NCBI GenBank assembly: GCA_003599755.1
Contig: QZJO01000001.1
Span: forward strand, 5,222-69,221
Length of the DNA stretch: 64,000 bases
Source of the DNA: Candidatus Parcubacteria bacterium
Lineage (GTDB): Bacteria; Patescibacteriota; Minisyncoccia; Sungbacterales; SURF-37
Reading direction: 5' to 3'
Part shown: one piece after another, positions 1 through 64,000 of the stretch
Layout of the letters: each line of letters opens with the position of its first letter
Position numbering within the stretch: position 1 is the first letter of the stretch
Translations under genes and position numbers: made by a program
Notes under the pieces: generated by a model
The model's input: the letters and a program-made list of their open reading frames with translations, nothing else
Database searches by the model: none
What the model was told of the DNA's origin: nothing

Positions 1-1730
1 GTCGGGAAGCGCTCTGGGGCCAATTGCGCCTGATCGCCGTCGGCGTCGTAGCGCTTTTCGCGCTGTTATTTACGTTCCAAAGCTTTTCGCTGCCTTCCGA
101 GCCCGGCGGATTCTTCGCGCGTCCGGTGGAGATAACGCCGAGCTGGGCCTCTACGTTTGCCATCGCGCGCGAGACCATCATGGCCAAACCCTTTGGCTAT
201 GGGCCGGACCAGTTTATGGCCGCGTACAACCAATATCGCGATCCGGTCATCAACAATAGCGTATTTTGGAACCTACGCTTTGATCATGGCGTGGCATGGC
301 TGCCGACGATCGCGGTCACGCTCGGCGTGCCGGGTCTGGTCGCATTTGGCGCCTTGATCATACTCATGCTGGTCCTGCTCGTGCGCGGGATTCGCACTGC
401 GGCCGAAGCGGATCCGCTGCGCGTGGCATTCGCCGGCATGATTGTGGCCGCGTTGGCGCTCTTGTTCGTGGGCGGATCAACGATCACGAGTATGGCGCTG
501 TTATTCCTCGCGCTCGGCTGTTTTACGGCGATTATCCGCGAACCTGCGCCGGCCGAAGGTGTGGCGCGTTCGTGGTGGCGCGTAACCGATCGGACGCTTC
601 TGTGGGACGGTTCGTTCTTGCATATGGTGGCACCTCTGGCAAGCGTGTTCGTCGCTGCCGTGGTGCTCGCGGGCGGATACCTCCTGGCGACGCAGTATGC
701 TGGCGAGATTTATTTCCGGCGTGCGGCATTCGTGCTGCAGCAATTCGGGAATCTCGATAGCGCGAAAATATTTTTGGAACGCGCGGCACGACTCAATCCG
801 CAGGAAGCAACGTATTACCAGGGCCGGGCGCAAGTCGGGCTCGGGGTATTCCGCCAGCTCTTGCTCGCGGTACCGAATCCGCCTACTGATGCGTATCGCG
901 TCGCGCTCCAGACCGAATATCAAAGTGCGATCGAGGCCGGCCGCCGGGCCACAGCCATGGATTCCCATAATGCCCAGAATTGGATGGTGCTCGGGGCGCT
1001 CTACGAAGCGGCAATTCCGTTTTCCGAAGCGGGTGCGGATACGGCGGCCATTGACGCCTACGCCCGGGCGGCGGCCGAGGATCCCACGAATCCGGATCCA
1101 TATTTGGCGCAAGCCCGCGTCTGGGTCGCGACGGCTGATCTTTACTCGCTCGCCATCGGCCAGACGGTCGACGGCGAGATGCGCGGCCGCTTGGAAACGG
1201 CGCGCATGCAAGCGCTTGCCAAGGCCGCCGAAATCCTGGAAACCAAGGCCATTGCGCTCAAACAGAACTACGCGCCCGCGCATTTCCTCGCGGCACAGAC
1301 CGCGCTGCGGGCTGACAACTTGCAGGGCGCGATTCTCGCGAGTGAAAACACGATCCGTTCGCTGCAGCCGGGGAGCACGGATATCGGCCTCCTGTTTCAG
1401 CTCGGGGTTTTGTACTATCGCGCGGACCGCATGGCTGACGCGAAGCTCGTGCTCGCCCAAGCTCTCCTCTTAGACGAGCAATATTCCAACGCGCGCTATT
1501 TCTTAGGTCTTGTTGAGGAGCAATTAGGAGACCGCGACGCGGCCATCTCGCAGTTCGAGAAAATCCAAAAGTTGAACCCTGATAACGCCGAGGTTCAGCA
1601 GATCATCGACAATCTCCGCGCGGGCAGAACGGCGTTGGACGGCATCGTGCCGCCGAATCCCGCTCCTGAAGATCGGACCGATCCGCCCATCAGTGAGAAT
1701 GCGGCACCGGGAGGTCGTTTGCCGCGCTGA
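1..1730 (+). CDS. Polytopic membrane protein with O-antigen-ligase (Wzy_C)-like core and C-terminal TPR repeats. 5'-partial: the reading frame is open to the window edge and the track start at 24 is a TTG.
   Basis: Multiple hydrophobic helices. The 'AKPFGYGPDQF...' segment resembles the Wzy_C ligase signature. The C-terminal half has TPR-like repeats (YYQGRAQVGLG, NAQNWMVLGALYEAA, YFLGLVEEQLGDRDAAISQFEKIQKLNPDNAEV). There is no in-frame stop upstream of 24. Confidence 0.5.
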   Translation, partial: REALWGQLRLIAVGVVALFALLFTFQSFSLPSEPGGFFARPVEITPSWASTFAIARETIMAKPFGYGPDQFMAAYNQYRDPVINNSVFWNLRFDHGVAWLPTIAVTLGVPGLVAFGALIILMLVLLVRGIRTAAEADPLRVAFAGMIVAALALLFVGGSTITSMALLFLALGCFTAIIREPAPAEGVARSWWRVTDRTLLWDGSFLHMVAPLASVFVAAVVLAGGYLLATQYAGEIYFRRAAFVLQQFGNLDSAKIFLERAARLNPQEATYYQGRAQVGLGVFRQLLLAVPNPPTDAYRVALQTEYQSAIEAGRRATAMDSHNAQNWMVLGALYEAAIPFSEAGADTAAIDAYARAAAEDPTNPDPYLAQARVWVATADLYSLAIGQTVDGEMRGRLETARMQALAKAAEILETKAIALKQNYAPAHFLAAQTALRADNLQGAILASENTIRSLQPGSTDIGLLFQLGVLYYRADRMADAKLVLAQALLLDEQYSNARYFLGLVEEQLGDRDAAISQFEKIQKLNPDNAEVQQIIDNLRAGRTALDGIVPPNPAPEDRTDPPISENAAPGGRLPR

Positions 1731-1755
1731 AGTCCGGAGCTCGCGCGCTGGGAGT

Positions 1756-1877
1756 CCCGTTAGAGATAACGTTCATCTTCGCGCTAGACTTACCGAGTAT
1801 GAGAGTGGGCCAAGCGTATGGCGCATCTGGCATAATTTACGGAAGTGCTTGGATCGGCGCTTTCTATCTCTAACGGG
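1756..1877. repeat. Intergenic inverted-repeat element, copy 1 (arms CCCGTTAGAGATA / TATCTCTAACGGG, about 95 bp between them)
   Basis: Perfect 13-nt inverted arms at 1756-1768 and 1865-1877. The right arm is followed by ATGAAT, identical to the murJ start context. Confidence 0.5.
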
Positions 1878-1883
1878 ATGAAT

Positions 1884-1997
1884 CCCGTTAGAGGCCGCGG
1901 TCGCGTGCTTTTTTAGAGCACCTGCGCATACGCCATTAGTACTTATCAGTGATTATCGAACAGGCCGACGGTACGACCGCGACCTGCCTCTAACGGG
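1884..1997. repeat. Intergenic inverted-repeat element, copy 2 (CCCGTTAGAGG / CCTCTAACGGG), 3' arm directly abutting the murJ ATG
   Basis: 11-nt perfect inverted arms at 1884-1894 and 1987-1997. The ATG of murJ starts at 1998 (CTAACGGG-ATG). Confidence 0.5.
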
Positions 1998-3701
1998 ATG
2001 AATATCCCTTTCCTGAACCGGGAAATCGTCTCATTCCATGCCGCAGCCCTGGTGATCGGGGGTGCGGCTTTGGTGTCCAAACTCCTCGGCCTCATGCGCG
2101 ACCGGCTGTTGGCCGCGCGGTTTGGGGCGGGCGATGCGCTCGACGCGTACTATGCGGCGTTCCAGCTGCCCGATTTGCTCTATACGATCCTCCTGCTCGG
2201 CGCGGCCTCGGCCGCGGTGCTGCCCGCATACCTTGGCGCGCGCCGGGTCGATGCGAAAACGGCGGAACGGTTTCTCGGCAATCTTCTGACGCTCTTCGGC
2301 GCGACCGCGATTGCGGGCGCGCTAGTACTGTTTGCGCTCGCGCCCGAATTGCTGCGATTGTTAGTTCCGGGATTTGATCCCGAGAAGTTGGCAATGGCAG
2401 TCGGGCTTACGCGGATCATGGCTCTGAACGTCCTGCCGCTCGGTATCGCCGGAATACTCGCGAGCGTGCTGCAGGCCCATCAGCGGTTTATCGCGTTCGC
2501 GCTGCCGCCCATCGTGTATAACGTCGGCATTATCATCGGTATTTTGCTGTTTACGCCCGCACTCGGCGTCGCGGGGCTCGCCTGGGGCGTGGTGTTCGGC
2601 GGTGCGCTGCAGGTCATCGTCGTGCTGCCGGCGTTTTTCGGCCTCGGCATCCGCTACCGGCCGCGGTTCTCGCTAGCCGATCCGGCGCTTCGCCAGGTGC
2701 TCGCGACGTCCCTGCCGCGGGTGCTTGCGCTTTCGTTCGGGCAATTGACGCTGATCGCGCTCGCGGCGATCGCGTCGTTATTCGCATCGGGTTCCCTAGC
2801 GGCCTTCCGGCTCGGTGCGAATCTCATGTACGTGCCGGTCGGCCTCTTCGGCGTCAGTTACGCGCTTGCCGTATTTCCGAAGCTTTCGGATGCCTCGTTG
2901 GCGCGCGCCGGCGAGGCATTCACGAACCACTTCGTAGCCGGATTCCGGACGATTTTGTTCTGGACCTTACCGGCTGCGGCTCTCGCCATGGTGCTCCGCG
3001 CGCATATCGTGCGCGTCGTGCTCGGTAGCGGCGTATTCGACTGGACTGACACGCGCCTCGTTGCCGCGATTATTGCCGCGATCGCGATCGCCGTGGTGTC
3101 CGAAAGCATCGCGCCGCTGGTTCTGCGCGCGTTTTATGCGCTCGGGCGCACGCGCGAGCCGCTCATATGGAATTTGCTGTCGTCGTCGCTTGCGGTCGTC
3201 GTCGCGCTCCTGCTTTCCGCATGGTTTGTCCGGGCGCCGGAGGTGCTGGAACGTATTGCGGGCGTATTTCGCATCCGGGATATTCCGTCGCCGACCATTC
3301 TTGCGGTAGCGTTCGGGTTCGCGCTCGGCTCGGCAGTCAACGCGCTTATGCTCGTGTTGGTGCTGCGCCGCGCCGTACGACATGAATTCGGCATTCGCCT
3401 TCGGTTCGGCACCACGGATCTGGCCGGCATGCTTGGCGCGGCAGTACTCGCGGCCGTTGTGGCCTGGCTCGTGTTGCAGCCGTTCCCGTCGCTCGTGGCT
3501 ACCGATACGTTCTCCGGCATACTGCTGCAAGGCGTGGTCGCGGGCGTTGCCGGTATGGTCGTCTACGGCCTGATTCTCTTCGGCCAAAAGAATCCGGAAC
3601 TGTTCGGCTTTTGGGAAAGCGTCCGGCGGCGTCTCGTCACGCCGCGGCGCGCGCCGCAGGTATTCGAGACCGAAAAGCTCGACGGCGATCTGTCTCGTTA
3701 G
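1998..3701 (+). CDS. murJ: Lipid II flippase MurJ (MviN family)
   Basis: 567 aa, about 14 TM helices. The N-terminus 'FHAAALVIGGAALVSKLLGLMRDRLLAARFGAGDALDAYYAAFQLPDLLY' is the canonical MurJ signature. Confidence 0.85.
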   Translation: MNIPFLNREIVSFHAAALVIGGAALVSKLLGLMRDRLLAARFGAGDALDAYYAAFQLPDLLYTILLLGAASAAVLPAYLGARRVDAKTAERFLGNLLTLFGATAIAGALVLFALAPELLRLLVPGFDPEKLAMAVGLTRIMALNVLPLGIAGILASVLQAHQRFIAFALPPIVYNVGIIIGILLFTPALGVAGLAWGVVFGGALQVIVVLPAFFGLGIRYRPRFSLADPALRQVLATSLPRVLALSFGQLTLIALAAIASLFASGSLAAFRLGANLMYVPVGLFGVSYALAVFPKLSDASLARAGEAFTNHFVAGFRTILFWTLPAAALAMVLRAHIVRVVLGSGVFDWTDTRLVAAIIAAIAIAVVSESIAPLVLRAFYALGRTREPLIWNLLSSSLAVVVALLLSAWFVRAPEVLERIAGVFRIRDIPSPTILAVAFGFALGSAVNALMLVLVLRRAVRHEFGIRLRFGTTDLAGMLGAAVLAAVVAWLVLQPFPSLVATDTFSGILLQGVVAGVAGMVVYGLILFGQKNPELFGFWESVRRRLVTPRRAPQVFETEKLDGDLSR

Positions 3702-3867
3702 AAGCAGACCCCGGTAGTATACCGCGCAAGCTCGGTAACTACGGGGCGAGACGCGGTGTATAGATAGACCTTTATCATAGAGAGTCCCGCAGCCAAATCC
3801 ATGAGGGTTTGTGGTAACGGGATCGCGATTTCGATCGCCGCGCATAGCGATCGGGGCTTCTAACAAG
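3694..3867. repeat. Weak member of the GTTAGAAG inverted-repeat family (CTCGTTAGAAGC ... GCTTCTAACAAG), overlapping the murJ stop
   Basis: 12-nt inverted arms with 1 mismatch, about 150 bp apart. The interior contains GTAACGGGAT. Confidence 0.25.
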
Positions 3868-4760
3868 ATTTGCATCACTGACGGGCCGGGTCAATATTTT
3901 ATATTCATTGCACATTGATGTTTTACCCGTTACCATAAAAATATGGCTCGGGCTAGGTTTGATTTACCTATTGCTACCGTAAAAAGCCTCTACTGGGAAC
4001 GGGGTTTTTCTCTCGCAAAAATAGGCACCCGTTTTGGGTGCTCATGGAGTACTGTCGCGAATCGTTTGCGGGAGCACCATATTCCTTTGAAGAAAAAGAC
4101 GGAAATGAAAGTACGCTATCAAAAACGGTCATTCATCGGTTCGCTCGAGGAAATGGCGTATTTAGTTGGTTTCCGACTCGGAGATCTGAATGTCTACCGG
4201 CCTTCGATCAATTCAAAAATCGTAGTGGCGCGCTGCCACACTACGGTATCCATGCAAGCAAATCTTATTCGGTCGCTTTTTAAGAAATATGGCGGAGTGC
4301 GAGTTGTCCGTTCCAGTAACGGCATTACCATAAATTGCTTTCTGAATTTATCGTTCGGATTTTTGTTACCAAAAATTTATCCGCAATGGATTCAGCCGCA
4401 ATCAAAACCAATGGCTGCATTCACTGCCGGATATACCGATGCTGAGGGGTCGTTTGGTGTATATCAAGGAAGAGGGCGTTTCAAGCTCGATTCGTATGAT
4501 TATCAGATATTGCGAAATATATATCGTTTCTTGATTATCCAAGGAATTCATGCAAAGTTTTGGTGTATTGCGAAGCGAAATACAGCAAATATCAATGGCG
4601 GACGATGGCGCCACGATCTTTGGCGAATCAACGTCAATGAGGCGAAATCCTTGGTTAAATTTATTCGAATATTGTTGCCCCATTTAAGACATCATAACCG
4701 TATTCAACAAGCGCATGCAGTACTGAAAAATATCCAATCCAGATCCTCATTCACATGAAT
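3868..4760 (+). mobile_element. Low-GC (about 40%) insertion carrying a free-standing homing-endonuclease gene
   Basis: Abrupt GC drop relative to flanking genes (murJ, lepA about 63%). The segment ends exactly at the lepA start codon. Confidence 0.45.
3943..4758 (+). CDS. LAGLIDADG-family homing endonuclease-like protein (double-motif) with N-terminal HTH
   Basis: Two LAGLIDADG-like motifs: 'LVGFRLGDLNV' (about aa 64-74) and 'FTAGYTDAEGSF' (about aa 160-171, with the acidic catalytic residue). N-terminal HTH 'FSLAKIGTRFGCSWSTVANRLRE'. 271 aa. AT-rich codon usage unlike the host. Confidence 0.5.
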   Translation: MARARFDLPIATVKSLYWERGFSLAKIGTRFGCSWSTVANRLREHHIPLKKKTEMKVRYQKRSFIGSLEEMAYLVGFRLGDLNVYRPSINSKIVVARCHTTVSMQANLIRSLFKKYGGVRVVRSSNGITINCFLNLSFGFLLPKIYPQWIQPQSKPMAAFTAGYTDAEGSFGVYQGRGRFKLDSYDYQILRNIYRFLIIQGIHAKFWCIAKRNTANINGGRWRHDLWRINVNEAKSLVKFIRILLPHLRHHNRIQQAHAVLKNIQSRSSFT

Positions 4761-6551
4761 ATTCGGAACTTTGTAATTATCAGCCATGTTGATCACGGCA
4801 AGTCCACGCTTGCCGACCGGCTCTTGGAATTGACCGGCGCGGTGGAACGCCGGCGCATGCGCGAACAGTTTCTCGATCAGATGGAACTCGAGCGTGAGAA
4901 GGGGATCACGATCAAGATGCAGCCCGTTCGGATGCTCTGGCAGCCGCGCGGGGCAGAGCCGCCCTACATGCTGAATCTGATCGATACTCCCGGGCACGTG
5001 GATTTTTCGTACGAGGTATCGCGTGCGCTTGCCGCGGTGGAAGGCGCGATTCTCTTAGTGGACGCGACCCAGGGTATCCAGGCCCAAACCCTTGCGAATC
5101 TGGAGCTCGCGCGGCGCGAGGGGCTTGCCATCGTGCCGGCCGTCAATAAAATCGATCTTCCGGCCGCGCGGCCCGATGAGGTGGCCGAAGAAATCGCGTC
5201 GCTCCTCGAAATGCCGGCTGCCGACGTATTGCGTATATCCGGGAAAACCGGGGCGGGCGTGCCCGAACTCTTGGCCGCCATGGTGCGCGCCGTGCCGCCG
5301 CCGAGCGCCCGCGCCGACAAGCCCGCGCCCATGCCGCGCGCGCTGATCTTTGATTCGCACTTCGATCCCTATCGCGGCGTGATCGCGCATGTGCGCGTTA
5401 CGGACGGCACGTTTCGCCACGGGGCTAAGGTATGGATGGCGGCAACCCGTACGACCGTGGAGCTGATGGAGATCGGCACCTTCGCGCCCGAACTCAAGGC
5501 CGGGACGGAACTGGGCGCGGGCGAGATCGGCTATTTCGCGACCGGCCTCAAGGAAGCCGATGCGGTGCGCGTCGGAGATACGGTCCTCGGCGAAATGGGT
5601 GCCGACGCATGGCGGTTTCCGGGATACCGCGAGCCCGCCCCCATGGTATTCGCGAGCTTATATCCGGAAGATGCGGATATGTACGAGCGGCTGCTCGATG
5701 CGCTGAAGAAGATCCGCCTCAACGATGCCGCGTTGTCGTTCGAACCTGAATCGTCCGACGCGCTCGGCCGCGGGTTTCGCGCCGGATTTTTGGGCATGCT
5801 GCATATGGAAATCGTGGCCGAGCGGCTGCGGCGCGAATATGGCATCGCGCTCGTCACTACCATTCCTTCGGTGGCCTACCGTGTCATCCGGATCAACGGC
5901 GCGGAGGAATTCATCTACGCGGCAGGCAAGTTCCCGGATTTGCACGCGGTGCGCGAGGTGCGCGAGCCCTGGGTGCGCCTGGAGATCATCACCCCGCAAC
6001 GGTTCATGGGCAGCATTTTGGAATTAGTGCGCAAAGTCCGCGGCACGCCGGGCGACCAGCGGTACCTCGGCGGCGACCGGATGCATATCACGGCCGAAGC
6101 GCCGTTGCGCGACGTGCTCGTTGATTTTTTCGATGCGCTCAAAAGCGCGACCGAGGGATATGCGTCGCTTTCCTACGAGCCGATCGGGGAGCGGCTGGGC
6201 GACCTCGTACGCCTCGACATCGTCATCGCGGACGAGCGCGAGGATGCGCTCGCGCAAGTCGTGCCGTCCGAACGCGCGTATCAGGCGGGCCGCGCGATCG
6301 TGGCCAAGCTCAAGGAGCTCTTGCCCAAGGCCCTCTTCCCGATACCGCTTCAAGCAGCGGCCAATGGCCGCATCATCGCGCGCGAGACGATTCCGGCGCT
6401 GAAAAAAGACGTTACCGGGTATCTGTATGGCGGGGACCGCACGCGCAAGATGAAACTTTGGAAAAAGCAGCAGCGCGGGAAAAAGCGCCTGACCGAACGG
6501 GGGCGCGTAGAAATACCGCCCGACGTGTTTTTGCAAATTTTGAAGCGTTAA
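4755..6551 (+). CDS. lepA: Elongation factor 4 (LepA)
   Basis: 598 aa. 'NIRNFVIISHVDHGKSTLADRLL' G1 motif, 'LIDTPGHVDF', LepA C-terminal domain. Confidence 0.9.
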   Translation: MNIRNFVIISHVDHGKSTLADRLLELTGAVERRRMREQFLDQMELEREKGITIKMQPVRMLWQPRGAEPPYMLNLIDTPGHVDFSYEVSRALAAVEGAILLVDATQGIQAQTLANLELARREGLAIVPAVNKIDLPAARPDEVAEEIASLLEMPAADVLRISGKTGAGVPELLAAMVRAVPPPSARADKPAPMPRALIFDSHFDPYRGVIAHVRVTDGTFRHGAKVWMAATRTTVELMEIGTFAPELKAGTELGAGEIGYFATGLKEADAVRVGDTVLGEMGADAWRFPGYREPAPMVFASLYPEDADMYERLLDALKKIRLNDAALSFEPESSDALGRGFRAGFLGMLHMEIVAERLRREYGIALVTTIPSVAYRVIRINGAEEFIYAAGKFPDLHAVREVREPWVRLEIITPQRFMGSILELVRKVRGTPGDQRYLGGDRMHITAEAPLRDVLVDFFDALKSATEGYASLSYEPIGERLGDLVRLDIVIADEREDALAQVVPSERAYQAGRAIVAKLKELLPKALFPIPLQAAANGRIIARETIPALKKDVTGYLYGGDRTRKMKLWKKQQRGKKRLTERGRVEIPPDVFLQILKR

Positions 6552-6554
6552 TTC

Positions 6555-6600
6555 GAAAACCCGCCTGCTTGAAATGGAGCGGAGCGGGTTTATTTTTATT
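6555..6600 (+). terminator. Rho-independent terminator after lepA
   Basis: AAACCCGC...GCGGGTTT hairpin followed by TATTTTTATT. Confidence 0.5.
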
Positions 6601-6746
6601 GCCGCAAAGCGCCCTTAGCCGTAGAGTAGCGGCATGAGGGTAAGCCCGATCATGCCGAGTACGGCGACGACGCTGATAACGGTCCAGACGATTTTGGTCG
6701 TTTTGCGGGATAGCATCGGCGCCAGTATACCGTATCGCGGCTGCAA

Positions 6747-7163
6747 TTGTCACGCGCCATGAATTCGTCCGATGCATTTACGTTCCGCCGATCGCTGTCG
6801 TCGCCGCTGGCGATGGCCGTATTGGTTATTGCGGCCGCACTGTTGGCAACGAGTGCCGCGCGCATGGTGCTCCGTGAGCGAACGCTCGCGGCCGAACGGC
6901 AGGCCTTGGAGGAACGCATTTCTGCGCTTGAAGCCGAACGGCGATCGCTGGAAGAGCGCTTGCGCACTGCCGCGACTTCCGAATCTGTCGAGCGGCTCGC
7001 GAAAGAGCATTTGAACCAAAAAAATCCCGGCGAGGAAGTCGCGATCGTCGAGCCACTCGAAGTAACGCCTCCGCCGCCGTCCGAGCCGGAGTTGTCATGG
7101 TTCGCGCGCATGTTCGGCAGCGCGGGCTGGATCGGCCACTTGTTTAATTTCTTCGCGCGCTGA
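6747..7163 (+). CDS. Septum formation initiator FtsB/DivIC-like protein
   Basis: Single N-terminal TM, coiled coil (ALEERISALEAERRSLEERL), then 'AKEHLNQKNPGEEVAIV', matching the FtsB/DivIC 'GL.KPGE.V' motif. The start could be the downstream ATG at 6759. Confidence 0.5.
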   Translation: MSRAMNSSDAFTFRRSLSSPLAMAVLVIAAALLATSAARMVLRERTLAAERQALEERISALEAERRSLEERLRTAATSESVERLAKEHLNQKNPGEEVAIVEPLEVTPPPPSEPELSWFARMFGSAGWIGHLFNFFAR

Positions 7164-8076
7164 GTCCGAGCCATTGCGCGACTGCGCGCTCGGCTTCTGT
7201 GTCTGTTCGTATCCAGCGGATTTGTTCGCGCGTTCGAAACCATTGCGATTGGCGGCGCGCGTAGTCCTTGGTGGAGCGCGTAATCGCGTCCGCGAGCGCG
7301 GCGCGGGGAAGCTTGCCCTCAAGGCAATCGAGCGCCAATCGATACTCAAAGCCGAATTCTAAAAGTCGTTTGCGGCCGACGCGCTGCAAGAGTCGGCGCG
7401 TTTCATTCAAAAGGCCGTGGCGTACCATCGCGCGCGCGCGGCGCGCGATGCGTTGTTCGAGCACGGACGGCCCAACGCGAATACCGAGCCAGAGCGCATC
7501 CGAATCGGCGCGCCGTTCAAGCGGCGGCACGCGGCCCAGGGCCGTGGCAATTTCAATAGCGCGGATCAGGCGGCGCGGATTTTGACGATCAATGGTTTTG
7601 GCACGCCGAGGATCAAGTCGTTTGAGCATGCGGAATAATTCGGCGGCAAGTCGCTTTTCGAGCGCGCGGCGTAATTTCGGATTCGGCGGCACGGCGGGGA
7701 GTACGATGCCGGATGCGGCCGCATCGAGCCAAAATCCGCTGCCGCCGACGAGCATCGGTATGCGGCCCCGTGTCCGTATTTCGGCCATGCGCGCGTGCGC
7801 AAGCGCGGCAAATTCGCCCGCGCTGATTGCGCGGCGGGGCGGGAATTCGCCGATGAAGTGATGTCGCACGCCGCGGTACCAAAAACCGCCCCGACGGGCA
7901 TCGGGGCGCACCGGAACGGCCGCGCTGCCGATGGCCAGACCTCGATAAATCTGCCGTGAATCAACGGAAATCACTTCGCCGCCGAACCGGCGCGCGAGGC
8001 GCGCGGCGAGTTCTGATTTTCCCGATGCGGTTGGTCCGACGATGACGACGAACCGAGAATCGTGCGATACGCTCAC
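7144..8076 (-). CDS. miaA: tRNA dimethylallyltransferase MiaA
   Basis: 'VIVGPTASGKSELAARLA', 'ISVDSRQIYRGL', 'LVGGSGFWLDAA'. GTG start overlapping the thrS stop. Confidence 0.85.
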   Translation of the reverse strand: MSVSHDSRFVVIVGPTASGKSELAARLARRFGGEVISVDSRQIYRGLAIGSAAVPVRPDARRGGFWYRGVRHHFIGEFPPRRAISAGEFAALAHARMAEIRTRGRIPMLVGGSGFWLDAAASGIVLPAVPPNPKLRRALEKRLAAELFRMLKRLDPRRAKTIDRQNPRRLIRAIEIATALGRVPPLERRADSDALWLGIRVGPSVLEQRIARRARAMVRHGLLNETRRLLQRVGRKRLLEFGFEYRLALDCLEGKLPRAALADAITRSTKDYARRQSQWFRTREQIRWIRTDTEAERAVAQWLGLSARRN

Positions 8077-9824
8077 GAAAGCTCTGGGGCGATTCGTTCT
8101 TGGAACTCTTTGAGCGATACCGCGCCCTGGTCGCCCTTGCCGCGTTCGCGCACCGCCACGGTCTTTGCTTCTGCTTCGCGCTTGCCGATTACGAGCAAGT
8201 ACGGAATCTTTTGCAATTCGGCTTCGCGGATTTTGCGGCCGATGGTTTCATTCCGTTCGTCGAGCCAGACGCGGATATCTTGTTTGGCGAGCGCGTTCTT
8301 TACCTCGCGCGCGTAGGGCTCTGCGGCTTCATTGACGGTCAGCACGCCGACCTGCACGGGCGCGAGCCAGAAGGGGAATGCGCCGGCGAAATGTTCTATG
8401 GCGATGGCAAAAAAACGATCCAGCGATCCGAGCACGGCCACGTGCAATACGGCCGGGCGTGCTTTTCTGCCTTGTTCATCCGTATACGAAAGGTCAAAGT
8501 TTTCGGGCTGCACGTAATCGAGCTGGATGGTGGTCAGCTGCCATTCGCGGCCGATCGCATCTTCGACGAGCACGTCGATTTTTGGCCCATAAAACGCGGC
8601 CTCTCCCGTACCGATGAAATGCGGCACGCCCCAGCGCTCGACAGCTTCGATAAGCCCGGCCTCCGCTTTTTCCCAGAGGGCGTCGGAGCCGAAATACTTT
8701 TTCTTGTTTTTCGGGTCGCGGATCGAGATGCGTGCGCGGAACTTCTTGAATCCAAAGCGGTCGTATACGTGCTTGACGATGCCGAGGATCATATCGATTT
8801 CGGCCTGGATCTGATCGTAGCGCACGATATGGTGCGTGTCGTCTTGCGTGAGCGAACGGACGCGCAAAAGACCGTTGAGTTCTCCGGATTTTTCATTCCG
8901 ATAATCGGTCGCGTTTTCCGCGATGCGCACCGGCAAGTCGCGATAGCTCCACGTCGACGCCCGGTATACTTCAAAATGGTGGGGGCAGTTCATCGGCTTG
9001 ACCACCCAGCGTTCATCTTCGGCCTGGATTGAAGGCAGCATAGCGTCGTATTTGCCCAGATGTCCGGAGCGCCGGTACAGCGATTCTTTCGCCAGATGCG
9101 GCGTCCACACGAACGAATAGCCGCGTTCGCGTTTGAGATCGCTGATATATCCCAAGATCGCCTCACGTATGGCATTGCCCGCCGGCAGATACAAAGGAAG
9201 GCCGGGGCCGACCTCGGGCGAAAAGGCAAACAACCCGAGTTTTTTCCCGAGAATCTTATGGTCGCGCCGTTCGGCTTCTTCGCGCATGCGCAGGTGATCC
9301 TCGAGTTCCGCTTTGGATCCAAACGCAAGTCCATAGATGCGGGTCAGCTGCGGATTTTTTTCGTTGCCGCGCCAATAGGCGCCCGCGATGTGCGTAAGTT
9401 TGAAACCCTCGAGCGGGATTTCGGCCGTGGACTTCACGTGTCCGCCGCGGCAAAGGTCGTCGAACGACGACTTGCTATCCGGACCCGAGAGCGTATAGAT
9501 GGAAAGCGGTCTTTTTTCTTTGGTGAATTCTTTGATGAGATCGAGCTTGAAGGGCTGGTTTTTGAAAACTTTTTTAGCGACGGCCGGTGCGACCTTGCGC
9601 CCTTTCATCGCCAGCGGCAGGCGGGCAAGTTCCCGCATGCGCGCTTCGAGCGCGGGCAGATCCTCGGGGGTCAACGGCTGGGGTAGTTTGAAATCATAGT
9701 AAAACCCATGCTCGATGACCGGGCCGATGCCCAGTTGCGCCTTGGGAAATTTTTCCAGCACCGCCATCGCCAAGAGATGCGCGAGCGAGTGGCGGATTGC
9801 GTCGGTATCCTTTTCTTGTTGCAT
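8073..9824 (-). CDS. thrS: Threonyl-tRNA synthetase (begins at the N2 editing domain; no TGS domain)
   Basis: 583 aa. 'HSLAHLLA' editing-site motif, class II core, 'RRDHKILGKKLGLFAF'. Confidence 0.9.
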   Translation of the reverse strand: MQQEKDTDAIRHSLAHLLAMAVLEKFPKAQLGIGPVIEHGFYYDFKLPQPLTPEDLPALEARMRELARLPLAMKGRKVAPAVAKKVFKNQPFKLDLIKEFTKEKRPLSIYTLSGPDSKSSFDDLCRGGHVKSTAEIPLEGFKLTHIAGAYWRGNEKNPQLTRIYGLAFGSKAELEDHLRMREEAERRDHKILGKKLGLFAFSPEVGPGLPLYLPAGNAIREAILGYISDLKRERGYSFVWTPHLAKESLYRRSGHLGKYDAMLPSIQAEDERWVVKPMNCPHHFEVYRASTWSYRDLPVRIAENATDYRNEKSGELNGLLRVRSLTQDDTHHIVRYDQIQAEIDMILGIVKHVYDRFGFKKFRARISIRDPKNKKKYFGSDALWEKAEAGLIEAVERWGVPHFIGTGEAAFYGPKIDVLVEDAIGREWQLTTIQLDYVQPENFDLSYTDEQGRKARPAVLHVAVLGSLDRFFAIAIEHFAGAFPFWLAPVQVGVLTVNEAAEPYAREVKNALAKQDIRVWLDERNETIGRKIREAELQKIPYLLVIGKREAEAKTVAVRERGKGDQGAVSLKEFQERIAPELS

Positions 9825-9892
9825 TCGTGATGTATTCCTTGCTTACTCGCCCAACTTTTCGAAAGAAAAATCGGGCGGGTTCGGCATGGCGT

Positions 9893-12800
9893 TCAGGAAA
9901 CTTCAGTCACCGCATCAGCGAGGATTTTGGGCTCATCGCGGTCTCGGGACACCCGGCCGCGAACGAGCAAGACCTTATCAACCTGCCACATTGCCGCGCT
10001 TTTCTCAAGGAGCCGCGGAAAGACCAATACTTCGGTTTTGCCGGTATGGTCTTCGAGCTGCACGAAGAGCATGGCCGCGCCGGCTTTCGTGGTGATGCGT
10101 TTCGCCCCGGATACGAGGCCGCCGACAGTCACGAGCGTATCGCGCGGCTGGCCGCCGAGCGCCGCGCAGGCCGCGGTGACTTTCTTGGCGAGTCGGTCGC
10201 GGTAGTCGTCGAGCGGGTGTTCGGACAAATACAGCCCGAGCAATTCCTTTTCCCACGTGAGGCGGTCGCGTTTGGCCGCGGGTTCGGCCGCATCCAAGGA
10301 AAGCATGGCAGCGGGTCCCGCCTCGGCGCCGCCAAAGAGCGAGCTTTGCCCCATGGCCGCGGCTTTTTGAATCTCGCGCGCGTATTCGAGCACGCGGTCC
10401 AGATTTGCAAGCAGAAGCCCCCGTTCGCCGAGCTCGTCGAGCGCCCCGCACTTGATGAGCGATTCGAGAGATTTTTTGTTGAGATCTTTGGACTGCACGC
10501 GGCCGACGAAATCGTCGATTGACACAAATGGCCCGCCCGCTTCGCGCGCGGCGATGATCGCATCGACGATGTTCGTGCCGACGTTTTTGATCGAACCCAG
10601 GCCAAAGCGGATTTCTTTGTCCGAGACGACGGTGAACGTGGCGCGCGAAGAATTGACCGACGGCGCAAGGATGGAAAGGCCCATGCTCCGCGCTTCGTCC
10701 ACGAGGAACGCGACGCGCTCGACTTCGAACCCTTCGGCGGTCATGAGTGAGGCCATGAAGTCGGCCGGCCAATGCGCTTTCAAATACGCGGTCTGGTAGG
10801 CGATGAGCGCGTAGCAGGTTGCGTGCGACTTATTGAAGCCGTAGCGGGCGAACGGAGGAAAAAGCTCCCAGATATCTTCGGCGGTTTTTCGCGGGATCCC
10901 GTTTTTGACCATACCCTCGATGAGCTTGCCGCGCTGTTCGTCGAGCAGCGATTTGATCTTCTTGCCGATAGCCCGGCGCATGGTATCCGCTTCGGCAAAA
11001 CTAAACCCGGCAAGGTCCCGGGTGATCTGCATCATCTGCTCTTGGTAGACGCCGATGCCGTAGGTCGGCTTGAGGATCGGCTCGAGCTTCGGATGCAGGT
11101 ACGTGATCCGCTCGCGGCCGTGCTTGCGCGCGATGAACGAGGGCAAAAGGTCCATCGGTCCGGGCCGGTACAGCGACACCATGGCAATGAGATCTTCGAA
11201 TTCGGTGGGTTGCAAATCCTTGAGGTATCGCTTCATGCCCTGGCTTTCAAACTGGAAAATGCCCGTGGTCTTTCCTTCGCGGAACAGACGGAAGGTGTCG
11301 CGGTCGTTGAGCGTAAGCGCGTCGAGGTCAAGCGGAATGTTATGGCGCTCGCGGATGAGCTTGGCCGCTTCTTCGATGATGGAAAGGTTGCGCAGGCCGA
11401 GAAAGTCGATTTTCAAAAGCCCGAGGTCTTCGACCGCGTGCATCTCGTATTGCGTGACGACTACTTTTTCCGATTCGCCGTTTCCGTTCCCATTCCCGTT
11501 TCCATTTCCGGATTTGTGCCCCCCGCGGGTCGCAAGCTGCAGCGGCAGATAGTGGGTAAGCGCCTCGGGCGTAATCACCACGCCGCAGGCGTGCGTAGAT
11601 GCGTGGCGGGCCACGCCTTCGAGCTTTCGCGCGGTATCGATCAGGCGTTTGGCATCGTCGCGCGATGCGTATAATTCTTTGAATTCGGGGACCTTCTCGA
11701 GCGCTTCGCCGAGCGTCGTGTGAAAGGGGATCATTTTTGCCGCCGTATCGCAAAAGGTATACGGCATGCCGAGCGCCCGGCCCGTATCGCGAATGGCCGC
11801 GCGCGCTGCCATGGTGCCGAACGTGATGATCTGCGCCACATGATCGCGGCCGTAGGTTTGGGCAGCGTATTCGATGACCTCGTCGCGGCGCCGGTCCGAG
11901 AAATCGAGATCAATATCCGGCATGGTGATGCGGCTCGGGTTCAAAAACCGCTCGAAGACGAGATTATACGCGAGGGGATCGATATTCGTGATACCGAGTG
12001 CATAGGATACGAGCGAGCCGGGGGCCGAGCCGCGGCCGGGACCGACCATGATGCCGTGCTTGCGCGCCCAGCCAACCAGGTCCTGGACGATCAGAAAGTA
12101 GGTCGAGAATCCGGTTTGACGGATGATTTCCAATTCGTATTGGATGCGTTCTTGGACCGCGGCAGCTTCGGCATCGGTGCGCGTGAGTATGTCCGCGCCG
12201 TGCCGTCGTTCGATTCCGGTACGCACGAGCGTTTCCAAATAGCGATCCGGCGTGGTGTCATCGGGGACTTGAAACGGCGGCAAGAGGGGCTTGCCCATCG
12301 GGATTTCGATATGGACGCCATCGGCGATTTCGTGGGTATTGGCGACTGCCTCGGGAATATCGCGGAAAAAATCGAGCATTGCGTCCGTCGACTTCATGGA
12401 AAAATCATCGCCCTTCATGGTCAGGCGGTTCTCGTCATCAATGCGGTTGCCGGTCTGCACCGAGACGAGCACGTCCTGGGCGTCGCGGTCGTCGGACGTG
12501 GTGTAGTGGATGTCGTTGACGCCAACGAGTTTCGCGCCGGTCTTTTTTGAGAGTGCGATGAGCGCGTCGTTGACGATTTTTTGTTCCGGAATGCCCGGAT
12601 GCGCGCCCAGCTCCAGGTAGAAATGTTCTTTGCCGAAGATATCTTGATAGTCGGCGATCAGCCGTTCGGCCGCGTTGATTTTGCGGGCGAGAATCGCTTG
12701 CGAGATTTCGCTATTGAGGCAGCCCGACAGCGCTGAGATACCGGCCGCGTGCTTCTTCAAGAGTTCCTTGTCCGCGCGCGGCTTATAATAGAAGCCCTCG

Positions 12801-13129
12801 AGGTGCGCTTGGGTGACGATTTCAAGAAGATTTTTGTATCCTTCGTAACTTCGAGCAAGCGCGGTGAGATGATAGCGCTTGTGGTCGATCCCCGGGCGCT
12901 TGTCGCGCATGCCTTCGGTCGCGATGTACAGCTCGCAACCGATGATCGGCTTGATACCGGCTTTCGTGGCCTTCTGGTAGAATTCGATCGCGCCATAGAG
13001 AACCCCGTGATCGGTCAGCGCGAGCGAGTCGAAGCCGAGTTGGCCGGCGCGGCGCACGAGCTCGTCGATCTTGGAAAGCCCATCAAGCAAACTATAGTGC
13101 GAATGTACATGCAGGTGGGTAAATTTCAT
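9893..13129 (-). CDS. dnaE: DNA polymerase III alpha subunit
   Basis: 1078 aa. PHP domain 'LHVHSHYSLLDGL', polymerase core, OB fold. Confidence 0.9.
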   Translation of the reverse strand: MKFTHLHVHSHYSLLDGLSKIDELVRRAGQLGFDSLALTDHGVLYGAIEFYQKATKAGIKPIIGCELYIATEGMRDKRPGIDHKRYHLTALARSYEGYKNLLEIVTQAHLEGFYYKPRADKELLKKHAAGISALSGCLNSEISQAILARKINAAERLIADYQDIFGKEHFYLELGAHPGIPEQKIVNDALIALSKKTGAKLVGVNDIHYTTSDDRDAQDVLVSVQTGNRIDDENRLTMKGDDFSMKSTDAMLDFFRDIPEAVANTHEIADGVHIEIPMGKPLLPPFQVPDDTTPDRYLETLVRTGIERRHGADILTRTDAEAAAVQERIQYELEIIRQTGFSTYFLIVQDLVGWARKHGIMVGPGRGSAPGSLVSYALGITNIDPLAYNLVFERFLNPSRITMPDIDLDFSDRRRDEVIEYAAQTYGRDHVAQIITFGTMAARAAIRDTGRALGMPYTFCDTAAKMIPFHTTLGEALEKVPEFKELYASRDDAKRLIDTARKLEGVARHASTHACGVVITPEALTHYLPLQLATRGGHKSGNGNGNGNGNGESEKVVVTQYEMHAVEDLGLLKIDFLGLRNLSIIEEAAKLIRERHNIPLDLDALTLNDRDTFRLFREGKTTGIFQFESQGMKRYLKDLQPTEFEDLIAMVSLYRPGPMDLLPSFIARKHGRERITYLHPKLEPILKPTYGIGVYQEQMMQITRDLAGFSFAEADTMRRAIGKKIKSLLDEQRGKLIEGMVKNGIPRKTAEDIWELFPPFARYGFNKSHATCYALIAYQTAYLKAHWPADFMASLMTAEGFEVERVAFLVDEARSMGLSILAPSVNSSRATFTVVSDKEIRFGLGSIKNVGTNIVDAIIAAREAGGPFVSIDDFVGRVQSKDLNKKSLESLIKCGALDELGERGLLLANLDRVLEYAREIQKAAAMGQSSLFGGAEAGPAAMLSLDAAEPAAKRDRLTWEKELLGLYLSEHPLDDYRDRLAKKVTAACAALGGQPRDTLVTVGGLVSGAKRITTKAGAAMLFVQLEDHTGKTEVLVFPRLLEKSAAMWQVDKVLLVRGRVSRDRDEPKILADAVTEVS
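11478..11510 (-). repeat. In-frame hexanucleotide microsatellite inside dnaE encoding (GN)4-5
   Basis: Minus-strand GGAAATGGAAACGGGAATGGGAACGG, translated as 'GNGNGNGNG' within 'HKSGNGNGNGNGESEK'. Confidence 0.5.
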
Positions 13130-13144
13130 GGATGGTGATGGACG

Positions 13145-13220
13145 TGCACCCCGTTAGAAGTCCGTTCCGCCTGCGGCGGAATGGCAGACGCCTGTGGCGT
13201 CTTACTTCTAACGGGGTGCA
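13145..13220. ncRNA. Structured inverted-repeat element (17-bp outer stem plus two internal hairpins) in the dnaE/rnhB divergent spacer. Member of the CCCGTTAGA family. Candidate small RNA or regulatory site.
   Basis: TGCACCCCGTTAGAAGT ... ACTTCTAACGGGGTGCA perfect 17-nt arms. Inner hairpins TTCCGCC-TGC-GGCGGAA and AGACGCC-TGT-GGCGTCT. Confidence 0.35.
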
Positions 13221-13304
13221 GATGGGTGAATTGCATGCGGTGGCGCCGGCGTTAGTTCTTCTCTACGATAACAGAAGCTTTCTCGCACGGGCAACTTTTC
13301 TTAT

Positions 13305-13910
13305 TTGAATACTATGCGGCGGGTCGTAATCGGCATTGATGAAGTTGGGCGGGGGGCATTGGCCGGCCCCGTGGTGCTCTCGGCCGTACGGACCGAAGCG
13401 CCGGTGCGCTGGGTGCATCCAAAACTTGGCCCGATTCGGGACTCGAAAAAACTCACGGCGCGCGCGCGTCAGTTATGGTTCGACTATTTGACCCGTCATC
13501 CGGCGTTGGTTTGGCGCGTGAGCTGGACGAGTCCCGCGCTGATCGACCGCGTCAATATCGCGCGGGCGGCCGATCGGGCCGCCTGTCGCTTGGCGCGCCG
13601 GCTCATGCCGGCGGGCGCCTGTTTCGTGTGGCTGGACGGCGGTCTTCGACTGCCCGCCGACATTCCGCATGAGGCGGTGATCAAGGGCGATGAGCGGATT
13701 CCCATCGTCGCCGCGGCATCCATTATCGCCAAGGTGTGGCGCGATCGGCTCATGGTACGACATGCCGCGCGCTTTCCGGTCTACGGTTTTGACGAACACA
13801 AGGGCTACGGCACGCGATTCCATCGCGAGCAGCTGCGGCTTCACGGACCGTCGGTATTGCATCGGCGATCGTTTATTACGCGGCTTATCGAGGCGCGCGT
13901 GCGCTCATAG
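13305..13910 (+). CDS. rnhB: Ribonuclease HII
   Basis: 'IGIDEVGRGALAGPVV' active-site motif. The track start is a TTG; ATG at 13314 is the alternative. Confidence 0.85.
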   Translation: MNTMRRVVIGIDEVGRGALAGPVVLSAVRTEAPVRWVHPKLGPIRDSKKLTARARQLWFDYLTRHPALVWRVSWTSPALIDRVNIARAADRAACRLARRLMPAGACFVWLDGGLRLPADIPHEAVIKGDERIPIVAAASIIAKVWRDRLMVRHAARFPVYGFDEHKGYGTRFHREQLRLHGPSVLHRRSFITRLIEARVRS

Positions 13911-13952
13911 CGCATTGTTCTCACCCCAGGGCCCTTTTGTTACCATTGATAT

Positions 13953-14900
13953 ATGGAAATCATCGGTCATGAGCGACCGTTGGCGTATCTGCGCGCGGTC
14001 GCGACGCGGGGCGAATTGGCGCACGCGTATCTGTTTGTCGGTCCTGCTGGCGTAGGCAAGCGAGCCGTGGCCGAGGCGCTCGCGCGCGAGCTCTTGTGCA
14101 GTGCGAAACGCCATGATTTTGGCGGCTGCGGCGCGTGCGCTGATTGCGCTTTGATGGCGAACCGGGCGCACCCTGACGTGGTGACGCTGTCGCCCGCGGA
14201 GCGGCTTTTAACCGATGCCGATAAGAAGGATATCGGTATCGAAGACGTGCATGAACTGACGCGGCGCCTGGCCGCAACCGCGTGGCGCGGCGGCTGGCGC
14301 GTGGCCATTGTGGACGGCGTGGAGCGCATGTCGCGCGATGCCATGACCGCGCTTTTAAAAACTCTCGAGGAGCCGGGCGAGCGGACGGTATTTGTGCTTA
14401 TTGCGCAGACCCTGTCGGGCATTTTGCCGACCATTCGTTCGCGCGCGGTACCGCTCGCATTCACGCCGGTAGCCGATGACGAGCTCGCGCCCATGCTTGC
14501 GTCATTGCCGGCGGGCGAACGCGCACCAGCACTGGCGCTGGCGAATGGCCGGCCGGGCATTGCCGTGCGCCTTGCCAATGATGCCGAATTCCGGGAGCGC
14601 GCGCTTTCTGAACAACGCGAGTATCATACGCTCCTGCGAGCGGCTTTGCCCACGCAGTTTTCGTTTGCCGAAGCCGAGAGTCGGGAGCCGGGGCGCCTGG
14701 AAGGATTTTTAAGCTATGCCGCGGCGGAACTGCGTAAGGATTTAGCTGCTGCGGTCGGCGAACGGCAACAGCGCATTGCCGCCGCACTCGGCATCATGCT
14801 CAAGACCTTAGCCTCGCTTGCCGGCGCGAATGTGAACCGGCGCTTGGCCGCGGATCATCTGTTCTTCCAGCTCGATGGCCTCCGCCGCCAGACGGTATGA
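13953..14900 (+). CDS. holB: DNA polymerase III delta-prime subunit (HolB)
   Basis: 'HAYLFVGPAGVGKRAVAEALAREL' Walker A-like, a Cys cluster 'CGACADC', 'TLEEP', 'SRAVPLAF' (SRC-like). Confidence 0.75.
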   Translation: MEIIGHERPLAYLRAVATRGELAHAYLFVGPAGVGKRAVAEALARELLCSAKRHDFGGCGACADCALMANRAHPDVVTLSPAERLLTDADKKDIGIEDVHELTRRLAATAWRGGWRVAIVDGVERMSRDAMTALLKTLEEPGERTVFVLIAQTLSGILPTIRSRAVPLAFTPVADDELAPMLASLPAGERAPALALANGRPGIAVRLANDAEFRERALSEQREYHTLLRAALPTQFSFAEAESREPGRLEGFLSYAAAELRKDLAAAVGERQQRIAAALGIMLKTLASLAGANVNRRLAADHLFFQLDGLRRQTV

Positions 14901-16036
14901 ATACCATGAATAACCGCACCACGGTTATCGTGTTCCTCGCGATTTTTGCCGTCGGCATCGTGCTTTTCGTCGTGCTGCCGTTCATATTTTTTCGCGGGCC
15001 GAGCGAGCCCGAAGAGCCGGGCGTCCCGCCGCCATCGGGCGAGCCGGCCGACGTTCCGACACAAGGGGTATTCCGCTCCGACAACGGCGGCCGGACATGG
15101 GATCCGGCAGATGCGATCGAGGGCCGGATCGGATCCATTGCCGGGTTCCGGATCCGCCGGCTGATCCCGCACCCGACCGATCCGGACACGCTGTTCGCCG
15201 CGACCGAATCCAACGGGCTTTGGGAATCGCGGAGCCGCGGAGCGCTCTGGGCCCAGATTGCGGATGACGAGAGCATGGACGGCGGCCTGGCGCCCATGGC
15301 CGATGTGTTGTCGGTGGCGATCAATCCCGACGATCCGCGCGAATGGTATGTCGCGGCCTACCAAGACCGGCGCGGCCGCCTGTTCCGATCGCTCGATGAC
15401 GGCAATTCGTTTACCGAAGTGTACCGCACGCCGAGCGAGCGCTTCGGCGTCTTTGACGCGTACTATGATTCCGATACGCGGGCGGTCTGGATTATCACAG
15501 GCCAAGGCGGACTATTAGAGAGCAGGGACCGCGGCGAGACATGGCGCGTGGTGCGCTGGTTCGCCGACGGCCTGATCCGGATGCTCGTGAGTCCGCGCAA
15601 CGAGGCCGTACGGTTTTTGGTAACGCCCGAAGGCCGGGTGTTTCGTACCGAGGACCGTGGGGCAAGCTGGGTGGACATTACGCCGAATTTCCGGCAGTTT
15701 TCTGGCGCGACTGCCCAGCAGGCCTGGTTTATCGACAGCGACGGCAATTTGTATCTGGGTTCAGCTTACGGCCTGCTCCGTTCGCGCGACCACGGCGATA
15801 CGTTTACCGCGCCGCCGCTGATCGTGCCGCCCGAATCGCTGCCCGTGCGCGCCGTTGCCGCGCATCCAGCCGAGCCATTCCGCGTCGCCGCTGCTGCAGC
15901 AAACCAGCTGTACCGCTCCGATGACGACGGACTGAGCTGGTCCATCCTCATATCGCCGCCGGGTTCCAGTATCACGGACCTTCTCTTCCATCCGACCGAT
16001 CGATCCGTTATCTTTGCCATTACTACGAGCCGCTAA
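14897..16036 (+). CDS. Membrane-anchored BNR/Asp-box repeat beta-propeller protein (Ycf48/sialidase-like fold)
   Basis: N-terminal TM, then repeated S/D-x-D-x-G-x-T/S-W Asp-boxes: DNGGRTWD, RDRGETWRV, EDRGASW, RDHGDTF, DDDGLSWS. Confidence 0.55.
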   Translation: MNTMNNRTTVIVFLAIFAVGIVLFVVLPFIFFRGPSEPEEPGVPPPSGEPADVPTQGVFRSDNGGRTWDPADAIEGRIGSIAGFRIRRLIPHPTDPDTLFAATESNGLWESRSRGALWAQIADDESMDGGLAPMADVLSVAINPDDPREWYVAAYQDRRGRLFRSLDDGNSFTEVYRTPSERFGVFDAYYDSDTRAVWIITGQGGLLESRDRGETWRVVRWFADGLIRMLVSPRNEAVRFLVTPEGRVFRTEDRGASWVDITPNFRQFSGATAQQAWFIDSDGNLYLGSAYGLLRSRDHGDTFTAPPLIVPPESLPVRAVAAHPAEPFRVAAAAANQLYRSDDDGLSWSILISPPGSSITDLLFHPTDRSVIFAITTSR

Positions 16037-16045
16037 CGTCCCCGC

Positions 16046-16588
16046 ATGGCAGAATTGAAACAAAAACTCGAATCCGTCATAATCGCGCTCCGGAATGACA
16101 TCGCCGGTTTGCGTACCGGCCGCGCCACGCCGGCACTGGTCGAAGATATCGAGGTGGACGCCTATGGCGCGAAGCAGCCCTTGAAGTCGCTGGCCGCCAT
16201 ATCCACGCCCGAACCGCGCCAGATCACGATCCAGCCGTGGGACCGTTCGCTGATCCAAGCGGTCGAGAAGGCGATCCAGGCATCGCCCCTCGGCCTCGCG
16301 CCCATTGCCGAGAAGGATGTGGTGCGGTTGAATCTGCCGACCCTGACCGAAGAGCGCAAACGCGATTTGGTGCGCCTGTTGAAGGAGAAGCTCGAGACCG
16401 CGCGCATCGCGGTGCGCAGAGTTCGCGATGACGCGATGAAGCAGGTGGAGAGCCGCGAGAAAGCCAAAGAAATTTCCGAGGACCAGAAATTCCGCGAGAA
16501 GCAGGACGTGGAAAAGGCGATCGGTGAAGCGAATCAAAAGATCGAGGATCTGGGCAGAGCCAAGGAGATCGAAATCATGGCGGGCTAG
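16046..16588 (+). CDS. frr: Ribosome recycling factor
   Basis: 180 aa, RRF family ('IRTGRATPALVEDIEVDAYG', 'ITIQPWD'). Confidence 0.9.
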   Translation: MAELKQKLESVIIALRNDIAGLRTGRATPALVEDIEVDAYGAKQPLKSLAAISTPEPRQITIQPWDRSLIQAVEKAIQASPLGLAPIAEKDVVRLNLPTLTEERKRDLVRLLKEKLETARIAVRRVRDDAMKQVESREKAKEISEDQKFREKQDVEKAIGEANQKIEDLGRAKEIEIMAG

Positions 16589-16590
16589 CG

Positions 16591-17322
16591 ATGGCCAAGC
16601 GCCGATTGGACGCGATTCTTATTGGGGAGCACGGCGTTCCGGACGCGAACGCCGCGTTCGTGCTCGTGACCGAAGGCCGTGTGTTTATCAACGGCCAAAA
16701 AGCGGTCTCGCCGGCACAGACGGTAGCCGGGAATGCGACCGTCGAAGTACGCCAGCCCCGCGCATACGTCGGCCGCGCGGCGTATAAGTTGGAGGCGGCA
16801 TTGGAGCACTTTGGCATTTCGGTCGACGGCATGATCGCGGCCGACGTCGGCGCGGCCACGGGCGGATTCGTCGAGGTGCTCGTGAAGCGCGGCGCCAAAA
16901 AGGTCTATGCGATCGATACCGCGCGCGGCAAGCTCGATTTGAAAATTCGGGAGCATCCGCGCGTGTTTGTCATGGAAGGAACCGACGCGCGCGCGATTGA
17001 TCGATTGCCCGACCCCATCGATATCGTTTCCATGGACGTCTCGCTGATCTCGCTCCGGCAGATGCTCGGCCCCGTGCGGCAGTGGCTCGCGCCGGACGCG
17101 AGCGTGATCGTGCTTTTGAAACCGCAGTACGAAGCCGAGCCCGGCGAACTCAAGCACGGCATCGTGCGGCTTGACGCGGCGCGCGAACGGATCGTCCGGG
17201 ATTTTCGCGCGTGGTGTTCGGCGAACGGCTGGCAAGAGCGGGGCATGATCGAATCGCCGATCCGCGGTACGGAAGGCAATATCGAGTATCTTTTTTGGCT
17301 GCAGTTGGGTAGTATCGGATAG
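16591..17322 (+). CDS. tlyA: TlyA-family rRNA 2'-O-methyltransferase (hemolysin A-like)
   Basis: S4-like N-terminus plus FtsJ fold 'DVGAATGGFVEVLVKRGAKKVYAIDTARGKL'. Confidence 0.8.
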   Translation: MAKRRLDAILIGEHGVPDANAAFVLVTEGRVFINGQKAVSPAQTVAGNATVEVRQPRAYVGRAAYKLEAALEHFGISVDGMIAADVGAATGGFVEVLVKRGAKKVYAIDTARGKLDLKIREHPRVFVMEGTDARAIDRLPDPIDIVSMDVSLISLRQMLGPVRQWLAPDASVIVLLKPQYEAEPGELKHGIVRLDAARERIVRDFRAWCSANGWQERGMIESPIRGTEGNIEYLFWLQLGSIG

Positions 17323-17324
17323 AT

Positions 17325-18401
17325 ATGATTTTGGGTATCATCGCGTTTGTCGCCATGCTCGGCGTCCTCGTGCTCGCGCATGAGTGGGGGCATTTTTACG
17401 CTGCCCGCAAATTCGGCGTGCGCGTCGAAGAGTTCGCGTTCGGTTTTCCCCCGCGTCTTGCGAGTATCACGAAAAACGGCGTGCGCTATGCTTGGAATCT
17501 CATTCCAATCGGCGGCTATGTGAAAATTTACGGCGAAAGCGGCGAAGGGCAAGGAAACCGGGAAAGCTTCAGCTCGCGGCCAATCTGGCAGCGCTTTATC
17601 ATCATTGCCGCGGGCGTGTTCATGAACATGGTGCTTGCTTGGGTGTTGTTTTCAGCCGGCCATGCGATCGGCCTGCCCACGGTGCTTGCCGAGGATGATG
17701 CCACGGCCGGAGTCGTGACCATTTTGGACGTCCTCGAGGATTCGCCGGCTGCTCAAGCGGGAATCCAGTTCGGCGACGTGATTCGGCGCCTGGAAGCGGC
17801 GGGCGAGACGATTGCGGTCGCATCCATGCGTGACGTCCAGGAATTCGTAAGCCGGCACGGCGGCGAGTCCATCACCATGGTGGTCGTGCGGGGGTCGGGC
17901 GAGCGCTCGGTGGGCATAGTGCCGCGCGTGAATCCGCCGCCGAGCCAGGGGGCGCTGGGCATCTCTATGGCACGGGTCGGTATTGTAGCTTCGCCCTGGT
18001 GGCGCGCGCCGTGGGATGGCGCCAAAACCACAGCTACGGCGATCGTGGCCATCGCGCGCGGTCTTGGCACGGTGGCGCAGAATCTGTTCGCGCGCGGCGA
18101 GGTCAGCGGCGATGTTTCCGGTCCGGTCGGCATATTCGTGTTCGCGAACGAAAGCCGGAAGCTCGGCATCGTGTATCTTTTGGAGCTTGCCGGAGTGCTT
18201 TCGATCAACCTTGCTATCCTCAATATTCTTCCGGTGCCGGCGTTGGACGGGGGGCGAGTGCTGTTTCTCGCGATCGAGCGGATCCGCGGTGGCGTGCGAG
18301 TGAACGAACGCATTGAGCAGTTCGTGCATACCGTCGGCATGGCGCTGTTGCTGCTCCTGATGGTAGCGATTACCTACCGTGATATTGTCCGCTTTTTCTG
18401 A
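17325..18401 (+). CDS. rseP: RIP site-2 metalloprotease (RseP/YaeL family)
   Basis: 'LAHEWGHFYAARKFG' HExxH, PDZ domain, C-terminal 'LNILPVPALDGG'. Confidence 0.8.
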   Translation: MILGIIAFVAMLGVLVLAHEWGHFYAARKFGVRVEEFAFGFPPRLASITKNGVRYAWNLIPIGGYVKIYGESGEGQGNRESFSSRPIWQRFIIIAAGVFMNMVLAWVLFSAGHAIGLPTVLAEDDATAGVVTILDVLEDSPAAQAGIQFGDVIRRLEAAGETIAVASMRDVQEFVSRHGGESITMVVVRGSGERSVGIVPRVNPPPSQGALGISMARVGIVASPWWRAPWDGAKTTATAIVAIARGLGTVAQNLFARGEVSGDVSGPVGIFVFANESRKLGIVYLLELAGVLSINLAILNILPVPALDGGRVLFLAIERIRGGVRVNERIEQFVHTVGMALLLLLMVAITYRDIVRFF

Positions 18402-18542
18402 TATCATTACGCCTATATACCCGATAATATAACTGCGAAAATTTTTGCGAAGCTATGGTAATTTCAGCATGATCTGCGTCGAAACGGCATTGGTGTAATA
18501 TGGAGATCCCTTATTTTTAACTTTGAAGTTGCACTACCGGGT

Positions 18543-18992
18543 ATGGCCAAGCGCAAAGAAGGGATGACGGGCCAATCGGAACGGTCGCATGGGAAAGATG
18601 CGGAACGCGCGATTCTGGTGGTCGAGGATGATTCACTGCTTGCCGATCTCCTCGAGCGGAAGCTCAAGCAGGAAGGATTCGTGTGCCATGTCGCCGTAAA
18701 TACTCGCGAGGCGGCGCAAATCCTCGGCACCGAGCGCATCGATTTGATTCTTCTGGATCTCGTGCTGCCCGGCGTGGACGGCATTTCATACCTGAAGAAA
18801 TTGAAAGCGGATTCGGCGCATCGGGACATTCCGGTCATTATCATTTCGAATCTTTTGCAAGAAGAAGAGATCAGGCGCGGCAAGGCGGCCGGCGCGGTGG
18901 ATTACATCACCAAGGCTTCAACGACGCCGCAGGGAATCGTCCGCCGCGTGCGTTCATTCTTCAAAAAGCAGCATACCCGGCGCGCGGCATAG
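18543..18992 (+). CDS. Stand-alone response-regulator receiver domain (CheY-like); no kinase adjacent
   Basis: 'ILVVEDDSLLADLLERKL...IDLILLDLVLPGVDGISYLKKLK'. Only about 149 aa, no output domain. Confidence 0.7.
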   Translation: MAKRKEGMTGQSERSHGKDAERAILVVEDDSLLADLLERKLKQEGFVCHVAVNTREAAQILGTERIDLILLDLVLPGVDGISYLKKLKADSAHRDIPVIIISNLLQEEEIRRGKAAGAVDYITKASTTPQGIVRRVRSFFKKQHTRRAA

Positions 18993-19112
18993 CCACGGCT
19001 TGCCAAACGCATTCCGGGCGGCTATTATGCCCCTAGCCAGCCGCGTGTTGGCAAAAGGTCTTCTCAAGTTTTGCGAATACGTGCGAGTTTTACGGCCCGG
19101 CCCTTCGAGGGA

Positions 19113-19165
19113 GATGCTACGAATGCGTAGTATTTGATCGTAAAATACAATGTATTCGTAGCATC
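19113..19165. promoter_or_regulatory. 53-nt imperfect palindrome immediately upstream of the small zinc-ribbon ORF; putative operator
   Basis: GATGCTACGAAT...ATTCGTAGCATC 12-nt perfect arms with TATTT/AAATA extension. AT-rich in a GC-rich context. Confidence 0.4.
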
Positions 19166-19168
19166 TCG

Positions 19169-19393
19169 ATGTATCAGCGTGATGGAAACTCCTTCGGAGG
19201 AGGCGGCGGTCCGCGCCAGATGTTTACCCCTCCGGATGGCGTTGCCTGGGCGTGCTCCCAGTGCGGAGCAGAGATCAAAGAGTTGCCGTTCCAGCCGCGA
19301 TCGGACGCGAACGGCGCTCCCACCTCTCCGCTTTACTGCCGTGAGTGCCATCGGTCGCGCATGCAGGACGCAGGTCCGCGCCGCCGGTTCTAG
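19169..19393 (+). CDS. Small zinc-ribbon (CxxC-x26-CxxC) rubredoxin-like protein
   Basis: 'WACSQCGAEI...LYCRECHRS' two CxxC knuckles about 27 aa apart. Followed by a strong terminator. The true start may be the internal ATG (MFTPPDG...). Confidence 0.4.
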   Translation: MYQRDGNSFGGGGGPRQMFTPPDGVAWACSQCGAEIKELPFQPRSDANGAPTSPLYCRECHRSRMQDAGPRRRF

Positions 19394-19403
19394 GCAGTAG
19401 CAC

Positions 19404-19445
19404 AAAAGCCCCCGAGCTCTCTCGAGCCCGGGGCTTTTGTATTTC
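19404..19445 (+). terminator. Rho-independent terminator
   Basis: AAAAGCCCCCGAGCTC-TC-GAGCCCGGGGCTTTTGTATTT. Confidence 0.55.
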
Positions 19446-19474
19446 ATCCGGCAGCGCGTATACAATGAAACCCC

Positions 19475-20719
19475 ATGGAGAAATTTGATTATCTGGTGGC
19501 CGGCGGGGGCGTGGCCGGCGTCTCGGCCGCCGAAGAGATTCGTAAGCAAGATCCCGCCGCTCGCATCGCACTTGTAAGCGGGGAGCAGCAGCCGCTGTAC
19601 TCGCGTGTCCTTTTGCCGCATTACGTCAAAGGTCTCGTGCGGCGCGACGCGGTGTTCTTGCGTACCGTTGAACGGTACGCCGCTGCCGGTATTACGGTTT
19701 TGGCCGGCGACTGGGCCGTTCGCCTCGACGCGGCAGGCCGTACGCTGCATCTCAAATCGGGTGCCGCCCTTGTCTTTGAAAAATTCGTGATCGCGACTGG
19801 CGGCACGCCGCTGCCCCTCATGATCCCCGGCGCCCAAGCCGAGGGGGTATCCCGATTCCAGACGATCCAAGACGCCGATGCGATGGTCGCGCGCCTGCCG
19901 ACGGTCAAGCGAGCGGCAGTAGTCGGGTCCAGCTTCATCGCACTCGAGTATTTGGCCATTCTTTGTAAATTCGGCATTCCCGCGGCGCTTGTGGTTCGCG
20001 GGCCGCATGTGTTCAATGGGTTCCTTGATCCGGACGGCGCGGCATTTCTGGAAGCGCACTTCCGGAAGCAGGGCGTGGGTCCGATCGTCCGCAATGACCG
20101 CCTCGTGGCGATCGAGAGCCACGCTGGTGCGGTGCGCGCCATCCGCACCGAGCGGGGAGAGCGAATCGAAGCCGATTTTGTGGGCGTGGGTATCGGCCTG
20201 GGACGCGATACGGCCTGGCTTTTGGATTCGGGCGTGGCGATCGGCACGGCGGGCGTGCGGGCAGACGCGTATTTGGAAACGAATGTACCGGGCGTATTCG
20301 CTGCCGGTGACGCGGCCGAACTCGTTGATCCGCTGACCGGCCGATCCCGCGCGTTCGGCAATTGGTCCCATGCGACGCTGTCGGGAAAGCTCGCGGGGCA
20401 TAACGCCGCGCGACCGGACCAGAAGTCGGCCTACGACCACATATCCGTCTACTCCATTCAGCACTTCGGCTATTCGATCGCGGTCTTGGGCGATACCGGG
20501 GCACCCGGCGGGGCGGCGATTGCCGCGCTTGATCGGGATACCGAACGCTATGGACGATTTTTCCTCCACGAAGGGCGGCTGGTCGGCGCGGTGCTGATCA
20601 ATCGCAACAAGGATCAGGCAGCGCTCGTGGCGTTGATGAAAAGCCGCCAGCCGATCGCAAACGCCGAGGAATTCTTGGCCCGTCCGAACGCGGACCTGGC
20701 CGCACTCGCCGCCGCGTAA
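19475..20719 (+). CDS. FAD-dependent pyridine-nucleotide oxidoreductase of the ferredoxin/rubredoxin-reductase (NirB/AIF-like) class
   Basis: 'YLVAGGGVAGVSAAEEIRK' FAD GxGxxG, second Rossmann 'AAVVGSSFIALE', 'FAAGDAAE'. No class-I CxxxxC redox disulfide. Confidence 0.75.
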   Translation: MEKFDYLVAGGGVAGVSAAEEIRKQDPAARIALVSGEQQPLYSRVLLPHYVKGLVRRDAVFLRTVERYAAAGITVLAGDWAVRLDAAGRTLHLKSGAALVFEKFVIATGGTPLPLMIPGAQAEGVSRFQTIQDADAMVARLPTVKRAAVVGSSFIALEYLAILCKFGIPAALVVRGPHVFNGFLDPDGAAFLEAHFRKQGVGPIVRNDRLVAIESHAGAVRAIRTERGERIEADFVGVGIGLGRDTAWLLDSGVAIGTAGVRADAYLETNVPGVFAAGDAAELVDPLTGRSRAFGNWSHATLSGKLAGHNAARPDQKSAYDHISVYSIQHFGYSIAVLGDTGAPGGAAIAALDRDTERYGRFFLHEGRLVGAVLINRNKDQAALVALMKSRQPIANAEEFLARPNADLAALAAA

Positions 20720-20758
20720 CAGTTGCCCGCCGGGGTTTTCGGTGCTACACTACGGCTC

Positions 20759-21469
20759 ATGTCTGACACCGATCCCCAGTCGCACGAGGCCGAAGCGAAG
20801 CCGAATCTCCTGATACCCGGAGCCATCGTGGCCGCCGGTCTCGTCGTGGCCGGCGCGATCGTGTATTCGGGCGGACTGCCGACCGGCGGGCTCACCGCGA
20901 CGCCGACGCCGCCAAGCGCACCGCCTGCTGCCGTGGATATGGCAGCGCTCGTGGATGATGATCCGATGCTCGGCGATCCCAATGCGCCGGTGACGATCGT
21001 CGAATTCAGCGATTTCGAGTGCCCCTTTTGCAATCGATTCTGGCTGACCACGCTGCCGCTCTTGCGCGCGACATACATTGAAACGGGCAAGGCGCGTCTC
21101 GTGTACCGCGATTTTCCCTTGTCCAATATCCACGCCAATGCGGCCCCGGCTGCCGAGGCGGCCCAATGCGCGCACGAACAGGGTAAATTCTGGGAATTCC
21201 ATGACCGGCTGTTCGAAAACCAGGCAGCACTTGGCCCGGCAACGTACCGCGAGACCGCGGCAGCCCTGGGGCTCAATACCGCCCAATTCGATCAATGTGT
21301 GAGCTCGGGTAAATATCGGGCTGAAGTTCAGAACGATTTCGAGGCGGGCCGCGCCGCAGGCGTATCGGGTACGCCGACGTTTTACATCAACGGCATCGAA
21401 ATCGTCGGCGCGCTGCCGTATTCGGAGTTTGAACAGGCGATCGAGGCCGCGTTGGCGAACGCGCGCTGA
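20759..21469 (+). CDS. DsbA-like thiol:disulfide oxidoreductase (membrane-anchored thioredoxin fold)
   Basis: N-terminal TM helix, 'FSDFECPFCNRF' CPFC active site. The track start 20723 is a TTG; 20759 is an ATG. Confidence 0.7.
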   Translation: MSDTDPQSHEAEAKPNLLIPGAIVAAGLVVAGAIVYSGGLPTGGLTATPTPPSAPPAAVDMAALVDDDPMLGDPNAPVTIVEFSDFECPFCNRFWLTTLPLLRATYIETGKARLVYRDFPLSNIHANAAPAAEAAQCAHEQGKFWEFHDRLFENQAALGPATYRETAAALGLNTAQFDQCVSSGKYRAEVQNDFEAGRAAGVSGTPTFYINGIEIVGALPYSEFEQAIEAALANAR

Positions 21470-21585
21470 TTACGGCTGCGTACATTTGACAGCTTTGCTA
21501 TACTGAACATGAGGAACATCTCGGGAGCGTTCCTCGAACGATTATTCAACGCTTTCTTACCTTCATTTCATTCCTATTCACTTCT

Positions 21586-21819
21586 ATGTCCGTCAAAATC
21601 TACACCACTCCGTCCTGCGTGTACTGCAAAATGGCCAAGGCCTTTTTTGCCGAACACCAGGTGCAATACGAGGAGCTCGACGTCGCCCGCGACGTCAAAG
21701 CCCGCGAAGAGATGATTCAAAAGAGCGGCCAGTTCGGCGTGCCGGTCATTGAAATCAACGGCGAACTCGTTGTCGGATTCGATCAGGCGCGGTTTCGGCA
21801 GCTATTGGGCATCAAATAG
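21586..21819 (+). CDS. Glutaredoxin-like protein (NrdH/Grx family)
   Basis: 'KIYTTPSCVYCKMAKAFF' CxxC, 77 aa. Confidence 0.75.
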   Translation: MSVKIYTTPSCVYCKMAKAFFAEHQVQYEELDVARDVKAREEMIQKSGQFGVPVIEINGELVVGFDQARFRQLLGIK

Positions 21820-21834
21820 TTTCGGTTTCAGCCC

Positions 21835-22476
21835 ATGGATCCCGTCCCGTCGTCTGCGGCTGTCGAGCAGAGCGAGCGCATTGCCCGTGCCGTGCGCAAA
21901 AAACGCTTGCGGCTATTCGGCACGATCACGCTCGCGCTTGCTCTTTTGGCGTTCGGCGCATGGGCGCTCGTACGCTTCGGTTCGGGGCCGGCGGGCGATC
22001 CGCCGACAGGGACCGAAACGCATGCCGATCAGGGCGGGGACCACGTGCCGTTCAACACGCCGTTTTCGTACAATTCCAACCCGCCGACGTCCGGCCCGCA
22101 CTACCGCGACCCGGCAAACTGGGGCATCTACGACTACGAAGTGCACGACCAGATCTTCATCCATAACATGGAGCACGGCGGCGTATGGTTCAGCTATCGG
22201 CCGAGCGCGGGGATCGGCGTTGTCCAGGATCTGGAAGCGCTCGTGCGGGAACTCGGCGGCGCGAAAATCATCATGTCACCGCGCAGCGCCAATGACGCCG
22301 ACGTCGCCCTTGCCGCGTGGAATCGCACGCTGAAATTTCCTGTCGTGGGCGAGCGCTTGACCGAGGCCGAGAAAGAAGCGGTGCGGGCGTTTTACCGGGC
22401 GCTGAAAAACAGTGGACCGGAAGGACGGCTGATTCCGGATTCTATGCCGGGCATTGATCCCAAATCAGTGCAGTAG
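21835..22476 (+). CDS. DUF3105-family membrane-anchored protein
   Basis: N-terminal TM. 'NSNPPTSGPHY', 'IHNMEHGGVWFSY', typical of DUF3105. Confidence 0.5.
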   Translation: MDPVPSSAAVEQSERIARAVRKKRLRLFGTITLALALLAFGAWALVRFGSGPAGDPPTGTETHADQGGDHVPFNTPFSYNSNPPTSGPHYRDPANWGIYDYEVHDQIFIHNMEHGGVWFSYRPSAGIGVVQDLEALVRELGGAKIIMSPRSANDADVALAAWNRTLKFPVVGERLTEAEKEAVRAFYRALKNSGPEGRLIPDSMPGIDPKSVQ

Positions 22477-22565
22477 TCATCCGTCGCTGAGTCGCGTAGT
22501 CGCTACGGCATTGGGCTGATTGCGCACTGAATGACTCAATGACGTCATGACATAACGACAACCGT

Positions 22566-23543
22566 ATGTATGATCTGATCATCATTGGCGGCGGGCCGGC
22601 GGCCGTTGCGGCCGGCGTCTACGCCGCGCGCAAAAAACTTAAGACCCTCGTGGTCACCGAATCGTTCGGCGGCCAGTCTATGGTTTCGAATTCGATCGAG
22701 AACTGGATCGGCACCAAAACCATCAGCGGCTTTGATTTTGCCGAAGCGCTGGAGGGTCATTTGCGGGCACAGGCGTCTATTGAGATCAAGATGCCCGAGA
22801 AGGTGATCGCGGTGCGCGAAATCCCGTGCGTGGACGGCAAGCATGCGTGCGATTTTGAGATAGAAACCGATCAAGGCAACCGCTATCAGGCCAAGGCAGT
22901 CATCGTGACATCGGGTTCCCGCCGGCGGCGTCTCGGGGTGCCGGGCGAAGATAAATTCGAGGGCAAGGGCGTGGCTTATTGTTCAACCTGCGATGCGCCG
23001 ATTTTTGCGGACAAGCGTGTGGCTGTCGTAGGCGGCGGCAATGCCGGCCTCGAAGCGGTCGTGGACCTGTTTCCATACGCATCGGAGATTTATTTGATCC
23101 ACCGCGGCGATCAGCTCAAAGGCGATGCGGTAACGCAAGAAGAAATCCGAAAAAATCCAAAGGTGAAAATTATCCTGAATGCCCAAACCCAGGAAATTGT
23201 GGGCGACAAATTCGTCACCGGCCTGCGGTATCAGGATGCAAAAACCGAGGAGATCAAGGAACTCGCCGTGGATGGCGTATTCGTGGAGATCGGCGCGGTG
23301 CCGAATTCGGAAATGGTCAAAGGCGTAGTCCAACTCAATCCGTTCGGCGAAGTGATCATTGACCACCGCACCGCAGCCACGTCCAAGCCGGGCATCTTTG
23401 CTGCGGGCGACGTGACCGACGAACTGTACAAGCAAAACAATATCTCGGCAGGTCACGGCATTACGGCAGCGCTTTCGGCCTACAACTACCTGCTCGGCAT
23501 CAAAAAGCAGAGTCCGACCGCCGAAAAGGTTGCAGCGGCATAA
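22566..23543 (+). CDS. trxB: Thioredoxin reductase
   Basis: 'YDLIIIGGGPAAVAAGVYAAR', redox 'CSTCDAPIF', 'VAVVGGGNAGLEAV'. Confidence 0.85.
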   Translation: MYDLIIIGGGPAAVAAGVYAARKKLKTLVVTESFGGQSMVSNSIENWIGTKTISGFDFAEALEGHLRAQASIEIKMPEKVIAVREIPCVDGKHACDFEIETDQGNRYQAKAVIVTSGSRRRRLGVPGEDKFEGKGVAYCSTCDAPIFADKRVAVVGGGNAGLEAVVDLFPYASEIYLIHRGDQLKGDAVTQEEIRKNPKVKIILNAQTQEIVGDKFVTGLRYQDAKTEEIKELAVDGVFVEIGAVPNSEMVKGVVQLNPFGEVIIDHRTAATSKPGIFAAGDVTDELYKQNNISAGHGITAALSAYNYLLGIKKQSPTAEKVAAA

Positions 23544-23569
23544 TTCCAAACCGCAATCCCTAAAGCCGC

Positions 23570-24808
23570 ATGGCGACCTTTTTGGAGAATACCAAGATCA
23601 ACGTCGAACAGGCGGCGTTGGCGTTGGCATTGGGCGCGGACGTACGCGCGTTGCTTGAGAAACCGAAAAACGTTTTGGCATTCGAGTTGCCGCTGCCGCT
23701 TTCGAGCGGCGAGACCCGAATTTTTTCCGCCTGGAGGGTGCAGCACTCGGACGTGCTCGGTCCGGGTAAAGGCGGCATTCGCTATCATCCGGCTTCCAAT
23801 CTCGATGAGGTCTCGGCGCTCGCTTCGCTCATGACCTGGAAAACGTCGCTGGCTGGCCTGCCCTACGGCGGAGCCAAGGGCGCGATCACGGTGGATGCCA
23901 AAGAGCTCGCGCCCAAGGATTTGGAGGCAGTAAGCCGAAGCTATGTCCGGCGCATCACCGAATATATCGGGCCATACCGCGACGTACCCGCACCCGACGT
24001 GGGCACTAATGCCCAGACCATGGCCTGGATGGCAGATGAATACGCGAAGCTGACCGGCGCCTGGGAACCGGCCGCGTTCACGGGCAAACCGGTCGAGATC
24101 GGCGGGTCGCACGGCCGCGAGGAAGCTACGGGCTTCGGCGGCGCGGTACTGTTGCGCGAGGCGCTCGCGGCAATTGGCAAAAAGAGAAAACTACGCATCG
24201 CGATCCAAGGCACGGGTAATGTCGGCGGCATCATTGCCGAGGAGCTGGCAAAGGCCGGACATACGATCATCGGCATGGGGGATTCGAAAGGAGCCATCCT
24301 TGATCCGGACGGACTCGACGTTCAAAAAATTCTTGCAGCAAAGGAAGCAAGCGGAAAGCCGTTGGCGGAATTGCCGGGCGGACACGCGGCGATATCGAGC
24401 GCCGAGTTATTGGAGGCGGATGTCGACGTGCTGATTCCCGCCGCGCTCGAGAGCGTCATTACGGCCGAGAATGCGCCTCACATCAAGGCATCGGTCATTT
24501 TGGAGATGGCTAACGGACCGGTCACGGCCGAAGCCGACGCGCTGCTGAAGGGCCGCGGTATCGAGATCATTCCCGATATCCTCGCCAACAGCGGCGGCGT
24601 GGTGGGCTCGTATTGGGAATGGGTGCAGAATTTACAGCGCATCTCCTGGGAAAAAGAGGAGGTGCTCAAGCGTATCGAGGAAGTGCTCGTCCGGGCGTTT
24701 CGTGCCGTGGCGGCCGAAAAAGCCAACGGCGGCTCGTGGCGCGAGGCGGCCTATCGCCGGGCGGTCGGCCGGGTGACGAGGGCGATGACGCTCCGGGGGT
24801 GGATATAG
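23570..24808 (+). CDS. gdh: Glu/Leu/Phe/Val-family amino-acid dehydrogenase (glutamate dehydrogenase-like)
   Basis: 'GPGKGGIRYHP' catalytic motif, 'IQGTGNVGG' NAD(P) Rossmann. Confidence 0.85.
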   Translation: MATFLENTKINVEQAALALALGADVRALLEKPKNVLAFELPLPLSSGETRIFSAWRVQHSDVLGPGKGGIRYHPASNLDEVSALASLMTWKTSLAGLPYGGAKGAITVDAKELAPKDLEAVSRSYVRRITEYIGPYRDVPAPDVGTNAQTMAWMADEYAKLTGAWEPAAFTGKPVEIGGSHGREEATGFGGAVLLREALAAIGKKRKLRIAIQGTGNVGGIIAEELAKAGHTIIGMGDSKGAILDPDGLDVQKILAAKEASGKPLAELPGGHAAISSAELLEADVDVLIPAALESVITAENAPHIKASVILEMANGPVTAEADALLKGRGIEIIPDILANSGGVVGSYWEWVQNLQRISWEKEEVLKRIEEVLVRAFRAVAAEKANGGSWREAAYRRAVGRVTRAMTLRGWI

Positions 24809-24812
24809 GCGC

Positions 24813-25886
24813 TTGTTTCCGGGTATCCTAGAACTAATGGCTACCAAGATTGCAATCAATGGATTTGGAAGAATCGGACGCTCGTTTTTTCGCGCGGCCT
24901 ATGGCTTGCCTGCCTCGCCCGCAGGCGGGTCCGCCTCGCCGACAGGCGGGCCGGAATTCGATATCGTGGCGGTCAACGATCTGACCGATACCAAAACCCT
25001 TGCCTATCTTTTGAAATACGATTCGGTTTACGGTCGTTATCCGCGCGAGGTCAGCTCAACCGAGCATGCCATAACCGTGGATGGAAATGAGGTGAGGGTG
25101 CTTGCTGAAAAGGATCCGGCAAATCTGCCGTGGAAGGACCTAGGCGTGGATATTGTTGTGGAATCAACGGGATTCTTCACGGATGCCGCAAAGGCCAAGG
25201 CGCATCTGGATGCTGGCGCCCAGCGCGTGGTTATTACCGCGCCGGCCAAGGGTGATGTCATGACCGCACTCGTCGGCGTGAACGATGATCTGTTCGCCAA
25301 TGCGGCTATGATTACGGCCAATGCATCGTGCACCACGAATTCGGTCGCGCCGGTTATGAAAATTCTCCAGGAATCGCTCGGCATCAAGCGCGCCACCATG
25401 AGCACGGTGCACTCGTATACGGCAACGCAGAAGCTCGTGGATGGCCCGGATGCGAAAGATCTGCGCAGAGGCCGCGCGGCCGCAGCCAATATCGTGCCTT
25501 CGACCACGGGCGCGGCCGAAGCCGTGATTCAAGCCATTCCCGAACTTGCTGGCAAATTCGACGCGGTCGCGATCCGCGTGCCGACTATCAGCGGATCGCT
25601 CTCCATTATCTCGGCGCTCGTCGAAAAGCCGACCGACAGGGAATCGGTTAATGCCATATTTGAAAAAGCCGCGGCAGATCCGCGTTGGTCCAAAAGCGTG
25701 AAGGTGACGCGTGACGAAGTGGTGTCGACCGATATCATCGGCGAGCCCTATGGCGCGATCATTGACGCATCGCTCACTAAAGTGATGGGCGGTGACTTGG
25801 TACAGGTGTTTTCGTGGTATGACAACGAGGCCGGTTATACCGCGACGCTCGTGGAGCACGTGCGCCGCGTGGCGCAGTTGGGTTGA
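24813..25886 (+). CDS. gap: Glyceraldehyde-3-phosphate dehydrogenase (with a short Pro/Ser/Gly-rich insertion in the NAD domain)
   Basis: 'KIAINGFGRIGR', 'ASCTTNSVAPV' catalytic Cys, 'WYDNEAGY'. Insert 'PASPAGGSASPTGGPEF'. Confidence 0.9.
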   Translation: MFPGILELMATKIAINGFGRIGRSFFRAAYGLPASPAGGSASPTGGPEFDIVAVNDLTDTKTLAYLLKYDSVYGRYPREVSSTEHAITVDGNEVRVLAEKDPANLPWKDLGVDIVVESTGFFTDAAKAKAHLDAGAQRVVITAPAKGDVMTALVGVNDDLFANAAMITANASCTTNSVAPVMKILQESLGIKRATMSTVHSYTATQKLVDGPDAKDLRRGRAAAANIVPSTTGAAEAVIQAIPELAGKFDAVAIRVPTISGSLSIISALVEKPTDRESVNAIFEKAAADPRWSKSVKVTRDEVVSTDIIGEPYGAIIDASLTKVMGGDLVQVFSWYDNEAGYTATLVEHVRRVAQLG

Positions 25887-26170
25887 CGAGACGGTAAAAT
25901 CCGAATATTCTGTAGAACAACAGCGTCGAACGGGGAACCGTCCCGTTCGCCCTCTCTCTGGGGAGAGGGGCACGCTGCCCGCGATCCCGCATACTGCGGG
26001 CGAAGCGGCGCCGGAGAGCCCTCCGTTATGGGATAATGAGGCGTCCGCACAAGGCGGCCGCAAAGGCAAGGTGGTACCACGAGTGACCTCGTCCTTGCTA
26101 AAAACCGTTTTGGTTTTTGGCAAAGATGAGGTTTCTTTAATTTCTGAATTCATAATTTTGAATTATTCAT
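25887..26170 (+). promoter_or_regulatory. About 280-nt structured leader of proS with a T-box-like conserved sequence; candidate T-box riboswitch
   Basis: Several GC hairpins followed by AAGGCAAGGTGGTACCACGAG at about 26063-26083 (compare T-box consensus AANNNGGGTGGNACCGCG), then an AU-rich hairpin and U-rich tract before the ATG. Confidence 0.3.
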
Positions 26171-27427
26171 ATGCGTCAATCGGAACTCTTCGGCAAAACG
26201 CTTCGGGAAGATCCCAAGGATGAAGTCGCCATCAACGCGCGTCTGTTATTGCGCGGCGGGTTTGTCTATAAAACCATGGCCGGCGCGTACGATTATTTGC
26301 CGCTCGGCCTCCGCGTGCTCGAAAACATCAATCGAGTGATCCGTGAAGAGATGAACGCGATCGGCGGGCAGGAGCTTTTGCTCACCGCGATCCAGCCCAA
26401 AGAGCGCTGGATGAGATCGAACCGCTGGGACACGCTTGCCGAGATCATGTACCAGTTCAAGGATCATTCCGGCCGAGACGTGGGCCTCGCGGCCACGCAC
26501 GAGGAGGCGATAGCCGAGATCGCCACTCAAACGATTCTTTCCTACAAAGATCTGCCGCTTGCCGTATACCAAATCCAGGCCAAGTACCGCGACGAACCGC
26601 GCGCCAAATCCGGCCTCATCCGCGGCCGCGAATTCTTGATGAAGGATTTGTATAGTTTCCACCGCACCGAGGAGGACCTGGACCGGTTTTATACGCAGGC
26701 GGACCAGGCCTACCGAAAAATCTTTACACGCCTAGGACTCGAATTTTTCGTGACCGAAGCATCGGGCGGCACGTTTACGAAACAATTCACCCACGAGTAT
26801 CAGGTGCTGTCGGAGGCGGGCGAGGATCATACGATCCATTGCCCGCAATGCCGCTATGCGCAGAACCAGGAAATCACGACTATGCGCATCGGTACCAAAT
26901 GCCCTCAGTGCGGCAAAGGAACGATCGCTGCGGCCAAATCCATCGAGATCGGAAACATTTTCAAACTCGGCACAAAATTTTCCCAGGCCTTCGGCCTCCG
27001 CTATGCGGATGAACGCGGTGAGCCGCAATTCGTTGTTATGGGTTCATACGGCATCGGGCCGGGCCGGCTCATGGGCACGCTCGTCGAGCTCTCACATGAC
27101 GAGCGGGGCATTATTTGGCCTGAAGCCGCGGCCCCGTTTCGGGTGCACCTCGTCGAGGTCAAAAGCGCTTTGCCGAAGGTCCGTATGGAAGCGGAAAAAC
27201 TGTATAAAACGCTCCTTGCCAAGGGCGTCGCGGTGCTTTACGATGACCGGGACGAACGAGCCGCCGGCGAGAAATTCGCCGATGCCGATCTGATCGGAAT
27301 TCCATGGCGCGTCGTCGTATCCGAACGTTCCTTGGCGAAAAAAGGATTCGAGGTGAAGCGGCGGACCGAAGCCCAAGGAACGGTGATGGGCGCGGATCGC
27401 TTTCTGAAACTACTCAAAGGGAAATAA
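26171..27427 (+). CDS. proS: Prolyl-tRNA synthetase, bacterial type without INS editing domain, with a Cys4 zinc-ribbon insertion
   Basis: Class II motifs, 'FTHEYQVLSEAGED'. 'CPQCRYAQNQEITTMRIGTKCPQCGKG' replaces the INS region. Confidence 0.9.
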   Translation: MRQSELFGKTLREDPKDEVAINARLLLRGGFVYKTMAGAYDYLPLGLRVLENINRVIREEMNAIGGQELLLTAIQPKERWMRSNRWDTLAEIMYQFKDHSGRDVGLAATHEEAIAEIATQTILSYKDLPLAVYQIQAKYRDEPRAKSGLIRGREFLMKDLYSFHRTEEDLDRFYTQADQAYRKIFTRLGLEFFVTEASGGTFTKQFTHEYQVLSEAGEDHTIHCPQCRYAQNQEITTMRIGTKCPQCGKGTIAAAKSIEIGNIFKLGTKFSQAFGLRYADERGEPQFVVMGSYGIGPGRLMGTLVELSHDERGIIWPEAAAPFRVHLVEVKSALPKVRMEAEKLYKTLLAKGVAVLYDDRDERAAGEKFADADLIGIPWRVVVSERSLAKKGFEVKRRTEAQGTVMGADRFLKLLKGK

Positions 27428-27501
27428 CACTGCCGAGCGCTTCTCGATCGCTCGGTTTCATCATCTCGGTGCCGCGCTGCAGGATGCGTGCGCGACTTTG
27501 T

Positions 27502-28575
27502 ATGCTGAACAGATTCTACGGACTTTTTTCTAAGGATATCGGCATCGACCTCGGCACGGCCAATTCATTGGTGTACGTGCGCGGCCGGGGCATTGTGATC
27601 AATGAACCGTCGGTTGTCGCGGTCAATCAAAAGACCGGCCAGATTGTCGCTATCGGCGCGGATGCCAAAAAAATGGTCGGCCGCACGCCGGGCTACATCA
27701 CCGCGATCCGGCCCCTCGTGGAAGGTATCATCTCGGACTTCGAAGTGACCGAGGAGATGCTCCGGTATTTTATTCAGAAGGTGCACGGCGCCAAGTTCAG
27801 CGCGTTTCCGCGGCCGCGCGTAGTCATCGGTATTCCCTCGGAGGTTACTGAAGTGGAGCGCCGCGCCGTGGAAGACGCGGCGAAAAATGCCGGCGCGCGG
27901 GAAGTGTTTTTGGTTGAGGAGCCCATGGCCGCGGCTATCGGCATCCGCCTGCCGATCCAGGACCCCGTCGGTTCGATGATCGTGGATGTCGGCGGCGGCA
28001 CGACCGACATCGCGGTCATCAGCTTGGGCGGCATCGTCGTTTCCAAGAATCTGCGCATCGCCGGCGACCGGCTGAGCGAAGATATCATCCGCTTCGCGCG
28101 CGATGAATACAAGCTTCTGCTCGGGGAGCGCACGGCCGAGGATTTGAAAATCGCAATCGGGTCGGCGATCGAGCTTGAAGATCCGCTCGAGGCCACGATG
28201 CGCGGTCGCGATCTCATTACCGGCTTGCCCAAGGAGGTGGTCGTAGATGACGCCGAAATCCGGCGCGCCATGAGCCATTCCGTGCGCCAGCTCGTTGCCG
28301 CGACCAAGGGCGCGATCGAAGCGACGCCGCCGGAGTTGGTGGCCGACATTATGCACCGCGGTATTGCGCTCGTCGGCGGCGGGGCGCTCTTGCGCGGCTT
28401 GGATCAGCTCTTGGCCGAAGAGACAAGCATTCCCGTCGAGCTTGCCGAGGATCCGCTGACCGCGGTCGTACGGGGGACGGGCATTATTTTGGAAAATATC
28501 GATGGCCTGGCAGACGTGCTGACCTCGTCAGCCATCGTCGGCCGCGTGCCCAACGCCCAGCGGCGTCTGGCATAA
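27502..28575 (+). CDS. mreB: Rod-shape determining actin homolog MreB
   Basis: 'KDIGIDLGTANSLVYV', 'DVGGGTTDIAVISLGG'. The track ORF has a spurious 5' extension from 27304; the start is set at MLNRFYG. Confidence 0.85.
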   Translation: MLNRFYGLFSKDIGIDLGTANSLVYVRGRGIVINEPSVVAVNQKTGQIVAIGADAKKMVGRTPGYITAIRPLVEGIISDFEVTEEMLRYFIQKVHGAKFSAFPRPRVVIGIPSEVTEVERRAVEDAAKNAGAREVFLVEEPMAAAIGIRLPIQDPVGSMIVDVGGGTTDIAVISLGGIVVSKNLRIAGDRLSEDIIRFARDEYKLLLGERTAEDLKIAIGSAIELEDPLEATMRGRDLITGLPKEVVVDDAEIRRAMSHSVRQLVAATKGAIEATPPELVADIMHRGIALVGGGALLRGLDQLLAEETSIPVELAEDPLTAVVRGTGIILENIDGLADVLTSSAIVGRVPNAQRRLA

Positions 28576-28603
28576 TCGCCGGAGAAACATTCCGGCCGCC
28601 TCG

Positions 28604-29446
28604 GTGCATCAGTCAGTTGCCGTCCCGTATCGCAGCTTTCACCAGGCCATTATCCTACCGGGCATGCGCTCACCGCCGCTTGCGTTCAGAATCATCGGAC
28701 TCTCGCTGCTCGTCGCGTTGTTCATATACGCGGCGGCCGGCCGGTTTGCCGAGTCGGGGCGCGCCTGGATGGTTGATGCCGCCGCGCCGGCCATTGCCGG
28801 TCTGGATCGCGCGGCAACCGCACTCGGCGGATGGGTGGGCGGCTCGGCCGCAGAGCGTATTCAAGGATTGGAACGCGAACGTACGGCCCTGCTTGCCGAG
28901 ATCGCGCACCGCGATGCGCTGGCGCAGGAAAACGTCGTGTTGCGGGAAATAATCGCCCTTCGAAGCGAAGGCGAGGAAGGCGCGGTACCGGCGCACGTGA
29001 TCGGGTTTCTTCGCGATGGGCGGGAAGAATTCATTCTGCTGGATCGCGGTACGGCCGATGGCATCGGCATCGGGGATCTGGTCATCGGCGCGAATCGAGC
29101 GCTCGGCGGATCAGTCGAGGCGGTAACGGCGCATACCGCGCGGGTGCTCTTGTTGACCGCAGCGTCCCGCGCGACCGAGGTGCTATTGGGCGGCGACGGA
29201 TTGCCGGCCGTGGCCCGCGGAAATAACAGCCGGGAGCTCACGATTGATCTTGTTCCGCAGGAGGCGCTCGTGCGCGTCGGCGATCTGATAACCGCATCCA
29301 CGCGCGCCACCGGCGGTCGCCCGGGGATTTTGGTCGGCCAAGTACGAGAGGTCCGGCCGTCGGAGCACGAGATTTTCAAGATCGTGCGCGCAGCTCATTT
29401 GTTTGATCCGGCCGGGGAGTATGTCATCGTGCTGTTAGCCCGCTAA
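28604..29446 (+). CDS. mreC: Rod-shape determining protein MreC
   Basis: N-terminal TM, coiled coil, C-terminal beta-domain. Position after mreB. The start may be the internal M at about 28664. Confidence 0.7.
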   Translation: MHQSVAVPYRSFHQAIILPGMRSPPLAFRIIGLSLLVALFIYAAAGRFAESGRAWMVDAAAPAIAGLDRAATALGGWVGGSAAERIQGLERERTALLAEIAHRDALAQENVVLREIIALRSEGEEGAVPAHVIGFLRDGREEFILLDRGTADGIGIGDLVIGANRALGGSVEAVTAHTARVLLLTAASRATEVLLGGDGLPAVARGNNSRELTIDLVPQEALVRVGDLITASTRATGGRPGILVGQVREVRPSEHEIFKIVRAAHLFDPAGEYVIVLLAR

Positions 29447-29450
29447 TACT

Positions 29451-29966
29451 ATGCGCGTCGTATTGTGGCTCTTGGGGTATATCGCCACGCTCGGCATCGA
29501 GATCGCCGTGCTGCCGGCAGAAGGGATCTTGGCCGTGCTGCCGCTCGCCCATCTTCTCCTGGTGACCGCGATCGCCTTCGAGCGTACCGGGCGGGCGTTT
29601 TGGATCGCCGCATGCGCCGGGATTATCCGGGACAGCATTGCGCTCGGGGCGAGCGGTTCGCATGCGATTGTATTTTTAGCGCAGGTTGCCATTATCGCGG
29701 GCGTGCGCGCGCTGGCGGACTGGGATGAGCCGCTGCGCACCATTATGGCCCTCGCCATCGGCCTTGCGGCCACACCGCTTGCGGCTTTGGTATCGTTCGG
29801 GATTACACCGATCGTCAGCGGCGAATCCGTCGTCGGACCGTGGTACGCGTTTCCGGTGGCGCCGAGCGCTTCGGCGTTCGCGAGTGCGGGGGCATGGGTC
29901 GGAGCGCTTGCATTTCTTATGATCCGGGGTTTTTTCCGGCGCACGTCGGATTCATTCATTCGTTGA
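29451..29966 (+). CDS. mreD: Rod-shape determining protein MreD
   Basis: 171-aa polytopic membrane protein directly after mreC. Confidence 0.6.
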   Translation: MRVVLWLLGYIATLGIEIAVLPAEGILAVLPLAHLLLVTAIAFERTGRAFWIAACAGIIRDSIALGASGSHAIVFLAQVAIIAGVRALADWDEPLRTIMALAIGLAATPLAALVSFGITPIVSGESVVGPWYAFPVAPSASAFASAGAWVGALAFLMIRGFFRRTSDSFIR

Positions 29967-29970
29967 AGTT

Positions 29971-31953
29971 ATGGCATTGCCGTTTTTCAAGCGATTATTC
30001 GTGCGGCGGGTTCGGACCGAAATCGATCCGGAAGAGATTTTTTTGGACGCGGCCAATGCCCCGGGATTCCGTCGCGAGCAGCACGAAGGGCGTATCGAAC
30101 GGCCCATCAGCTATAGCGCGTTCACGGCCTTTGCCGCCATCGCGGCGTTGGGCATATTGGTAATCGCGGGCCGACTCGCTCAGCTGCAGCTCTGGGAAGG
30201 GAATCTGTTCGCGGAACAGGCACGGGCCAACAAGACCTACCCCATCACCATTCAGGCCCCGCGCGGCATTTTTTACGACCGTAATTTTGAAAAGCTCGTG
30301 GAGAATCGGCCGAGTTTCGTCATATCACTCACGCCCGGCGAATTGCCCGATGACGCGTCGTTCCGGGAAGTTCTTGGGCGCTTGAGTGGACTTGCCGGAA
30401 AATCGATTCCTGAAATCGCGGCAGCAAATGACATAGACGCGGCGGATGATCTTCTGCGGGCCGGCGAGCGAGCGGCATGGCCGACCGAAGTATTCATCGC
30501 CGCCGATGATCTGCGCGATGCGGTATTGGAAATTCAGACGCGGCCCGAAGAATTTCCGGGCGTGCGCGTTGCCGAGGCGGGCCAGCGCTATTATCCGCTC
30601 GCCGAAGCCGTCGCTCATGTGGTGGGCTATGTCGGCAGGCCGACGCGCGAAGAGCTGGCGGCGTTTCCGCGCGTCGGTCCGGCCGATATTCTCGGGAAAA
30701 TCGGCCTCGAGCGGCAGTACGAAGAAACGCTCCGGGGAACGGCAGGCGAAAAATTGATTGAGATCGATGCCGCGGGCGAGGCGCAGCGCGAACGCTTCAT
30801 CGTCAAACCGAATCCCGGTCGAGACGTGGTATTGGAGCTGGACGCCGGCCTGCAGGAATTCGCGGCGCGCGCACTTTCGCGGCATCTGGCCGCGGTCGGT
30901 AAACAGGCGGGTGCCATTGTGGCGGTGGATCCGCGCGACGGCGCGATTCGGGCGCTCGTCAGTTATCCGGCGTTCGATCCGAATATCTTCGGCCGCTCGC
31001 AGAATCGCGCGCTGATCGCCAAGCTTCTCGCCGATCCGACGTATCCGTTTTATAACCGAGCGATCGCCGGGGAATATCCGTCGGGCTCCACGATTAAGCC
31101 CATCATGGCGCTGGCTGCACTGGAGGAAGGAATCATTGATCCCGAATATTCGATATACGATCCGGGATATCTGTCCGTGCCCAATCCCTATGATCCGTCG
31201 CGACCCTCCATTTTCAAGGATTGGCGGGAACTCGGCTGGGTGGATATGCGCCGGGCGATCGCGATGTCCGCGAACGTGTATTTCTATACCATCGGCGGCG
31301 GCCACGGCGACATCGAAGGCCTTGGCATCGCGCGCATCAAACAGTATCTCGAACGGTTCGGATGGGGCAGTACCCTCGGCATTGATTTGGCCGGCGAGGC
31401 CGCAGGACTGATTCCTGATCCGGAAAAGAAAAAAGCGATCCGGCCGCAGGATCCAATCTGGCGCCTCGGCGATACCTATATCACATCCATCGGCCAGGGC
31501 GATCTTCAGGCAACGCCCTTGCAGCTTGCGGTATCCACGGCGGCGATCGCCAACGGTGGGACGCTCTGGCGGCCGCGCCTCGCGCATGCGGTCGTGGACG
31601 AGGAGCGGCGCGTGCTGCGGGAGTTCGAGGCCGAAGCGATTCGCACGGACTTGGTCAGCCAGCGGTCGCTCGATATCGTGCGCGATGGCATGCGCGAGGC
31701 GGTAACGTCCGGATCGGCCGTCGCGTTGAACGACTTGTTCTTCACGAGCGCGGGCAAGACCGGCACCGCGCAGACGGGCGCGATCGGCAAGAATCATGGC
31801 TGGTTTATCGGCTATGCGCCCTACGAGAGTCCCGAGATCGCGATTGCGGTGCTGGTTGAAGAGGGCTCGGGCGGCTCGACCGACGCGGTACCGATCGCGA
31901 AGGAAATTTTGTACCACTATTTCGTATCGCAGCGGGATGGGGAAAGCCCGTAG
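29971..31953 (+). CDS. mrdA: Penicillin-binding protein 2 (elongasome transpeptidase)
   Basis: PBP dimerisation domain plus transpeptidase 'STIKP', 'SAN/SxN', 'KTGTAQ'. Position in mreBCD-mrdA. Confidence 0.85.
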   Translation: MALPFFKRLFVRRVRTEIDPEEIFLDAANAPGFRREQHEGRIERPISYSAFTAFAAIAALGILVIAGRLAQLQLWEGNLFAEQARANKTYPITIQAPRGIFYDRNFEKLVENRPSFVISLTPGELPDDASFREVLGRLSGLAGKSIPEIAAANDIDAADDLLRAGERAAWPTEVFIAADDLRDAVLEIQTRPEEFPGVRVAEAGQRYYPLAEAVAHVVGYVGRPTREELAAFPRVGPADILGKIGLERQYEETLRGTAGEKLIEIDAAGEAQRERFIVKPNPGRDVVLELDAGLQEFAARALSRHLAAVGKQAGAIVAVDPRDGAIRALVSYPAFDPNIFGRSQNRALIAKLLADPTYPFYNRAIAGEYPSGSTIKPIMALAALEEGIIDPEYSIYDPGYLSVPNPYDPSRPSIFKDWRELGWVDMRRAIAMSANVYFYTIGGGHGDIEGLGIARIKQYLERFGWGSTLGIDLAGEAAGLIPDPEKKKAIRPQDPIWRLGDTYITSIGQGDLQATPLQLAVSTAAIANGGTLWRPRLAHAVVDEERRVLREFEAEAIRTDLVSQRSLDIVRDGMREAVTSGSAVALNDLFFTSAGKTGTAQTGAIGKNHGWFIGYAPYESPEIAIAVLVEEGSGGSTDAVPIAKEILYHYFVSQRDGESP

Positions 31954-32132
31954 CGGAAAGCACGGTGAGCGGTCCGCTTTCGAAGGCGAGCGGGCGGGGT
32001 CTTGGCTGCAGCAGGAATGGGGTTTCTCAACATGTTCGGTTTGACAGCAGCGGATTGGCCGCTATAATCCCAGGCAGAGCGCTGCGGCCGGGAGCCGCAG
32101 CACATAATTTCTCCAGATCGATATTACGAACC

Positions 32133-32588
32133 ATGGCTGAATACATCAGCGCCGAAGGCCTCGAAAAACTGAAGCGGGAGCTTGAGCAATTGAAGACGGT
32201 CGAGCGCCGGGCGATTGCCGAGCGGCTGGAGGCCGCCAAGGCCCTGGGCGATCTTTCCGAGAACGCGGAGTATCAGGAAGCAAAAGAAGCGCAGTCGCTG
32301 GTCGAGGGAAAGATCCAGGAGCTCGAAGAAATGCTCCGGGACATTGTGGTCATCCAGAAACCGACCAATGCCACGAACGTCCAAATCGGATCGACGATTG
32401 AGGTTGAATCGCGCCACGGTAAGGAAACATTTACCATTGTCGGGTCCGAAGAAGCTGACCCGCTGCAAGGACGGATTTCGAACGAATCGCCGATGGGCCA
32501 GGCGTTTTTGGGCAAAAATGTCGGCGACCAGCAGCAAATCAAAACGCCCGGCGGCCTCGAAACCTATACTATTCTCAAGATCATGTAA
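32133..32588 (+). CDS. greA: Transcription elongation factor GreA
   Basis: 'LSENAEYQEAKEAQ', C-terminal FKBP-like domain. The track ORF is extended 5' from 31965 (GTG); the real ATG is at 32133. Confidence 0.85.
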   Translation: MAEYISAEGLEKLKRELEQLKTVERRAIAERLEAAKALGDLSENAEYQEAKEAQSLVEGKIQELEEMLRDIVVIQKPTNATNVQIGSTIEVESRHGKETFTIVGSEEADPLQGRISNESPMGQAFLGKNVGDQQQIKTPGGLETYTILKIM

Positions 32589-32654
32589 CGGCGGTCCGAT
32601 GGCTATCGGACCGTTTTCGGCTGAATGCACGGAATTGTATAATCGCGGCATATG

Positions 32655-32731
32655 CCCCGTTAGAACTTTCCGCTGACAGGGCGAATAAGACCGCGTTTTA
32701 TCCGTATTTGTCCAGGGGGATTTTTAACGGG
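32655..32731. repeat. Weak copy of the CCCGTTAGA / TAACGGG inverted-repeat element, 3' arm abutting the lysS ATG
   Basis: CCCCGTTAGAAC ... TTTTTAACGGG-T-ATG (lysS start 32733). Confidence 0.3.
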
Positions 32732-32732
32732 T

Positions 32733-34202
32733 ATGGCTCTCGAAGATATTCGCCGCGAACGGCTAGAAAAGCTTTCTCGGTACGAAGCAGGCGGCAATGA
32801 CGCCTACCCGGCAACGGTGCGGCGGACGATTTCCATTGGCGATCTTCGGAAAAAATTCGCCGCGCTCGCCAAATCCAAGAAGCGCGTGGCGGTAGTCGGT
32901 CGCATCCGGGCGCTGCGATCCCACGGCGGGGCGACATTCGGCGATCTGGAGGACGGTTCCGGCAAAATCCAATTGTATTGGAGCAAGGATGAGCTCGGCG
33001 GTGCCTACGAAAAATTTCTCGATGTCTTAGACATCGGCGATTTTGTCGAGGCGACCGGCGCGCCGTTCGCGACCAAGCGCGGCGAGCAGTCGGTGCGCGT
33101 GAGCGCGGCGCGCATTGTTGCGAAGTCCCTGTTGCCTCTGCCGGAAAAATGGCACGGCTTGAAAGACGTGGAAGAGCGGTTCCGCACGCGGGAGTTGGAT
33201 TTGGTAATGAACGAGGAAATTCGAGAGCGATTTCGCATGCGCTCGCGCATCATTCGAGCGTTGCGCGCGTTTTTAGACAAAGAAGGATTCCTCGAAGTGG
33301 AGACGCCGCTTTTGCAGCCGATCGCCGGCGGCGCGATCGCGCGTCCATTCGTAACGCATCACAACGCGCTGGACAGCGATTTGTATTTGCGCGTCGCGCC
33401 GGAGCTTTATTTGAAGCGGCTCTTGGTCGGCGGATACGAGCGCGTGTATGAGCTGGGGAAGAGCTTTCGGAACGAGGGGATTGATGCGACGCACAACCCC
33501 GAATTTACGAGTTTGGAGTGGTATGCCGCGTATTGGGATGAAGAACAGATGATGGATTCGGTCGAACACTTGATGCACGAACTTCTGAAGGCGCTTGATA
33601 AAAAGGGCCGCATCGTATTCGACGGCAAAGAGATCGAATTTGAAACGGAATTCCCGCGGATTGAATTCCGCGAACTCCTGAAGCGGCACGCCCTCATCAT
33701 GGATTACGACGCCGAGACGCGCGACTCGCTTGCCCAGCGCGCACGGCAGTTCGGCATCGATCCGGGGCCGTATGAATCGAAAGGAAAGATCGCTGATGAA
33801 ATTTACAAGAAGGTTTGCCGGCCCAAGGTGCAGAATGCCACGTTCATCACGCATCACCCCCTCGATATTTCGCCTCTTGCGAAGAAAGCGCCGGACCAGG
33901 CCGACGCCGTCCGCCGTTTTCAGCTCATTGCCGGCGGCCTGGAAATCGTCAATGCGTTTGCCGAGCTTAACGATCCGCGCGACCAGCGGGAACGGTTCGA
34001 GGCGCAAGCGGACCATCGCGGCCGGGGGGACGACGAAGCGCATCCCTTTGACGCAGCCTTCGTGGAAGCGCTTGAATACGGGATGCCGCCGGCTGCCGGG
34101 GCGGGCATCGGCGTGGACCGCCTCGTTATGCTATTTGCGGATGTCCGGAATATTCGGGAAGTGGTCCTATTCCCGACGCTCCGGCCCCGCGAATCCCGTT
34201 AG
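32733..34202 (+). CDS. lysS: Lysyl-tRNA synthetase, class II
   Basis: OB anticodon domain plus class II core ('FLEVETPLLQ', 'ELGKSFRNEG', 'GIGVDRLVML'). Confidence 0.9.
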   Translation: MALEDIRRERLEKLSRYEAGGNDAYPATVRRTISIGDLRKKFAALAKSKKRVAVVGRIRALRSHGGATFGDLEDGSGKIQLYWSKDELGGAYEKFLDVLDIGDFVEATGAPFATKRGEQSVRVSAARIVAKSLLPLPEKWHGLKDVEERFRTRELDLVMNEEIRERFRMRSRIIRALRAFLDKEGFLEVETPLLQPIAGGAIARPFVTHHNALDSDLYLRVAPELYLKRLLVGGYERVYELGKSFRNEGIDATHNPEFTSLEWYAAYWDEEQMMDSVEHLMHELLKALDKKGRIVFDGKEIEFETEFPRIEFRELLKRHALIMDYDAETRDSLAQRARQFGIDPGPYESKGKIADEIYKKVCRPKVQNATFITHHPLDISPLAKKAPDQADAVRRFQLIAGGLEIVNAFAELNDPRDQRERFEAQADHRGRGDDEAHPFDAAFVEALEYGMPPAAGAGIGVDRLVMLFADVRNIREVVLFPTLRPRESR

Positions 34203-34207
34203 CCCAT

Positions 34208-35536
34208 ATGCTTGATCCGAAATTCATCCGCGAACATCCCGATCGCGTGCGCGCCGGCCTCAAGGCCAAAGGCGTCGAGTTCGACGTAGACGCGTTTCTG
34301 AAACTCGACGAACGCCGCCGCGCGAAAATCGGGGAGGTGGATCAATTGCGCGCGAAACAGAATACGGCGTCGGACGCCATCGCTACACTCGCGCCCGCTG
34401 AGCGCGAGACAACACTCGGCCAAATGCGCGATCTCAAAACCAACCTCACCAAACTAGAAGACGAACTCAAAACGATCGAAGCCGAATACGATGAGCGCAT
34501 CCGCCAGATTCCGAATCTGCCGCTCGATGACGTGCCGCACGGCAAGGATGACCGCGATAACGTGGTGCTTCGAGAAGTAGGCGAGCGGCCGGTGTTCTCG
34601 TTTCCGGTGCGCGATAATATCGAGCTCGGGGAAGAGCTCGATATTATCGATACCGCTCGCGCGGCAAAGATTTCGGGCTCGCGTTTCGGCTATCTCAAGC
34701 GCGAGGCCGCGCTCTTGGAATTCGCGCTCGTGCAGTATGCGTTCTCCGTACTAACGAACCGCGCCGCGATCGCAGATATTCTCAAGGAGGAAGGGCTGGA
34801 TCTTTCCGATGAACCCTTTGTGCCCGTCGTGCCGCCGGTTATGGTACGGCCTGAGGTCATGCGCGCCATGGGGTACATGGAACGGGGCGGCGATGAAATT
34901 TACCGGGTTGCCGATGATGATCTTTTGCTTGTCGGCACGTCGGAACAATCTATCGGGCCGATGCATATGAACGAAATGCTTGCCGAAGAGTCCCTGCCGC
35001 GCCGCTACGTCGGCTTCTCGACCTGCTTTCGCCGCGAGGCCGGATCGTACGGTAAAGATACGCGGGGGATTTTGCGCGTGCACCAGTTCGATAAAGTCGA
35101 GATGTTTTCGTTCACGCTGCCGGAATCATCCCGCGCGGAACACCGACTGTTCCTCGCCCTGGAAGAGCGGTTTTTCCGCGGGCTTGGCATTCCGTACCGC
35201 GTACTCAACATCTGCGCCGGGGACCTCGGGGACTCGGCTGCGGCAAAATTCGACATCGAAGCGTGGCTGCCCGGCGAAAACGCCAAGCAAGGCCAGTACC
35301 GCGAGGTAACTTCAACGTCGAACACGACCGATTTCCAGTCGCGCCGGCTCAACGTCAAAGTTCGGCGCGCCAACAATCAGGCCGAGCATCCGCATCTCGT
35401 CAACGGCACGGCATTTGCCATCGGCCGGACGCTGATCGCGATTCTCGAAAACTATCAGCGGGAAGACGGCTCAGTGGAGATCCCTGAAGTACTGCAGTCG
35501 TTTTTGCCGGGCATCACTGAAATCCGGCGGACATGA
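34208..35536 (+). CDS. serS: Seryl-tRNA synthetase
   Basis: N-terminal coiled coil, class II motifs 'FRREAGSYGKDTRGILRVHQF', 'GTAFAIGRTLIAILEN'. Confidence 0.9.
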   Translation: MLDPKFIREHPDRVRAGLKAKGVEFDVDAFLKLDERRRAKIGEVDQLRAKQNTASDAIATLAPAERETTLGQMRDLKTNLTKLEDELKTIEAEYDERIRQIPNLPLDDVPHGKDDRDNVVLREVGERPVFSFPVRDNIELGEELDIIDTARAAKISGSRFGYLKREAALLEFALVQYAFSVLTNRAAIADILKEEGLDLSDEPFVPVVPPVMVRPEVMRAMGYMERGGDEIYRVADDDLLLVGTSEQSIGPMHMNEMLAEESLPRRYVGFSTCFRREAGSYGKDTRGILRVHQFDKVEMFSFTLPESSRAEHRLFLALEERFFRGLGIPYRVLNICAGDLGDSAAAKFDIEAWLPGENAKQGQYREVTSTSNTTDFQSRRLNVKVRRANNQAEHPHLVNGTAFAIGRTLIAILENYQREDGSVEIPEVLQSFLPGITEIRRT

Positions 35537-36642
35537 CCAAATCGTTCGATGAGCTGGACGTGCGTACCTGGATCCAGATCGATCGCCGGTCTCTCTTTTT
35601 CAACCTGCGGCAATTCACAAAACGGGCGCGGCCGGCCACGATCATGGCCGTGATCAAATCCAACGCCTACGGCCACGGGCTTTCGCTGGTGGCGGGTCTC
35701 TTGGCCAAAGAAAATCCGAAGCGATGGCTCGGCGTGGATTCGATCACCGAAGCGCTGCGGTTGCGGCGTGACGGGATCAAAAATCCGATTCTCGTGCTCG
35801 GCTATACGCTGCCCGGACGATATGCCGAGGCCGCGCGCCGCGACATTACGCTGGCGGTCTCGCACTTCGAGGCCTTGCGGGCGCTTGCGCGCGCGCGTCC
35901 GCGGCCGGCATTCCATCTGAAAATCGATACCGGGATGCACCGCCACGGCTTTTCCGAGGATCAACTGCCCGGGCTCATCGCCCGGTTGAAGCGGGCGGAG
36001 CTGAAACCAAGCGGCGTTTTTTCGCATTTAGCCGCAGCGGGGAACCGCGCTTATTCAAAACGGCAGATGCGCGCGTTCGATCATGCGGTCGCGGCATTGC
36101 ACAGAGCCGGCATCAGACCGGGGCTCGTGCATTTTAATAAGACCGAAGGAATCCTGAACTATCCGCGGCCGCATGACGGGCTTGCACGCCTCGGCCTCGG
36201 CCTGTACGGCTATCTTCCCGAAGGAAACCAGAGGCGCGTGCCGCTCCGTCCGGCGTTGTCCTGGAAGACCATTGTCGCTGAGGTGAAGCGCGTCCAGGCC
36301 GGCGAATCGGTCGGCTATGACCTGACATACCGGTTTTCGCGAGACGCCACGATTGCGGTGCTGCCTGTCGGCTATTGGCACGGGTATGACCGCGGGCTTT
36401 CTAACAAAAGTTCGGTCCTGATCCGCGGCCGAAAAGCGCCGGTGCGCGGCCGCGTGTGCATGGATATCATGATGGTGGATATAACCGGCATTCCGAGCGT
36501 GCGCGTGGGCGACGAGGCGGTGTTGATTGGCGCACAGGGAAAGCGCCGCATCGGCGCGGATGAGTTGGCCACGCGCATCGGAACGAGCGTGCACGAGATC
36601 TTGCCGCGCATCAATCCGCTGATGCGCCGGGTAGCCATCTGA
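35533..36642 (+). CDS. alr: Alanine racemase
   Basis: 'AVIKSNAYGHG' PLP-Lys motif. Overlaps the serS stop. Confidence 0.85.
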   Translation: MTKSFDELDVRTWIQIDRRSLFFNLRQFTKRARPATIMAVIKSNAYGHGLSLVAGLLAKENPKRWLGVDSITEALRLRRDGIKNPILVLGYTLPGRYAEAARRDITLAVSHFEALRALARARPRPAFHLKIDTGMHRHGFSEDQLPGLIARLKRAELKPSGVFSHLAAAGNRAYSKRQMRAFDHAVAALHRAGIRPGLVHFNKTEGILNYPRPHDGLARLGLGLYGYLPEGNQRRVPLRPALSWKTIVAEVKRVQAGESVGYDLTYRFSRDATIAVLPVGYWHGYDRGLSNKSSVLIRGRKAPVRGRVCMDIMMVDITGIPSVRVGDEAVLIGAQGKRRIGADELATRIGTSVHEILPRINPLMRRVAI

Positions 36643-36718
36643 CGGGATTGCCGCGCCAGGAGCGCCGCGTGGTGCCAAGCCAGTACCATCCATTCGGTGC
36701 GCCCGGTACAATGGAGCC

Positions 36719-37543
36719 ATGACTTCTCCGAGCCGGGTCGTATATCTCCGGTCCGAACTGCCCAGGCGGCGCAAGCGCATGCATGTTCCGTGGCGCGCCT
36801 TGGGCGTTATCGTGTTGATTGCGGTGGTACTCGGCGGCGCGACCGCACTTACCTATGCGCCGTGGTTGCGCCTTGGCGAAATTGCGGTTGCGGGCGTGGA
36901 TGAGGCGCATCGGGAGGCGGTGGCAGCCGCGGTGCGCGAGGAATTTTCGGGTTCGTGGATGTTTTTGCCGCGCGACAGCATCGTGGTGGTTTCGAAAGAC
37001 GAAATAGCCGCGGTTGTGGCCCGGGAATTTCCAAGCATGAAAAATATCCGCGTGGCCCGCGTATTCCCCAACGGCATCCGCATCGCAGCGGACGAACGAG
37101 AACTCTGGGGGATGTATTGCACGCGGACTGGTGCGGCCGGGGACCGCGGCCAATGCGCGTATTTGGATCGCGACGGCACGGCATTCGAAGAAGTCGCCGG
37201 CGTGAGCGGGTGGCTTCTGCCGGTGATTTATGGTTCGTCGCATCCGCGCGCCGGCGAGCGCCTCATAGCGAACGAAACCGTGCAGCTGTTTGAGGCGGCG
37301 GCCGTGGCGATCGGCAGAACCGGCGGCGGGTTGCTGACGCTCGAGCTTGCGACCGCGACGCCGGGCGATCTGGTGCTCGGGCTTGCCGATGGCTGGGAGC
37401 TGTGGGTCGCCGAAACCGCCGAGCCCGCGCACTGGATGGGGATACTTACCGTGCTTTTGGAAAATGAAATTAAGAATCGCGCCACATCGCTCGAGTACGT
37501 GGATCTTCGCTTCGGCAACAAAGTGTTTTACAAATATCGTTGA
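36719..37543 (+). CDS. FtsQ/DivIB-like cell-division protein (POTRA domain)
   Basis: Basic N-terminus, single TM 'ALGVIVLIAVVLGGA', periplasmic POTRA-like domain. The real start may be MHVPWRAL at about 36779. Confidence 0.5.
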   Translation: MTSPSRVVYLRSELPRRRKRMHVPWRALGVIVLIAVVLGGATALTYAPWLRLGEIAVAGVDEAHREAVAAAVREEFSGSWMFLPRDSIVVVSKDEIAAVVAREFPSMKNIRVARVFPNGIRIAADERELWGMYCTRTGAAGDRGQCAYLDRDGTAFEEVAGVSGWLLPVIYGSSHPRAGERLIANETVQLFEAAAVAIGRTGGGLLTLELATATPGDLVLGLADGWELWVAETAEPAHWMGILTVLLENEIKNRATSLEYVDLRFGNKVFYKYR

Positions 37544-37608
37544 TACGTTTCACCAACAAATAAGCTCCGATAGTCCTCGGAGCTTATTTGTTGGTGCCAT
37601 AATCGCGG

Positions 37609-39555
37609 CTACGGCATCTGGGGCGGCACGGGTGGGAGTTCATAGATGAAGATCGAGGTGCCGGCCCGGGCCACGGGGCGGAAGGGTTTGAGCCAGGGAT
37701 AGCGGTCTTCCGGCCGCTGGTGGAATCCCGGGGCAGGCACGCCGTATGCCTGCATAAGGAACGTGCCGGATATCGCGAACCAGCCGCCTTCGGGCGGCCG
37801 GCCGCGCGCCGACCACCAGGGCTCGAACGCGGGTCCGAGTTCGTGGCGCGGGCTGCCGCCGCCGAAGTAGTCGAGGCGCACGGTTTGGATATTGCGCTCG
37901 CGCACGAAATCGCCAAGACGTAACAAATCCTGACCCCAGTCGTAATTGGAATCCGTGGCGATTTTATAGCCGTCGGTCACGCCGCCGCCGAGTTCATTGT
38001 AGTACGACAGATAGTACGGGTACGCTGCGACAACGCTCGCCAGCTGCCAGATGACGAGCGCGCCGACGACCATGTAGCGCGGCAGGGACGTGACATAGAT
38101 CGCGATTGCACGGCGGATCCATTCGCCCCAGCTTTTCACGTCGGTCTGCTTCCACGAGCGGAGCCAAGCGACGATTTCTTTCGAAACGAGCATGAATATG
38201 AACGGGAACGTGGGTAACACGTGGCGCACGCCGATGTTCAGGGGCGAGGTGATGCTCGAAGTCCAGTAGATGCCGATGAACACGAGTGCCGAGAATTGGA
38301 TGAAGTGGTCGCGCGTCCAGGTAAGCAGGGCTTCGAGATTCCATCGCGGGGATCGGTACACCCGCCGCACCGCGAAGATGAGCGCCAAAAGTGTCAGGAT
38401 ATGGAGCGCAAGCGGCTCTTTGAGCAGATACAGGATCGGGAAATACGTGCGCGTGCCGGCGGCCGATACCTCGCCGAGGAAGTATTGCGTATTGCCGCCC
38501 GCTGCCCGCTGCAGCACCATGAACAGGCCCGTGAGGTATTGCGCGAGCGGCCGGGTGAACGGCGTTTCGATGAGCGCGGTGTTGAAATTCACCCACGAGC
38601 GGAAACGGAATGAATTGAGGTTGATGACCGCGTCGCGCATCTGGGAAAGCGGTATCGCGCGGATCGCGGCATCGCGTTCGGCCCCGCCCGGCATGTTGGC
38701 CACCGCGCGGATCTCTTCGGCCGAGTATGCCGTGCCGTCGGGCCTCAGCGAGAGCGCGGGATAATCCCACACGTGCCATATATAGACCACCCAAATCAGA
38801 ATGATGCTGACGCCAATAGCGGCGCCCGCCTTCAGCGAGTTTTTGACGAATAGCGCGAACCGGTCGGGCCACGAGAGCTGTACTTTCGCCAGAGCCCACG
38901 CGACGAGCAATATGCCCCAGACGGGGATAAGGAGGATGAGAGAGAATTTCAGAAGCTGCGCGGTGCCGAACGCAAGGCCGGCGATCAAGATATTTTTGGG
39001 CGATGGTTCCTGGAGGAATTTGAGAAACGCGGCAATGCCGATGAAAAACGCGATCGCCGCGCCCAAATCCGTGGTGACGAAGCGCGAGTGCGTGATGAAC
39101 GTGGGCGACGCGGCGTAGAGAAATACCGTCAGGAGCGCGACGCGCTCGCCGAAATGGCTTTTGGTGAAGCGCCACAGCATCCAGCCGAACACGCCGGCCA
39201 AAAGAATGAGCGGCAGGCGCATGAGCCAAAGAATTCGAGCAGGATCGTTACCCGCTTCATAGAGGAAGATCGCGCCTTGCGTCCATTGGCCGTTGATGTC
39301 TTCGCGCCAGGACTGCGTGTCGGTAGGGAAGCGGACGTCGGCGAATACGAGCGGCAGCGCGGCCAGGTCCTTGATGAGCGGCGGATGCTCCGGATTCAGG
39401 CGATAGTCCTTTTCGAATACGTAGGCGTAGCCCGCCGGCACGTGCGCGAGCTCATCCATGATGGCAGCGTCGTTCCGTACCGACGCGGCCATGACGATGA
39501 CCATCGCGGCAAGGATCAGAATCGGCGTGGCCTGGCTGCGGAGCGCTGCGATCAT
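37609..39555 (-). CDS. GT-C fold glycosyltransferase, family 39-like (ArnT/PMT-type, lipid-linked sugar donor)
   Basis: About 13 TM helices, N-terminal loop 'MDELAHVPAGYAY' (DE motif), large C-terminal periplasmic domain. Confidence 0.7.
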   Translation of the reverse strand: MIAALRSQATPILILAAMVIVMAASVRNDAAIMDELAHVPAGYAYVFEKDYRLNPEHPPLIKDLAALPLVFADVRFPTDTQSWREDINGQWTQGAIFLYEAGNDPARILWLMRLPLILLAGVFGWMLWRFTKSHFGERVALLTVFLYAASPTFITHSRFVTTDLGAAIAFFIGIAAFLKFLQEPSPKNILIAGLAFGTAQLLKFSLILLIPVWGILLVAWALAKVQLSWPDRFALFVKNSLKAGAAIGVSIILIWVVYIWHVWDYPALSLRPDGTAYSAEEIRAVANMPGGAERDAAIRAIPLSQMRDAVINLNSFRFRSWVNFNTALIETPFTRPLAQYLTGLFMVLQRAAGGNTQYFLGEVSAAGTRTYFPILYLLKEPLALHILTLLALIFAVRRVYRSPRWNLEALLTWTRDHFIQFSALVFIGIYWTSSITSPLNIGVRHVLPTFPFIFMLVSKEIVAWLRSWKQTDVKSWGEWIRRAIAIYVTSLPRYMVVGALVIWQLASVVAAYPYYLSYYNELGGGVTDGYKIATDSNYDWGQDLLRLGDFVRERNIQTVRLDYFGGGSPRHELGPAFEPWWSARGRPPEGGWFAISGTFLMQAYGVPAPGFHQRPEDRYPWLKPFRPVARAGTSIFIYELPPVPPQMP

Positions 39556-39596
39556 GATGTCAGTATACCAAACTATCCCCGTATCAGGCGCCGCAG

Positions 39597-41282
39597 TTAT
39601 TCATACCATTCGGCAGCCAACGACGGGGGGATAAAAATGCTGAAATCCGCGGGCGCCTTGCCGACCAGGTGCCCGAACCGTTCGCGGATGCGGCCGGCGA
39701 TACCCGGTTCCAATCCGTTGAGAGGCAAGATCAGCATGTTGTCCGGGTTCTGGGGTCGGATATCTTCGAGGCGCGTCACGTAATGGATGTTCCGCTCCGC
39801 GCGCGGCCCTTCTTCAAAGGAATTGGTCGCGAACATGACGGTCTGGGCCGGCGCGGGAATGCCGCGGATCGGATCGCCCGAGAGATTGACGAGCACGAAT
39901 TTTTCGATATCCGGCGGCAATTTGTCGAGGAATTTTCCGGCGTTCCAAAGATCCGCGGCAAACGCGCCTTGCGTCGGCACGGCGTTCGGGAAGCGGATGA
40001 AGTAGGTGCGGTATGCCACGAGCGGTACCCAGAGCACGACAATGAGCGCGAGCAGGGCAAGCTCCACGTTGAGGCGCCGCAGTCGGGCGCGGAAGCGCGA
40101 TGAAATGCCGGTGCGGCGGGCGAGCGCATCGAGCTTCGTACCCCCGGCGACCAAGAGTCCGATAAACCCCCAGGCGGCCAGAAGCATCGTCGGCACGATC
40201 ATGCCGATGGCGCGCAGCGCGTGGGGCAGGCCTTCGCGCGTTAGCGTGGCGGGCAGCATCATGACCAGAAACCACCAGATGAGCAATGCGGCGGGCAACT
40301 TTTGGATGCCGGGTTTTTTCCAAAGCGAGCGTACCGCAAAATACGCGCCAAAGAGGAAGAATGCTCCCACGATCGGATCCAGCTCCGGTCGGCAGGCGAA
40401 ATTATGCCGCGGGTTGCAGTCGCCCCAGATGTGGAGCATGCCGAGCGTAAGGATGTTGGATTTTACAAACTCCTGCAGCGGGCGTTCGGCCGAAAAGATG
40501 GATACCTGATGGCCGCGGCCGGTAAAGTCGGCCGGGTGTCCGGCGAAGTATAGGATGAGCGGCGCGACCGCAATGAGTGCGGCGAATGCGACGAGTGCGA
40601 GCACGCAGGGCACGCAGGGCTGGGCTTTGCGCCCGCGCCACCAGAGCCAGAGCGCCCAGATCGCGGGTACGGCCGCGATAAACGGCATGAAGCGAAAAGC
40701 GATATACGTATGGAGTCCGAGGCCGAGCACGAAGCCGGCGAGTGCTGCGGCGATGATGCTGCCGGTTCGCAGCGACCGCAACAAAAGCGCCATGCCGAGC
40801 GCGGACAACAGCGGCACCAGTATCGCGCGAAAGCCGATGCGGGAGAAATTGATATGCCAGAAACTCGTCGCGACGAAGAACGCGGCGGCAAGGCCGATCC
40901 AGTCATGCTCCGGAATGCCGAACCACCGGCGTTCGGGAACGCCCACGGCCGGGCGGAAGAGCTCTCGCCCGAGGAAAAAGACCGCCGCAACGGTGAGGAT
41001 GCCGACCAGAGCCGATACGAGGCGCAGCGCCCAAGGATCGGGCCCGAAGACCGCGATCGACAGCGCCTGGACATTGATGAAGAATGCCTCGCGGCCGTTG
41101 TTCTCCGGATAAAAAACGCCGAAGTCGCCGGTGTGGAGCGCTTCGACTGCGTTGTTGCCATTTGCCGCCTCGTCCGGATACAGGCCCGGCGGGATAGTGG
41201 GAAGCTGCCAAAGCCGGAAAAACGCCGCGAGCGCCAGGACGGCAATCAGCAGGACGACAGTTTTCCGGGAAAGCGGCGTCAT
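39597..41282 (-). CDS. Second GT-C fold glycosyltransferase, family 39-like
   Basis: 'LPTIPPGLYPDEAANGNNAVEA' DE motif after TM1, polytopic. The start is set at MTPLSRK; the track ORF extends spuriously to 41513. Confidence 0.7.
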   Translation of the reverse strand: MTPLSRKTVVLLIAVLALAAFFRLWQLPTIPPGLYPDEAANGNNAVEALHTGDFGVFYPENNGREAFFINVQALSIAVFGPDPWALRLVSALVGILTVAAVFFLGRELFRPAVGVPERRWFGIPEHDWIGLAAAFFVATSFWHINFSRIGFRAILVPLLSALGMALLLRSLRTGSIIAAALAGFVLGLGLHTYIAFRFMPFIAAVPAIWALWLWWRGRKAQPCVPCVLALVAFAALIAVAPLILYFAGHPADFTGRGHQVSIFSAERPLQEFVKSNILTLGMLHIWGDCNPRHNFACRPELDPIVGAFFLFGAYFAVRSLWKKPGIQKLPAALLIWWFLVMMLPATLTREGLPHALRAIGMIVPTMLLAAWGFIGLLVAGGTKLDALARRTGISSRFRARLRRLNVELALLALIVVLWVPLVAYRTYFIRFPNAVPTQGAFAADLWNAGKFLDKLPPDIEKFVLVNLSGDPIRGIPAPAQTVMFATNSFEEGPRAERNIHYVTRLEDIRPQNPDNMLILPLNGLEPGIAGRIRERFGHLVGKAPADFSIFIPPSLAAEWYE

Positions 41283-41345
41283 TCTTTTTAGTATACTCGA
41301 AGCGTTGAGAATGCGGAGGGAAAGATACTGACAGGTCGGTCTGAG

Positions 41346-41374
41346 TTGACTTGTCGATGTAAATCGGTTACAAT
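41346..41374 (+). promoter_or_regulatory. Canonical sigma70-type promoter (TTGACT-17-TACAAT) for the lytic transglycosylase gene
   Basis: TTGACTtgtcgatgtaaatcggtTACAAT. Downstream SD AAGGAGG 7 nt before the GTG. Confidence 0.45.
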
Positions 41375-41421
41375 ATACGCGGCTTTCAGATCCTTCAGAC
41401 AGGGGCAAGGAGGTTTCTATC

Positions 41422-42153
41422 GTGCGTTGGGTCTTCGCAGCGACGCTCGCGACGGCAGTACTGTCTATTCCGGCTCTGCCGGTAGCTGCGCAGTGCTCGT
41501 ATCTCGAGGGCAATGAAGTGGTCTACACCAACGGGCGGTGCCCGCGCCGCGCGGCGCGGCCCGTGAAGCCCGTCGCCCATCCGGCCAAGCCGATGAGGGT
41601 GACGATCAGCGAGCCCGCGCGCCGGGGCGAGGTTCCCGACATACCATTGGACCTTCTGGTCAATGAGGCCGGCCGGCAGCACGGCGTGTCACCCACGCTC
41701 ATCCGCGCGGTCATCGACGTGGAATCCGGCGGCAATCCCCGTGCGGTATCGTCGAAGGGCGCACAGGGTCTCATGCAGCTGATGCCGGGCACGGCCAACA
41801 TCCTCGGCGTGCGAAACCCCTTTGACCCGTGGCAGAACGTGGATGGCGGAGCTCGTCATCTCCGGGATCTGCTGGAACGGTTCGGCGGCAACGTGGCGCT
41901 CGCACTCGCGGGCTACAACGCCGGCGCCGGCGCGGTCGCAAAGTATGGCGGCATCCCGCCGTACGATGAGACCAAGGCCTACGTGCGAACCGTCATGTCA
42001 CTCTGGCGGGGAGAAGAGAAACCCCGTATCTGGCAGGTAAGGAACCCGCCGCAGTCGGCGCGCGTCGCGTCAATGCGACCCATCTACCGATGGCGAGAGG
42101 GGGCCGTCGTCGTGTACAGTAACGTCCCGCGCCAGAACAACGCAGCGGACTGA
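41422..42153 (+). CDS. Secreted soluble lytic transglycosylase (SLT domain)
   Basis: Signal peptide 'MRWVFAATLATAVLSIPALPVAAQ', 'LIRAVIDVESGGNPRAVSSKGAQGLMQLMPGTA' SLT catalytic motif. GTG start with SD. Confidence 0.75.
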   Translation: MRWVFAATLATAVLSIPALPVAAQCSYLEGNEVVYTNGRCPRRAARPVKPVAHPAKPMRVTISEPARRGEVPDIPLDLLVNEAGRQHGVSPTLIRAVIDVESGGNPRAVSSKGAQGLMQLMPGTANILGVRNPFDPWQNVDGGARHLRDLLERFGGNVALALAGYNAGAGAVAKYGGIPPYDETKAYVRTVMSLWRGEEKPRIWQVRNPPQSARVASMRPIYRWREGAVVVYSNVPRQNNAAD

Positions 42154-42240
42154 AGAAGTAGGCATTACCGCCGGGCGCGAGTCGCGCCCGGCGTGCTTCT
42201 TTAAAACAAACGACGGTCTTGATCGAATTCCGCGTATCTA

Positions 42241-42269
42241 TTGACTTTTTGTTACTTTTGGTGTAATAT
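42241..42269 (+). promoter_or_regulatory. Strong sigma70 promoter with extended -10 (TTGACT-17-TGnTAATAT) and about 130-nt structured leader
   Basis: TTGACTttttgttacttttggTGTAATAT. The leader contains a GCGCGC-TTTT-GCGCG hairpin and the SD GAGGAGG. Confidence 0.5.
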
Positions 42270-42405
42270 GAATATATCCTGAAACGCTGGTAAAAGGCCG
42301 ATTTCCAGAGGCCTTTGAAAACCGCATAGATAGGTAAACAGGAGGTATCGAAACCCCCAACGCAGCACCAACCTGCGCGCTTTTGCGCGTACGAGGAGGA
42401 TGAAA

Positions 42406-43416
42406 ATGGCCGATCGAGGCATCGGATTCTTAAAGGAACCGGAGCTTACCCGGAAGTGGAAGGTGCGCATTAATGCCGCTCCGCCCCGGTGGGGCGACCA
42501 TGGCCCCGAGTCCATGGTGTCCGTCGTTCTCATGAACGAGGCCGGCGAAGGCGTGGAGGGGGAGCTCATCCTTCGGATCAACGGCGATGAGTCGGAGATC
42601 AAGACGAAGGACAACGGCACGACGAAGAAACTGGCGACCGGTCTGCGCATCGGCACGAACGCGTTTGCGGCCCATCTCAAGGGCCGGCCGTCCGTGCACG
42701 ATACGGTAGAGCTGGATGTCGAGCCGGAAGTCGGTCTTGCGGTTGCAGGTCCGACTTCAACCGAAACCGATGTGGAAGCTACGGCGACCGCAACGGTGTC
42801 GCTGGCCAGCAGGCCGATCAAGAACGGCGAGGTTCAGTTTTACCTGGACGGCGCCAAGAGCGGTGCCCCGCAGCCGATCGATACCGACGGCAGCGCGAGC
42901 TACACGTTCACCGGTCTGAAGAAGGGAACGCACGGCATCTGGGCGGTGCTGAACGGCACGACGCTGCGTTCCAAGACCGTGAACGTTGAGGTTAAGGAGC
43001 AGAAAGCGAAGAAGCTCGCCGAGCCGTTTCCGCAGGCGGAAGGGGATGATGGTGTCTATATCATCTCATTCGTCCTGACTCACGAAGATGGTACGGCGGC
43101 GGTCAACGAGCCGGTTCGGTTGCTGCTTAATCGCTACGGCCGCAAAGCCGACGAGGGCAGCGACATCGTCGATAGGAATACCGACGATCACGGCCGCTTC
43201 CGGTATCTGCTGACGTTCACCGAGCGAGAGTGCGATGTCATGGTGCAGGTACGCGGCTGGCAGAAGGACAGCATCAAAAATCTGCACGGCCCTATGGGGC
43301 GCAGGCCCGTGGAGCTGGTCGAGCCGCGCGAAGAGGACGTGAATCGAGGAATCATTCACGCTGCGCTCGCTGCGTTGCGTCGACAGCGTGAAAAGAACCG
43401 CGAAATGAGGTCCTAA
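42406..43416 (+). CDS. Hypothetical protein with bacterial Ig-like (Big) beta-sandwich domains, no signal peptide
   Basis: 'VQFYLDGAKSGAPQPIDTDGSASYTFTGLKKGTHGIWAVLNGTTLRSKTVNVEV' is a typical Big-domain pattern. Strong SD. The track start 42400 is too close to the SD, so 42406 is preferred. Confidence 0.5.
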   Translation: MADRGIGFLKEPELTRKWKVRINAAPPRWGDHGPESMVSVVLMNEAGEGVEGELILRINGDESEIKTKDNGTTKKLATGLRIGTNAFAAHLKGRPSVHDTVELDVEPEVGLAVAGPTSTETDVEATATATVSLASRPIKNGEVQFYLDGAKSGAPQPIDTDGSASYTFTGLKKGTHGIWAVLNGTTLRSKTVNVEVKEQKAKKLAEPFPQAEGDDGVYIISFVLTHEDGTAAVNEPVRLLLNRYGRKADEGSDIVDRNTDDHGRFRYLLTFTERECDVMVQVRGWQKDSIKNLHGPMGRRPVELVEPREEDVNRGIIHAALAALRRQREKNREMRS

Positions 43417-43436
43417 TACTTCAGCGAGGAGGAGAT

Positions 43437-44207
43437 ATGTTCGAGCGGGGGGATCTGCTTGTTCTTGCCGGGATTGCAGCGCTTGGCTGCGTCCTTGGCG
43501 TCATCTGGTCGTTGGTCCGACGGGGGCATCTCGCCGGACTGATGCGCTCGGTACGTAACCGAACCGGGCGGATCGTGGCACGAGTGTCGCAATCAGTTCG
43601 CTGGCTGGCTGCGCGCGCGCGAGGCGCTGTACAAATCCTGTGGTTTCGCGCGAGGCCGTGGACGATACGGCATGCGCGTCGCCGAAGAGATCGCATGGCG
43701 CTTCGCGCGTTCTATCTCGTTCGCTGGCTCTGCGCCACGAACAACAACCGCCTCAAGGCCATGTGGATCGTTACGGTCGTGTGGTTCCTCTGGAACTGCC
43801 TGATCATCGGCGTCGGGCCGTCCGCGTCTGAAGCGCCGACGCAAAGCTTCCACTACCCGCACTATCGGACGCCCTCTCCGGCACCAACCCACGTCCTACA
43901 GTCCCTGTGGGACATCTACGGCTTCTGGTCATGGGCGCTCTGGTTTCCATGGCTTCTCGCGACCCTCGTCTACACGCCCATCGCGTTCCGCGATGAGGTG
44001 CAGAACGCATTTCGTCGCGCGACGCAGAAGTTCCGCGAACGGCGCGGCGAGGCGCAGCAGGTGCGGGTGGTGCCTCAGCCAGGTGCTCGGCATCCTGTTC
44101 CCCAGCCGGCTGGCGGAGGCGGGTTAACGCTCGCGCAGTACCTGACCTTCGAGTTCATCACGGACTTCATCCAGGAGATAATCGCACACCGCGTTTTCAC
44201 GCGGTAG
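43437..44207 (+). CDS. Hypothetical 3-TM membrane protein with Arg-rich cytoplasmic loop
   Basis: TM helices at about aa 6-25, 109-130 and 160-185. SD GAGGAGG 4 nt upstream. Confidence 0.5.
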   Translation: MFERGDLLVLAGIAALGCVLGVIWSLVRRGHLAGLMRSVRNRTGRIVARVSQSVRWLAARARGAVQILWFRARPWTIRHARRRRDRMALRAFYLVRWLCATNNNRLKAMWIVTVVWFLWNCLIIGVGPSASEAPTQSFHYPHYRTPSPAPTHVLQSLWDIYGFWSWALWFPWLLATLVYTPIAFRDEVQNAFRRATQKFRERRGEAQQVRVVPQPGARHPVPQPAGGGGLTLAQYLTFEFITDFIQEIIAHRVFTR

Positions 44208-44220
44208 GAGGCAGCTGCGC

Positions 44221-45807
44221 ATGAATCTTCCGACGTTCACCTGGCGGCAGATCTGGGTCACCGGACTGCTGGCCATCATCGCGAGCTTCACGATGTGGAA
44301 GGGCGGCCTGACGACCGCCTTCTGGACGACACTCGGCATCTTCGGCCTGGCCGTTCTCATGGGTCTGGCGGGGATGGTGGGTGGCGTTGGTGGTCGGATA
44401 GCGGCCATCGCGCTCATGATCTGGGCGATCATGTCGGTGGTGTATCCCGCGGTCGGCGCCGCGTTCAGGGCGGAATGGCCGATGCTTTCCTGGGCTCTCC
44501 ACAACAGTAAGGCCATCAAGGACATGGAGCTGGCCGACTGGGTCAATCCAAGCGCGTCTCGCGCGCGGCTCGGTCTCGCTGATCACTGCAACAAGATGGA
44601 GGATCTGCGGGGGGAATACGTCGAGAACGTACTTCTCGAGCGGTATAACGAGACGCGACGGCGCGCCATTCCGGAGAAACCCGGCTACTGGGCGAGCTGG
44701 GCGATCTGGCTTGGTTGGCGGGAAGCGCCAAAGCCGGTCTTCCCCATGCCGCAGCGCTTCGCGGACATGAAGCTTGGCTTCAAGCTCGAGCGCGTGAAGA
44801 AGCCCGAGGTTCGAGACGGCAAGGGCAACCTCGTGTCGGCAGTAGTGACGGAACAGTACGAGGCCTCGATCGCGGATGTGGTCATGATCATCGAGAACGA
44901 GCGCGAGGAGTGCCGCGCGCTGTATGCGCGCGCCGGCAAGCCTGAGCTGCCCGACCGGGACAAGAACGGGAAGTCGTTGGAGTCGCTGACCAAGCACTTC
45001 TCCGATGACCCGCGCCAGTGGCTCCGCGATGTGTTCGTGGGGCCGTGGGCCGTCTGGTCGTTCGCGTTGCTCATCATTGCGGGGCTGCTCCTCGGCCTCG
45101 TGACCAGGCGCGTCTCGTTCAGCATCGCGTTCGGATACATCATCATCACGCTGATCATGGCGGCTGCCATCGACTGGGCTGCCAGTGAGGAGCGCGAGTG
45201 GTTCAAGGGCAAGGCCTACGGAGCAGTCACGACGCGGCACGAGCTTCCTCAGAAGCGCGGCGGCCGTCCGGATGTACCCGGTTCGTATTCGTACGAACGG
45301 TCGGTCCCGCCCACGCTCATCACCCGCGAGGATGATGCGCTCATCGTACGCATCGACGGTTCGCTGCGGCACGGGCACGTCGTTGCAAAGCTCGAGCCGG
45401 GCCAGACCGCGGTGGTCACGTACCTGGGCGGCATGATCGCATACAACTCGCACGGCGACCGGTTCCTGCCATGCGGCCGAGACCATCGCCGGCTCCAGCA
45501 GTGGGAGGTGTTTCCGTACTCTCCAGAACTGCGGCCGTTCGCGATCGGGGTATACCTCGATCCGCCCGGCCTGGGGTCGATGAGCGATCCCACGCAGTTG
45601 CCGTGCGGCAAGGAGCCGCTGAGGATCAAGAACGCCGGTACCGTGCCGGCCAAGCTCGTCTTCATCTATAACACCGCCATGCAGTATCGAGAGGTGCTGG
45701 ACGGCAAGGTGCGGACGGACGGCTACACGTACGCCGGCTGGGACTGCGCAGTGGACCCGGAGAAGAACTGCGCGCGGTTCAAGATCGTCGTGAAGGAGTC
45801 GTCGTAA
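44221..45807 (+). CDS. Hypothetical 5-TM membrane protein with two large extramembrane domains (C-terminal domain Cys-containing)
   Basis: 3 N-terminal TM, about 200-aa soluble domain, 2 TM, then about 220-aa C-terminal domain with 5 Cys. SD TAGGAGG 9 nt upstream. Confidence 0.5.
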   Translation: MNLPTFTWRQIWVTGLLAIIASFTMWKGGLTTAFWTTLGIFGLAVLMGLAGMVGGVGGRIAAIALMIWAIMSVVYPAVGAAFRAEWPMLSWALHNSKAIKDMELADWVNPSASRARLGLADHCNKMEDLRGEYVENVLLERYNETRRRAIPEKPGYWASWAIWLGWREAPKPVFPMPQRFADMKLGFKLERVKKPEVRDGKGNLVSAVVTEQYEASIADVVMIIENEREECRALYARAGKPELPDRDKNGKSLESLTKHFSDDPRQWLRDVFVGPWAVWSFALLIIAGLLLGLVTRRVSFSIAFGYIIITLIMAAAIDWAASEEREWFKGKAYGAVTTRHELPQKRGGRPDVPGSYSYERSVPPTLITREDDALIVRIDGSLRHGHVVAKLEPGQTAVVTYLGGMIAYNSHGDRFLPCGRDHRRLQQWEVFPYSPELRPFAIGVYLDPPGLGSMSDPTQLPCGKEPLRIKNAGTVPAKLVFIYNTAMQYREVLDGKVRTDGYTYAGWDCAVDPEKNCARFKIVVKESS

Positions 45808-45924
45808 CAGTTCTTTCCGGCTGGAATAAGCTCCTCGCGCGTGGGGTTCACGCGCAGTTGCTGGTTCGGTGCAGATCTTTTCTGTTCTTTCGTTCGGCGC
45901 ATGCGCGCCAAGAGAGGAGGTATA

Positions 45925-45985
45925 GCCCCGGATTCAGCAACCCTGAAGTATAGGGTTCCTGAATTCCGGGGCTTTGTGATTTAAA
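45925..45985 (+). terminator. Nested hairpin terminator candidate downstream of the 44221-45807 gene
   Basis: AGCCCCGGATTCAG...CTGAATTCCGGGGCT followed by TTGTGATTT. Confidence 0.4.
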
Positions 45986-46037
45986 GCAGGATGCTGCGTA
46001 CCCATTTCTATTCGATCTGGAGTTCAATCCGGAGATT

Positions 46038-46073
46038 CTACATTCCAACATTCTTGAGAATGTTGGAATGTTA
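46038..46073. promoter_or_regulatory. Perfect 14-2-14 AT-rich palindrome P1 (CATTCCAACATTCT-TG-AGAATGTTGGAATG) upstream of the gtrA-like gene; putative operator
   Basis: Read directly. Shares the core CATTCT-TG-AGAATG with P4 at 55308. Confidence 0.45.
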
Positions 46074-46185
46074 GCGGTGGCGTGTTGGGGCGCAGGGGAT
46101 AGCGCGGCATGCGCCGCGCGCCGCGGCCGTGGTATCCTAAAAGCAGGATAAGCCGCCGCTAACGTCCGTAATCGGCCGAGATTCT

Positions 46186-46791
46186 ATGCAAAAGCGCGAT
46201 GTGTTCGGGAGTATCGTCATCGGCATTGTTGCCGGTTTTTTGATGTATCTGATCGGCACGAATCTGCCCGATCTGGCCCCCGCGGTTCGGGATTGGCTCT
46301 GGGTGCTACCCATCGGCTTTCCGGTTGCCACGCTTGTTGCCATGGTCGTGGGCTCGTTCATCGGCCGGCGCATCCCGGTTGTCTATCAGCTCACCAAGTT
46401 CTTGCTCGTCGGCGGGCAGAACTTCCTTATTGATCTTGGCGTCCTCAATCTCCTGATCGCCTCGACCGGCATCGAGCAGGGCACCGAGATCGTCGTTTTC
46501 AAGGCGGTATCGTTCGTCGTCGCGGTGATCGCGAGTTTCTTTTGGAACAAATTCTGGACGTTCCGGTCGCTGTCCGTGGAGCGCGCCGGGTTCCAATTTT
46601 TTGAATTCTTCATCGTTTCGGCCATCGGCCTTGGCATCAACACCGGCTCGTTTGCCCTGGCCAACAACGTCGTCGGCGCGCAGTACGGCCTGAGCCCGGA
46701 GGCATGGGCCAACGTGAGCGCGGGCATTGCCGCGATCATCGGCCTGATGTGGAACTTCATCGGCTACAAATTCATCGTCTTCCGCCGCTAA
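46186..46791 (+). CDS. GtrA-family membrane protein (lipid-linked sugar translocation/polysaccharide synthesis)
   Basis: C-terminal 130 aa match the GtrA fold ('KFLLVGGQNFLIDLGVLNLLI', 'FFWNKFWTFR'). Extra N-terminal TM helices. Confidence 0.65.
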   Translation: MQKRDVFGSIVIGIVAGFLMYLIGTNLPDLAPAVRDWLWVLPIGFPVATLVAMVVGSFIGRRIPVVYQLTKFLLVGGQNFLIDLGVLNLLIASTGIEQGTEIVVFKAVSFVVAVIASFFWNKFWTFRSLSVERAGFQFFEFFIVSAIGLGINTGSFALANNVVGAQYGLSPEAWANVSAGIAAIIGLMWNFIGYKFIVFRR

Positions 46792-46816
46792 CGGAGGGCT
46801 CGTGCGAGTAGATTAC

Positions 46817-46848
46817 TTATTCTAATGTTCTTAAGAACATTAGAATAA
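46817..46848. promoter_or_regulatory. Perfect 32-nt palindrome P2 (TTATTCTAATGTTCTTAAGAACATTAGAATAA) 14 nt upstream of arsR; putative ArsR operator
   Basis: Read directly. AT-rich 16-0-16 palindrome typical of ArsR/SmtB operators. Confidence 0.5.
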
Positions 46849-46861
46849 AACAAAATGGAAT

Positions 46862-47146
46862 ATGGCAGAGCGCGGGGGAAAGTCGTTTCGAGAGTTAGAG
46901 CGCATCGTGCGGGGGTTTTCAAACCATCGCCGCATCGAAATCATGGGATTGCTCGATCGGATGCCGGAGCTTTCCTTGCTGGATGTCGCCAAATCGCTGC
47001 ATATCAATTTCAAAACTGCATCTGAGCATATCCGCCGGCTTGCCATTGCCGGCCTTGTTCTTAAAAGAAATGACGGCCATTCGGTGCGCCACGCTCTTGC
47101 GCCCCGTGGCAAACTTATTCTTAAGTTCTTAAGAACATTAGAATAA
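46862..47146 (+). CDS. ArsR/SmtB-family winged-HTH transcriptional regulator (no metal-binding Cys motifs evident)
   Basis: 94 aa. 'RRIEIMGLLDRMPELSLLDVAKSLHINFKTASEHIRRLAIAGLV' HTH. The stop overlaps the downstream ATG (TAATG). Confidence 0.7.
   Translation: MAERGGKSFRELERIVRGFSNHRRIEIMGLLDRMPELSLLDVAKSLHINFKTASEHIRRLAIAGLVLKRNDGHSVRHALAPRGKLILKFLRTLE
47115..47146. promoter_or_regulatory. Near-perfect copy of palindrome P3 (TTATTCTTAAGTTCTTAAGAACATTAGAATAA) overlapping the arsR 3' end and the start of the large secreted-protein gene
   Basis: Read directly. Differs from P2 at 2-3 positions in the left arm. Confidence 0.5.
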
Positions 47147-50100
47147 TGGCGCGCGGAAAACGACCGTGGATTCGCATCGTAGTGGGCGCCGGTCTTCCGC
47201 TGGTCGGGATCTGTATTGCCGTGCGAGCCGAGGCGGCGCAGTGCATTACCGAGCCGTTTGCGCAGGGATACTTTTTTAGTGACTACGAAGCGGTTGCATA
47301 TCAAGACGGGTTTCTGGCGCTTCATTATCGGATCGGCACCGAGCAGTTTAATGATGGCAGGACATTTCGCCTCGGATTTTCGGTATTCTCTGATACCTGC
47401 GACACGGCAATGCTTGATGTTTTCAATCAATTTGTCGTTGCGTTTCCGCCGGCTACGCAGGGATTTAGTATTCGTTTTACTTCCTCTTCGACATATGAGG
47501 TATGGAACGACGATATGAATACCCGTGCGGAATGCGCGGGCTGTCAGGGCGTTCTTCCTGTCTTTCCCTCCTACTACCAGATGCGCGTGAATGGCTTTAT
47601 TGATGGAGGCGCAAGCGTACTTCACGGAACATCGCATACGATTATCGAACATGCGGCCGGGCCGCCCATTCGAGGCGCGGCGCCTAACCCTCCCGATGCT
47701 TGCCCCGAGCAGGGTCTGAATGCCACGGGATACTACTTTGATGCGTTCGAACGCATCGAGCGATTGAACGGCGAGCTAGTGTACCAATTTCGACTCAAGA
47801 CGCCCTTTAATGACGGGAGAGGCGGTATCCTCTTCTTTGAGCTTTTCGATGCGGCATGCAATTCGCAGGGAATAATTCCATTTTACGATCGATTGGCGAT
47901 GACACCGCGTTCCCGGTATTTCAGCCTCCGATTTACCGATCGAACGAAATATGAGTTTTGGGACGATGACCACGAAATGCCTATTGATTGTCCTGCTTGT
48001 TCCGGCGAGTTACCGCCAGTGCTGTCGAATGGCGAGCCCTATGCATACGTGAGAGTGCGCGGCCGGATAGATGGAGCTGCTTCAACGCTTTCGTCCACGC
48101 TATTCCCTCTTGAAGGCGATGTCCCGTGTTGCTCGAACGTGCTATTTCTGCCGGGGCTCCAAGGGAGCCGGCTGTATCGTCCTGGCGAGGATCAACTTTG
48201 GGAGCCGACGCGGAATCAAGATATTGAAGAACTATATCTCGCAAACAACGGGCAGAGTTTGAATGCCGAGATTTATACCCGGGATATCATCGATGAGGCG
48301 CCGCGGATCATCAACGGCTATAACGTATATAAAAAATTCATCCAGTTCATGGATGAAGAATTAGTGGGGCAGGGAATCATCGATGAATGGAAAGCGATTC
48401 CCTATGACTGGCGACTCGACCTACCGTATATCATGCACGACGGTAAGAAAGTCGGCGAGACGGAGGGCGAAGACAATATCTCGTACATTGGCTCCACATC
48501 CACGCCGTATCTTATTCAAGAACTCGAGCGACTCGCGAATACATCGCGATCGGGTCGCGTGACGATCATCGCGCACTCCAACGGCGGGTTACTGGCCAAA
48601 TATTTGTTATCACAGATCGCCCCTCCTCATAGCCAGTACCATCATCTTTTCGCGAAGATCGATAAAGTAATACTCGTGGCGGTACCGCAGATCGGAACGC
48701 CTGCGGCAATCGAAGGCCTTCTCCACGGCGATGAACCTCAGCTGGGGGCAAATGTCGGTGTTACGGATTGGGGTTTTCTCGTAGACGAAGAGCGAGCGCG
48801 CGAACTTGCTGAGAATATGCAAAGCGCTTACAACCTTTTGCCGTCGCAGACGTATTTCGAGTTGGTGCAAAGTCCTATGGTGGAATTCGAATCGTCGACG
48901 GCGCGCGCCTACGATTTTCGCTCTTTTTACGACGGCACTATCGACTCGACCGAAGAGCTCAAGAGTTTTCTTGCGGGCGAACCGCATATACAGGGTCGTA
49001 GCGAACCGTTTGCCGACGACGAAGAATCGCCGAATGTACTGGATGCAAATATGCTCGCGTCGGCTATGCAGATGCATGCCGTGCTCGATAATTGGGCCCC
49101 TCCGGGCGGTATTGAAGTGGTCCAGATTGCCGGCTGGGGCATCAAGACCGTTCGCGGGATAAAGTATTCGTGCGGATTCTTCACATGCTCATCATTGAGT
49201 ACGCTTGACCGGGAGATTCTAAAAACGCACGAGGGAGACGGGACGGTTGTGCTGCCAAGTGCGGTAGCGATGGAGGAAGCGGAGAATGTTGAGAAATATT
49301 ATGTAAATCTGAGTAATTATAACGGAGAGCTTAGAAACCTCCGGAGAAACCGCGATCACGCGAGTATTTTAGAAGCCGATCCTACAAGGGCGTTTCTTAA
49401 AGAGATTATTAAAAATGATAAAAATTTAATAAAGCACGTAACATCCTCCATCCCGTCGGGCGAAGATCTCCTTACTCTTGATTATGCTATTCATTCACCT
49501 GTTGATATCCATCTGTATGATGCAGACAGTAATCATACCGGTCCTATTTCTAACCCATTACAGAACTCTGATTTCTTGGCATATGAAGCAACTATTCCAA
49601 ATTCCTATTATTGGGAATATGGTGAGACAAAATATGCTGGCTCAGATGCCATGACTGGAACGCTGGTGCAGTTGGTTGGTACGGCTACCGGCACATTTAC
49701 ATTCGATATTATCGAGAATCGGGGAGATGAAATTTTGGCAACAACAACCTTTAGAGATATTCCTGTTGGGATAGGATCCGTGCTTACCATGCGGATTGAT
49801 ACGATTGCGAGTTCAACATCGTTGCGAATGGATTTTGATGGAGATGGAATCATCGAAACGGATATTCTTCCGGGCGAAGGCATTACAACGAATGAGCTCA
49901 TTGGAATTATGAAAGGTCTCGTTAAAACGTTCAGCCTAACCGAGGAAGAGGAGAAAGGGCTTATTAAAGCGCTTGATAAATTCGAGAAAAATCTTGGCAA
50001 GGATTTCAAAGACGAAGAAAAAAGAAAAAAGAAGCTCGGACAGGCACTAGATTCAGTTGCGGGAAAGATCGAAAAATATGGGCAGAAAGAAGTTCTTTCG

Positions 50101-50163
50101 CCGGATGAGTTATTGCAGTTGATAAATTTTATAGATGAAATTAGGACTAAAGTGTTAGATTGA
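47146..50163 (+). CDS. Large secreted multidomain protein: signal peptide, two tandem paralogous Cys-containing domains, LCAT/PGAP1-like alpha/beta-hydrolase (phospholipase/acyltransferase-like) domain, low-GC beta-rich and coiled-coil C-terminal module
   Basis: Signal peptide 'MARGKRPWIRIVVGAGLPLVGICIAVRAEA'. Internal duplication (ECAGCQGVLP / DCPACSGELP). 'AIPYDWRLDLPYIM' resembles the LCAT 'APYDWRL' motif. Nucleophile elbow 'VTIIAHSNGGLLAKY'. GC drops from about 52% to about 38% at about 49290. Confidence 0.6.
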   Translation: MARGKRPWIRIVVGAGLPLVGICIAVRAEAAQCITEPFAQGYFFSDYEAVAYQDGFLALHYRIGTEQFNDGRTFRLGFSVFSDTCDTAMLDVFNQFVVAFPPATQGFSIRFTSSSTYEVWNDDMNTRAECAGCQGVLPVFPSYYQMRVNGFIDGGASVLHGTSHTIIEHAAGPPIRGAAPNPPDACPEQGLNATGYYFDAFERIERLNGELVYQFRLKTPFNDGRGGILFFELFDAACNSQGIIPFYDRLAMTPRSRYFSLRFTDRTKYEFWDDDHEMPIDCPACSGELPPVLSNGEPYAYVRVRGRIDGAASTLSSTLFPLEGDVPCCSNVLFLPGLQGSRLYRPGEDQLWEPTRNQDIEELYLANNGQSLNAEIYTRDIIDEAPRIINGYNVYKKFIQFMDEELVGQGIIDEWKAIPYDWRLDLPYIMHDGKKVGETEGEDNISYIGSTSTPYLIQELERLANTSRSGRVTIIAHSNGGLLAKYLLSQIAPPHSQYHHLFAKIDKVILVAVPQIGTPAAIEGLLHGDEPQLGANVGVTDWGFLVDEERARELAENMQSAYNLLPSQTYFELVQSPMVEFESSTARAYDFRSFYDGTIDSTEELKSFLAGEPHIQGRSEPFADDEESPNVLDANMLASAMQMHAVLDNWAPPGGIEVVQIAGWGIKTVRGIKYSCGFFTCSSLSTLDREILKTHEGDGTVVLPSAVAMEEAENVEKYYVNLSNYNGELRNLRRNRDHASILEADPTRAFLKEIIKNDKNLIKHVTSSIPSGEDLLTLDYAIHSPVDIHLYDADSNHTGPISNPLQNSDFLAYEATIPNSYYWEYGETKYAGSDAMTGTLVQLVGTATGTFTFDIIENRGDEILATTTFRDIPVGIGSVLTMRIDTIASSTSLRMDFDGDGIIETDILPGEGITTNELIGIMKGLVKTFSLTEEEEKGLIKALDKFEKNLGKDFKDEEKRKKKLGQALDSVAGKIEKYGQKEVLSPDELLQLINFIDEIRTKVLD

Positions 50164-50166
50164 AAT

Positions 50167-50592
50167 ATGTCTCATAGACAGAAAATAGCTGTAATAGTTA
50201 CTATCTCCGTATTAATTTTCGGTTCTGTATGGTTTGTTTGTGCAGAAGAATGTCCTAATATAAGTCGCTTCCTAGATCCTGAATCTGAAGAGGCAATAGT
50301 GCTTTCTGCAGTTTTATTCCTTCCATCGATTTTCTTAATTTCACTTATGCTCTTCTTTTTTGGAGAAGAGACATTCCGCCTTTGGTTTAATTTTGCCAAA
50401 TTTTACTTACCAATTACGATCGCGTTTATTATTTGGTCTGCGTATGTTTCAAGCAGCACGAGCTGGGGAATAAGTACCGGATCGGATGCTGAATCTTTCG
50501 CTTGGTTTTTTGCGATTCTATTCCTCATTATTTCTGTATCTCTAATCTCCTGGAAATCTTGGCGACTACGGAAAGGATCAGCAGGGAGATAA
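50167..50592 (+). CDS. Small 4-TM membrane protein (low-GC; immunity-protein-like placement)
   Basis: 141 aa with four hydrophobic helices, AT-rich codons. Starts 4 nt after the stop of the large secreted-protein gene. Confidence 0.5.
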   Translation: MSHRQKIAVIVTISVLIFGSVWFVCAEECPNISRFLDPESEEAIVLSAVLFLPSIFLISLMLFFFGEETFRLWFNFAKFYLPITIAFIIWSAYVSSSTSWGISTGSDAESFAWFFAILFLIISVSLISWKSWRLRKGSAGR

Positions 50593-50655
50593 CGGAGTGA
50601 CATCGGATGTCGGTACCGCTATTTAACTCCTGGCCCGTTTCAGTTTTATTCTAAT

Positions 50656-50877
50656 ATGCTCGTTGCCGAAGGCAAACTTGATGCGCGCATTGCGTTTGAT
50701 CCTTGGGGTTATGACTATGATTTCGCCTCCGGCGTATTGCTCATTGCCGAAGCCGGCGGCCGCGTGACAAACATTGGCAGCACGACCTACGACTACCGTA
50801 ATACGAATTTCATTGCCGCAAATCCGGTAATTTTTGAAGAACTCACGAAAGGTCCGGACGCCATATTCCCATTGTGA
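50656..50877 (+). pseudogene. C-terminal remnant (about 73 aa) of an inositol-monophosphatase-family (SuhB/CysQ-like) gene; the 5' part is missing
   Basis: 'LVAEGKLDARIAFDPWGYDYDFASGVLLIAEAGGRVTN' matches the IMPase C-terminal 'WDxAAGxLIxxEAGGxVTD' region. No N-terminal metal-binding motifs occur upstream, where the low-GC insert lies. Confidence 0.55.
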
Positions 50878-51407
50878 AAAAGCAAACGAATTGGATTGTT
50901 TTTACTGGCGCTCCAAACTCGGGGAAGTCCAGTGCGCTCGAGCGAATGTCATTCCTCGGATATAAAACCGTGCCCGAGAACGCCCGCCTTTTCATTGATC
51001 AAGAAGTGAGCCAAGGAAGAGCGGTCAGTGATATCCGCGCAGATGAGCAAGAGTTTCAAAGAAAGATTCTCGCTCTTAACAAGGAAGTAGCTGAACGGTT
51101 CCCTTCCGAAGAACTTACGTTTTTTGATAGAGGTCTGGGGGACAGCATTGCGTATTTCACCGTGCACCGGATGGATCCTGCGCCTGCCATTCAAGCAGCG
51201 CGAGATATTCAATACCGAAAAGTATTTCTGTTTGATCGTTTGGCATCACAACGAAATCAATTTGGCGATGAACAGATAGCCAGCGAAATTGAAGCGGCGA
51301 TCGAGCGAGCCTATACGGACTTGGGATATGAGATCACTCGGGTTCCGGCGGTTTCCATACCGGAACGAGTCACATTAATTTTGGATACTCTTGAGTTAGA
51401 GGGGTAA
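50874..51407 (+). CDS. P-loop NTPase (AAA_28/predicted kinase-ATPase family)
   Basis: 'IVFTGAPNSGKSSALE' Walker A, 'FFDRGLGDSIAY' Walker B-like. About 50% GC. Confidence 0.6.
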   Translation: MKKQTNWIVFTGAPNSGKSSALERMSFLGYKTVPENARLFIDQEVSQGRAVSDIRADEQEFQRKILALNKEVAERFPSEELTFFDRGLGDSIAYFTVHRMDPAPAIQAARDIQYRKVFLFDRLASQRNQFGDEQIASEIEAAIERAYTDLGYEITRVPAVSIPERVTLILDTLELEG

Positions 51408-51517
51408 GGGTTGTCCGATACTATTCATAATTTGCCCTGTGAAATACCGCAATGGCCTCTCTTGAGGCGATAGGGTATCTTCAAGGAGCTTAGAATCATA
51501 AGCCCGCACGGATATTT

Positions 51518-52558
51518 ATGCCCAAGGAAGAAAAAGCCGAGAAACTGCGCGCATTGGAAGATACGGTCAAAGAGCTCCAGGACAAGTTCGGGGAAGGGGC
51601 GCTGATGATGCTTGGCGAGGCCCGGAAGGTCAACGTGGATGTCATCCCGACCGGCTCGCTTGCCCTGGATATGGCCCTTGGCGTGGGCGGGATGCCCAGA
51701 GGCCGGGTGGTGGAGATATTCGGCCCCGAATCTTCGGGCAAGACCACGCTCGCGCTCCATATCGTTGCCCAAGCCCAAAAGAAGGGCGGGCTTGCGGCAT
51801 TCGTGGATGCCGAGCATGCCCTGGACCCGGACTATGCCAAGCGCCTCGGCGTGAAGGTCAACGAGCTTTTGATATCCCAGCCCGACACCGGCGAGCAGGC
51901 CTTGGAGATCGTGGATTCGCTCGTGCGCTCGGGTTCCATGGACGTGGTGGTGATCGACTCGGTGGCCGCGCTCACACCCCGGGCCGAGATCGAGGGCGAC
52001 ATGGGCCAGCAGCACGTCGGCCTGCAGGCGCGCTTGATGTCGCATGCGCTCCGGAAATTGACGGGGTCGGTGTCGCGCACCAAGACCGTGGTGATTTTCA
52101 TCAACCAGATACGGATGCAGATCGGCATCATGTTCGGCAACCCCGAGACCACGCCCGGGGGCAAGGCCCTGAAATTCTATTCGTCCGTGCGCGTGGAGGT
52201 GCGCCGTGCGGCGCAAATCAAGAAAGGGGACGAGATCATCGGCAACCGGGTGAACGCCAAGGTAGTGAAGAACAAGGTTGCCGCGCCGTTTCGTCGCGCG
52301 GAGTTCGACATCTTCTACAACGAAGGCATTTCGCATGAGGCCGAATTGCTGATCCTTGGCGAAAAGTACGGGGTACTCAAGAAATCGGGTGCTTCGTACC
52401 TGTTCGGCGGCACGCGCCTCGGCCAGGGCTTTGATAACGCCCGCAATTTCCTGAAGGAAAATGGGAAGATCGCCGATGAGATAGCCAAAAAAATCAAAGA
52501 CGCCGCGGCTTCCGGCGTGGTCCCGGAACCAAAGGGCAAAGGAAAAGAGGAGGATTAG
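51518..52558 (+). CDS. recA: Recombinase RecA
   Basis: '[19 protein letters not shown]' Walker A, 'VVIDSVAAL', L2 loop. 346 aa. Confidence 0.95.
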
Positions 52559-52576
52559 ATTTGTCGAGGAAACGAC

Positions 52577-52615
52577 AAACCGCCGGCCACTCAGGGCCGG
52601 CGGTTTGCATATGAA
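52577..52615 (+). terminator. Rho-independent terminator after recA
   Basis: AAACCGCCGGCC-ACTCAG-GGCCGGCGGTTTGCATAT. Confidence 0.55.
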
Positions 52616-53212
52616 GTTAAAAAAATGGGCCGCCAGAGTGGTGGAAGCCCGAGACGAGAGACGTTTCCAGTGCGAGGCCTGGACCCTTGTTGCCCGTTTT
52701 ACGGGGCTTGAGAGCCATTCCTGGCCAAAGACCTTGCGGTCACCTTTGAGACGTATCCCGCCCGAACACCACCACACTGGCGGCATGCCGCTGACGATGG
52801 CCAGCCCTTTGTTGACGACCGAAGCCGTCACCACTGAGCTTGACGCCCGATCGCTCCCAGGGAGCATATGCTGACGCGCGGCCAGCCACGCTTTGAGAAC
52901 GCTCGTGCGTCCAATCATCGTCCTTACGGCATCTGATGGGCATGCGCCCGAAGAACTTTGCCGCGAACGGCACCCTACGATCTGCAGGTGAGGGGGAAAA
53001 CCCACAGCTGTTTGACCGAAGCGCCGATCCGCGACTTTTTTCGGCAGGCACCCGCCCGCCAGCTTGCCAACAGATGCACTCGTCACCCGTCAGCCCATGC
53101 ATCTTCGCGCGTTCGGGGTTTTGAGTCAAGCGTTTTTCAGGCTGTTTTACCCTCTGGTCATCAACAAGTAATGCACAGCGCTGTCAGACAATGAAGAAGA
53201 ATTGAAGGCAAG

Positions 53213-53250
53213 AAAATCCGTCCGCCGGGCGCGGACGGATTTTCTTCACG
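53213..53250 (-). terminator. Hairpin terminator downstream of the rpsF-ssb-rpsR operon (minus strand)
   Basis: AAAATCCGTCCGC-CGGG-CGCGGACGGATTTTCTT. T-rich on the minus strand after the hairpin. Confidence 0.5.
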
Positions 53251-53267
53251 AAGCGAAAGCCTAATCC

Positions 53268-53546
53268 TTAGTAGAGATTGTAGGCGAGCAAGCCGAGTTC
53301 GCGCGCGCGCTTGATGGCGTTCGCGAGCGCGCGCTGGTGGAGCGCGCAGAGGCCCGTGCGGCGCCGCGGCATGATCTTCATCTGGAAATTCATGAAGCGC
53401 CGCAGCGTCTCGGCATCCTTGTGGTCGATGAATTTATGGCTCGAGGTGCAAAAGAAACACTGCCGTTCGGGCTGCGGGGCAACCGAACGGATCATGCGCG
53501 CGGTGCGCGCGGCTTCGCGAGGCGATTGGGTTCGAGGAGACGGCAT
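53268..53546 (-). CDS. rpsR: 30S ribosomal protein S18
   Basis: 'CFFCTSSHKFIDHKDAETLRRFMNFQMKIMPRRRTGLCALHQRALANAIKRARELGLLAY'. The start may be the internal ATG at 53495. Confidence 0.8.
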   Translation of the reverse strand: MPSPRTQSPREAARTARMIRSVAPQPERQCFFCTSSHKFIDHKDAETLRRFMNFQMKIMPRRRTGLCALHQRALANAIKRARELGLLAYNLY

Positions 53547-53572
53547 GATGGATTGCGATTATGCGATCGGTG

Positions 53573-54046
53573 CTAAAACGGAATATCTTCGGGTTTGATT
53601 TCGTCTTCGTCGCCGGGGTATTGCACGGTCTCGACGGGCTCAGGGGCCGGTTGCTCGGCCTGTTCGCCGCTTGCCGCGGCTTTGCCGTTGGGCGCGCCGC
53701 TGGCCGCGTGGCCGCCGCCCGTGCGCGGGCCCAGCTGCATGGTCTCGGCCACGATTTCGGTGCGGTATTTTTTTTCGCCGTTTTTGTCCTGCCAGGAGCG
53801 CGTTTGGATACGGCCTTCGATGAACACGAGCGAGCCCCTTTTCAAATATTGGTTGCAGATCTCGGCCAGACGGCCCCAGGCGACGATATTGTGGAATTCG
53901 GCCGCTTGTTGGCGTTCGCCGCGCGCGTCTTTGAATACGCGGTTGGTCGCGATGCTGAAGGAGCAGACGTTTTGGCCGCTCGGCGTGGTGCGCAGTTCCG
54001 GATCGCGCGTCACATTGCCGAGGACGAATGCTTTGTTGAAGTTCAT
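53573..54046 (-). CDS. ssb: Single-stranded DNA-binding protein
   Basis: OB fold 'FVLGNVTRDPELRTTPSGQNVCSFSIATN', acidic tail ending 'DIPF'. Confidence 0.9.
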   Translation of the reverse strand: MNFNKAFVLGNVTRDPELRTTPSGQNVCSFSIATNRVFKDARGERQQAAEFHNIVAWGRLAEICNQYLKRGSLVFIEGRIQTRSWQDKNGEKKYRTEIVAETMQLGPRTGGGHAASGAPNGKAAASGEQAEQPAPEPVETVQYPGDEDEIKPEDIPF

Positions 54047-54564
54047 GCGCGTTCCTCCTCAGTTGATGCGGGAGCAGCGTTTGATTCGGCCGCGGCGGGG
54101 GTTTCCTCGCCGCCGAGGATTTCATCGAGTTTTTTGTCGAGCTCCGCGAATTTCTGGACGTCCTCTTCTTTCGGCGCTTGGGGTGTGAATGCCTGGGCAG
54201 GACCGCCGCCCGCGCCGCTCGGGCGCCGGCCGCGTTCGCCGCGAGGGCGGAATTCCTGGACCGGGCGCTTCACCTCTTCGGTGATCATATGGCGGACTAT
54301 GGATTTCTCGCCTTTGAGCTTGGCGTTGATTTCTCCAAGGCGCTCGGGCGCGACGGTAAAGACCGTGTAGCCGAAGTAGGCGTTTTGCAATTCATCGATG
54401 GGGTAGGCGAGGCGGCGCTTTTTCGGCTCTTCGATCCGCCCGACAACACCATGCGCATCCTGGATGAAGCCGGTGATTTTTCCGGCCTCGCCGAACACGG
54501 CATCCTCGGCGATGTCGGGCTGGAAGAGGTAGGACACTTCGTAGGTTTTGGTATCCGCGTTCAT
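54043..54564 (-). CDS. rpsF: 30S ribosomal protein S6 (with extended C-terminal tail)
   Basis: 'YEVSYLFQPDIAED', 'RRLAYPID'. The start is set at MNADTKTYEV; the track ORF begins at 54588. Confidence 0.85.
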   Translation of the reverse strand: MNADTKTYEVSYLFQPDIAEDAVFGEAGKITGFIQDAHGVVGRIEEPKKRRLAYPIDELQNAYFGYTVFTVAPERLGEINAKLKGEKSIVRHMITEEVKRPVQEFRPRGERGRRPSGAGGGPAQAFTPQAPKEEDVQKFAELDKKLDEILGGEETPAAAESNAAPASTEEERA

Positions 54565-54761
54565 GGCGATGTGCTCAAACTCTAGCAAACGAGCCGTGGT
54601 TTTCCAATTGACTTTTCATATCACGAATGGTACCTTGGCGCAAGATAGACGACCTTTTGAGCGTGTTCGAGCGGGAGAAAGGCCCCGTGGCTTTCGCAGG
54701 CGCGCGGCATGCGCGTCTGGCATGTTCGGGTACGAGAATGTTCGTTTCCCGGGAGGCCATC

Positions 54762-55217
54762 ATGGCAACGGCGGAGAAGCGGTCGCAGTCGCAAACCAAC
54801 GCATTACCGGCAGCGCCGGACGTCGGCGCCCTCGTGACTCGGCTGGAGGCACGCGCGCTGCACTTCTGGTTCACCCTCGCATACCGCGATCGGCCGGACG
54901 ATCCCTGGCACCTCGTGAAGATCGCCGAGCTCAGCGATGAGATGGTGGCGCATGCCACCATCGGCGAGTTCGCCGTCAATCCGACCGGCTGCCAGCCCGT
55001 CTGCAGCGGCCAGGCGCGGGTCGAATGGCATCCAACGACCGATTCCGAGCTGCGGATGTTCATCGCATTCTGGCGCGACGGCGTCAACGGCTTTCGCCGG
55101 TGGTTCATCCGCCTCATGCAGGAGCACCCGCGCCTCAGGGAAGAGGACCGCGTACGGATCACCGACGCGCTCGCCGCCATGTTGCGCACCCGGCGCGTCG
55201 GGCACGACAGCAACTGA
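54762..55217 (+). CDS. Hypothetical protein (no recognisable domain)
   Basis: 152-aa ORF from MATAEKRS. High-GC codon bias consistent with the host. The track ORF is extended to 54627. Confidence 0.35.
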   Translation: MATAEKRSQSQTNALPAAPDVGALVTRLEARALHFWFTLAYRDRPDDPWHLVKIAELSDEMVAHATIGEFAVNPTGCQPVCSGQARVEWHPTTDSELRMFIAFWRDGVNGFRRWFIRLMQEHPRLREEDRVRITDALAAMLRTRRVGHDSN

Positions 55218-55307
55218 ACCTGCGGCATCGCGCCGCACCTCGCCCCAGAAGGACCCATCCAGAGCCGGATGGGTCCTTTCGCTTTTGCGGCGGGGCTTCG
55301 ATCGCAG

Positions 55308-55339
55308 ACATTCTCACATTCTTGAGAATGTGAGAATGT
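55308..55339. promoter_or_regulatory. Perfect 15-2-15 AT-rich palindrome P4 (ACATTCTCACATTCT-TG-AGAATGTGAGAATGT) between convergent genes
   Basis: Read directly. Same core and TG spacer as P1. Confidence 0.45.
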
Positions 55340-55366
55340 AGATCATCCCGGAAGACGGGAAGGTAG

Positions 55367-56458
55367 TTAGATTTTGAATTCGATCACGTCGCCGTCCTGG
55401 ACCACGTATTCCTTGCCTTCGGTGCGGACCCAGCCGAGTTCGCGCGCCCGCGCGAACGAGCCGGCCTCAATGAGTTTCGCATACGCCGCGACTTCGGCGC
55501 GGATGAATTTTTGTTCGAAATCGGAATGGATCGCCCGGCCGGCGCGGGGCGCGGTCGATCTGAGGGGAATGGTCCAGGCGCGGGTCTCATCCTCGCCCGT
55601 GGTCAGAAACGTCATGAGGCCGAGCGTCTGGTAGCCGAGTTTGATGAGGCGGTCGAGGCCGGATTCCGAAAGCCCGAGGGATGCCAAATATTCTCTGCGT
55701 TCTTCGGGCGCGAGAGAATTTGCCTCATCCTCCATTTTTGCCGAAAGCACGATCCACGGATCGCCGGCCATGGCCGCCAAGAGCTCGGGTGACGGCTGCC
55801 AGTTTTTCTGAATTTGTTCTTCGGATGCATTGCAGATAAAAATACGCTGCTTCGCGGTCAAAAGGCCGAGCTCGCCGAGCAGGTGTTGGACTTCTTCGCG
55901 ATCGTCCTTGCCGAGGACGGCGCTTGCGCGCTTGCCGTCTTTCAGCCCTTGTTGGAGTTTTCCAAGCACTTCCTTTTGAATGACTGCGGTTTTGTCGCCG
56001 CCGCGCGCCAGGCGGATCGTGGATTCGAGCCGGCGTTCGACTGAATCCAGGTCCTTGAAGATCAGTTCCAAATCAATGATGCCGATGTCAGCCGCGGGAT
56101 CCACGCGGTTTTCGACGTGGATAATGTTCGGATCCTCGAACACGCGCACGACCTGGGCGATGGCATCCACGTCGCGGATGTGCGAGAGGAATTTGTTGCC
56201 CAGACCCTGGCCTTCGGCGGCACCCTTTACGAGGCCGGCGATGTCCACGAATTCGACGATCGCGTGGATGATTTTTTTGGAATGCGAAAGCTCGGCCAGG
56301 CGCTCGACGCGCTCGTCCGGCACTTCCACCACGCCGACGTTGGGCTCGATGGTGACGAAGGGATAATTTTCCGCCGGCACCTGCTTTTTAGTCAGGGCAC
56401 GGAACAGGGTCGATTTGCCGACGTTGGGTAGACCGACGATGCCGATCTTCAAACTCAT
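55367..56458 (-). CDS. ychF: Ribosome-binding ATPase YchF (Obg-family GTPase/ATPase)
   Basis: 'IGIVGLPNVGKSTLFRALT', 'NYPFVTIEPNVG', TGS C-terminal domain. Confidence 0.9.
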   Translation of the reverse strand: MSLKIGIVGLPNVGKSTLFRALTKKQVPAENYPFVTIEPNVGVVEVPDERVERLAELSHSKKIIHAIVEFVDIAGLVKGAAEGQGLGNKFLSHIRDVDAIAQVVRVFEDPNIIHVENRVDPAADIGIIDLELIFKDLDSVERRLESTIRLARGGDKTAVIQKEVLGKLQQGLKDGKRASAVLGKDDREEVQHLLGELGLLTAKQRIFICNASEEQIQKNWQPSPELLAAMAGDPWIVLSAKMEDEANSLAPEERREYLASLGLSESGLDRLIKLGYQTLGLMTFLTTGEDETRAWTIPLRSTAPRAGRAIHSDFEQKFIRAEVAAYAKLIEAGSFARARELGWVRTEGKEYVVQDGDVIEFKI

Positions 56459-56574
56459 CCCGTTTAGAGATAGGACGCGGACGATAAGGATACCGCGCCG
56501 TATTGATTATGGGAAAAACTATCCGAAATATGGTCCTGCATAGATTTATTATCGCGTCCGCGATCTCTAACGGG
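56459..56574 (-). repeat. Copy of the CCCGTTAGAG / CTCTAA(A)CGGG inverted-repeat element. On the minus strand its 3' arm abuts the ychF ATG.
   Basis: Plus strand CCCGTTTAGAGATAGGACGCGGACG ... CGTCCGCGATCTCTAACGGG. The ychF start codon complement is at 56456-56458. Confidence 0.5.
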
Positions 56575-56599
56575 ACTCATCCCGATTATCCTAGCCGAA

Positions 56600-56646
56600 C
56601 GCTTCATTAAATGAAAATACCCGGGAGGATCGGCTGTGATCCTCCC
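56600..56646 (-). terminator. Rho-independent terminator for purD (minus strand)
   Basis: CCCGGGAGGATC-GGCTGT-GATCCTCCCGGG 12-bp stem, followed on the minus strand by TATTTTCATTT. Confidence 0.5.
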
Positions 56647-56718
56647 GGGATGCGGCATCGAGGACGCCTCAAGTCCTCGACTGCTCGCTATGCGGACCGA
56701 AAGAACCGGGTGATGCGT

Positions 56719-58011
56719 CTAGCGGTCGGAGCGCAGCGGAATGCCGATGTCGTAGCGCCACTCGCGGCCGCGGAACTGCACCTCGTTGGCGGCGTTGTGG
56801 GCCACGATGTTCGCCTCGTGCGCGGTCCTGCGCTTGGCGACCAGGTTCAGGACGCGGCCGCGGGCCGTGACGAGGCGTCCCCGCTGGCGCGCGGTGCCCG
56901 CATGGAACACCTTGAAGTCTGGAATGTCCCGTAGCCGCTCCAGACCGAAGATCGGATTGCCGAGGGGCAGTCGCTCGGTCTCGGCGTAGCCCTTGACCAC
57001 CAGGGTAATGCAGACCGCAGGGCGCGGATCCCAGAGGAGAGCCGGCGGCTCCTCGTCGCGGAGGATTGCCGCCATGAACGGTACGATGTCGCTCCGGAGC
57101 CGCATGAGCATGGCTTGCGTCTCGGAGTCGCCGGTGCGGCAGTTGATTTCGAGCACGAAGACCTTGCCGTCGCTCTTCCGGCGGGTGAGACCGAAGAACA
57201 TCGTGCCCGTGTAGGCGATCTTCTCCTCGGCCAGCGCCGCGACCGTCGGCTTGGCGATGGTCTCGAAGATCTCGCGCTCCAGGCGCGCATCGAGAAACTG
57301 GGCGGGCGAGTCCGAACCCATGCTGCCGGTGTTGGGCCCGATGTCGCCGCTGTAGCGGCGCTTGTAGTCCCGGGCGTTGCCGAACGGCCACAGGCGGCCG
57401 TTCCGTACCGCATAGAACATGGAAAGTTCATGGCCGTCGATGAACTCGACATCGAGCATCGGCCCCTGGGGAAGCCAGCGCTCGGCGTGCGCGAGCGCAT
57501 CCGCGGGCGCGGTGACGATCCCCACGCCCTTGCCGGCTGCCGGACCGTCGGCCGCGAGAACCATGGGCGCGGGCCAGTCATGGCGCATGATGCGCCGGCG
57601 GACGGACTCCATGTCCCCGCAGGGAGCGTAGCGCGGCGTCGGGATGTTGTGGCGGATGAGGAGGTCCTTGCAAAAGGACTTGCTCTTCTCGATCACTGTG
57701 CCCTCGATGCGGGGGCCGAAGACCGGGATGCCGCGCGATTCGAGCTCATCGGCAAGACCGGCGTACAGCGGCGCCTCGGGTCCCACGACCGCGAAGTGCA
57801 CGCGATTGGTCTGGCACCAGTCGCCGATGGCCGTCGGTTTCTGGTTCGGGAGCTCGACGTTGCGGACTTTGGGCTCTTCGGCCGTGCCGGGATTGCCGGG
57901 AAAGACCGCGACGTCGGCCACGAGCGGCGACTGCGCGATCTTCCAGACGAGCGCATGCGTGCGGCCGTCGTTCCCGATGACCGCGATGCGGAGATCCTTG
58001 TCCGGGATCAT
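56719..58011 (-). CDS. purD: Phosphoribosylamine-glycine ligase (GAR synthetase)
   Basis: 'RIAVIGNDGRTHALVWKIAQSPLV', 'VVGPEAPL', 'GPNTGSMG', ATP-grasp. The start is set at MIPDKDLR; the track ORF is over-extended to 58296. Confidence 0.85.
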   Translation of the reverse strand: MIPDKDLRIAVIGNDGRTHALVWKIAQSPLVADVAVFPGNPGTAEEPKVRNVELPNQKPTAIGDWCQTNRVHFAVVGPEAPLYAGLADELESRGIPVFGPRIEGTVIEKSKSFCKDLLIRHNIPTPRYAPCGDMESVRRRIMRHDWPAPMVLAADGPAAGKGVGIVTAPADALAHAERWLPQGPMLDVEFIDGHELSMFYAVRNGRLWPFGNARDYKRRYSGDIGPNTGSMGSDSPAQFLDARLEREIFETIAKPTVAALAEEKIAYTGTMFFGLTRRKSDGKVFVLEINCRTGDSETQAMLMRLRSDIVPFMAAILRDEEPPALLWDPRPAVCITLVVKGYAETERLPLGNPIFGLERLRDIPDFKVFHAGTARQRGRLVTARGRVLNLVAKRRTAHEANIVAHNAANEVQFRGREWRYDIGIPLRSDR

Positions 58012-58123
58012 GTGTGATGCTCCTCCTTCGTGTGAGTGTGCTGCCGCTCCGAGCGTAGCAAGGCGTATACGATATGAAAAGGGAAGCGCGTGCCATTTAT
58101 TGCCGGGCGTAGGTACTATCGGT

Positions 58124-58927
58124 ATGCTGAATGCACGCAATCGCTTTATGCATATGAAATTGAAGCCGGCGTTCAAGGACAAAAAACTTGTTGTGTTTGA
58201 TCTCGACGGGACGCTGACGCCCTCAAAAGCGCCGATTCGGCGGGATATGGTCCAGGCGCTGGGGCGTCTGCTGCAAGAAAAGAAGGTCGCCGTCATCGGC
58301 GGCGGAAAGTATGATCAGTTTTTGCGTCAATTCGTCGGGAAGGCGAAATTCTCCAACGATCTTTTGCCGCAACTGCACTTGTTCCCGACGTCCGCCTCCG
58401 CCTACTATCGTTGGCGAAAGGGGTGGGAAAGGATCTATGCGCACGAGTTACCAGTTGCCACCAAAAAGGCGATTATGTCGGCGTTCGCGGAGGTCTTTAA
58501 AGGGCAGCGGTATAAACATCCGAAAAAGATATATGGTCCTCTGATCGAAGACCGAGGAACGCAGATTTCATTCTCGGCTGTCGGGCAGAAGGCGCCGCTT
58601 CCCGTAAAAACGCGCTGGAATAAAAACAATAACCGTCTGCGGGCGCGGTTTACCAAAATCCTCGAGAAGAAGCTGCCGGGCCTGAGCGTACGCATGGGCG
58701 GGTTGACCACGATCGATATCACCCGAAAGGGCATCGACAAGGCCTACGGCATCCGTCAGATTACGAAGGCCCTCGGCATTAGCCGGCGCGACATGCTGTT
58801 CGTGGGCGACGCCATTTACCCGGGCGGTAATGATTACGCGGTCGTTCGCGCGGGCGTCGATTACGTAAAAGTAGCCGGGCCGGATGATACAAAAAAAGTC
58901 ATTCGGTTCTTGCTGGGAAAGAGCTGA
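58124..58927 (+). CDS. HAD-superfamily hydrolase, phosphomannomutase/Cof-like (HAD-IIB)
   Basis: 'LVVFDLDGTLT' motif I, 'FVGDAIYPGGNDY' motif IV. The start is ambiguous (58124, 58148 or 58154). The track ORF from 57644 is an antisense-extension artefact. Confidence 0.7.
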   Translation: MLNARNRFMHMKLKPAFKDKKLVVFDLDGTLTPSKAPIRRDMVQALGRLLQEKKVAVIGGGKYDQFLRQFVGKAKFSNDLLPQLHLFPTSASAYYRWRKGWERIYAHELPVATKKAIMSAFAEVFKGQRYKHPKKIYGPLIEDRGTQISFSAVGQKAPLPVKTRWNKNNNRLRARFTKILEKKLPGLSVRMGGLTTIDITRKGIDKAYGIRQITKALGISRRDMLFVGDAIYPGGNDYAVVRAGVDYVKVAGPDDTKKVIRFLLGKS

Positions 58928-58949
58928 CAGCCGTCGTACGATAATTTTT

Positions 58950-59993
58950 ATGAGCACAGAACTGGTCGCCATACTGATAATCATGATCGCGGGCTTTATC
59001 GGCCTTTTTTTCACGTTGCGCCGCCGAGGATCCAATGAAGGCGGGCAGTCGCTTTTGATGCTCCAAAACCAGCTCGATGAAATGCGGCGCACTATGGACG
59101 CCAAACTCGGCGAATCCACGCGCCTTCTGCAGACGCAATTTGGCGAAAGCGCCCGGATCGTGCGCGACGTGACCGAACGGCTGACGAAATTGGACGAGAC
59201 GAACCGCCAGGTCGTCGGCTTTGCCGACCAGCTCAAGAACCTCCAGGATATTCTCAAAAATCCGAAGCAGCGCGGCGTTCTCGGCGAGTATTATCTCGAA
59301 ACGCTTCTGAAGAACGTGCTGCCTCCGGGAAGCTACCAGATGCAGTATCCATTTGGAAACGGGGAGATCGTTGATGCGGCCGTGTTCGTGAAAGACAAAG
59401 TCATCCCGGTCGATTCGAAGTTCTCGCTCGAGAACTACAATCGCCTCGCCGAGGCGCGCGACCCTTCGGAACGAGACCGCTTGGAAAAGCTCTTCGTGAA
59501 TGACCTAAAGCTTCGCATCATCGAAACTGCAAAGTACATCCGTCCGGCGGAAAACACCACCGATTTCGCGTTCATGTTCATTCCGCACGAGGCGATCTAC
59601 TACGATCTCTTGGTCAATAAAGTAGGCGCCGTGACCGAGGATACGGAAAACCTCATCCAGCGCGCGGCGGGCAAGTATAAAGTCATCATCGTTTCGCCCA
59701 CGTCGTTTCTAGCGTATCTGCAGACCGTGCTCCAGGGCTTGAAGGCCTTGCAGATCGAAGAACAGGCGCAAGAGATCATCAAGCGCGTAGAAGACCTTGG
59801 CAAACACGTCGGTAAGTACGAAGAATTCATGCGTAAGCTCGGCGTCCAGATGGGTACGGCGGTGAATACGTATAACATTGCCTACAAAGAGCTCGGTAAG
59901 GTGGACAAGGACGTGCTGCGCATTACGGGAAAGTCGGCCGAGATCGAGCCGATGCTCGTTACGAAGCCCGATAGCGGCGATAGCTCCGAATAA
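58950..59993 (+). CDS. rmuC: DNA recombination protein RmuC
   Basis: N-terminal TM, long coiled coil, RmuC C-terminal nuclease-like domain ('FAFMFIPHEAIYYDL'). Confidence 0.8.
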   Translation: MSTELVAILIIMIAGFIGLFFTLRRRGSNEGGQSLLMLQNQLDEMRRTMDAKLGESTRLLQTQFGESARIVRDVTERLTKLDETNRQVVGFADQLKNLQDILKNPKQRGVLGEYYLETLLKNVLPPGSYQMQYPFGNGEIVDAAVFVKDKVIPVDSKFSLENYNRLAEARDPSERDRLEKLFVNDLKLRIIETAKYIRPAENTTDFAFMFIPHEAIYYDLLVNKVGAVTEDTENLIQRAAGKYKVIIVSPTSFLAYLQTVLQGLKALQIEEQAQEIIKRVEDLGKHVGKYEEFMRKLGVQMGTAVNTYNIAYKELGKVDKDVLRITGKSAEIEPMLVTKPDSGDSSE

Positions 59994-60066
59994 ATTGACA
60001 TATATTGAACTCTGTTGTACGAGTAGTAAACGCGTACCAGAGCAGCACCAAAAAAAGGAGGCCGTG

Positions 60067-60681
60067 ATGGCCAAAAAACGAGTGACCGCCCAGCGGCGTG
60101 CGGGGCAGACGGTGATCTTCACGCGCAATGGCCACGAGCGGTCGGGGTCGTACGCCCGGATCGCGGCCGTGCAGCCGCGCAAGATCTGGAAGCGCTCCAC
60201 GCAGCCGGAGTACGCGATCGTCGTCGGCGGCGAGCAGTTCGTCGCGGTCGAATCCGAGCTCGCGCCGATGACGGATACCGCGCGCGGCGATATGGCGGTG
60301 GATCTTTCGGCCGAGCGACTCATGCGCAACGCCGCGGTCCAGGCCGCCGTGGCGGCTGCCAAGAGGCCGGGAGCCGTTGAGGTCGCGCCGGACGTGATCG
60401 TGCTGCGGGATCTTCCCGGGCGTGAAGAGCGTGACCTGGGGCTCGTGGCCGAGGTGCTCCGCGCGGAGCAGCCAACCCTGCCGATCATGATCCCGATCTT
60501 GCCGATGGCATCTCCGGCCGACGGTGAGATGGGTGAACCGAGGCCGGCGCTGCACAGCGCCAAGATCCTGGACTTTGACGCGGCGCGCAAGAAGGCCGCG
60601 GAGCAGCAGGACAAGCCCTGGCCGTCCGGCCCGATCTCGGCCTACATCTACAGCTTGCCGCTCCGGCCGCGTCCGAAGTAG
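60067..60681 (+). CDS. Hypothetical protein (Ala/Arg-rich, no recognisable domain) with strong Shine-Dalgarno
   Basis: 204-aa ORF. AAAGGAGG 5 nt upstream of the ATG. TTGACA hexamer at about 59995. Confidence 0.4.
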   Translation: MAKKRVTAQRRAGQTVIFTRNGHERSGSYARIAAVQPRKIWKRSTQPEYAIVVGGEQFVAVESELAPMTDTARGDMAVDLSAERLMRNAAVQAAVAAAKRPGAVEVAPDVIVLRDLPGREERDLGLVAEVLRAEQPTLPIMIPILPMASPADGEMGEPRPALHSAKILDFDAARKKAAEQQDKPWPSGPISAYIYSLPLRPRPK

Positions 60682-60781
60682 CGCGAAGAAGAGCGGGGTC
60701 CCGGCGTCGGGACCCCGTACTCATTTAAATGGCCGGAACGCTTGCCGGGAAATAGGTTTTCTGGTAGATTCGCAAGGTATG

Positions 60782-60877
60782 TCCTGTTAGAGATTTGCCG
60801 TGTTAGCGCAAATAGCTGGCGGAGACAGCGGGTATATCGAACGAGTTATCATTCTTCTAGATTGGATTTCTAACGGG
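60782..60877. repeat. Copy of the CCTGTTAGAGAT / ATTTCTAACGGG inverted-repeat element, 3' arm abutting the rplU ATG
   Basis: Arms at 60782-60793 and 60866-60877. ATG at 60880. Confidence 0.5.
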
Positions 60878-60879
60878 AT

Positions 60880-61194
60880 ATGTTTGCAGTTATCGAGACC
60901 GGGGGCAAGCAATATAGGGTTCAGCCCGGACAACGGCTCAGAATCGAAAAACTCGAGGCGGACCCGAACACGGCGGTGAAATTCGACCGCGTATTGCTCG
61001 TGGCTGACGGCGATGAGATCAATGTCGGCGCGCCGTTGGTACAAAATGCGGTAGTGGAGGCAAACGTCCTCGGCCAGGGTCGCGACAAGAAGAAAATTGT
61101 TTTCAAATATCATCGCAAGACCCGTTATCGGAAATTCAAAGGCCATCGCCAACCGTTTACCGAAGTCGAGATCAGATCTATCTCCCTGAAATAA
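60880..61194 (+). CDS. rplU: 50S ribosomal protein L21
   Basis: 'MFAVIETGGKQYRVQPGQ', 104 aa. Confidence 0.9.
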   Translation: MFAVIETGGKQYRVQPGQRLRIEKLEADPNTAVKFDRVLLVADGDEINVGAPLVQNAVVEANVLGQGRDKKKIVFKYHRKTRYRKFKGHRQPFTEVEIRSISLK

Positions 61195-61198
61195 GATG

Positions 61199-61232
61199 AC
61201 GGCGTCTGCCCTGGGCAGGCGCCGTTTTCGAT
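61199..61232 (+). terminator. Rho-independent terminator after rplU
   Basis: GGCGTCTGCC-CTGG-GCAGGCGCCGTTTTCG. Confidence 0.5.
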
Positions 61233-61591
61233 GCGGCTCAGCACTCGGCCGACGGATGGTGGCCGTTGACCGCTCCCAGGGATGCCGCCTCCTGATCCAG
61301 GCGATCTGCGGTTCGCCGAAGCTCCGCGGCTACTTCCCGAAGGAATGCGACCGGATTCTGATCTCCGATCCGGATGGCGGCATGGACTCGGCTGATGGCA
61401 CTGCCGTGAGAGCGCATGAAATCCCCGTATGCGCCGCTGCGCTGCACGTTGTTGGCATCGCCCGCCATACGTCCCCCTTGCCGCGTGTGGCGCGGCCGTC
61501 GTCGAAACCAAGACCGGCGTCACCATGACGCCGTCTACTCTGAAAAGCTTGCTGCTTCCATCGTCGCCGAGTTGCGTTCAAGAATCAAGCG

Positions 61592-62230
61592 CTACTTCCG
61601 ATTCTTCAATGCGTTGGCGATAGTCATGTCGTCCGCGTATTCCAATTCCGCGCCCGTGCCGAGGCCGCGGCCGAGGCGCGACAGCGTGAAGGCGGGAAAT
61701 TGATTTTTGAGCGGCAAAAATACGCGATCCATATAGAGCGCGGTCGCATCGCCCTCGGTCGTGGGATTGGTGCCGAGGATCAGTTCCACCCCCGGTCCAT
61801 TCTCCGCTTGTTTCAAGAGTTCTTGCACGCGGGCAAACAGCTCTCGGAGATGCAGTCGCGCGGGCGCGGTCGAATCGAGCGGGTTAATGGTGCCGCCAAG
61901 CACATGGTACAGCCCCGAAAAGTTGCCGGTGCGCTCGATATTTTCCATATCCACTTCTTTTTCCACGACCAGGATCTGGCGCGCGTTGCGGCTCGGATTG
62001 CGGCAAATTTCACAGCGCGATTCGGTTCCCGCGGGCGGCGCGAACGTGCGGTAGCAGACGCTGCAGAGCTTGATCGCCGCGTGCAGGCCGGCGATCGAGC
62101 GCGCGAGCGCCGCGGCCGACGCCGGCTCCTCGCGCAACAGATAAAACGCGAACCGCGCGGCTTGGCGCGGCCCTACGCCCGGGAATTTCCGGAAGTGCTC
62201 GATGAGGTCCTGGATGGGTTTGGGGAACAT
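61592..62230 (-). CDS. recR: Recombination protein RecR
   Basis: HhH N-terminus, C4 zinc finger 'CSVCYRTF...CEICRN', Toprim domain. Confidence 0.9.
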   Translation of the reverse strand: MFPKPIQDLIEHFRKFPGVGPRQAARFAFYLLREEPASAAALARSIAGLHAAIKLCSVCYRTFAPPAGTESRCEICRNPSRNARQILVVEKEVDMENIERTGNFSGLYHVLGGTINPLDSTAPARLHLRELFARVQELLKQAENGPGVELILGTNPTTEGDATALYMDRVFLPLKNQFPAFTLSRLGRGLGTGAELEYADDMTIANALKNRK

Positions 62231-62231
62231 G

Positions 62232-62915
62232 TCAGGATTTCCTGAAAATAGCCGTGATCATCTCGATGCTGGCTGTCTTGGATCCGAAGCGGTCTTTCTT
62301 TTCGCGAATCGCCAAGAAATAGGGCTGCAGCGGCTGCCAGAATGACACAAGCTCGGGAATATTCCAAATCCGTTCGACCAATCCGTTTTGCATGGAGACA
62401 AACCGTTTACCGCGCCGGAAGGATTGCGCGTCCCGGTAATAGGGTTTTTGCTTGAGATACGCGTTGCGGTCGGATACATGGTAGCCGATAAGCCACCCGC
62501 CGGGTTTGAGTACCCGGATGATTTCCCGTTTCGTTTTGTTCAGCTCGGCGTCGCTGAGCGAAATAGTAGTCGTGATATCGAGCGCTGCGCCGAAGGCGCG
62601 ATCCTTGAACGGCAGACGATGGGGTAGCGCATGCTCGAATACATGAATGCGCTGATCGCTGCGGGCCGCGATTTTGAGCGATGCGAGAATGCCGGGAATA
62701 AAATCAAATCCCCAGATGACATGGCCTTTCTCGGCAAAATGGAACAAATGGCGGCCATTGCCGCAGCCCATATCCAGCAAAGGACCCGGGACGCGGAACC
62801 CGTTTTCCGCGATGTATCGTTCGAATGTCTCTACTGCGCTTGATGGACGGGTCCGTTTAACGGTCGGAATGAGGACGCCGCGTTCGTATTCTCGTTGCCA
62901 TGCGTCGCGCTGCAT
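62232..62915 (-). CDS. Class I SAM-dependent methyltransferase
   Basis: 'LLDMGCGNGRHLFHFAEKGHVIWGFDF' motif I, 'VLKPGGWLI'. The start is set at MQRDAWQ; the track ORF is extended into dnaB. Confidence 0.65.
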   Translation of the reverse strand: MQRDAWQREYERGVLIPTVKRTRPSSAVETFERYIAENGFRVPGPLLDMGCGNGRHLFHFAEKGHVIWGFDFIPGILASLKIAARSDQRIHVFEHALPHRLPFKDRAFGAALDITTTISLSDAELNKTKREIIRVLKPGGWLIGYHVSDRNAYLKQKPYYRDAQSFRRGKRFVSMQNGLVERIWNIPELVSFWQPLQPYFLAIREKKDRFGSKTASIEMITAIFRKS

Positions 62916-62919
62916 GACG

Positions 62920-64000
62920 TCAGAAACCGGTGCTGTTATCAAATCCTTTGGCCATCGAATGGAAGCTGGCCGATTCCTCGTCAAAGAAGAGCTCGGCCTT
63001 GCCGGTCGGGCCGTTGCGATGCTTTTCGATAAGAATCTCGGCGATGTTTTTGCGGTCGGAATTTTCTTTTGCCCTATCCTCGCGATAGATGAACATGACC
63101 ACGTCGGCGTCTTGCTCGATAGAGCCGGATTCGCGAAGATCCGAGAGTTTTGGTTTTGAGGAGGGCCCGCGCATTTCCACGGCACGCGAGAGCTGCGAAA
63201 GCGCCATGACCGGCACGTTTAATTCCTTGGCAAGAGCTTTGAGCGAACGCGATATTTCGGATACTTCCTGCACGCGGTTTTCAGCATTGTCGCCGCGGAT
63301 CAGCTGCAAGTAGTCCACGACCACCAGGCCGAGGTCCCCGTGCTCGGCCTGGAGCCGCCGCGCCATGGCGCGGATTTGCATGACCGTAGGCGAGGCGACG
63401 TCATCGATATAGAGCGGGATATTCGACAGCGTTTCCATGGCATTGCGGATGCGGACAAAATCGTTGTCCTCGCCCTGGTCGGAGAGGCGTCCGGTGCGCA
63501 ATTTCCACAAACTGATGCCGGCTTGGCCCGCCACGAGGCGGTCGATAACTTGCTCGCGCGACATTTCAAGCGAGAAATAGCCGACGGGTTTTTGTTCCTT
63601 CAGAGCGACGTTGCGCGCGATGTCGAGCGAGAGCGAGGTTTTACCGAGCGACGGCCGCGCGGCGAGAATGATGAGGTCCGAGCGCTGGAGGCCGGCAAGA
63701 ATGTTGTCGAGGTCCGAAAATCCAGTCGTGACGCCGCGGAGCTTCCCGTCGCCGGCGTGCAATGCTTCAATGCGCTGCCACGCCTCGTCGAGGCCGGTTT
63801 TGACCGGCAGGAATTCCTGAGCGAGCGAACTTTGCGCGACAGCGAAAATCGTTTTCTCGGCATCGTCGAGAATCTGCTCGATGTTTTCGTCTTCCTTGTA
63901 GCCGAGCTCGGCAATGCGGTGCGAGGCCTCGATAAGATCGCGGTGGATGCGTTTTTTGTGCACGACGCGCGCATAGTAGGCGGCATTGGATGCGGTCGGC
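62920..64000 (-). CDS. dnaB: Replicative DNA helicase DnaB, C-terminal RecA-like domain; 5' end lies beyond the window
   Basis: 'ILAARPSLGKTSLSLDIARNVA' Walker A, 'VVVDYLQLI', 'ALAKELNVPVMALSQLSR'. Confidence 0.85.
   Translation of the reverse strand, partial: PTASNAAYYARVVHKKRIHRDLIEASHRIAELGYKEDENIEQILDDAEKTIFAVAQSSLAQEFLPVKTGLDEAWQRIEALHAGDGKLRGVTTGFSDLDNILAGLQRSDLIILAARPSLGKTSLSLDIARNVALKEQKPVGYFSLEMSREQVIDRLVAGQAGISLWKLRTGRLSDQGEDNDFVRIRNAMETLSNIPLYIDDVASPTVMQIRAMARRLQAEHGDLGLVVVDYLQLIRGDNAENRVQEVSEISRSLKALAKELNVPVMALSQLSRAVEMRGPSSKPKLSDLRESGSIEQDADVVMFIYREDRAKENSDRKNIAEILIEKHRNGPTGKAELFFDEESASFHSMAKGFDNSTGF

Follow-up and report, generated by a model that had tools for sequence, protein, structure and literature searches.

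Correia elements carry 26-bp repeats and a TA duplication; to our knowledge, they occur only in Neisseria and have not been reported on start codons or as suppliers of a start-codon base. Elements of the piggyBac/IS1380 type feature a 4-bp TTAA duplication, CCC...GGG ends and a DDE transposase. Correia elements affect expression via promoters, IHF sites and RNase III cleavage (PMC10969869), and Rickettsia palindromic elements (RPEs), which are palindromic, MITE-like and found in small gene-dense genomes, keep open reading frames (ORFs) intact when inserting (PMC10969869). Start codons are not mentioned in this 2024 review on MITEs (PMC10969869). Likewise, literature searches on MITEs in Patescibacteria and on MITEs at start codons revealed nothing relevant, and those on the arm sequences of the repeat described here returned unrelated primers only.

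The window, i.e., the whole 64,000-nt stretch of DNA that was analyzed, holds repeated spacers with inverted repeats at their ends. With a probability of about 75%, these are copies of a MITE, a small non-coding mobile element (non-autonomous DNA transposon), as judged from anatomy and population evidence.

Anatomy of the repeat family and its copies in the window

The element is bounded by terminal inverted repeats of 11 nt (5'-YCCCGTTAGAG ... CTCTAACGGGR-3'), the terminal pair of which is complementary in 95% of 132 exact-arm elements. Among the 66 copies used to build a covariance model, this pair was UA in 47, CG in 18 and UG in one. Inverted arms of 10-13 nt had been described before; the inversion was confirmed and the length corrected to 11 nt including the terminal T..A or C..G pair. 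Element length is usually 95-125 nt in other genomes, a range partly set by the search gap, and 68-176 nt in the window. A subterminal hairpin (ACGG-stem-loop-stem-CCT) is located at one end, and its pairs alternate among AU, UA, CG and GC, thus forming a covarying stem, even between related copies of one genome, e.g., L058 and L076; overall, 93.6% of the cells are paired compared to 84.4% in shuffles. The interior is variable, AT-rich and non-coding, with TATAAT-like strings being frequent in the AT-rich center. A class with a long-range stem exists as well, and the copies in the window reach folding z-scores of -2.7 to -9.9. As in MITEs, the size is small, an internal transposase gene is lacking and the ends are inverted repeats. 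Rfam gave no match at the gathering threshold in the whole 64-kb window, and permissive thresholds around the copies yielded chance-level matches only and no family, including ribosomal-protein leaders and ribozymes.

The covariance model, which was run with filters off and matched once in 652 kb of unrelated murJ loci, revealed five clear and two degenerate copies in the window, i.e., about one per 9 kb, and no others. All seven places for which the original prediction had listed the same architecture proved to be the element or a degenerate copy of it. Two copies form a tandem pair upstream of murJ. Copy 1 (1755-1878, plus strand, 51 bits) is bounded by TCCCGTTAGAG (1755-1765) and CTCTAACGGGA (1868-1878), features its subterminal hairpin at 1841-1864 and is followed by TGAA (1879-1882), which it has in common with copy 2; its left flank reads GGAG, the duplication not being kept there. 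Copy 2 (1883-1998, plus strand, 55 bits) belongs to the long-range-stem class, has its terminal repeats at 1883-1893 and 1988-1998 and is flanked by the TGAA duplication at 1879-1882 and 1999-2002. The murJ start codon occupies 1998-2000, and its A is A1998, the last base of the terminal repeat of copy 2. The ychF copy (56458-56575, minus strand as is ychF, 55 bits) has terminal repeats, in plus-strand coordinates, at 56458-56469 (with a 1-nt insertion) and 56565-56575 and a CTCA duplication at 56454-56457 and 56576-56579. Here, T56458 complements the A of the ychF ATG (56458-56456), and a relic ATG is found at 56580-56578 with TAGGAT 7 nt upstream. The copy at rplU, the product of which is the L21 protein, spans 60782-60878 (plus strand, 32 bits) with the terminal repeats TCCTGTTAGAG (60782-60792) and TTCTAACGGGA (60868-60878) and a TATG duplication at 60778-60781 and 60879-60882; the rplU ATG lies at 60880, and a relic TAGATT box 8 nt upstream of the left ATG. 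A short copy of 68 nt between dnaE and rnhB (13149-13216, no strand assigned, 30 bits) forms a 17-nt perfect inverted repeat with a folding z of -9.9, has the terminal repeats CCCCGTTAGAA and TTCTAACGGGG and is flanked by TGCA at 13145-13148 and 13217-13220.

Both degenerate copies are marginal in the covariance model. The short one at lysS (about 32655-32731, plus strand, 10 bits, E 1.5) has the arms CCCCGTTAGAA (32655-32665) and TTTTTAACGGG (32721-32731) and a TATG duplication at 32651-32654 and 32732-32735, with the lysS ATG at 32733 and the relic promoter TGTATAAT immediately upstream of the left TATG. The other one (3693-3868, 176 nt, minus strand, 12 bits, E 0.5) features the arms CTCGTTAGAAGC (3694-3705) and GCTTCTAACAAG (3856-3867), and the murJ stop codon TAG (3699-3701) falls within the first of them. 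The downstream arm had been predicted to end 0-3 nt before the ATG in each case. This is true for rplU and lysS, where the duplicated TATG directly follows the arm; at murJ and ychF, arm and start codon overlap by one base, the final A of the arm serving as the first base of the ATG, and the 13149-13216 copy touches no start codon, lying 19 nt from the dnaE ATG (13129, minus strand).

The enrichment of the arm sequences was confirmed: CCCGTTAGAG with at most one mismatch occurs 10 times in the window compared to 2.2 expected, a count reached in 0 of 100 shuffles, and TAACGGGA eight times compared to 1.0 expected. CTAACGG was found 12 times (4.9 expected). A supposedly related 12-mer, CCGCTAACGTCC, is not enriched (10 matches at up to two mismatches versus 7.1 expected) and is not counted as part of the element; a relation of the motifs at frr, gtrA and trxB to the element is unsupported.

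Target-site duplication and mobility

Insertion is accompanied by a 4-nt target-site duplication. The flanking bases are identical at 73-83% per position (132 exact-arm elements), and the same 4-mer stands on both sides in 63 of 90 copies from Patescibacteria (CPR). TGAA, TGCA, TATG, CTCA and TATG are the duplications in the window; the general pattern is T-R-R-A (TGAA, TGGA, TGAG or TAAA), with TTAA in about 1 of 100. As the flanking 4-mers vary by copy yet match on both sides, a staggered cut is indicated.

Empty sites were found at murJ in the loci L123 and L124, the MurJ proteins of which are 59% and 42% identical to that of the window; both feature a short TPR-murJ spacer without the element, measuring about 17 nt in L123. 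Locus L121 differs from the window twice: it features a copy between thrS and dnaE that is missing from the window, and no such element upstream of murJ, the site of the tandem pair in the window. L078 and L094 belong to different contigs of one MAG and have different flanks; their interiors share 99% identity, and 14 of 63 same-genome pairs exceed an identity of 0.70, the between-genome maximum being 0.725 (600 pairs). Target-site duplication and mobility, the latter evident from empty sites and similar copies per genome, are further characteristics of MITEs, and the comparison of these loci demonstrates that the element is, or was, mobile. The copies in the window are old and diverged and probably no longer move. 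Among the possibilities raised originally, a MITE carrying its own start context is the one borne out, by the duplication, the empty sites, the near-identical unlinked copies and a terminal base that is also the first base of the start codon.

In roughly 200 fetched loci, no transposase gene bounded by these repeats was detected, nor did the fetched loci contain a long repeat-bounded unit; a search for an autonomous partner in IMG/VR gave no matches. Solo arms, considered as traces of an autonomous element, proved to be chance matches or degenerate copies. Among the 120 loci listed, no recurring gene family was found near the elements, and no link to LAGLIDADG.

Distribution across genomes

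A scan of one genome per species revealed exact arms at at least 120 loci, mostly of Patescibacteria, with further carriers among Omnitrophota, Planctomycetota, Elusimicrobiota, Nitrospirota and Desulfobacterota-type MAGs. Elements bounded by the same 10-mers occur in at least seven phylum-level groups, so that the originally assumed lineage specificity does not apply; the element is widespread in ultra-small groundwater bacteria. Outside the CPR, copies are rarely located at start codons, and copies also occur inside coding sequence and at stop codons. The repeat family is thus common to Patescibacteria and several other groundwater and sediment phyla. MITEs do not usually combine a perfectly conserved repeat of 10-11 nt across phyla with an interior that varies freely; this conservation could instead indicate a conserved host factor.

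Placement on start codons and orientation

In the CPR, a start codon directly adjoins the element (offset 0) in 61 of 90 copies. An ORF of at least 60 codons starts at this offset from the 10-mer arm in 78 of 154 elements, compared to six or fewer at any other offset, with the gene starts in MAG loci being longest-ORF calls and therefore crude. The reconstructed target is A|TGRA, the T-type empty site reading A (91%), T, G, R, A. The duplication retains TG on both sides, and the terminal repeat base supplies the first base of the start codon: a terminal A rebuilds ATG, and the G of C..G-type copies gives GTG, such copies showing a relic ATG..C at the left and a functional GTG at the right. As the start codon is rebuilt by the terminal repeat base, the ORF survives and a relic ATG remains upstream. 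ORFs from this relic ATG are short, show no frame bias and terminate inside the element; on these grounds, an in-frame translated insertion at start codons was rejected, two Omnitrophota pilin cases being the exception.

The excess at start codons is considerable. Free TGRR sites at start codons number 156 versus 2149 intergenic ones; start-codon sites thus make up about 7% of the available TGRR sites yet hold 68% of the CPR copies. Harmlessness alone is not an obvious explanation for this excess, which calls for active targeting or a benefit. Furthermore, of 43 orientable cases, 39-40 have the hairpin end next to the start codon, and no orientation bias exists relative to stop codons. A reverse-orientation terminator is not supported as the cause of this bias, as inspection of the aligned copies showed no T-rich tail after the hairpin. 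General targeting of transcription start sites was rejected as well, copies away from start codons having no -10 peak beside them.

Promoters and translation context

The relic ATG often lies behind a leaderless-type -10 box: TANNNT upstream of it peaks at a spacer of 6 (9 of 55 cases). In element-free CPR genes, this motif peaks at spacers 6-7 with 12% and 7% compared to a background of about 3.5%, and Shine-Dalgarno-like motifs occur upstream of these genes at background frequency. The absence of a Shine-Dalgarno sequence at the served genes, observed originally, was confirmed, but applies to the entire genome and to its relatives and is not peculiar to element-adjacent genes. At lysS, rplU and ychF, relic promoters are situated just upstream of the 5' arm. 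Within the element, a -10-like hexamer at a fixed position from the end or the hairpin was not found, the arm contains no TANNNT at the leaderless position, and a consensus scan predicted no promoter in the murJ copies of the window. A canonical fixed promoter in the element was rejected for lack of a positional -10 peak and a consensus promoter, and the same results speak against the core promoter or leaderless-start element considered before.

Proposed explanation and alternatives

The element is read here as a MITE variant adapted to, or selected at, the start codons of dense genomes with little use of Shine-Dalgarno sequences. After insertion, it probably becomes a structured 5' leader. 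Shine-Dalgarno sequences are nearly absent, and many genes have a -10 box 6-7 nt from the ATG; transcription from the old promoter should therefore now begin at or beside the relic ATG. At lysS, rplU and ychF, the relic promoters precede the 5' arm, and transcripts should thus include the entire element as a folded 5' leader, in which the two arms would close a long stem with the real AUG at its 3' base. The downstream gene would then be translated by the Shine-Dalgarno-independent initiation usual for the host. The long-range helix in the 5' UTR, one of the original suggestions, is probably a consequence of the MITE reading and not a rival to it. We infer this leader model from sequence, and an effect of the element on expression is a candidate at most.

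In the simplest reading, the start-codon position would be a 'safe haven', with the preference for ATGRA targets and the terminal A permitting insertion where free intergenic DNA is almost absent. The hairpin and the orientation bias might reflect a need of the putative transposase or an effect at the RNA level on the downstream gene, e.g., stabilization of the 5' end. Further reaching, and rather unlikely, is a transposon lineage homing to start codons, which would recognize A|TGRA at the first codons of genes in dense CPR genomes poor in Shine-Dalgarno sequences and rich in leaderless genes, rebuild the start codon with its terminal base and insert in one orientation; a leaderless gene would thereby gain a structured 5' leader with a hairpin, the element acting as a mobile 5'-leader cassette whose RNA stabilizes, regulates or is processed from the message.

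It is possible, if doubtful, that copies are kept at start codons for the benefit of the gene, acting as a mobile expression module by means of an outward promoter, a stabilizing 5' stem-loop or a translation-initiation context. Such a module is compatible with the MITE reading and differs only in claiming a positive function. MITE-borne promoters and RNase III sites are already known from the Correia elements (PMC10969869). An orientation bias that is strong relative to start codons only, a start-codon placement about 25-fold above the available TGRR sites and the stem covariation even within one genome would fit a selected function. The TATAAT-like strings of the AT-rich center would suit an outward promoter, but no -10-like hexamer keeps a fixed distance from the element end or the hairpin, the murJ copies lack a predicted promoter, and intact relic promoters upstream of the element would suffice. 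Moreover, copies in other phyla seldom lie at start codons.

Quite improbable is a punctuation of the RNA, in which the relic leaderless promoter would drive transcription and an endonuclease would sever the arm stem at its 3' foot, leaving an mRNA that begins with 5'-AUG, like the original leaderless message. RNase III does cut Correia repeats in mRNA (PMC10969869). Processing of this kind would explain why the element has to be flush with the start codon, as seen in the offset of 0; in addition, a stable stem ends with a base pair that contains the A of the AUG, and the host lineages are rich in leaderless-type promoters. However, the ATG of rplU and lysS lies 1-2 nt past the arm and not at its last base, C..G-type copies would give 5'-GUG, and no ribozyme or Rfam family matches. 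Moreover, we know of no bacterial RNase that cleaves a stem of this kind precisely at its 3' foot.

Finally, arms serving as protein-binding sites, either as the paired operator of a global regulator proposed originally or as the inverted repeats of a recombinase-switched invertible promoter, would suit conserved inverted repeats that flank about 100 bp upstream of genes and a 10-mer kept across phyla around a varying interior, but are hardly credible, as a paired operator explains neither duplications nor mobility, the 4-nt duplication of variable sequence argues against an inverton as well, empty sites and copies in coding sequence or at stop codons are unpredicted, the served genes are unrelated housekeeping genes, a single orientation prevails in the assemblies (about 40 of 43 orientable cases), and the elements are linked to neither a recombinase nor a regulator gene among the 120 loci listed.

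Significance

Given their tiny genomes, Patescibacteria are thought to have hardly any space for mobile DNA, yet this repeat family is dense here, and the element does not kill the genes it enters, as it lands on the start codon and restores it. If active targeting underlies the placement, it would represent a new strategy of target choice for bacterial transposons. If it results from selection, a structured insertion of 100 nt between promoter and ATG would be tolerated or even useful, which bears on translation starts without Shine-Dalgarno sequences. Should homing to start codons hold true, the element would parallel, in bacteria, those eukaryotic elements that are directed at transcription start sites and would represent a previously undescribed route to 5' UTRs in gene-dense genomes. 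At the copies, relic ATGs and short false ORFs are to be expected in gene calling and annotation. Besides, so widely shared a repeat points to a putative transposase that is probably widespread, too.

Comparison with known systems

An integron attC site was excluded, as it requires 5'-RYYYAAC ... GTTRRRY-3' and the element reads 5'-GTTAGAG ... CTCTAAC-3' on both strands. REP/REPIN sequences and other IS200/IS605-derived repeats are likewise abundant extragenic palindromes with a structure-conserved, covarying hairpin; nevertheless, they are moved by HUH enzymes without a duplication and next to a fixed tetranucleotide, and a derivation of this HUH type was excluded, since the flanking 4-mers of the element vary and match on both sides. 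The piggyBac/IS1380 type offers a lead by its 4-bp duplication with T first and A last and by its CCC...GGG ends, whereas only about 1 of 100 duplications of the element reads TTAA and no transposase was detected in the roughly 200 fetched loci or in IMG/VR.

The Correia elements of Neisseria (CREE/NEMIS) resemble the element more broadly, being short (about 100-150 bp), non-coding, bounded by terminal inverted repeats, flanked by a target-site duplication and mostly located just upstream of genes. Correia repeats pair in mRNA, and the same is predicted for the new element. In contrast, the latter features an unrelated repeat sequence, a 4-nt T-R-R-A duplication, an occurrence in several phyla and no fixed promoter. 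Membership in the Correia/CREE family was rejected, neither the TA duplication nor the 26-bp repeat being present. Like the RPEs, the element spares ORFs, and two copies of L048 are in-frame, open insertions in prepilin leaders. RPEs are typically translated in-frame, whereas the start-codon copies described here are not translated as part of the protein, the gene being kept by its rebuilt start codon.

Element Copies and Structure

The arms, i.e., the 10-mer cores of the terminal inverted repeats, had been noted as commoner than chance, which was borne out in the window: with up to one mismatch allowed, CCCGTTAGAG and its complement total 10 occurrences against 2.2 expected (0 of 100 shuffles reached 10), and TAACGGGA occurs 8 times against 1.0 expected. 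As read from the window spacers, the layout is constant, with an arm, 46-102 nt and an inverted arm. A covariance model of 66 copies from other genomes, run on the window without filters, detected copies with 51-55 bits at 1755-1878, 1883-1998 (long-stem class) and 56458-56575, with 32 bits at 60782-60878, with 30 bits at 13149-13216, and with marginal scores at 3693-3868 and 32655-32732. By this model, each of the seven places listed in the original prediction is the element or a degenerate copy, and the unfiltered search gave no further copies in the window. The window copies differ mutually as much as from copies of other genomes (0.37-0.55) and are old. The 12-mer CCGCTAACGTCC, formerly regarded as a relative of the element, is not enriched (10 near-matches vs 7.1 expected). 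It is found exactly at 16030-16041 upstream of frr and at 46156-46167 upstream of a GtrA-family gene; two exact 12-mers in 64 kb are unremarkable, and there is no evidence of their membership in the element.

Besides, a solitary half-arm GAATCCCGTTAGCCCATATG lies at 34190-34210, its TAG being the lysS stop and the ATG of the next gene following 5 nt on; a remnant of a copy, the scar of its excision or chance could account for it. Likewise, TCCCGATTATCC directly after the duplication of the ychF copy (56580-56590) resembles the beginning of another 5' arm, and the relic site of ychF reads AATCGGGATGAG on the gene strand, like an arm end. The sequence beside this copy may be what is left of an earlier tandem copy.

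The bases flanking the two 10-mers on the outside are complementary to each other (T..A or C..G) in 95% of 132 exact-arm copies, and the terminal repeats are therefore 11 nt long. Four further outward bases match between the sides of these copies (73-83% per position), beyond which the flanks are unrelated; these four bases are a 4-bp target-site duplication. The ends are asymmetric, one consisting of ACGG-stem-loop-stem-CCT-R-TCTCTAACGGGR and the other of the repeat only. A second class has the 5' half of the hairpin stem beside the 5' repeat, the entire element forming a single long stem. In the alignment of the 66 copies, the terminal pair is mostly UA (47 copies), otherwise CG (18) or UG (1), positions 12 and 13 alternate AU/GC and UA/CG, and the hairpin pairs show three to five pair types each. 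Paired cells reach 93.6% overall in this alignment, compared with 84.4% in shuffles and 34-49% with partners slid. The interior is otherwise unconserved, save for scattered arm-like TAACGG(G) strings, and no Rfam family matches the element.

Distribution and Mobility

The supposed lineage specificity was not borne out, as the same arms occur in Patescibacteria and several other phyla. A scan for CCCGTTAGAG-N75-105-CTCTAACGGG in one genome per species matched at least 120 loci, the chance expectation for exact arms being ~17 matches in 596 Gb by our own arithmetic. Among the matches listed, 70 loci carry Patescibacteria labels (Saccharibacteria and many Parcubacteria lineages), 16 are from Omnitrophota and 6 from Planctomycetota, and the remaining ones are from Elusimicrobiota, Nitrospirota, WOR-3/Stahlbacteria, Desulfobacterota-type and unlabelled MAGs. 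IMG/VR viral contigs gave 0 matches to the element. Among loci retrieved by MurJ similarity (652 kb, largely of other bacteria), the model found 1 copy, located in the window organism's closest relative. At the DNA level the window is best matched by contigs of Sungiibacteriota and Parcubacteria, and its most likely source is therefore a GC-rich patescibacterium.

The element is, or was, mobile. The order of the TPR gene and murJ is kept in relatives of the window locus, and two loci (L123 and L124) feature a short TPR-murJ spacer without the element (~17 nt in L123), where the window has two copies. Another locus, L121, is without this element upstream of murJ and carries a copy between thrS and dnaE, a site that is empty in the window. 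In addition, two copies of one MAG (loci L078 and L094) have 99% identical interiors at unlinked sites whose flanks differ and whose duplication is TAAA in both cases; identity exceeded 0.70 in 14 of 63 same-genome pairs, and the maximum in 600 between-genome pairs was 0.725. The 4-bp duplication, the empty sites and the near-identical unlinked copies support the MITE, one of the options of the original prediction. No recurring gene family was found beside the elements in 120 loci, nor did the loci examined show a longer unit flanked by these repeats, as a candidate autonomous element.

Placement on Start Codons and Survival of Insertions

Of 154 copies, 78 have an ORF of 60 codons or more starting at offset 0 from the 10-mer arm, each of the offsets 1 to 12 accounting for at most 6 cases, and at offset 0 the first base of the ORF is the terminal base of the repeat. 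A relic start codon, i.e., the old one on the far side of the element, is kept in the left flank in 58 of the 78. That the element supplies the first base of the working codon is shown directly by eight cases of C..G-type copies (named after the terminal base pair), in which the relic is ATG and the working start GTG. In the window, A1998 is the rebuilt start-codon base of murJ and T56458 on the + strand the complement of that of ychF, and at the rplU and lysS starts the duplicated TATG holds the entire ATG. After removal of the element and one duplicate, the empty site of T..A-type copies reads A (91%), T, G, R, A and that of C..G-type copies R-T-R-A-A, with no mirror-image preference on the opposite side of the reconstructed target. 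The placement at start codons is a feature of Patescibacteria, in which 61 of 90 copies adjoin one and the duplications include TGAA (29), TGGA (12) and TGAG (6). Omnitrophota and other phyla have C..G-type copies with TAAA duplications, which are seldom at start codons.

The patescibacterial loci offer ~2149 free intergenic TGRR sites against 156 at start codons, yet two thirds of the copies are at starts. This excess partly vanishes if the target is the 5-mer ATGRA, but a few-fold excess remains; intergenic insertions should be less harmful than those at start codons. Copies also terminate upstream genes, with the stop (TGA or TAA) in the duplication in 17 plus 6 cases and inside the arm (CCCGT-TAG) in 18 cases, including murJ at 3699-3701. 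The placement at starts, stops and in-frame pilin sites fits insertions that survive by leaving reading frames intact.

Concerning the pilin genes, the copies 6335-6424 and 6919-7020 of an Omnitrophota MAG (L048) are in-frame, stop-free insertions in prepilin leader peptides that follow a first GFT and precede the real cleavage motif (...KRKHSLTG/FTLIE), with the 3' arm encoding S-L-T-G. At 642-745 of another locus (L081), the element region comprises a Shine-Dalgarno sequence, an ATG and the full leader peptide MKQFRKRSLTG/FTIIE.

Of 43 orientable copies, 39-40 have their hairpin end toward the start codon, and no orientation bias exists relative to stop codons. Since both repeat ends are equal for rebuilding ATG, this bias needs an oriented insertion mechanism or selection on features upstream of the AUG. 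A polar terminator is not supported as its cause, the post-hairpin sequence in reverse orientation not being T-rich by inspection.

Host Context and a Proposed Leader

A core promoter, likewise considered at first, is not supported: no promoter was found at a fixed position inside the element or by a consensus scan of the murJ copies of the window, and TANNNT at leaderless distance within the arm is absent as read from the sequence. In the carrier genomes, Shine-Dalgarno-like motifs are at background frequency (22 of 255 genes). Element-free genes show a TANNNT peak 6-7 nt before the ATG (12% and 7% vs ~3.5% background), as is characteristic of leaderless or near-leaderless transcripts. This peak also precedes the relic ATG of occupied sites (spacer 6, 9 of 55), and in the window TGTATAAT and TAGATT lie 8 nt before the relic ATG of lysS and rplU, respectively, and TAGGAT 7 nt before that of ychF.

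We propose that the old promoters upstream of the element may still fire, in which case the transcript would begin within a few bases of the 5' repeat and the whole element would be transcribed. The arms would form a closing stem that has the A of the real AUG in its last pair; fold z-scores of the window copies range from -2.7 to -9.9. A short ORF starting at the relic ATG ends within the element, with no frame preference, and the gene would be translated by the Shine-Dalgarno-independent route which the host already uses. The message might be stabilised or regulated by the 5'-terminal stem and the hairpin located 15 nt upstream of the AUG, or the leader might be processed off.

Leaderless transcription looks common in the window organism, judging from its sequence. 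In several window genes, a -10 box precedes the ATG by exactly 6 nt, e.g., within 36700-36721 (TACAAT-GGAGCC-ATG, 36719) and 39553-39575 on the minus strand (TATACT-GACATC-ATG, gene starting at 39555). Most window genes are without a Shine-Dalgarno sequence; three consecutive genes at 42400-45807 have a strong AGGAGG.

Other Mobile or Repeat Features

Relatives of the window organism have other inverted-repeat elements flush with the murJ start codon, namely in L133 (~150-317; arms CCCCGTAATAC... / ...TATACGGGG, ATGA duplication) and upstream of murJ in L121 and L122 (CATTTGTTTGTC...GACAAACAAATG; L121 ~6480-6575), which suggests that further repeat families share the start-codon habit. Just downstream of the degenerate copy 3693-3868, between murJ and lepA, a free-standing ORF of 271 aa (3943-4758, +) features a LAGLIDADG-like domain (Pfam E 6.6e-06). 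It had no tblastn match in the whole L121 locus, including between its murJ and lepA, and no homologue in any of 120 element loci; it is probably an independent mobile gene. Moreover, a low-GC island at ~46800-51400 (0.49-0.54 vs ~0.60 elsewhere in the window) encodes a small winged-helix protein (46862-47146), a 1005-aa protein with an LCAT-like alpha/beta-hydrolase region (47146-50163), an unannotated 141-aa ORF and an AAA_28 protein. A palindrome based on TTATTCTAATGTTCTTAAGAACATTAGAATAA occurs there twice, with a perfect copy at 46817-46848 and an imperfect one (89%) at 47115-47146; both end just before a start codon and look like a putative operator pair.

Comparison With Known Elements

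In kind, the element belongs to the bacterial MITEs. With its 4-bp T...A duplication and CCC...GGG ends, it may have a tentative link to piggyBac/IS1380-type transposons; TTAA is rare among the duplications of the element. A REP or IS200/IS605-type palindrome is ruled out by the true target-site duplication, and an attC site by the reversed order of the core motifs. Targeted searches of the openly accessible literature did not reveal any described prokaryotic MITE that is placed on start codons and gives the first base of the codon, and the term "start codon" is absent from a 2024 review (PMC10969869). Nearest in behaviour are the Correia elements, which are located upstream of genes, base-pair in mRNA and bring promoters and RNase III sites with them; the Rickettsia palindromic elements, which survive by preserving reading frames, are also near (PMC10969869). 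Membership in either family is rejected, as repeats, duplication and hosts all differ, and the element is noteworthy for its spread over several phyla, its density in very small genomes and its oriented, start-codon-rebuilding placement.

What the first reader, a model, noticed from the sequence alone, without database searches (positions are those of the whole stretch)
3868..4760. Free-standing LAGLIDADG-type homing-endonuclease gene in a low-GC insert overlapping the lepA start
A 271-aa ORF in an about 40% GC segment (flanks about 63%) has an N-terminal HTH and two LAGLIDADG-like motifs (LVGFRLGDLNV and TAGYTDAEGSF), with acidic residues at the catalytic positions. The double-motif arrangement is typical of monomeric homing endonucleases. 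It is not inside an intron or intein here. It sits between murJ and lepA, and its stop overlaps the lepA ATG (ATGA). This suggests a recent insertion. Intergenic, free-standing LAGLIDADG genes are uncommon in bacteria. The enzyme may home into a site at the 5' edge of lepA or have been domesticated.
Basis: partly seen in the sequence, partly recalled or inferred. Interest (0 to 1): 0.65.

Follow-up and report, generated by a model that had tools for sequence, protein, structure and literature searches.

The report
Homing endonuclease gene replacing lepA's start
A selfish DNA-cutting-enzyme gene has inserted into the first few codons of the essential translation gene lepA of a tiny groundwater bacterium, and it brought its own spare copy of those codons so the gene still works, a trick so far described mainly in fungal mitochondria.

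Summary
ORF 3943..4758 (271 aa) is an intact two-domain LAGLIDADG enzyme with an N-terminal HTH. It lies in a 43% GC tract of a 62% GC Parcubacteria contig, and its stop overlaps the lepA ATG.

It is not simply intergenic. About 50 Patescibacteria species carry relatives, always abutting lepA. About 25 nt upstream of most copies lies a displaced lepA 5' fragment (..IRNFxIIAH, ending ..ATTGCACA). So the element sits inside ancestral lepA, at about codons 11-14 in the P-loop coding region, and carries a replacement lepA 5' end.

In the window, lepA codons 1-13 have the HEG's GC3 (0.39, against 0.78 for the rest of lepA). A decayed GC-rich native lepA relic lies at 3824-3852, and an AT-rich relic at about 3891-3918.

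The closest relatives have the same gene order (TPR-MurJ-LepA-DivIC-MiaA) and lack the insert. So do 69 of 70 related metagenomic loci.

The restored lepA copies avoid the canonical IIAHIDHGK sequence (1/52 against 49/74 in empty sites), and the replaced 5' end tracks HEG phylogeny. I read this as target-site immunity.

Sister clades do the same at metG 5' ends and probably at uvrA, groEL and ppdK 3' ends.

The closest precedent is the fungal mitochondrial mORFs. Cleavage activity is untested.

The parts
1998..3701 (+). murJ, the upstream flanking host gene. In relatives without the insert it directly abuts lepA.
   Evidence: Pfam MurJ at 2.4e-71. murJ abuts lepA in most of the 69 empty loci and in L166, L168 and L169.
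3801..3863 (+). Decayed native (GC-rich) lepA 5' relic. It is a 20-codon ORF, MRVCGNGIAISIAAHSDRGF*, and its best-supported core is 3824-3852.
   Evidence: The core CGCGATTTCG--ATCGCCGCGCATAGCGATC aligns to lepA nt 13-43 of the closest relative L169. The score is 30, against a shuffle mean of 15.3, sd 1.9 and maximum 23. The score is 31 against L096, with 0 of 500 shuffles reaching it. nhmmer gives E=0.044.
3891..3918 (+). AT-rich lepA 5' relic, which forms the left arm of the element: TCAATATTTTATATTCATTGCACATTGA. The low-GC tract begins at about 3873-3890.
   Evidence: It sits in the same place, 15-39 nt before the HEG start, and has the same ..ATTGCACA end as the relics in 41 of 51 related loci. 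The local alignment to lepA 5' scores 23, reached by 1% of shuffles. nhmmer gives E=0.15.
3943..4758 (+). HTH-LAGLIDADG homing endonuclease gene, 271 aa and intact.
   Evidence: D81 and E168 are invariant in a 28-sequence alignment.
3970..4074 (+). N-terminal three-helix HTH domain (aa 10-44).
   Evidence: AF2 helices at 10-19, 24-31 and 35-44. Weak matches to HTH_38, HTH_23 and Sigma70_r4. The domain is repeated 2-5 times in sister clades.
4162..4194 (+). LAGLIDADG motif 1, LVGFRLGDLNV (aa 74-84, catalytic D81). It heads domain 1 (aa 68-141).
   Evidence: The Foldseek alignments to two-domain enzymes span both domains.
4423..4455 (+). LAGLIDADG motif 2, TAGYTDAEGSF (aa 161-171, catalytic E168). 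It heads domain 2 (aa 156-244).
   Evidence: Pfam PF14528 on aa 156-241.
4755..4793 (+). Replacement lepA 5' end carried by the element. It covers codons 1-13 (MNIRNFVIISHVD) and is AT-rich, with A10S and I12V relative to the canonical VIIAHID.
   Evidence: GC3 is 0.385 here, against 0.776 for codons 14-598 and 0.424 for the HEG. The binomial probability is 0.003. The closest relatives all read VIIAHIDHGKST.
4755..6551 (+). lepA (EF4), the full-length restored host gene. Native sequence resumes at about codon 14.
   Evidence: Pfam GTP_EFTU, LepA_C and others. A 100% identical protein is named 'elongation factor 4 [Candidatus Parcubacteria bacterium]'.

Best explanation
This is a site-specific selfish element built around a monomeric, two-domain LAGLIDADG homing endonuclease with an extra N-terminal HTH. 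Its home is the P-loop-coding stretch at the very start of lepA, about codons 8-15 (..IIAHIDHGK..).

Inferred mechanism. The enzyme cuts lepA alleles that lack the element near nt 33-40. Repair from an occupied allele copies in four things: a short left arm homologous to lepA nt <=33-39, a promoter-like AT-rich spacer, the endonuclease gene, and a substitute lepA 5' end (start codon plus about 11-13 codons) that joins in frame to the rest of lepA. The host therefore keeps a full-length EF4, now translated from a start that overlaps the endonuclease stop. The old 5' end is stranded upstream and decays. The substitute 5' end encodes the same motif with different codons and residues (here A10S and I12V), which should make the occupied allele uncuttable.

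What is shown: the anatomy, the relics, the foreign composition, the sporadic and horizontally transferred distribution, the deviation of the restored copies from the canonical sequence, and co-inheritance of the 5' end with the endonuclease.

What is inferred: cleavage activity, the exact cut site, and immunity.

In this window the presence of two relics, one native and GC-rich and one AT-rich, suggests either capture of a donor fragment by an illegitimate left-hand join or two successive invasions.
For: Enzyme:
- Pfam LAGLIDADG_3 scores above its cut-off.
- The AF2 model has pLDDT 91, and Foldseek matches it to PI-PfuI, I-AniI, I-DmoI and E-DreI.
- The catalytic D81 and E168 are invariant in 28 homologues.
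- dN/dS is 0.10-0.18 in three close pairs.

Site specificity:
- Every one of the ~50 bacterial loci with >=37% HEG identity and readable downstream sequence has lepA starting within about 0-40 nt.
- The HEG stop overlaps the lepA start in 51 of 52 loci.

Insertion inside lepA:
- 41 of 51 loci carry TTGCNCA within -70..+12 of the HEG start, against 0.007 expected.
- 10 of these keep an in-frame M..IRNFxIIAH.
- nhmmer matches consistently end at lepA nt about 31-39.

Window:
- GC3 is 0.385 for lepA codons 1-13, 0.776 for the rest of lepA and 0.424 for the HEG.
- A native relic lies at 3824-3852, about 7.7 sd above shuffles, and an AT-rich relic lies at about 3891-3918.

Mobility:
- The syntenic closest relatives L166/L167, L168 and L169 lack the insert.
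- 69 of 70 related metagenomic lepA loci are empty, most with murJ abutting lepA.
- HEG GC is below both flanks in essentially all loci.
- Some pairs have HEG identity above LepA identity: L013-L030 at 80 against 64, L048-L047 at 72 against 54, and L038-L043 at 70 against 58.

Immunity and co-transfer:
- Canonical IIAHIDHGK occurs in 1 of 52 occupied copies against 49 of 74 empty sites.
- Matched contrasts agree: window, L009, L012, L017 and L049 differ from their nearest empty sites.
- In a partial Mantel test, lepA nt 7-36 tracks HEG distance given the LepA body (r=0.36, 0 of 2000 permutations) and not the reverse (r=-0.06).

Generality:
- Sister clades sit at the metG 5' end with metG relics.
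- Others sit at the uvrA 3' end (with a relic, E=3e-4) and at groEL and ppdK 3' ends.
Against: - No biochemical data exist. The endonuclease could be inactive in this genome.
- The occupied and empty sets were sampled differently: GTDB species chosen by HEG against metagenome contigs chosen by similarity to the window's LepA. The 1/52 against 49/74 contrast is therefore confounded by phylogeny, and only about 6 independent matched contrasts exist.
- The nucleotide-level excess of changes in lepA nt 7-39 over nt 40-90 is modest: ratio 1.23 against 1.02, p=0.03, and not significant for close pairs.
- HEG and LepA distances correlate overall (Mantel r=0.66), so much of the inheritance is vertical.
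- Purifying selection on the ORF is also what a host-useful protein would show.
- The AT-rich relic in the window is short and weak on its own (E=0.15). It counts only because it matches the position and sequence of relics in other loci.
- L136 has the non-canonical CVISH motif without any HEG.
- No degenerate HEG copies were found in empty sites, so the decay phase of a classic homing cycle is not documented.
Confidence: 0.72

Rival explanations
1. This is a fixed, no-longer-mobile remnant. The element invaded as described, but in this lineage the endonuclease is now inactive or has no targets left. It persists only because disrupting it would disturb lepA expression, since the ORFs overlap and lepA translation is probably coupled.
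For: The HEG stop overlaps the lepA start in 51 of 52 loci, so deletions or frameshifts could be selected against for host reasons. Whole LepA clades contain only HEG+ members in my sample (the AILAH and SIMAH groups). Mantel r=0.66 indicates long vertical persistence.
Against: The ORF is intact, and both catalytic acids and 28 other columns are invariant. dN/dS of 0.1-0.2 applies to the whole protein, not just the overlapping 3' end. There are clear horizontal-transfer outliers. The strong GC3 deficit in a 62% GC genome argues for a fairly recent arrival.
Confidence: 0.15
2. This is a domesticated LAGLIDADG/HTH DNA-binding protein, for example a regulator of lepA or a partner of EF4, in the way WhiA is a domesticated LAGLIDADG transcription factor. 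It would be inherited vertically with lepA as an operon.
For: Linkage to lepA is absolute across many Patescibacteria classes. The ORF is under purifying selection. An HTH domain is present.
Against: The gene is absent from the three closest syntenic relatives and from 69 of 70 related loci. Its GC is always lower than the host's. Catalytic residues are retained, unlike in WhiA. Displaced lepA relics and a foreign lepA 5' end are present. Sister clades attach in the same way to unrelated genes: metG, uvrA, groEL and ppdK.
Confidence: 0.06
3. The endonuclease is intron- or intein-encoded. The upstream relic would be lepA exon 1, and the HEG would lie in a group I intron, or in an intein spliced from LepA.
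For: LAGLIDADG genes in Patescibacteria are usually intron-borne in rRNA and tRNA genes (PMC11270868, PMC13011429). The upstream relic looks like an exon 1 in about 10 loci.
Against: No Rfam family matches 3500-5000 even at E<=1, and none matches the whole window at gathering score. The downstream lepA copy has its own start codon and a conserved IRNF motif in 50 of 52 loci, which an exon 2 would not need. Most relics carry stops, deletions or frameshifts. The HEG is in a different frame from lepA, and no Hint/intein-splicing family appeared among its Pfam matches.
Confidence: 0.02
4. This is an assembly artefact: a chimeric join of AT-rich foreign reads into a GC-rich contig.
For: There is an abrupt GC change.
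Against: The same junctions occur on a separately recorded 13.8 kb JGI contig (L001), and the identical LepA protein is also held in an NCBI record from a 73 kb contig. The same architecture recurs in about 50 independent genomes. The reading frames are continuous across both boundaries.
Confidence: 0.01

Closest known systems
Fungal mitochondrial mobile ORF elements (mORFs) with terminal gene-segment replacement. Examples are Allomyces macrogynus atp6 and Glomus atp6, atp9, cox2 and nad3 (PMC3630166, which cites Paquin et al. 1994). From my own knowledge, and not checked here, the LAGLIDADG genes inserted in Ophiostoma rps3 are similar.
   Same: An endonuclease ORF (LAGLIDADG or GIY-YIG) is inserted inside a protein-coding gene without an intron or intein. 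The element carries a foreign copy of the displaced gene end, which joins in frame. The native end is left behind as a duplicate pseudogene. The carried end is more divergent than the native one and was acquired horizontally.
   Different: Here the host is a bacterium (Patescibacteria), with sister clades in DPANN archaea, and not a mitochondrion. The 5' end is replaced rather than the 3' end, so the element must also supply a start codon and expression signals. The endonuclease ORF is not fused to the host gene but overlaps its new start. The enzyme has an added N-terminal HTH.
Free-standing phage homing endonucleases and 'intronless homing': T4 SegB, SegG and MobE, and F-CphI (PMC2330249, PMC2790892, PMC6083498).
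   Same: These are stand-alone endonuclease genes next to their target. They spread by double-strand-break repair with co-conversion of flanking markers. The carrier genome is protected by sequence differences at the target.
   Different: The phage enzymes are GIY-YIG, HNH or EndoVII-type and sit between genes of phage genomes. They do not insert into a coding sequence and rebuild it. No relative of this family was found in IMG/VR.
Intron-encoded LAGLIDADG endonucleases in the rRNA and tRNA genes of Patescibacteria (PMC11270868, PMC13011429).
   Same: They share the host phylum and the enzyme superfamily. They also show sporadic, partly horizontal distribution at fixed sites in highly conserved genes.
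   Different: Those sit in group I or II introns of RNA genes and are mostly single-domain LAGLIDADG_1 or LAGLIDADG_2 proteins. This one is a double-domain LAGLIDADG_3-type protein with an HTH, in a protein-coding gene, with no ribozyme.
Archaeal and intein LAGLIDADG enzymes: PI-PfuI, I-DmoI and the TliVMA intein endonuclease domain.
   Same: These are the best structural matches, with Foldseek E of 3e-8 to 1e-6 and TM normalised to the target of up to 0.68 for I-DmoI. The Pfam LAGLIDADG_3 family is shared.
   Different: Sequence identity is only 11-18%. There is no Hint splicing domain. The context is free-standing.
WhiA (DUF199), a domesticated LAGLIDADG plus HTH transcription factor.
   Same: It combines a two-domain LAGLIDADG fold with an HTH. 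Structure 3hyj is among the Foldseek hits (rank 44).
   Different: In WhiA the HTH is C-terminal, the catalytic acids are lost, and the gene is conserved throughout its lineages. Here the HTH is N-terminal, the acids are invariant, and the gene is sporadic.

Membership tests
LAGLIDADG homing endonuclease, monomeric double-motif type | Two alpha-beta-beta-alpha-beta-beta-alpha domains, each headed by a LAGLIDADG helix | tested here: met
   AF2 secondary structure: H68-81, E83-85, E94-100, H103-113, E118-124, E127-134, H136-141, then H156-168, E169-174, E177-184, H187-199, E205-210, E226-231, H234-244. Foldseek matches to I-AniI, E-DreI and I-DmoI span both domains. Pfam PF14528 scores above its cut-off for domain 2 only.
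LAGLIDADG homing endonuclease, monomeric double-motif type | A conserved acidic residue at the end of each LAGLIDADG motif (the metal-binding catalytic pair) | tested here: met
   D81 (..RLGD) and E168 (..TDAE) are invariant in 28 homologues with 54% mean column identity.
LAGLIDADG homing endonuclease, monomeric double-motif type | Site-specific cleavage of a long (about 14-40 bp) target leaving 4-nt 3' overhangs | not testable with these tools
   This needs purified protein. The predicted target is lepA nt about 22-49.
LAGLIDADG homing endonuclease, monomeric double-motif type | The gene resides at a fixed site in a conserved host gene, with sporadic, partly horizontal distribution | tested here: met
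   always at lepA; empty sites; HGT outliers.
mORF-type element with terminal gene-segment replacement | The endonuclease ORF is inserted within a protein-coding gene without an intron or intein | tested here: met
   Relics end at lepA nt about 31-39. No Rfam hit was found. The HEG is a separate ORF.
mORF-type element with terminal gene-segment replacement | The gene end is duplicated: one copy is joined in frame and functional, the other is displaced and decaying | tested here: met
   The functional copy has a start codon and IRNF in 50 of 52 loci. Relics are found in 41 of 51 loci, most of them broken. The window's relics lie at 3824-3852 and 3891-3918.
mORF-type element with terminal gene-segment replacement | The in-frame copy is of foreign origin and travels with the endonuclease | tested here: met
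   GC3 is 0.385 against 0.776. The partial Mantel r is 0.36, with 0 of 2000 permutations reaching it. L129 against L136 shows 11 differences in nt 7-39 and 4 in nt 40-90. The pooled nucleotide test is only modest (p=0.03).
mORF-type element with terminal gene-segment replacement | Mitochondrial host and 3'-end (C-terminal) replacement, as in all described cases | tested here: not met
   The host is a bacterial Parcubacteria contig and the 5' end is replaced. It therefore works like an mORF but is a new variant. Sister clades at uvrA, groEL and ppdK do sit at 3' ends.
Intron-encoded homing endonuclease | Embedded in a group I or II ribozyme | tested here: not met
   No Rfam family matches at E<=1 in 3500-5000 or at gathering score in the window.
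Intein-encoded homing endonuclease | In frame within the host protein and flanked by Hint splicing blocks | tested here: not met
   It is a separate ORF in a different frame from lepA. No Hint/intein-splicing family appeared among its Pfam matches at E<=10.
WhiA-like domesticated LAGLIDADG regulator | Loss of catalytic acids and universal vertical conservation in a lineage | tested here: not met
   The acids are invariant. The gene is absent from the closest relatives.

The most novel reading that the evidence does not exclude
Patescibacteria and DPANN archaea host a previously unrecognised class of cellular homing elements. These are HTH-LAGLIDADG genes that target the nucleotide-binding-motif codons lying within a few dozen bases of the end of essential genes: the lepA P-loop, the metG HIGH motif, and the C-terminal motifs of uvrA, groEL and ppdK. 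They avoid the need for an intron or intein by carrying a cleavage-resistant replacement of that gene end. Repeated invasions would leave stacked relics and would drive recurrent, convergent substitutions such as A10S in the G1 motif of EF4. Selfish DNA would thus shape the sequence of a universally conserved active-site motif.
Probability: 0.55. Interest if true: 0.75.

Novelty: new variant of a known kind. Interest (0 to 1): 0.62.

Why it matters
Homing endonucleases are thought to need an intron or intein to live inside essential genes, or else to stay between genes. This locus and its relatives indicate a third way in cellular prokaryotes: insert near a gene's end and bring a spare, cut-proof copy of that end.

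That strategy was known only from a handful of fungal mitochondrial genes, and there only for 3' ends.

The model also explains why these LAGLIDADG genes in ultra-small bacteria and archaea are glued to lepA or metG, and why annotators truncate or mis-start them.

It predicts a concrete 20-30 bp recognition site in the P-loop codons of EF4 that can be tested in a day with synthetic DNA.

It further suggests that selfish elements drive convergent amino-acid changes in a conserved GTPase motif, and it offers a set of natural meganucleases aimed at very conserved sequences.

Tried and rejected
- Intron: Rfam at gathering score on the whole window and at E<=1 on 3500-5000 gave nothing.
- tRNA or tmRNA attachment site: none in the window.
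- Intein: the HEG is a separate ORF in a different frame from lepA, and no Hint/intein-splicing family appeared among its Pfam matches.
- Phage vector: a pattern scan of IMG/VR with the family alignment found no relative.
- Degenerate HEG remnants in empty murJ-lepA spacers: a six-frame hmmsearch found only the one intact copy, in L129. This includes the loci with 700-1150 nt spacers.
- Second copy in the window: none.
- Promoter and terminator consensus scan of 3600-4900: no more sites than in shuffles, so it was uninformative. Many relatives show TGnTATAAT-like sequence between relic and start codon by eye, but I did not test this.
- A possible third relic at 3866-3885: not detected by nhmmer, so dropped.
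- Pooled nucleotide test of excess divergence in lepA nt 7-39 against nt 40-90: only modest, so it is treated as weak support.
- NCBIfam gave only sub-threshold HTH hits. A sequence search of PDB gave only marginal LAGLIDADG hits at E=0.017.
- Literature: five searches aimed at prior reports (LAGLIDADG with lepA; with free-standing and Patescibacteria; homing endonuclease with CPR, DPANN and free-standing; LAGLIDADG with methionyl-tRNA synthetase and archaea; N-terminal duplication, gene hybrid and intronless homing) found no description of this arrangement in bacteria or archaea. The library excludes most subscription journals, so absence is not proof.
Full report
**1. The observation**

The window holds an ATG-initiated ORF at 3943..4758 (+) of 271 aa. 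Its TGA shares the tetranucleotide ATGA with the start of the next gene at 4755. Pfam identifies the neighbours as MurJ (1998..3701) and LepA/EF4 (4755..6551).

GC falls from 0.60-0.69 in the flanks to 0.38-0.47 across about 3750-4800. The ORF itself is 43.2% GC, against 62% in the 3 kb on either side.

The protein matches Pfam LAGLIDADG_3 above the gathering score (26.7 against 22.5 bits, aa 156-241). Several HTH models match aa 15-47 weakly. An AlphaFold model built on 28 homologues has mean pLDDT 91 and shows a three-helix N-terminal domain followed by two alpha-beta-beta-alpha-beta-beta-alpha domains. Foldseek against the PDB returns PI-PfuI, E-DreI, I-AniI, I-DmoI, I-OnuI variants and other LAGLIDADG enzymes.

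Their terminal acids, D81 and E168, are invariant in the family alignment. The gene caller behind the public record truncated the protein to 230 aa (P0001). Homologues align from residue 1, so 3943 is the real start.

**2. A large family that is always attached to lepA**

The protein has more than 300 full-length relatives of about 275 aa. Nearly all come from Patescibacteria (CPR) metagenome bins. A profile search of 1.8 billion cluster representatives finds 400 clusters at E<=1e-30.

A scan of one genome per GTDB species returned 80 loci. In every bacterial locus where the endonuclease is at least 37% identical to the window's and downstream sequence is available, lepA begins within about 0-40 nt of the end of the match. 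That covers about 50 species of Uhr-, Berkel-, Nomura-, Falkow-, Nealson-, Taylor-, Wolfe-, Portnoy-, Kerfeld- and Moranbacteria, Paceibacterota and others. The endonuclease stop codon lies inside or just before the first lepA codons in 51 of 52 loci.

Upstream neighbours vary. murJ is the neighbour in many loci, and other genes in, for example, L003.

**3. It is sporadic, foreign and partly horizontally transferred**

The window's LepA is identical to an NCBI entry named 'elongation factor 4 [Candidatus Parcubacteria bacterium]'. Its nearest named relatives are Sungbacteria.

The three closest LepA relatives I could place on contigs are L169 (71% identity), L166/L167 (68%) and L168 (66%). They have the window's gene order, TPR protein, MurJ, LepA, small ORF, DivIC, MiaA, but no endonuclease. 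In them murJ and lepA are 28-130 nt apart.

Of the 80 metagenomic loci most similar to the window's LepA, 70 have enough upstream sequence to judge. Of those, 69 are empty, most with murJ abutting lepA, and one (L129) is occupied. A six-frame profile search of the empty spacers found no decayed endonuclease.

In essentially every occupied locus the endonuclease is poorer in GC than both flanks, often by 10-20 points.

Endonuclease and LepA distances correlate (Mantel r=0.66), so there is a good deal of vertical descent. Even so, several pairs have endonucleases more similar than their LepAs: L013-L030 at 80% against 64%, L048-L047 at 72% against 54%, and L038-L043 at 70% against 58%. In clearly vertical pairs the endonuclease is always the more diverged of the two. 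That pattern indicates transfer between lineages into the same site.

The ORF is under purifying selection in the three pairs close enough to measure (dN/dS 0.10, 0.13 and 0.18).

**4. The element sits inside lepA and brings a new lepA start**

I printed the 100 nt upstream of each endonuclease start, and this changed the picture. About 15-39 nt before the start codon, nearly every locus has ..ATTATTGCACA. In many loci this is the end of a recognisable lepA 5' fragment, for example ATGGAAATCTCAAAAATTAGAAATTTTGCCATTATTGCACAT (MEISKIRNFAIIAH) in L007.

- TTGCNCA occurs within -70..+12 of the start in 41 of 51 loci, against 0.007 expected from the adjacent 230 nt.
- Ten relics keep an in-frame M..IRNFxIIAH. 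The rest are shortened or broken.
- A nucleotide profile built from empty-site lepA 5' ends matches these relics at a constant position. The matches end at profile positions corresponding to lepA nt about 31-39.

So the ancestral lepA was interrupted at about codons 11-14, in the sequence encoding the G1/P-loop motif (..IIAH|IDHGKST..). Downstream of the endonuclease, a second complete lepA 5' end continues in frame into the rest of the gene. It has a start codon, and IRNF is conserved in 50 of 52 loci.

**5. The same anatomy in the window**

Third-position GC is 0.765 in murJ, 0.424 in the endonuclease, 0.385 in lepA codons 1-13 and 0.776 in lepA codons 14-598. Five or fewer GC-ending codons out of 13 has a binomial probability of 0.003. 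The foreign tract therefore runs to about 4793 and includes the lepA start.

Upstream there are two relics.

- The first is AT-rich, at about 3891-3918 (TCAATATTTTATATTCATTGCACATTGA). It occupies the standard position and carries the standard ..ATTGCACA end.
- The second is GC-rich, at 3824-3852 (CGCGATTTCG--ATCGCCGCGCATAGCGATC), inside a 20-codon ORF that starts at 3801. It aligns to lepA nt 13-43 of the closest relative L169 with score 30, against 15.3 +/- 1.9 in shuffles with a maximum of 23. It also aligns to L096, with 0 of 500 shuffles reaching the score.

I read the GC-rich relic as the host's own displaced lepA start and the AT-rich one as the left arm that came with the element. Two relics could mean an illegitimate left-hand join during an inter-lineage transfer, or two successive invasions. 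I cannot distinguish these.

**6. The restored copies avoid the canonical target**

Residues 8-16 read IIAHIDHGK in 49 of 74 empty-site LepAs but in only 1 of 52 occupied ones (Fisher 5e-15, not corrected for phylogeny). The occupied copies carry I9L/M/V, A10S, I12V or H14A.

The relics in the same genomes encode the canonical I-I-A-H. They differ from their own functional copy at a mean of 4.4 of 12 nt.

Matched by the rest of LepA, the contrasts repeat independently:
- window VIISH against VIIAH in L086, L087 and L103
- L009 VVISH against VIIAH
- L012 CVISH and L017 VIVAH against CIIAH
- L049 CIISH against CIIAH
- L033 keeps CIIAH but has H14A.

Among occupied loci, distances in lepA nt 7-36 follow endonuclease distances once the LepA body is controlled for (partial r=0.36, 0 of 2000 permutations). 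They do not follow the LepA body once the endonuclease is controlled for (r=-0.06). So the new 5' end travels with the endonuclease.

A pooled nucleotide comparison of nt 7-39 against nt 40-90 in nearest occupied/empty pairs is only modestly skewed (ratio 1.23 against 1.02, p=0.03). The one very close pair, L129 and L136 with 95% LepA identity, shows 11 against 4 differences.

I interpret the variant codons as target-site immunity carried by the element. That is an inference.

**7. Mechanism proposed**

The enzyme recognises about 20-30 bp around lepA nt 22-49, which is the left half ..ATTATTGCNCA and the right half TATTGAYCAYGGNAAR... It cuts alleles that lack the element. Repair from an occupied allele copies in the left arm, an AT-rich spacer, the endonuclease gene and the resistant replacement 5' end.

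By eye, many relatives have TGnTATAAT-like sequence in that spacer. I did not test this, and the consensus scan in the window was uninformative.

lepA remains full length and is probably translated by coupling to the overlapping endonuclease ORF. Conservation of the first 75 nt of lepA across phyla supplies right-hand homology even between distant hosts. Left-hand homology is only the about 30 nt of lepA before the cut, which may explain messy left junctions such as the window's.

**8. Sister clades use the same design on other genes**

More distant homologues (30-39% identity) have two or three N-terminal HTH repeats. They occur in DPANN archaea and some CPR bacteria, directly upstream of metG (Pfam confirmation). 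Displaced metG 5' fragments ending just before the HIGH motif lie upstream in L053, L057, L063, L065 and L070. In five archaeal loci the endonuclease ORF runs without a stop into MetRS.

Other members lie tail-to-tail against the 3' ends of other genes. At uvrA (L056) a displaced UvrA C-terminal fragment lies on the far side of the endonuclease, E=3e-4. The others are at groEL (L069, L071, L073, L081, L082, L084) and ppdK (L080). For groEL and ppdK I did not find convincing relics, so those cases rest on position only.

**9. Comparison with what is known**

The mechanism most closely resembles the mobile ORF elements of fungal mitochondria. There, a LAGLIDADG or GIY-YIG ORF inserted in atp6, atp9, cox2 or nad3 carries a foreign C-terminal segment that replaces the native one, and the native segment remains downstream as a duplicate (PMC3630166, which cites the Allomyces atp6 case). 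The differences are the host (bacteria and archaea), the gene end (5' here), the need to supply a start codon, and the HTH extension.

It also shares immunity by polymorphism and co-conversion with the free-standing phage endonucleases (PMC2330249, PMC2790892). It differs from them in enzyme family, and in inserting into and rebuilding a coding sequence.

Published work on LAGLIDADG genes in Patescibacteria concerns introns in rRNA and tRNA genes (PMC11270868, PMC13011429). Five full-text searches aimed at prior reports found no report of this arrangement in bacteria or archaea. The library is incomplete, so this is not proof of novelty.

**10. Verdict**

The gene is a new member of a large, unnamed family of HTH-LAGLIDADG endonucleases. 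The way the element lives in lepA is a new variant of a known kind of mobile element.

The main uncertainties are the absence of any activity data, the phylogenetic confounding of the occupied/empty comparison, and the weak stand-alone statistics of the short AT-rich relic in this particular window.

Noticed in passing
L103:5001-7280 (+); also L108, and proteins P0129, P0136, P0144, P0162, P0173, P0184, P0185, P0195, P0199: Some Sungbacteria-like LepA proteins are 745-811 aa long. They carry an in-frame PD-(D/E)XK nuclease domain (Pfam PDDEXK_3, aa 85-198 in L103) inside the GTPase domain, after canonical residue about 69. The lepA genes of L016, L023 and L024 also have 60-130 extra residues at that point. 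This may be a second, different mobile insertion in lepA.
   Followed up: partly
L058:2738-5347, L060:5956-9036, L064:588-3212, L066:1-2730, L067:1648-4665: In five DPANN (Pacearchaeota, Woesearchaeota, Nanoarchaeota) loci the HTH-LAGLIDADG reading frame continues without a stop codon into methionyl-tRNA synthetase. This predicts either a fusion protein or internal initiation.
   Followed up: partly
L136:4900-5050 against L129:3400-4340: L136 has no endonuclease, although its LepA is 95% identical to that of the occupied L129. It shares the non-canonical CVISH motif and the upstream terminator hairpin. Its lepA nt 7-39 differ from L129 at 11 positions, against 4 in nt 40-90. This is either a loss of the element or a naturally resistant allele.
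   Followed up: partly
L063:1479-3338: The displaced metG 5' relic lies 1.8 kb upstream of the endonuclease ORF instead of directly before it. Something else, possibly a second insertion, sits between them.
   Followed up: no
L056:5509-5583 (-), and L069, L071, L073, L081, L082, L084, L080: Further clades of the same protein family lie tail-to-tail against the 3' ends of uvrA, groEL and ppdK. Only the uvrA case shows a clear displaced C-terminal fragment.
   Followed up: partly
window 3943-4065; protein P0001: The public gene call for this ORF starts at an internal TTG and gives 230 aa, which cuts off the HTH domain. Homologues show that the 271-aa ATG start is correct.
   Followed up: yes
proteins P0330 (821 aa) and P0372 (701 aa); family-wide: The number of N-terminal HTH repeats varies from 1 to 5 among family members. 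Two database proteins consist of 12-14 HTH-like repeats.
   Followed up: no
L002:67-849 and 3374-3799: In the locus with the closest endonuclease relative (62% identity), two genes of the '23S rRNA intervening sequence protein' family (PF05635) flank the TPR gene upstream of murJ.
   Followed up: no

Follow-up and report, generated by a model that had tools for sequence, protein, structure and literature searches.

AT-rich palindromes bracketing a winged-helix gene of a Candidatus Parcubacteria bacterium as probable operators of an ArsR/SmtB-fold protein family

Results

Genes and Palindromes of the Locus

The window analysed here is a stretch of 64,000 nucleotides from a Candidatus Parcubacteria contig, with a GC content of 59.2%. 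It contains four palindromes, P1 to P4, with an arm GC of 19-33%; P1, P2 and P4 are perfect and P3 is near-perfect (Table 1). Beyond this set, the window holds no AT-rich perfect palindrome whose arms are separated by at most 2 nt.

Table 1. Positions of the palindromes, genes and other features of the locus in the window.
Feature	Position	Strand	Description
P1	46040-46071	.	perfect 15-2-15, ACATTCCAACATTCT TG AGAATGTTGGAATGT
gtrA-like membrane protein gene	46186-46791	+	Pfam GtrA_DPMS_TM, E = 3.4e-21
P2	46817-46848	.	perfect 16-0-16, TTATTCTAATGTTCTT joined to AAGAACATTAGAATAA
Compositionally foreign island	46862-51407	.	GC3, GC profile, Pfam
Winged-helix (wHTH) gene	46862-47146	+	94 aa, subfamily 1, C-terminus ILKFLRTLE-stop
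P3	47115-47146	.	near-palindrome, right arm as in P2
LCAT-like alpha/beta-hydrolase gene	47146-50163	+	1005 aa, Pfam LCAT, E = 2.3e-9
ORF upstream of P4	54627-55217	+	better GC1/2/3 coding pattern
Terminator-like hairpin	55249-55278		precedes P4
P4	55308-55339	.	perfect 15-2-15, first arm ACATTCTCACATTCT, spacer TG

The gtrA-like gene, native to the genome by its GC3 of 0.80, is flanked by P1 (114 nt from its ATG) and P2, which is followed after 13 nt by the ATG of the wHTH gene. P3 ends with the wHTH stop codon (47144-47146), and the ATG of the LCAT-like gene at position 47146 overlaps this stop (TAATG). Both of these genes lie in the foreign island, together with a 141-aa ORF, a 73-aa inositol-monophosphatase fragment and AAA_28; GC3 is 0.32-0.55 within the island (0.51 for the LCAT-like gene) versus 0.73-0.84 in the flanking genes. 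P4 is located between convergent genes and begins 30 nt after a terminator-like hairpin. Such hairpins, GC-rich and separate from the palindromes, precede both P1 and P4.

No consensus σ70 promoters were found near P1-P4, no wHTH ORF ends at P1, and no integrase domain was detected in the ORFs of the 41-59 kb region. Neither a tRNA nor, at gathering or E-value thresholds, an Rfam family occurs in the window, and a search of defence and phage protein families returned generic winged-helix matches only. Exact-protein look-ups of the wHTH protein and of one ORF close to either end of the window gave no recorded entry. The GC skew of the window runs monotonically and so places neither an origin nor a terminus in it.

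All four palindromes match the pattern ATTCYNANRTTCTTRAGAAYNTNRGAAT, and each is made of four RTTCY pentamers. A degenerate half-arm pattern retrieved 6 matches in the window, with 0.12 expected from shuffles. P1 (core TTCCAACATTCTTGAGAATGTTGGAA, AACA/CACA subtype) and P4 (core TTCTCACATTCTTGAGAATGTGAGAA) are solo copies. The left arm of P3, TTATTCTTAAGTTCTT, has three differences from P2, and its centre is AGTTCTTAAGAACA, not TGTTCTTAAGAACA; P2 is a symmetrised version of the P3 right arm. A preliminary description of this DNA had reported four AT-rich palindromes with a doubled unit per half-site; they are indeed present, the doubled unit being RTTCY, and their positions relative to the genes were given correctly (the P2 gap being 13 nt). 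Its placement of P1 at 46038 as a 14-2-14 palindrome and its figure of 62% GC should be replaced by the values given here.

The Winged-Helix Protein

In an AlphaFold2 model (pLDDT 80), the wHTH protein has the ArsR/SmtB order of elements, α1-α2-α3-αR-β1-β2-α5, with helices at residues 9-18, 22-33, 39-46 and 50-62, strands at residues 66-71 and 74-79, and a C-terminal dimerisation helix at residues 81-93. The closest structures retrieved by Foldseek are SmtB, AspA, SqrR, CzrA, CadC, ArsR and HlyU, and the family profile matches residues 7-92 to HlyU with E = 4e-9. For many homologues, a precomputed assignment to PF01022 exists. The preliminary name "ArsR" is borne out by the fold. The protein scores below the cut-offs of Pfam HTH_5 (19.8 bits, cut-off 22) and NCBIfam HTH_metalloreg (37.3 bits, cut-off 55) and lacks a metal or thiol site, as it has no Cys and its α5 helix (GKLILKFLRTLE) carries neither His nor Asp. 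The invariant residues of the family include N21, H22, R23, R24, H56 and H77. Judged from its predicted structure and residues, the protein is a non-metal, HlyU-like member of the ArsR/SmtB family and senses neither arsenic nor metals.

The homologues found, counted as 90%-identity clusters, number at least 1,591, and the family is mainly restricted to candidate-phyla-radiation (CPR) bacteria. Several copies of the gene occur per genome, on different contigs. In related genomes, the gene keeps the same place with flanks 68-92% identical; by this synteny, it is inherited vertically. No pair of occupied and empty loci that would reveal a mobile cassette carrying the wHTH gene was found among the related genomes.

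A Site Overprinted on the Last Codons of the wHTH Gene

P3 consists of the codons for (L)ILKFLRTLE and the stop, ILKFLRTLE being the family-invariant C-terminus. The 30 nucleotides of these nine codons and the stop are kept in 80 of 80 homologous loci, synonymous sites included, and a 3′ copy is present at 103 of 105 related genes. Codon choice within the 3′ copy differs from that elsewhere in the same genes: Arg is encoded by AGA in 77/77 cases (21% elsewhere), Phe by TTC in 77/78 (35%), Glu by GAA in 78/78 (59%) and Thr by ACA in 57/61 (27%). Of their respective codon families in the window, TTA accounts for 1%, AGA for 2.5% and ACA for 5%. The codons of P3 are rare in the source genome, and their joint probability is ~1e-10. 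As comparison across the loci shows, it is the putative site, at the level of DNA, on which selection acts in the 3′ copy.

The palindrome ends the gene in three diverged subfamilies, in registers that differ. In subfamily 2, whose C-terminus is TFQHS followed by the stop, the stop codon TGA forms the centre of the palindrome. The differing registers imply that a site at the gene end is conserved and not a particular peptide. The conserved 3′ copy is asymmetric, each arm being within the permitted half-site repertoire, and the pentamer positions are ~100% conserved in sequence. Taken together, the conservation of the pentamers and the asymmetry of the 3′ copy point to a protein reader. The number of -10 boxes located at +28 to +31 from the 3′ copy (5, with ~4 expected) does not make it a promoter element of the next gene. 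P3, previously proposed as an operator of the LCAT-like gene, is thus primarily the conserved 3′ end of the wHTH gene; the downstream gene varies between genomes.

The Upstream Copy and Promoter Geometry

A copy upstream of the wHTH gene was detected in 79 of 80 homologous loci and at 99 of 105 related genes. Together with the frequency of the 3′ copy (103/105), this bears out the proposed tie of P2 and P3 to the regulator gene. Over the 500 nt preceding the wHTH gene, sites occur at 2.1 per kb; farther than 2.5 kb away, their density is ~0.02 per kb.

A -10 box, in many cases TGnTATAAT, begins at a distance of 28-31 nt from the upstream copy's centre in 23 of 63 loci; on the mirror side, just one -10 box start falls in this range, at 28. 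This fixed spacing indicates a function in transcription. The upstream copy is often centred ~41.5 bp before the start predicted from the TGnTATAAT box. Class II activators, too, are classically centred at -41.5, so that regulation of either sign would fit this position. In about 12 further loci, as in the window, the upstream copy abuts the ATG, and promoter geometry is thus not uniform.

The two bracketing sites are ~300 bp apart; the best helical period is 10.3-10.4 bp, with a p of about 0.06 that is only suggestive. The upstream site of a gene is closer in sequence to its own 3′ site than to those of other genes (1.21 vs 1.89 mismatches), and none of 2,000 shuffles gave a value as low.

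Subtypes and Solo Sites

The core of P1 is identical to sites flanking subfamily-2 genes in four other loci (L182, L204, L181 and L199), and that of P4 to the site at the 3′ end of an L120 subfamily-2 gene. In this sister subfamily, the recognition helix is different. When the residue following SEH in this helix is Thr, arms of the xxCA type are found in 23/34 cases; when it is Ile, in 7/124. As far as predicted helices and sites can be matched, these counts show that protein and site covary. No subfamily-2 gene with the TFQHS C-terminus is present in the window, so that P1 and P4, suggested earlier as putative operators of the window's ArsR, belong to the subtype of a subfamily that the window does not encode. 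Hybrid sites with arms from two subtypes account for 25 of 132.

About 79% of the P1/P4-type sites sampled are solo. Solo sites, with a density of ~0.02 per kb, favour no particular placement with respect to genes: they are found in convergent, divergent and tandem gaps as well as inside ORFs (18/74), and some lie in frame within housekeeping genes. The site inside murC replaces a native segment with length unchanged and so appears to have been written in place, not inserted. The central dinucleotide has no orientation bias (CA 31 vs TG 19, p = 0.12). No peak of -10 boxes at a fixed distance from solo sites was observed, and a role as promoter elements was rejected for them. Clustering of the 83 genes that follow solo sites yielded 74 clusters and hence no conserved regulon, and a conserved operon with the wHTH gene was likewise rejected, the best neighbour family being present in 15 of 81 loci; the top neighbour families of wHTH loci are MurC-, RsmI-, PCMT- and DnaX-like. 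By its sequence context, the scatter of solo sites that share no neighbour does not resemble a classical regulon. In viral contigs, the core pattern had 35 single matches with asymmetric variable positions, only two of them with a regulator-like tail; they look like chance, and a phage link was rejected.

Neither gtrA-like nor LCAT-like genes occur beside these sites in any other homologous locus, which leaves the regulation of these two genes, suggested in the preliminary description, without comparative support. Its caution that P4 may not be a promoter operator was justified. Palindromes widespread without regulated genes, which it had regarded as an argument against operators, are seen in part in the case of P1 and P4 (dispersed, with no conserved neighbour) and not in the case of P2 and P3.

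Discussion

We consider it probable that the palindromes are duplex-DNA operators of a small ArsR/SmtB-fold winged-helix family, with a promoter operator serving autoregulation and an auxiliary operator at the 3′ end of the gene; DNA binding, stoichiometry, sign of regulation and looping are what we infer. Each arm presents two direct-repeat pentamers 8 bp apart, with the two arms inverted, and this four-pentamer build suggests more than one dimer per site. The upstream site (P2) would overlap the core promoter of the wHTH gene, either supplying or covering the -35 region or abutting the start codon, and the protein bound there should switch off its own transcription. The 3′ site (P3) is probably an auxiliary operator that would act through a repression loop or a roadblock, and would not be a promoter element for the downstream gene. 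P1 and P4 would most probably be bound by a putative paralogue with a Thr-type helix, its gene lying elsewhere in the genome, or else, with less strength, by the wHTH protein of the window. Literature searches on the organism, the family and the DNA and peptide motifs returned no description of the palindrome-protein pairing, and we could not find one of the arrangement, an ArsR-like gene bracketed by palindromes, one of them in its last ten codons.

The palindromes could instead be structural or recombinogenic elements (cruciforms or hairpins, REP-like or acting as cassette boundaries) to which the winged-helix protein is accessory. We regard this as unlikely, even though the symmetry of the non-coding copies exceeds what recognition by a protein calls for: variable positions 6, 7, 9, 10 and 15-19 pair in 52-86% of copies (29-63% expected), symmetry extends through the flanks to about 19 nt, and arms reach 30 nt. 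Such symmetry can result from mutation, by template switching at quasi-palindromes, and the best-conserved, 3′ copy is asymmetric, so base pairing is not selected there. The position of the wHTH gene between inverted copies resembles that of RAYT genes between REPs, and the predominance of solo sites with no orientation preference or conserved neighbour and the hybrid-arm sites fit this explanation. So do arrays in which palindromes alternate with unrelated genes (L038, L015) and a 2.3-2.9 kb segment with palindromes at both ends that is present in L007 and L038 and missing from L004. However, no recombinase or transposase is linked to the sites, the sole linked gene being that of the 90-aa winged-helix protein; copy number is low, about 20 per Mb and not hundreds; the wHTH gene is syntenic in related genomes, where no occupied/empty pair was found; and the murC site replaced its native segment at equal length. 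Improbable, too, is a CPR-wide genome-architecture module made of the palindromes and the winged-helix protein, in which bound sites, beyond serving autoregulation, would be insulators or recombination boundaries that bracket genes, building and rearranging cassettes, and the C-terminus would be overprinted since the gene must end at a boundary.

A centromere-like or nucleoid-organising set of sites, on which the protein would load to organise or segregate DNA, and not to control particular genes, as in ParB-parS or with the archaeal ArsR-like AspA, seems quite unlikely to us. Sites cluster around the wHTH gene with one within it, much as a parS site lies within spo0J; in-frame sites occur within coding regions, there is no conserved regulon, and AspA is among the nearest folds. 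Yet no ParA- or ParB-like partner is encoded in the window or among recurrent neighbours, several wHTH copies per genome reside on different contigs, the upstream copy has a fixed spacing to the -10 box, and the monotonic GC skew places no origin or terminus in the window.

That the palindromes function as RNA hairpins (terminators, processing sites or stabilisers at transcript ends) is very improbable: although each would form a stem of 14 bp capped by a loop of 4 nt (z between -3 and -7.4), many sites directly follow stop codons and P4 lies between convergent genes, mismatches in the upstream copy give no signal of sense-RNA pairing (G:T 40 vs A:C 45), the third position of Lys in the 3′ copy (AAA 31, AAG 36) is not tuned to the opposite C, the stems are AT-rich with no U-tract while the GC-rich terminator-like hairpins before P1 and P4 are separate, the upstream copy is often located 5′ of the -10 box and so outside the wHTH gene's own transcript, there is no Rfam match, and strict conservation of stem sequence is unexpected for a simple hairpin.

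CPR bacteria do not grow on their own, and their regulators are very few; to our knowledge, almost nothing is known about their gene regulation. The operator reading pairs a regulator family of at least 1,591 members with a likely recognition sequence, and this pairing is directly testable with purified protein and synthetic DNA. It also offers a clear case of a cis-element overprinted on a coding sequence: the putative site fixes both the last nine residues and the codons used for them, although such codons are rare in this genome of 59% GC, and the sister subfamily meets the same constraint in another register. The dispersed solo copies, which a classical regulon does not explain, may point to an architectural role.

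Comparison with Known Systems

Among known palindromic elements, intrinsic terminators have a GC-rich stem and a U-tract, whereas the arms here are 19-33% GC, the tails are not T-rich and there is no G:U bias. Integron attC sites carry RYYYAAC/GTTRRRY and are used by IntI; here, the core is RTTCY repeated four times, and the 41-59 kb ORFs contain no integrase domain. Like parS sites and those of AspA, itself an ArsR-like winged-helix protein, the palindromes cluster at and inside the gene of the putative binding protein, but no partner ATPase or adaptor gene lies near the wHTH gene, and the fixed spacing is to a promoter.

RAYT genes encode HUH/Y1 transposases and are bracketed by inverted REPs, which are present in hundreds of extragenic copies per genome. 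A gene between inverted cognate palindromes and dispersed, chiefly intergenic solo copies are common to both systems. In contrast, the flanked gene here encodes a 90-aa winged-helix protein and not an HUH/Y1 transposase, with no transposase among recurrent neighbours; sites number ~20 per Mb (as estimated from locus sequences), with 18/74 solo sites in ORFs; and the core sequence is kept over phylum-level distances.

Operators of the ArsR family are AT-rich inverted repeats with ATTC/GAAT cores, e.g., ATTC-N8-GAAT for SqrR, and the 35 bp protected by HlyU surround a 17-bp palindrome. The ArsR/SmtB autoregulators (SmtB and CzrA with 12-2-12 operators, SqrR, HlyU) share with the wHTH protein the fold and the α5 dimerisation helix, and with the present locus the AT-rich palindromes with such cores and a site at their own promoter; HlyU, like the wHTH protein, is devoid of a metal-binding site. 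The sites described here differ in having four pentamers, whose inverted pairs are spaced by 8, 16 or 24 bp from centre to centre and in no case by the 12 bp of the SqrR operator. There are no sensor residues and no conserved target but the protein's own gene, and an obligatory second site, located within the coding sequence or at its end, determines the C-terminal peptide as well as the codons for it.

Auxiliary operators within coding sequences that form repression loops are exemplified by lac O2 in lacZ and gal OI in galE. The likeness to the wHTH locus lies in a promoter operator combined with another one that is placed a few hundred bp farther downstream, within a gene. Looping would be an inference here, with phasing at p about 0.06; what sets the present arrangement apart from lac and gal is that the putative auxiliary site occupies the last codons of the regulator's own gene and is kept there across a superphylum.

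Palindromes and Gene Context

All four AT-rich palindromes of the preliminary description are present in the window, P1, P2 and P4 being perfect and P3 near-perfect, and they have the consensus ATTCYNANRTTCTTRAGAAYNTNRGAAT in common. A degenerate half-arm pattern matched the window six times against 0.12 matches expected from shuffles, and outside this set the window contains no palindrome that is perfect, AT-rich and interrupted by at most 2 nt. P3 coincides with the last ten codons and the stop codon of the winged-helix regulator gene, and this stop codon overlaps the ATG of the 1005-aa LCAT-like gene.

Palindromes and neighboring genes (window coordinates)
Feature	Position	Structure	Context
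P1	46040-46071	perfect 15-2-15 palindrome	114 nt before gtrA-like gene
P2	46817-46848	perfect 16-0-16 palindrome	13 nt before winged-helix gene
P3	47115-47146	right arm that of P2, left arm with three differences	
P4	55308-55339	perfect 15-2-15 palindrome	between 196-aa ORF (+) and ychF (-)
gtrA-like gene	46186-46791		
94-aa winged-helix gene	46862-47146		

The GC content of the window is 59.2%. Since GC3 of the block 46862-51407 is 0.32-0.55 against 0.73-0.84 in the flanking genes, gtrA included, this block is a compositionally foreign island, probably acquired from a lower-GC relative. Its genes code for the regulator, the LCAT-like protein, a 141-aa ORF with no family match, a C-terminal inositol monophosphatase fragment of 73 aa (50656-50877) and an AAA_28 protein. 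A second low-GC stretch (4001-5000, GC 0.47) lies far from the palindromes. P1 and a GC-rich stretch before gtrA are flanked by exact direct repeats AAAGCAGGAT (45983-45992 / 46140-46149) and GAGATTCTA (46032-46040 / 46178-46186), the second copy of GAGATTCTA extending into the gtrA ATG; the repeats may have been left by a duplication or insertion through which P1 arrived, or may be due to chance. Also between P1 and gtrA, a 12-nt inverted repeat GTTAGCGGTGGC / GCCGCCGCTAAC (46070-46081 / 46152-46163) surrounds a 70-nt GC-rich segment for which there was no Rfam match. Four other long perfect hairpin palindromes, 34612-34649 (16-6-16), 37551-37596 (20-6-20), 53210-53246 (16-5-16) and 55249-55278 (12-6-12), are of moderate GC and unrelated in sequence to P1-P4; they are probably terminators.

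The Winged-Helix Protein

The regulator is identical in sequence to C4552_00220 of a Candidatus Parcubacteria MAG, encoded there on a 73-kb contig. Its homologues (64-78% identity) number at least 1,591, come from Parcubacteria and related groups and without exception end in ...ILKFLRTLE. An AlphaFold2 model (pLDDT 80) has the order a1-a2-a3-aR-b1-b2-a5 and is structurally closest to SmtB, AspA, SqrR, CzrA, CadC and HlyU; the family profile matches HlyU over the full length (E = 4e-9). The protein is no metal sensor of the ArsR type: its sequence contains neither Cys nor a5 metal ligands. It scores below the curated ArsR cut-offs (19.8 vs. 22 for Pfam HTH_5 and 37.3 vs. 55 for NCBIfam).

Palindromes at Both Ends of the Regulator Gene

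In all 80 homologous loci compared (GC 0.29-0.60), the last 30 nt of the regulator gene read ATTCTnAArTTCTTrAGAAyAyTrGAATAr. Within this 3' copy of the palindrome, Arg is encoded by AGA in 77/77 cases (21% in the remainder of these genes), Phe by TTC in 77/78 (35%), Glu by GAA in 78/78 (59%) and Thr by ACA in 57/61 (27%), and of two successive Leu codons the first is CTN throughout and the second TTR in 77/78. TTA, AGA and ACA make up 1%, 2.5% and 5% of their codon families in the window, and the codon choices of the tail have a joint probability of ~1e-10. A Lys to Met replacement in some lineages makes the 3' palindrome perfect and the same as P2. P3 is both protein-coding and a conserved DNA site. 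Its proposed role as operator of the LCAT-like gene is not borne out, since P3 is the conserved 3' end of the regulator gene and -10 boxes are not enriched downstream of 3' copies at the spacing seen for upstream copies. Regulation of the gtrA-like and LCAT-like genes, also suggested earlier, finds no support in a conserved link between these genes and the palindromes.

A palindrome is located 0-126 nt before the start codon in 79 of the 80 loci and, with metagenome loci added, before 99 of 105 genes, 103 of which have the 3' copy; P2 is this upstream copy, common to the family. Per kb, 2.1 sites occur in the 500 nt upstream, 0.28 just downstream and ~0.02 at distances above 2.5 kb. Usually, the upstream copy corresponds to one arm of the same gene's 3' copy, made symmetric: arms differ at 1.21 positions within a gene, a lower value than in any of 2,000 shuffles (1.89 in shuffled pairs). 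A -10 box, often TGnTATAAT, starts 28-31 nt from the centre of the upstream palindrome in 23 of 63 loci; on the mirror side, a single -10 box starts in this range, at 28. With such spacing, the palindrome is centred near -41.5 and its outer arm (TTGAGA, TTAGAA) coincides with the -35 position. The arrangement differs in the window and in about a dozen other loci, where the palindrome abuts the ATG.

The regulator gene stays in the same position in genomes with flanks of 68-92% identity; an empty site lacking the gene was not found among the genomes compared. In two homologous loci (L007, 44-3245, and L038, 2451-6267), a 2.3-2.9 kb segment bounded by palindromes separates the regulator from an MBL-fold hydrolase gene; in a third (L004, 5414-6285), the same gene adjoins the regulator with one palindrome between them. 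Palindromes alternate with unrelated genes in some loci. A tRNA-Gln gene lies within about 60 nt after the regulator gene in L035 (1573-1647), L032 (6327-6400) and L026 (477-548). A viral link was rejected, matches to viral contigs being chance-like only. Two IMG/VR contigs classed as viral (L084 and L087) contain a regulator-like tail with the coding-copy palindrome TTCTGGTTTTCTTAAGAACTTTGGAA and may be CPR phages, or else CPR contigs that were wrongly classified.

In L134 (3675-3947), a third and more typical ArsR-like gene terminates in a different perfect palindrome of 32 nt, CTCTTCTCTAATTCGCGCGAATTAGAGAAGAG, whose left arm contains the stop codon; similar palindromes occur in L013 (about 1436) and L051 (about 811). 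Such an ending in the cognate palindrome may be widespread among small CPR regulators.

Duplex DNA or RNA Hairpin

Pentamer positions are conserved at ~100%. At the variable positions (6, 7, 9, 10 and 15-19), 52-86% of non-coding copies are symmetric against 29-63% expected, and complementarity of the central pair in these copies is below expectation. An RNA hairpin is disfavoured: there is no bias of G:T over A:C mismatches (40 vs. 45), the 3' copy is conserved without being symmetric, and the base at the free third position of its Lys codon varies independently of its partner. Taken with the conserved pentamers, these features argue that half-site sequence is recognised in duplex DNA. The excess symmetry goes beyond what reading of duplex half-sites requires; template-switch homogenisation of quasi-palindromes is a known mutational route. 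That the protein binds the palindromes is an inference, as are the stoichiometry of binding, looping and the sign of regulation.

P1, P4 and Solo Sites

A metagenome scan with a pattern for the P1, P4 and CAAA types retrieved at least 120 loci. A second subfamily emerged from them, whose recognition helix is KT[IV]SEHTRRL and whose C-terminus is ...TFQHS*. The stop codon forms the centre of its palindrome (ACA TTC CAA CAT TCT TGA | GAATGTTGGAATGT), and its genes have an upstream copy as well. In a third, more distant group, the palindrome lies 5-48 nt after the stop codon. Arms of the xxCA type accompany Thr after SEH in 23 of 34 cases and Ile, the residue of the window's protein, in 7 of 124. 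The cores of P1 and P4 are identical to second-subfamily sites, and no gene of this subfamily ends at P1 or P4 or is encoded anywhere else in the window. Both are solo copies of this sister subtype. The earlier assignment to the adjacent regulator holds in essence for P2 and P3, its probable cognate sites.

Among the scan matches listed, the locus lacks a regulator gene at 73 of 92 evaluable sites. Of such solo sites, 36 are in gaps between tandem genes, 10 between divergent and 9 between convergent genes, and 18 are inside ORFs; no -10 box was found at a fixed distance from them, and the 83 genes starting next to them fall into 74 clusters. Intragenic sites are in frame and occur in housekeeping genes, for example dus (L008, about 4566; L036, about 3541), mnmA (L014, about 4139), mutM (L054, about 4051), murC (L228) and rsmI (L170). 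Among the peptides encoded in this way are FSNSQEFEN, HSHILENVRM and ILTFSRMLEC. In murC, the palindrome-encoded peptide presumably stands in place of an E. coli MurC segment of the same length, leaving the length unchanged.

Comparison with Known Systems

No published description of the winged-helix family or of the palindrome motif was found in the literature searched. The bracketing of the gene resembles lac O1/O2, with one site at the promoter and one inside a gene; RAYT genes are likewise flanked by their own REP palindromes, and parS in spo0J lies inside the gene of its binding protein, much as P3 lies inside the regulator gene. The system described here lacks the defining features of the RAYT/REP and ParB-parS families. 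The closest known systems are non-metal regulators of the ArsR/SmtB family, for instance HlyU, with a 17-bp palindrome as its recognition site and a protected stretch of 35 bp, and SqrR, one dimer of which binds ATTC-N8-GAAT. An ATTC/GAAT-type half-site is common to these sites and to our palindromes but is doubled in the latter; the inverted pairs here are 8, 16 or 24 bp apart, unlike in the SqrR operator, and the binding geometry must therefore differ.
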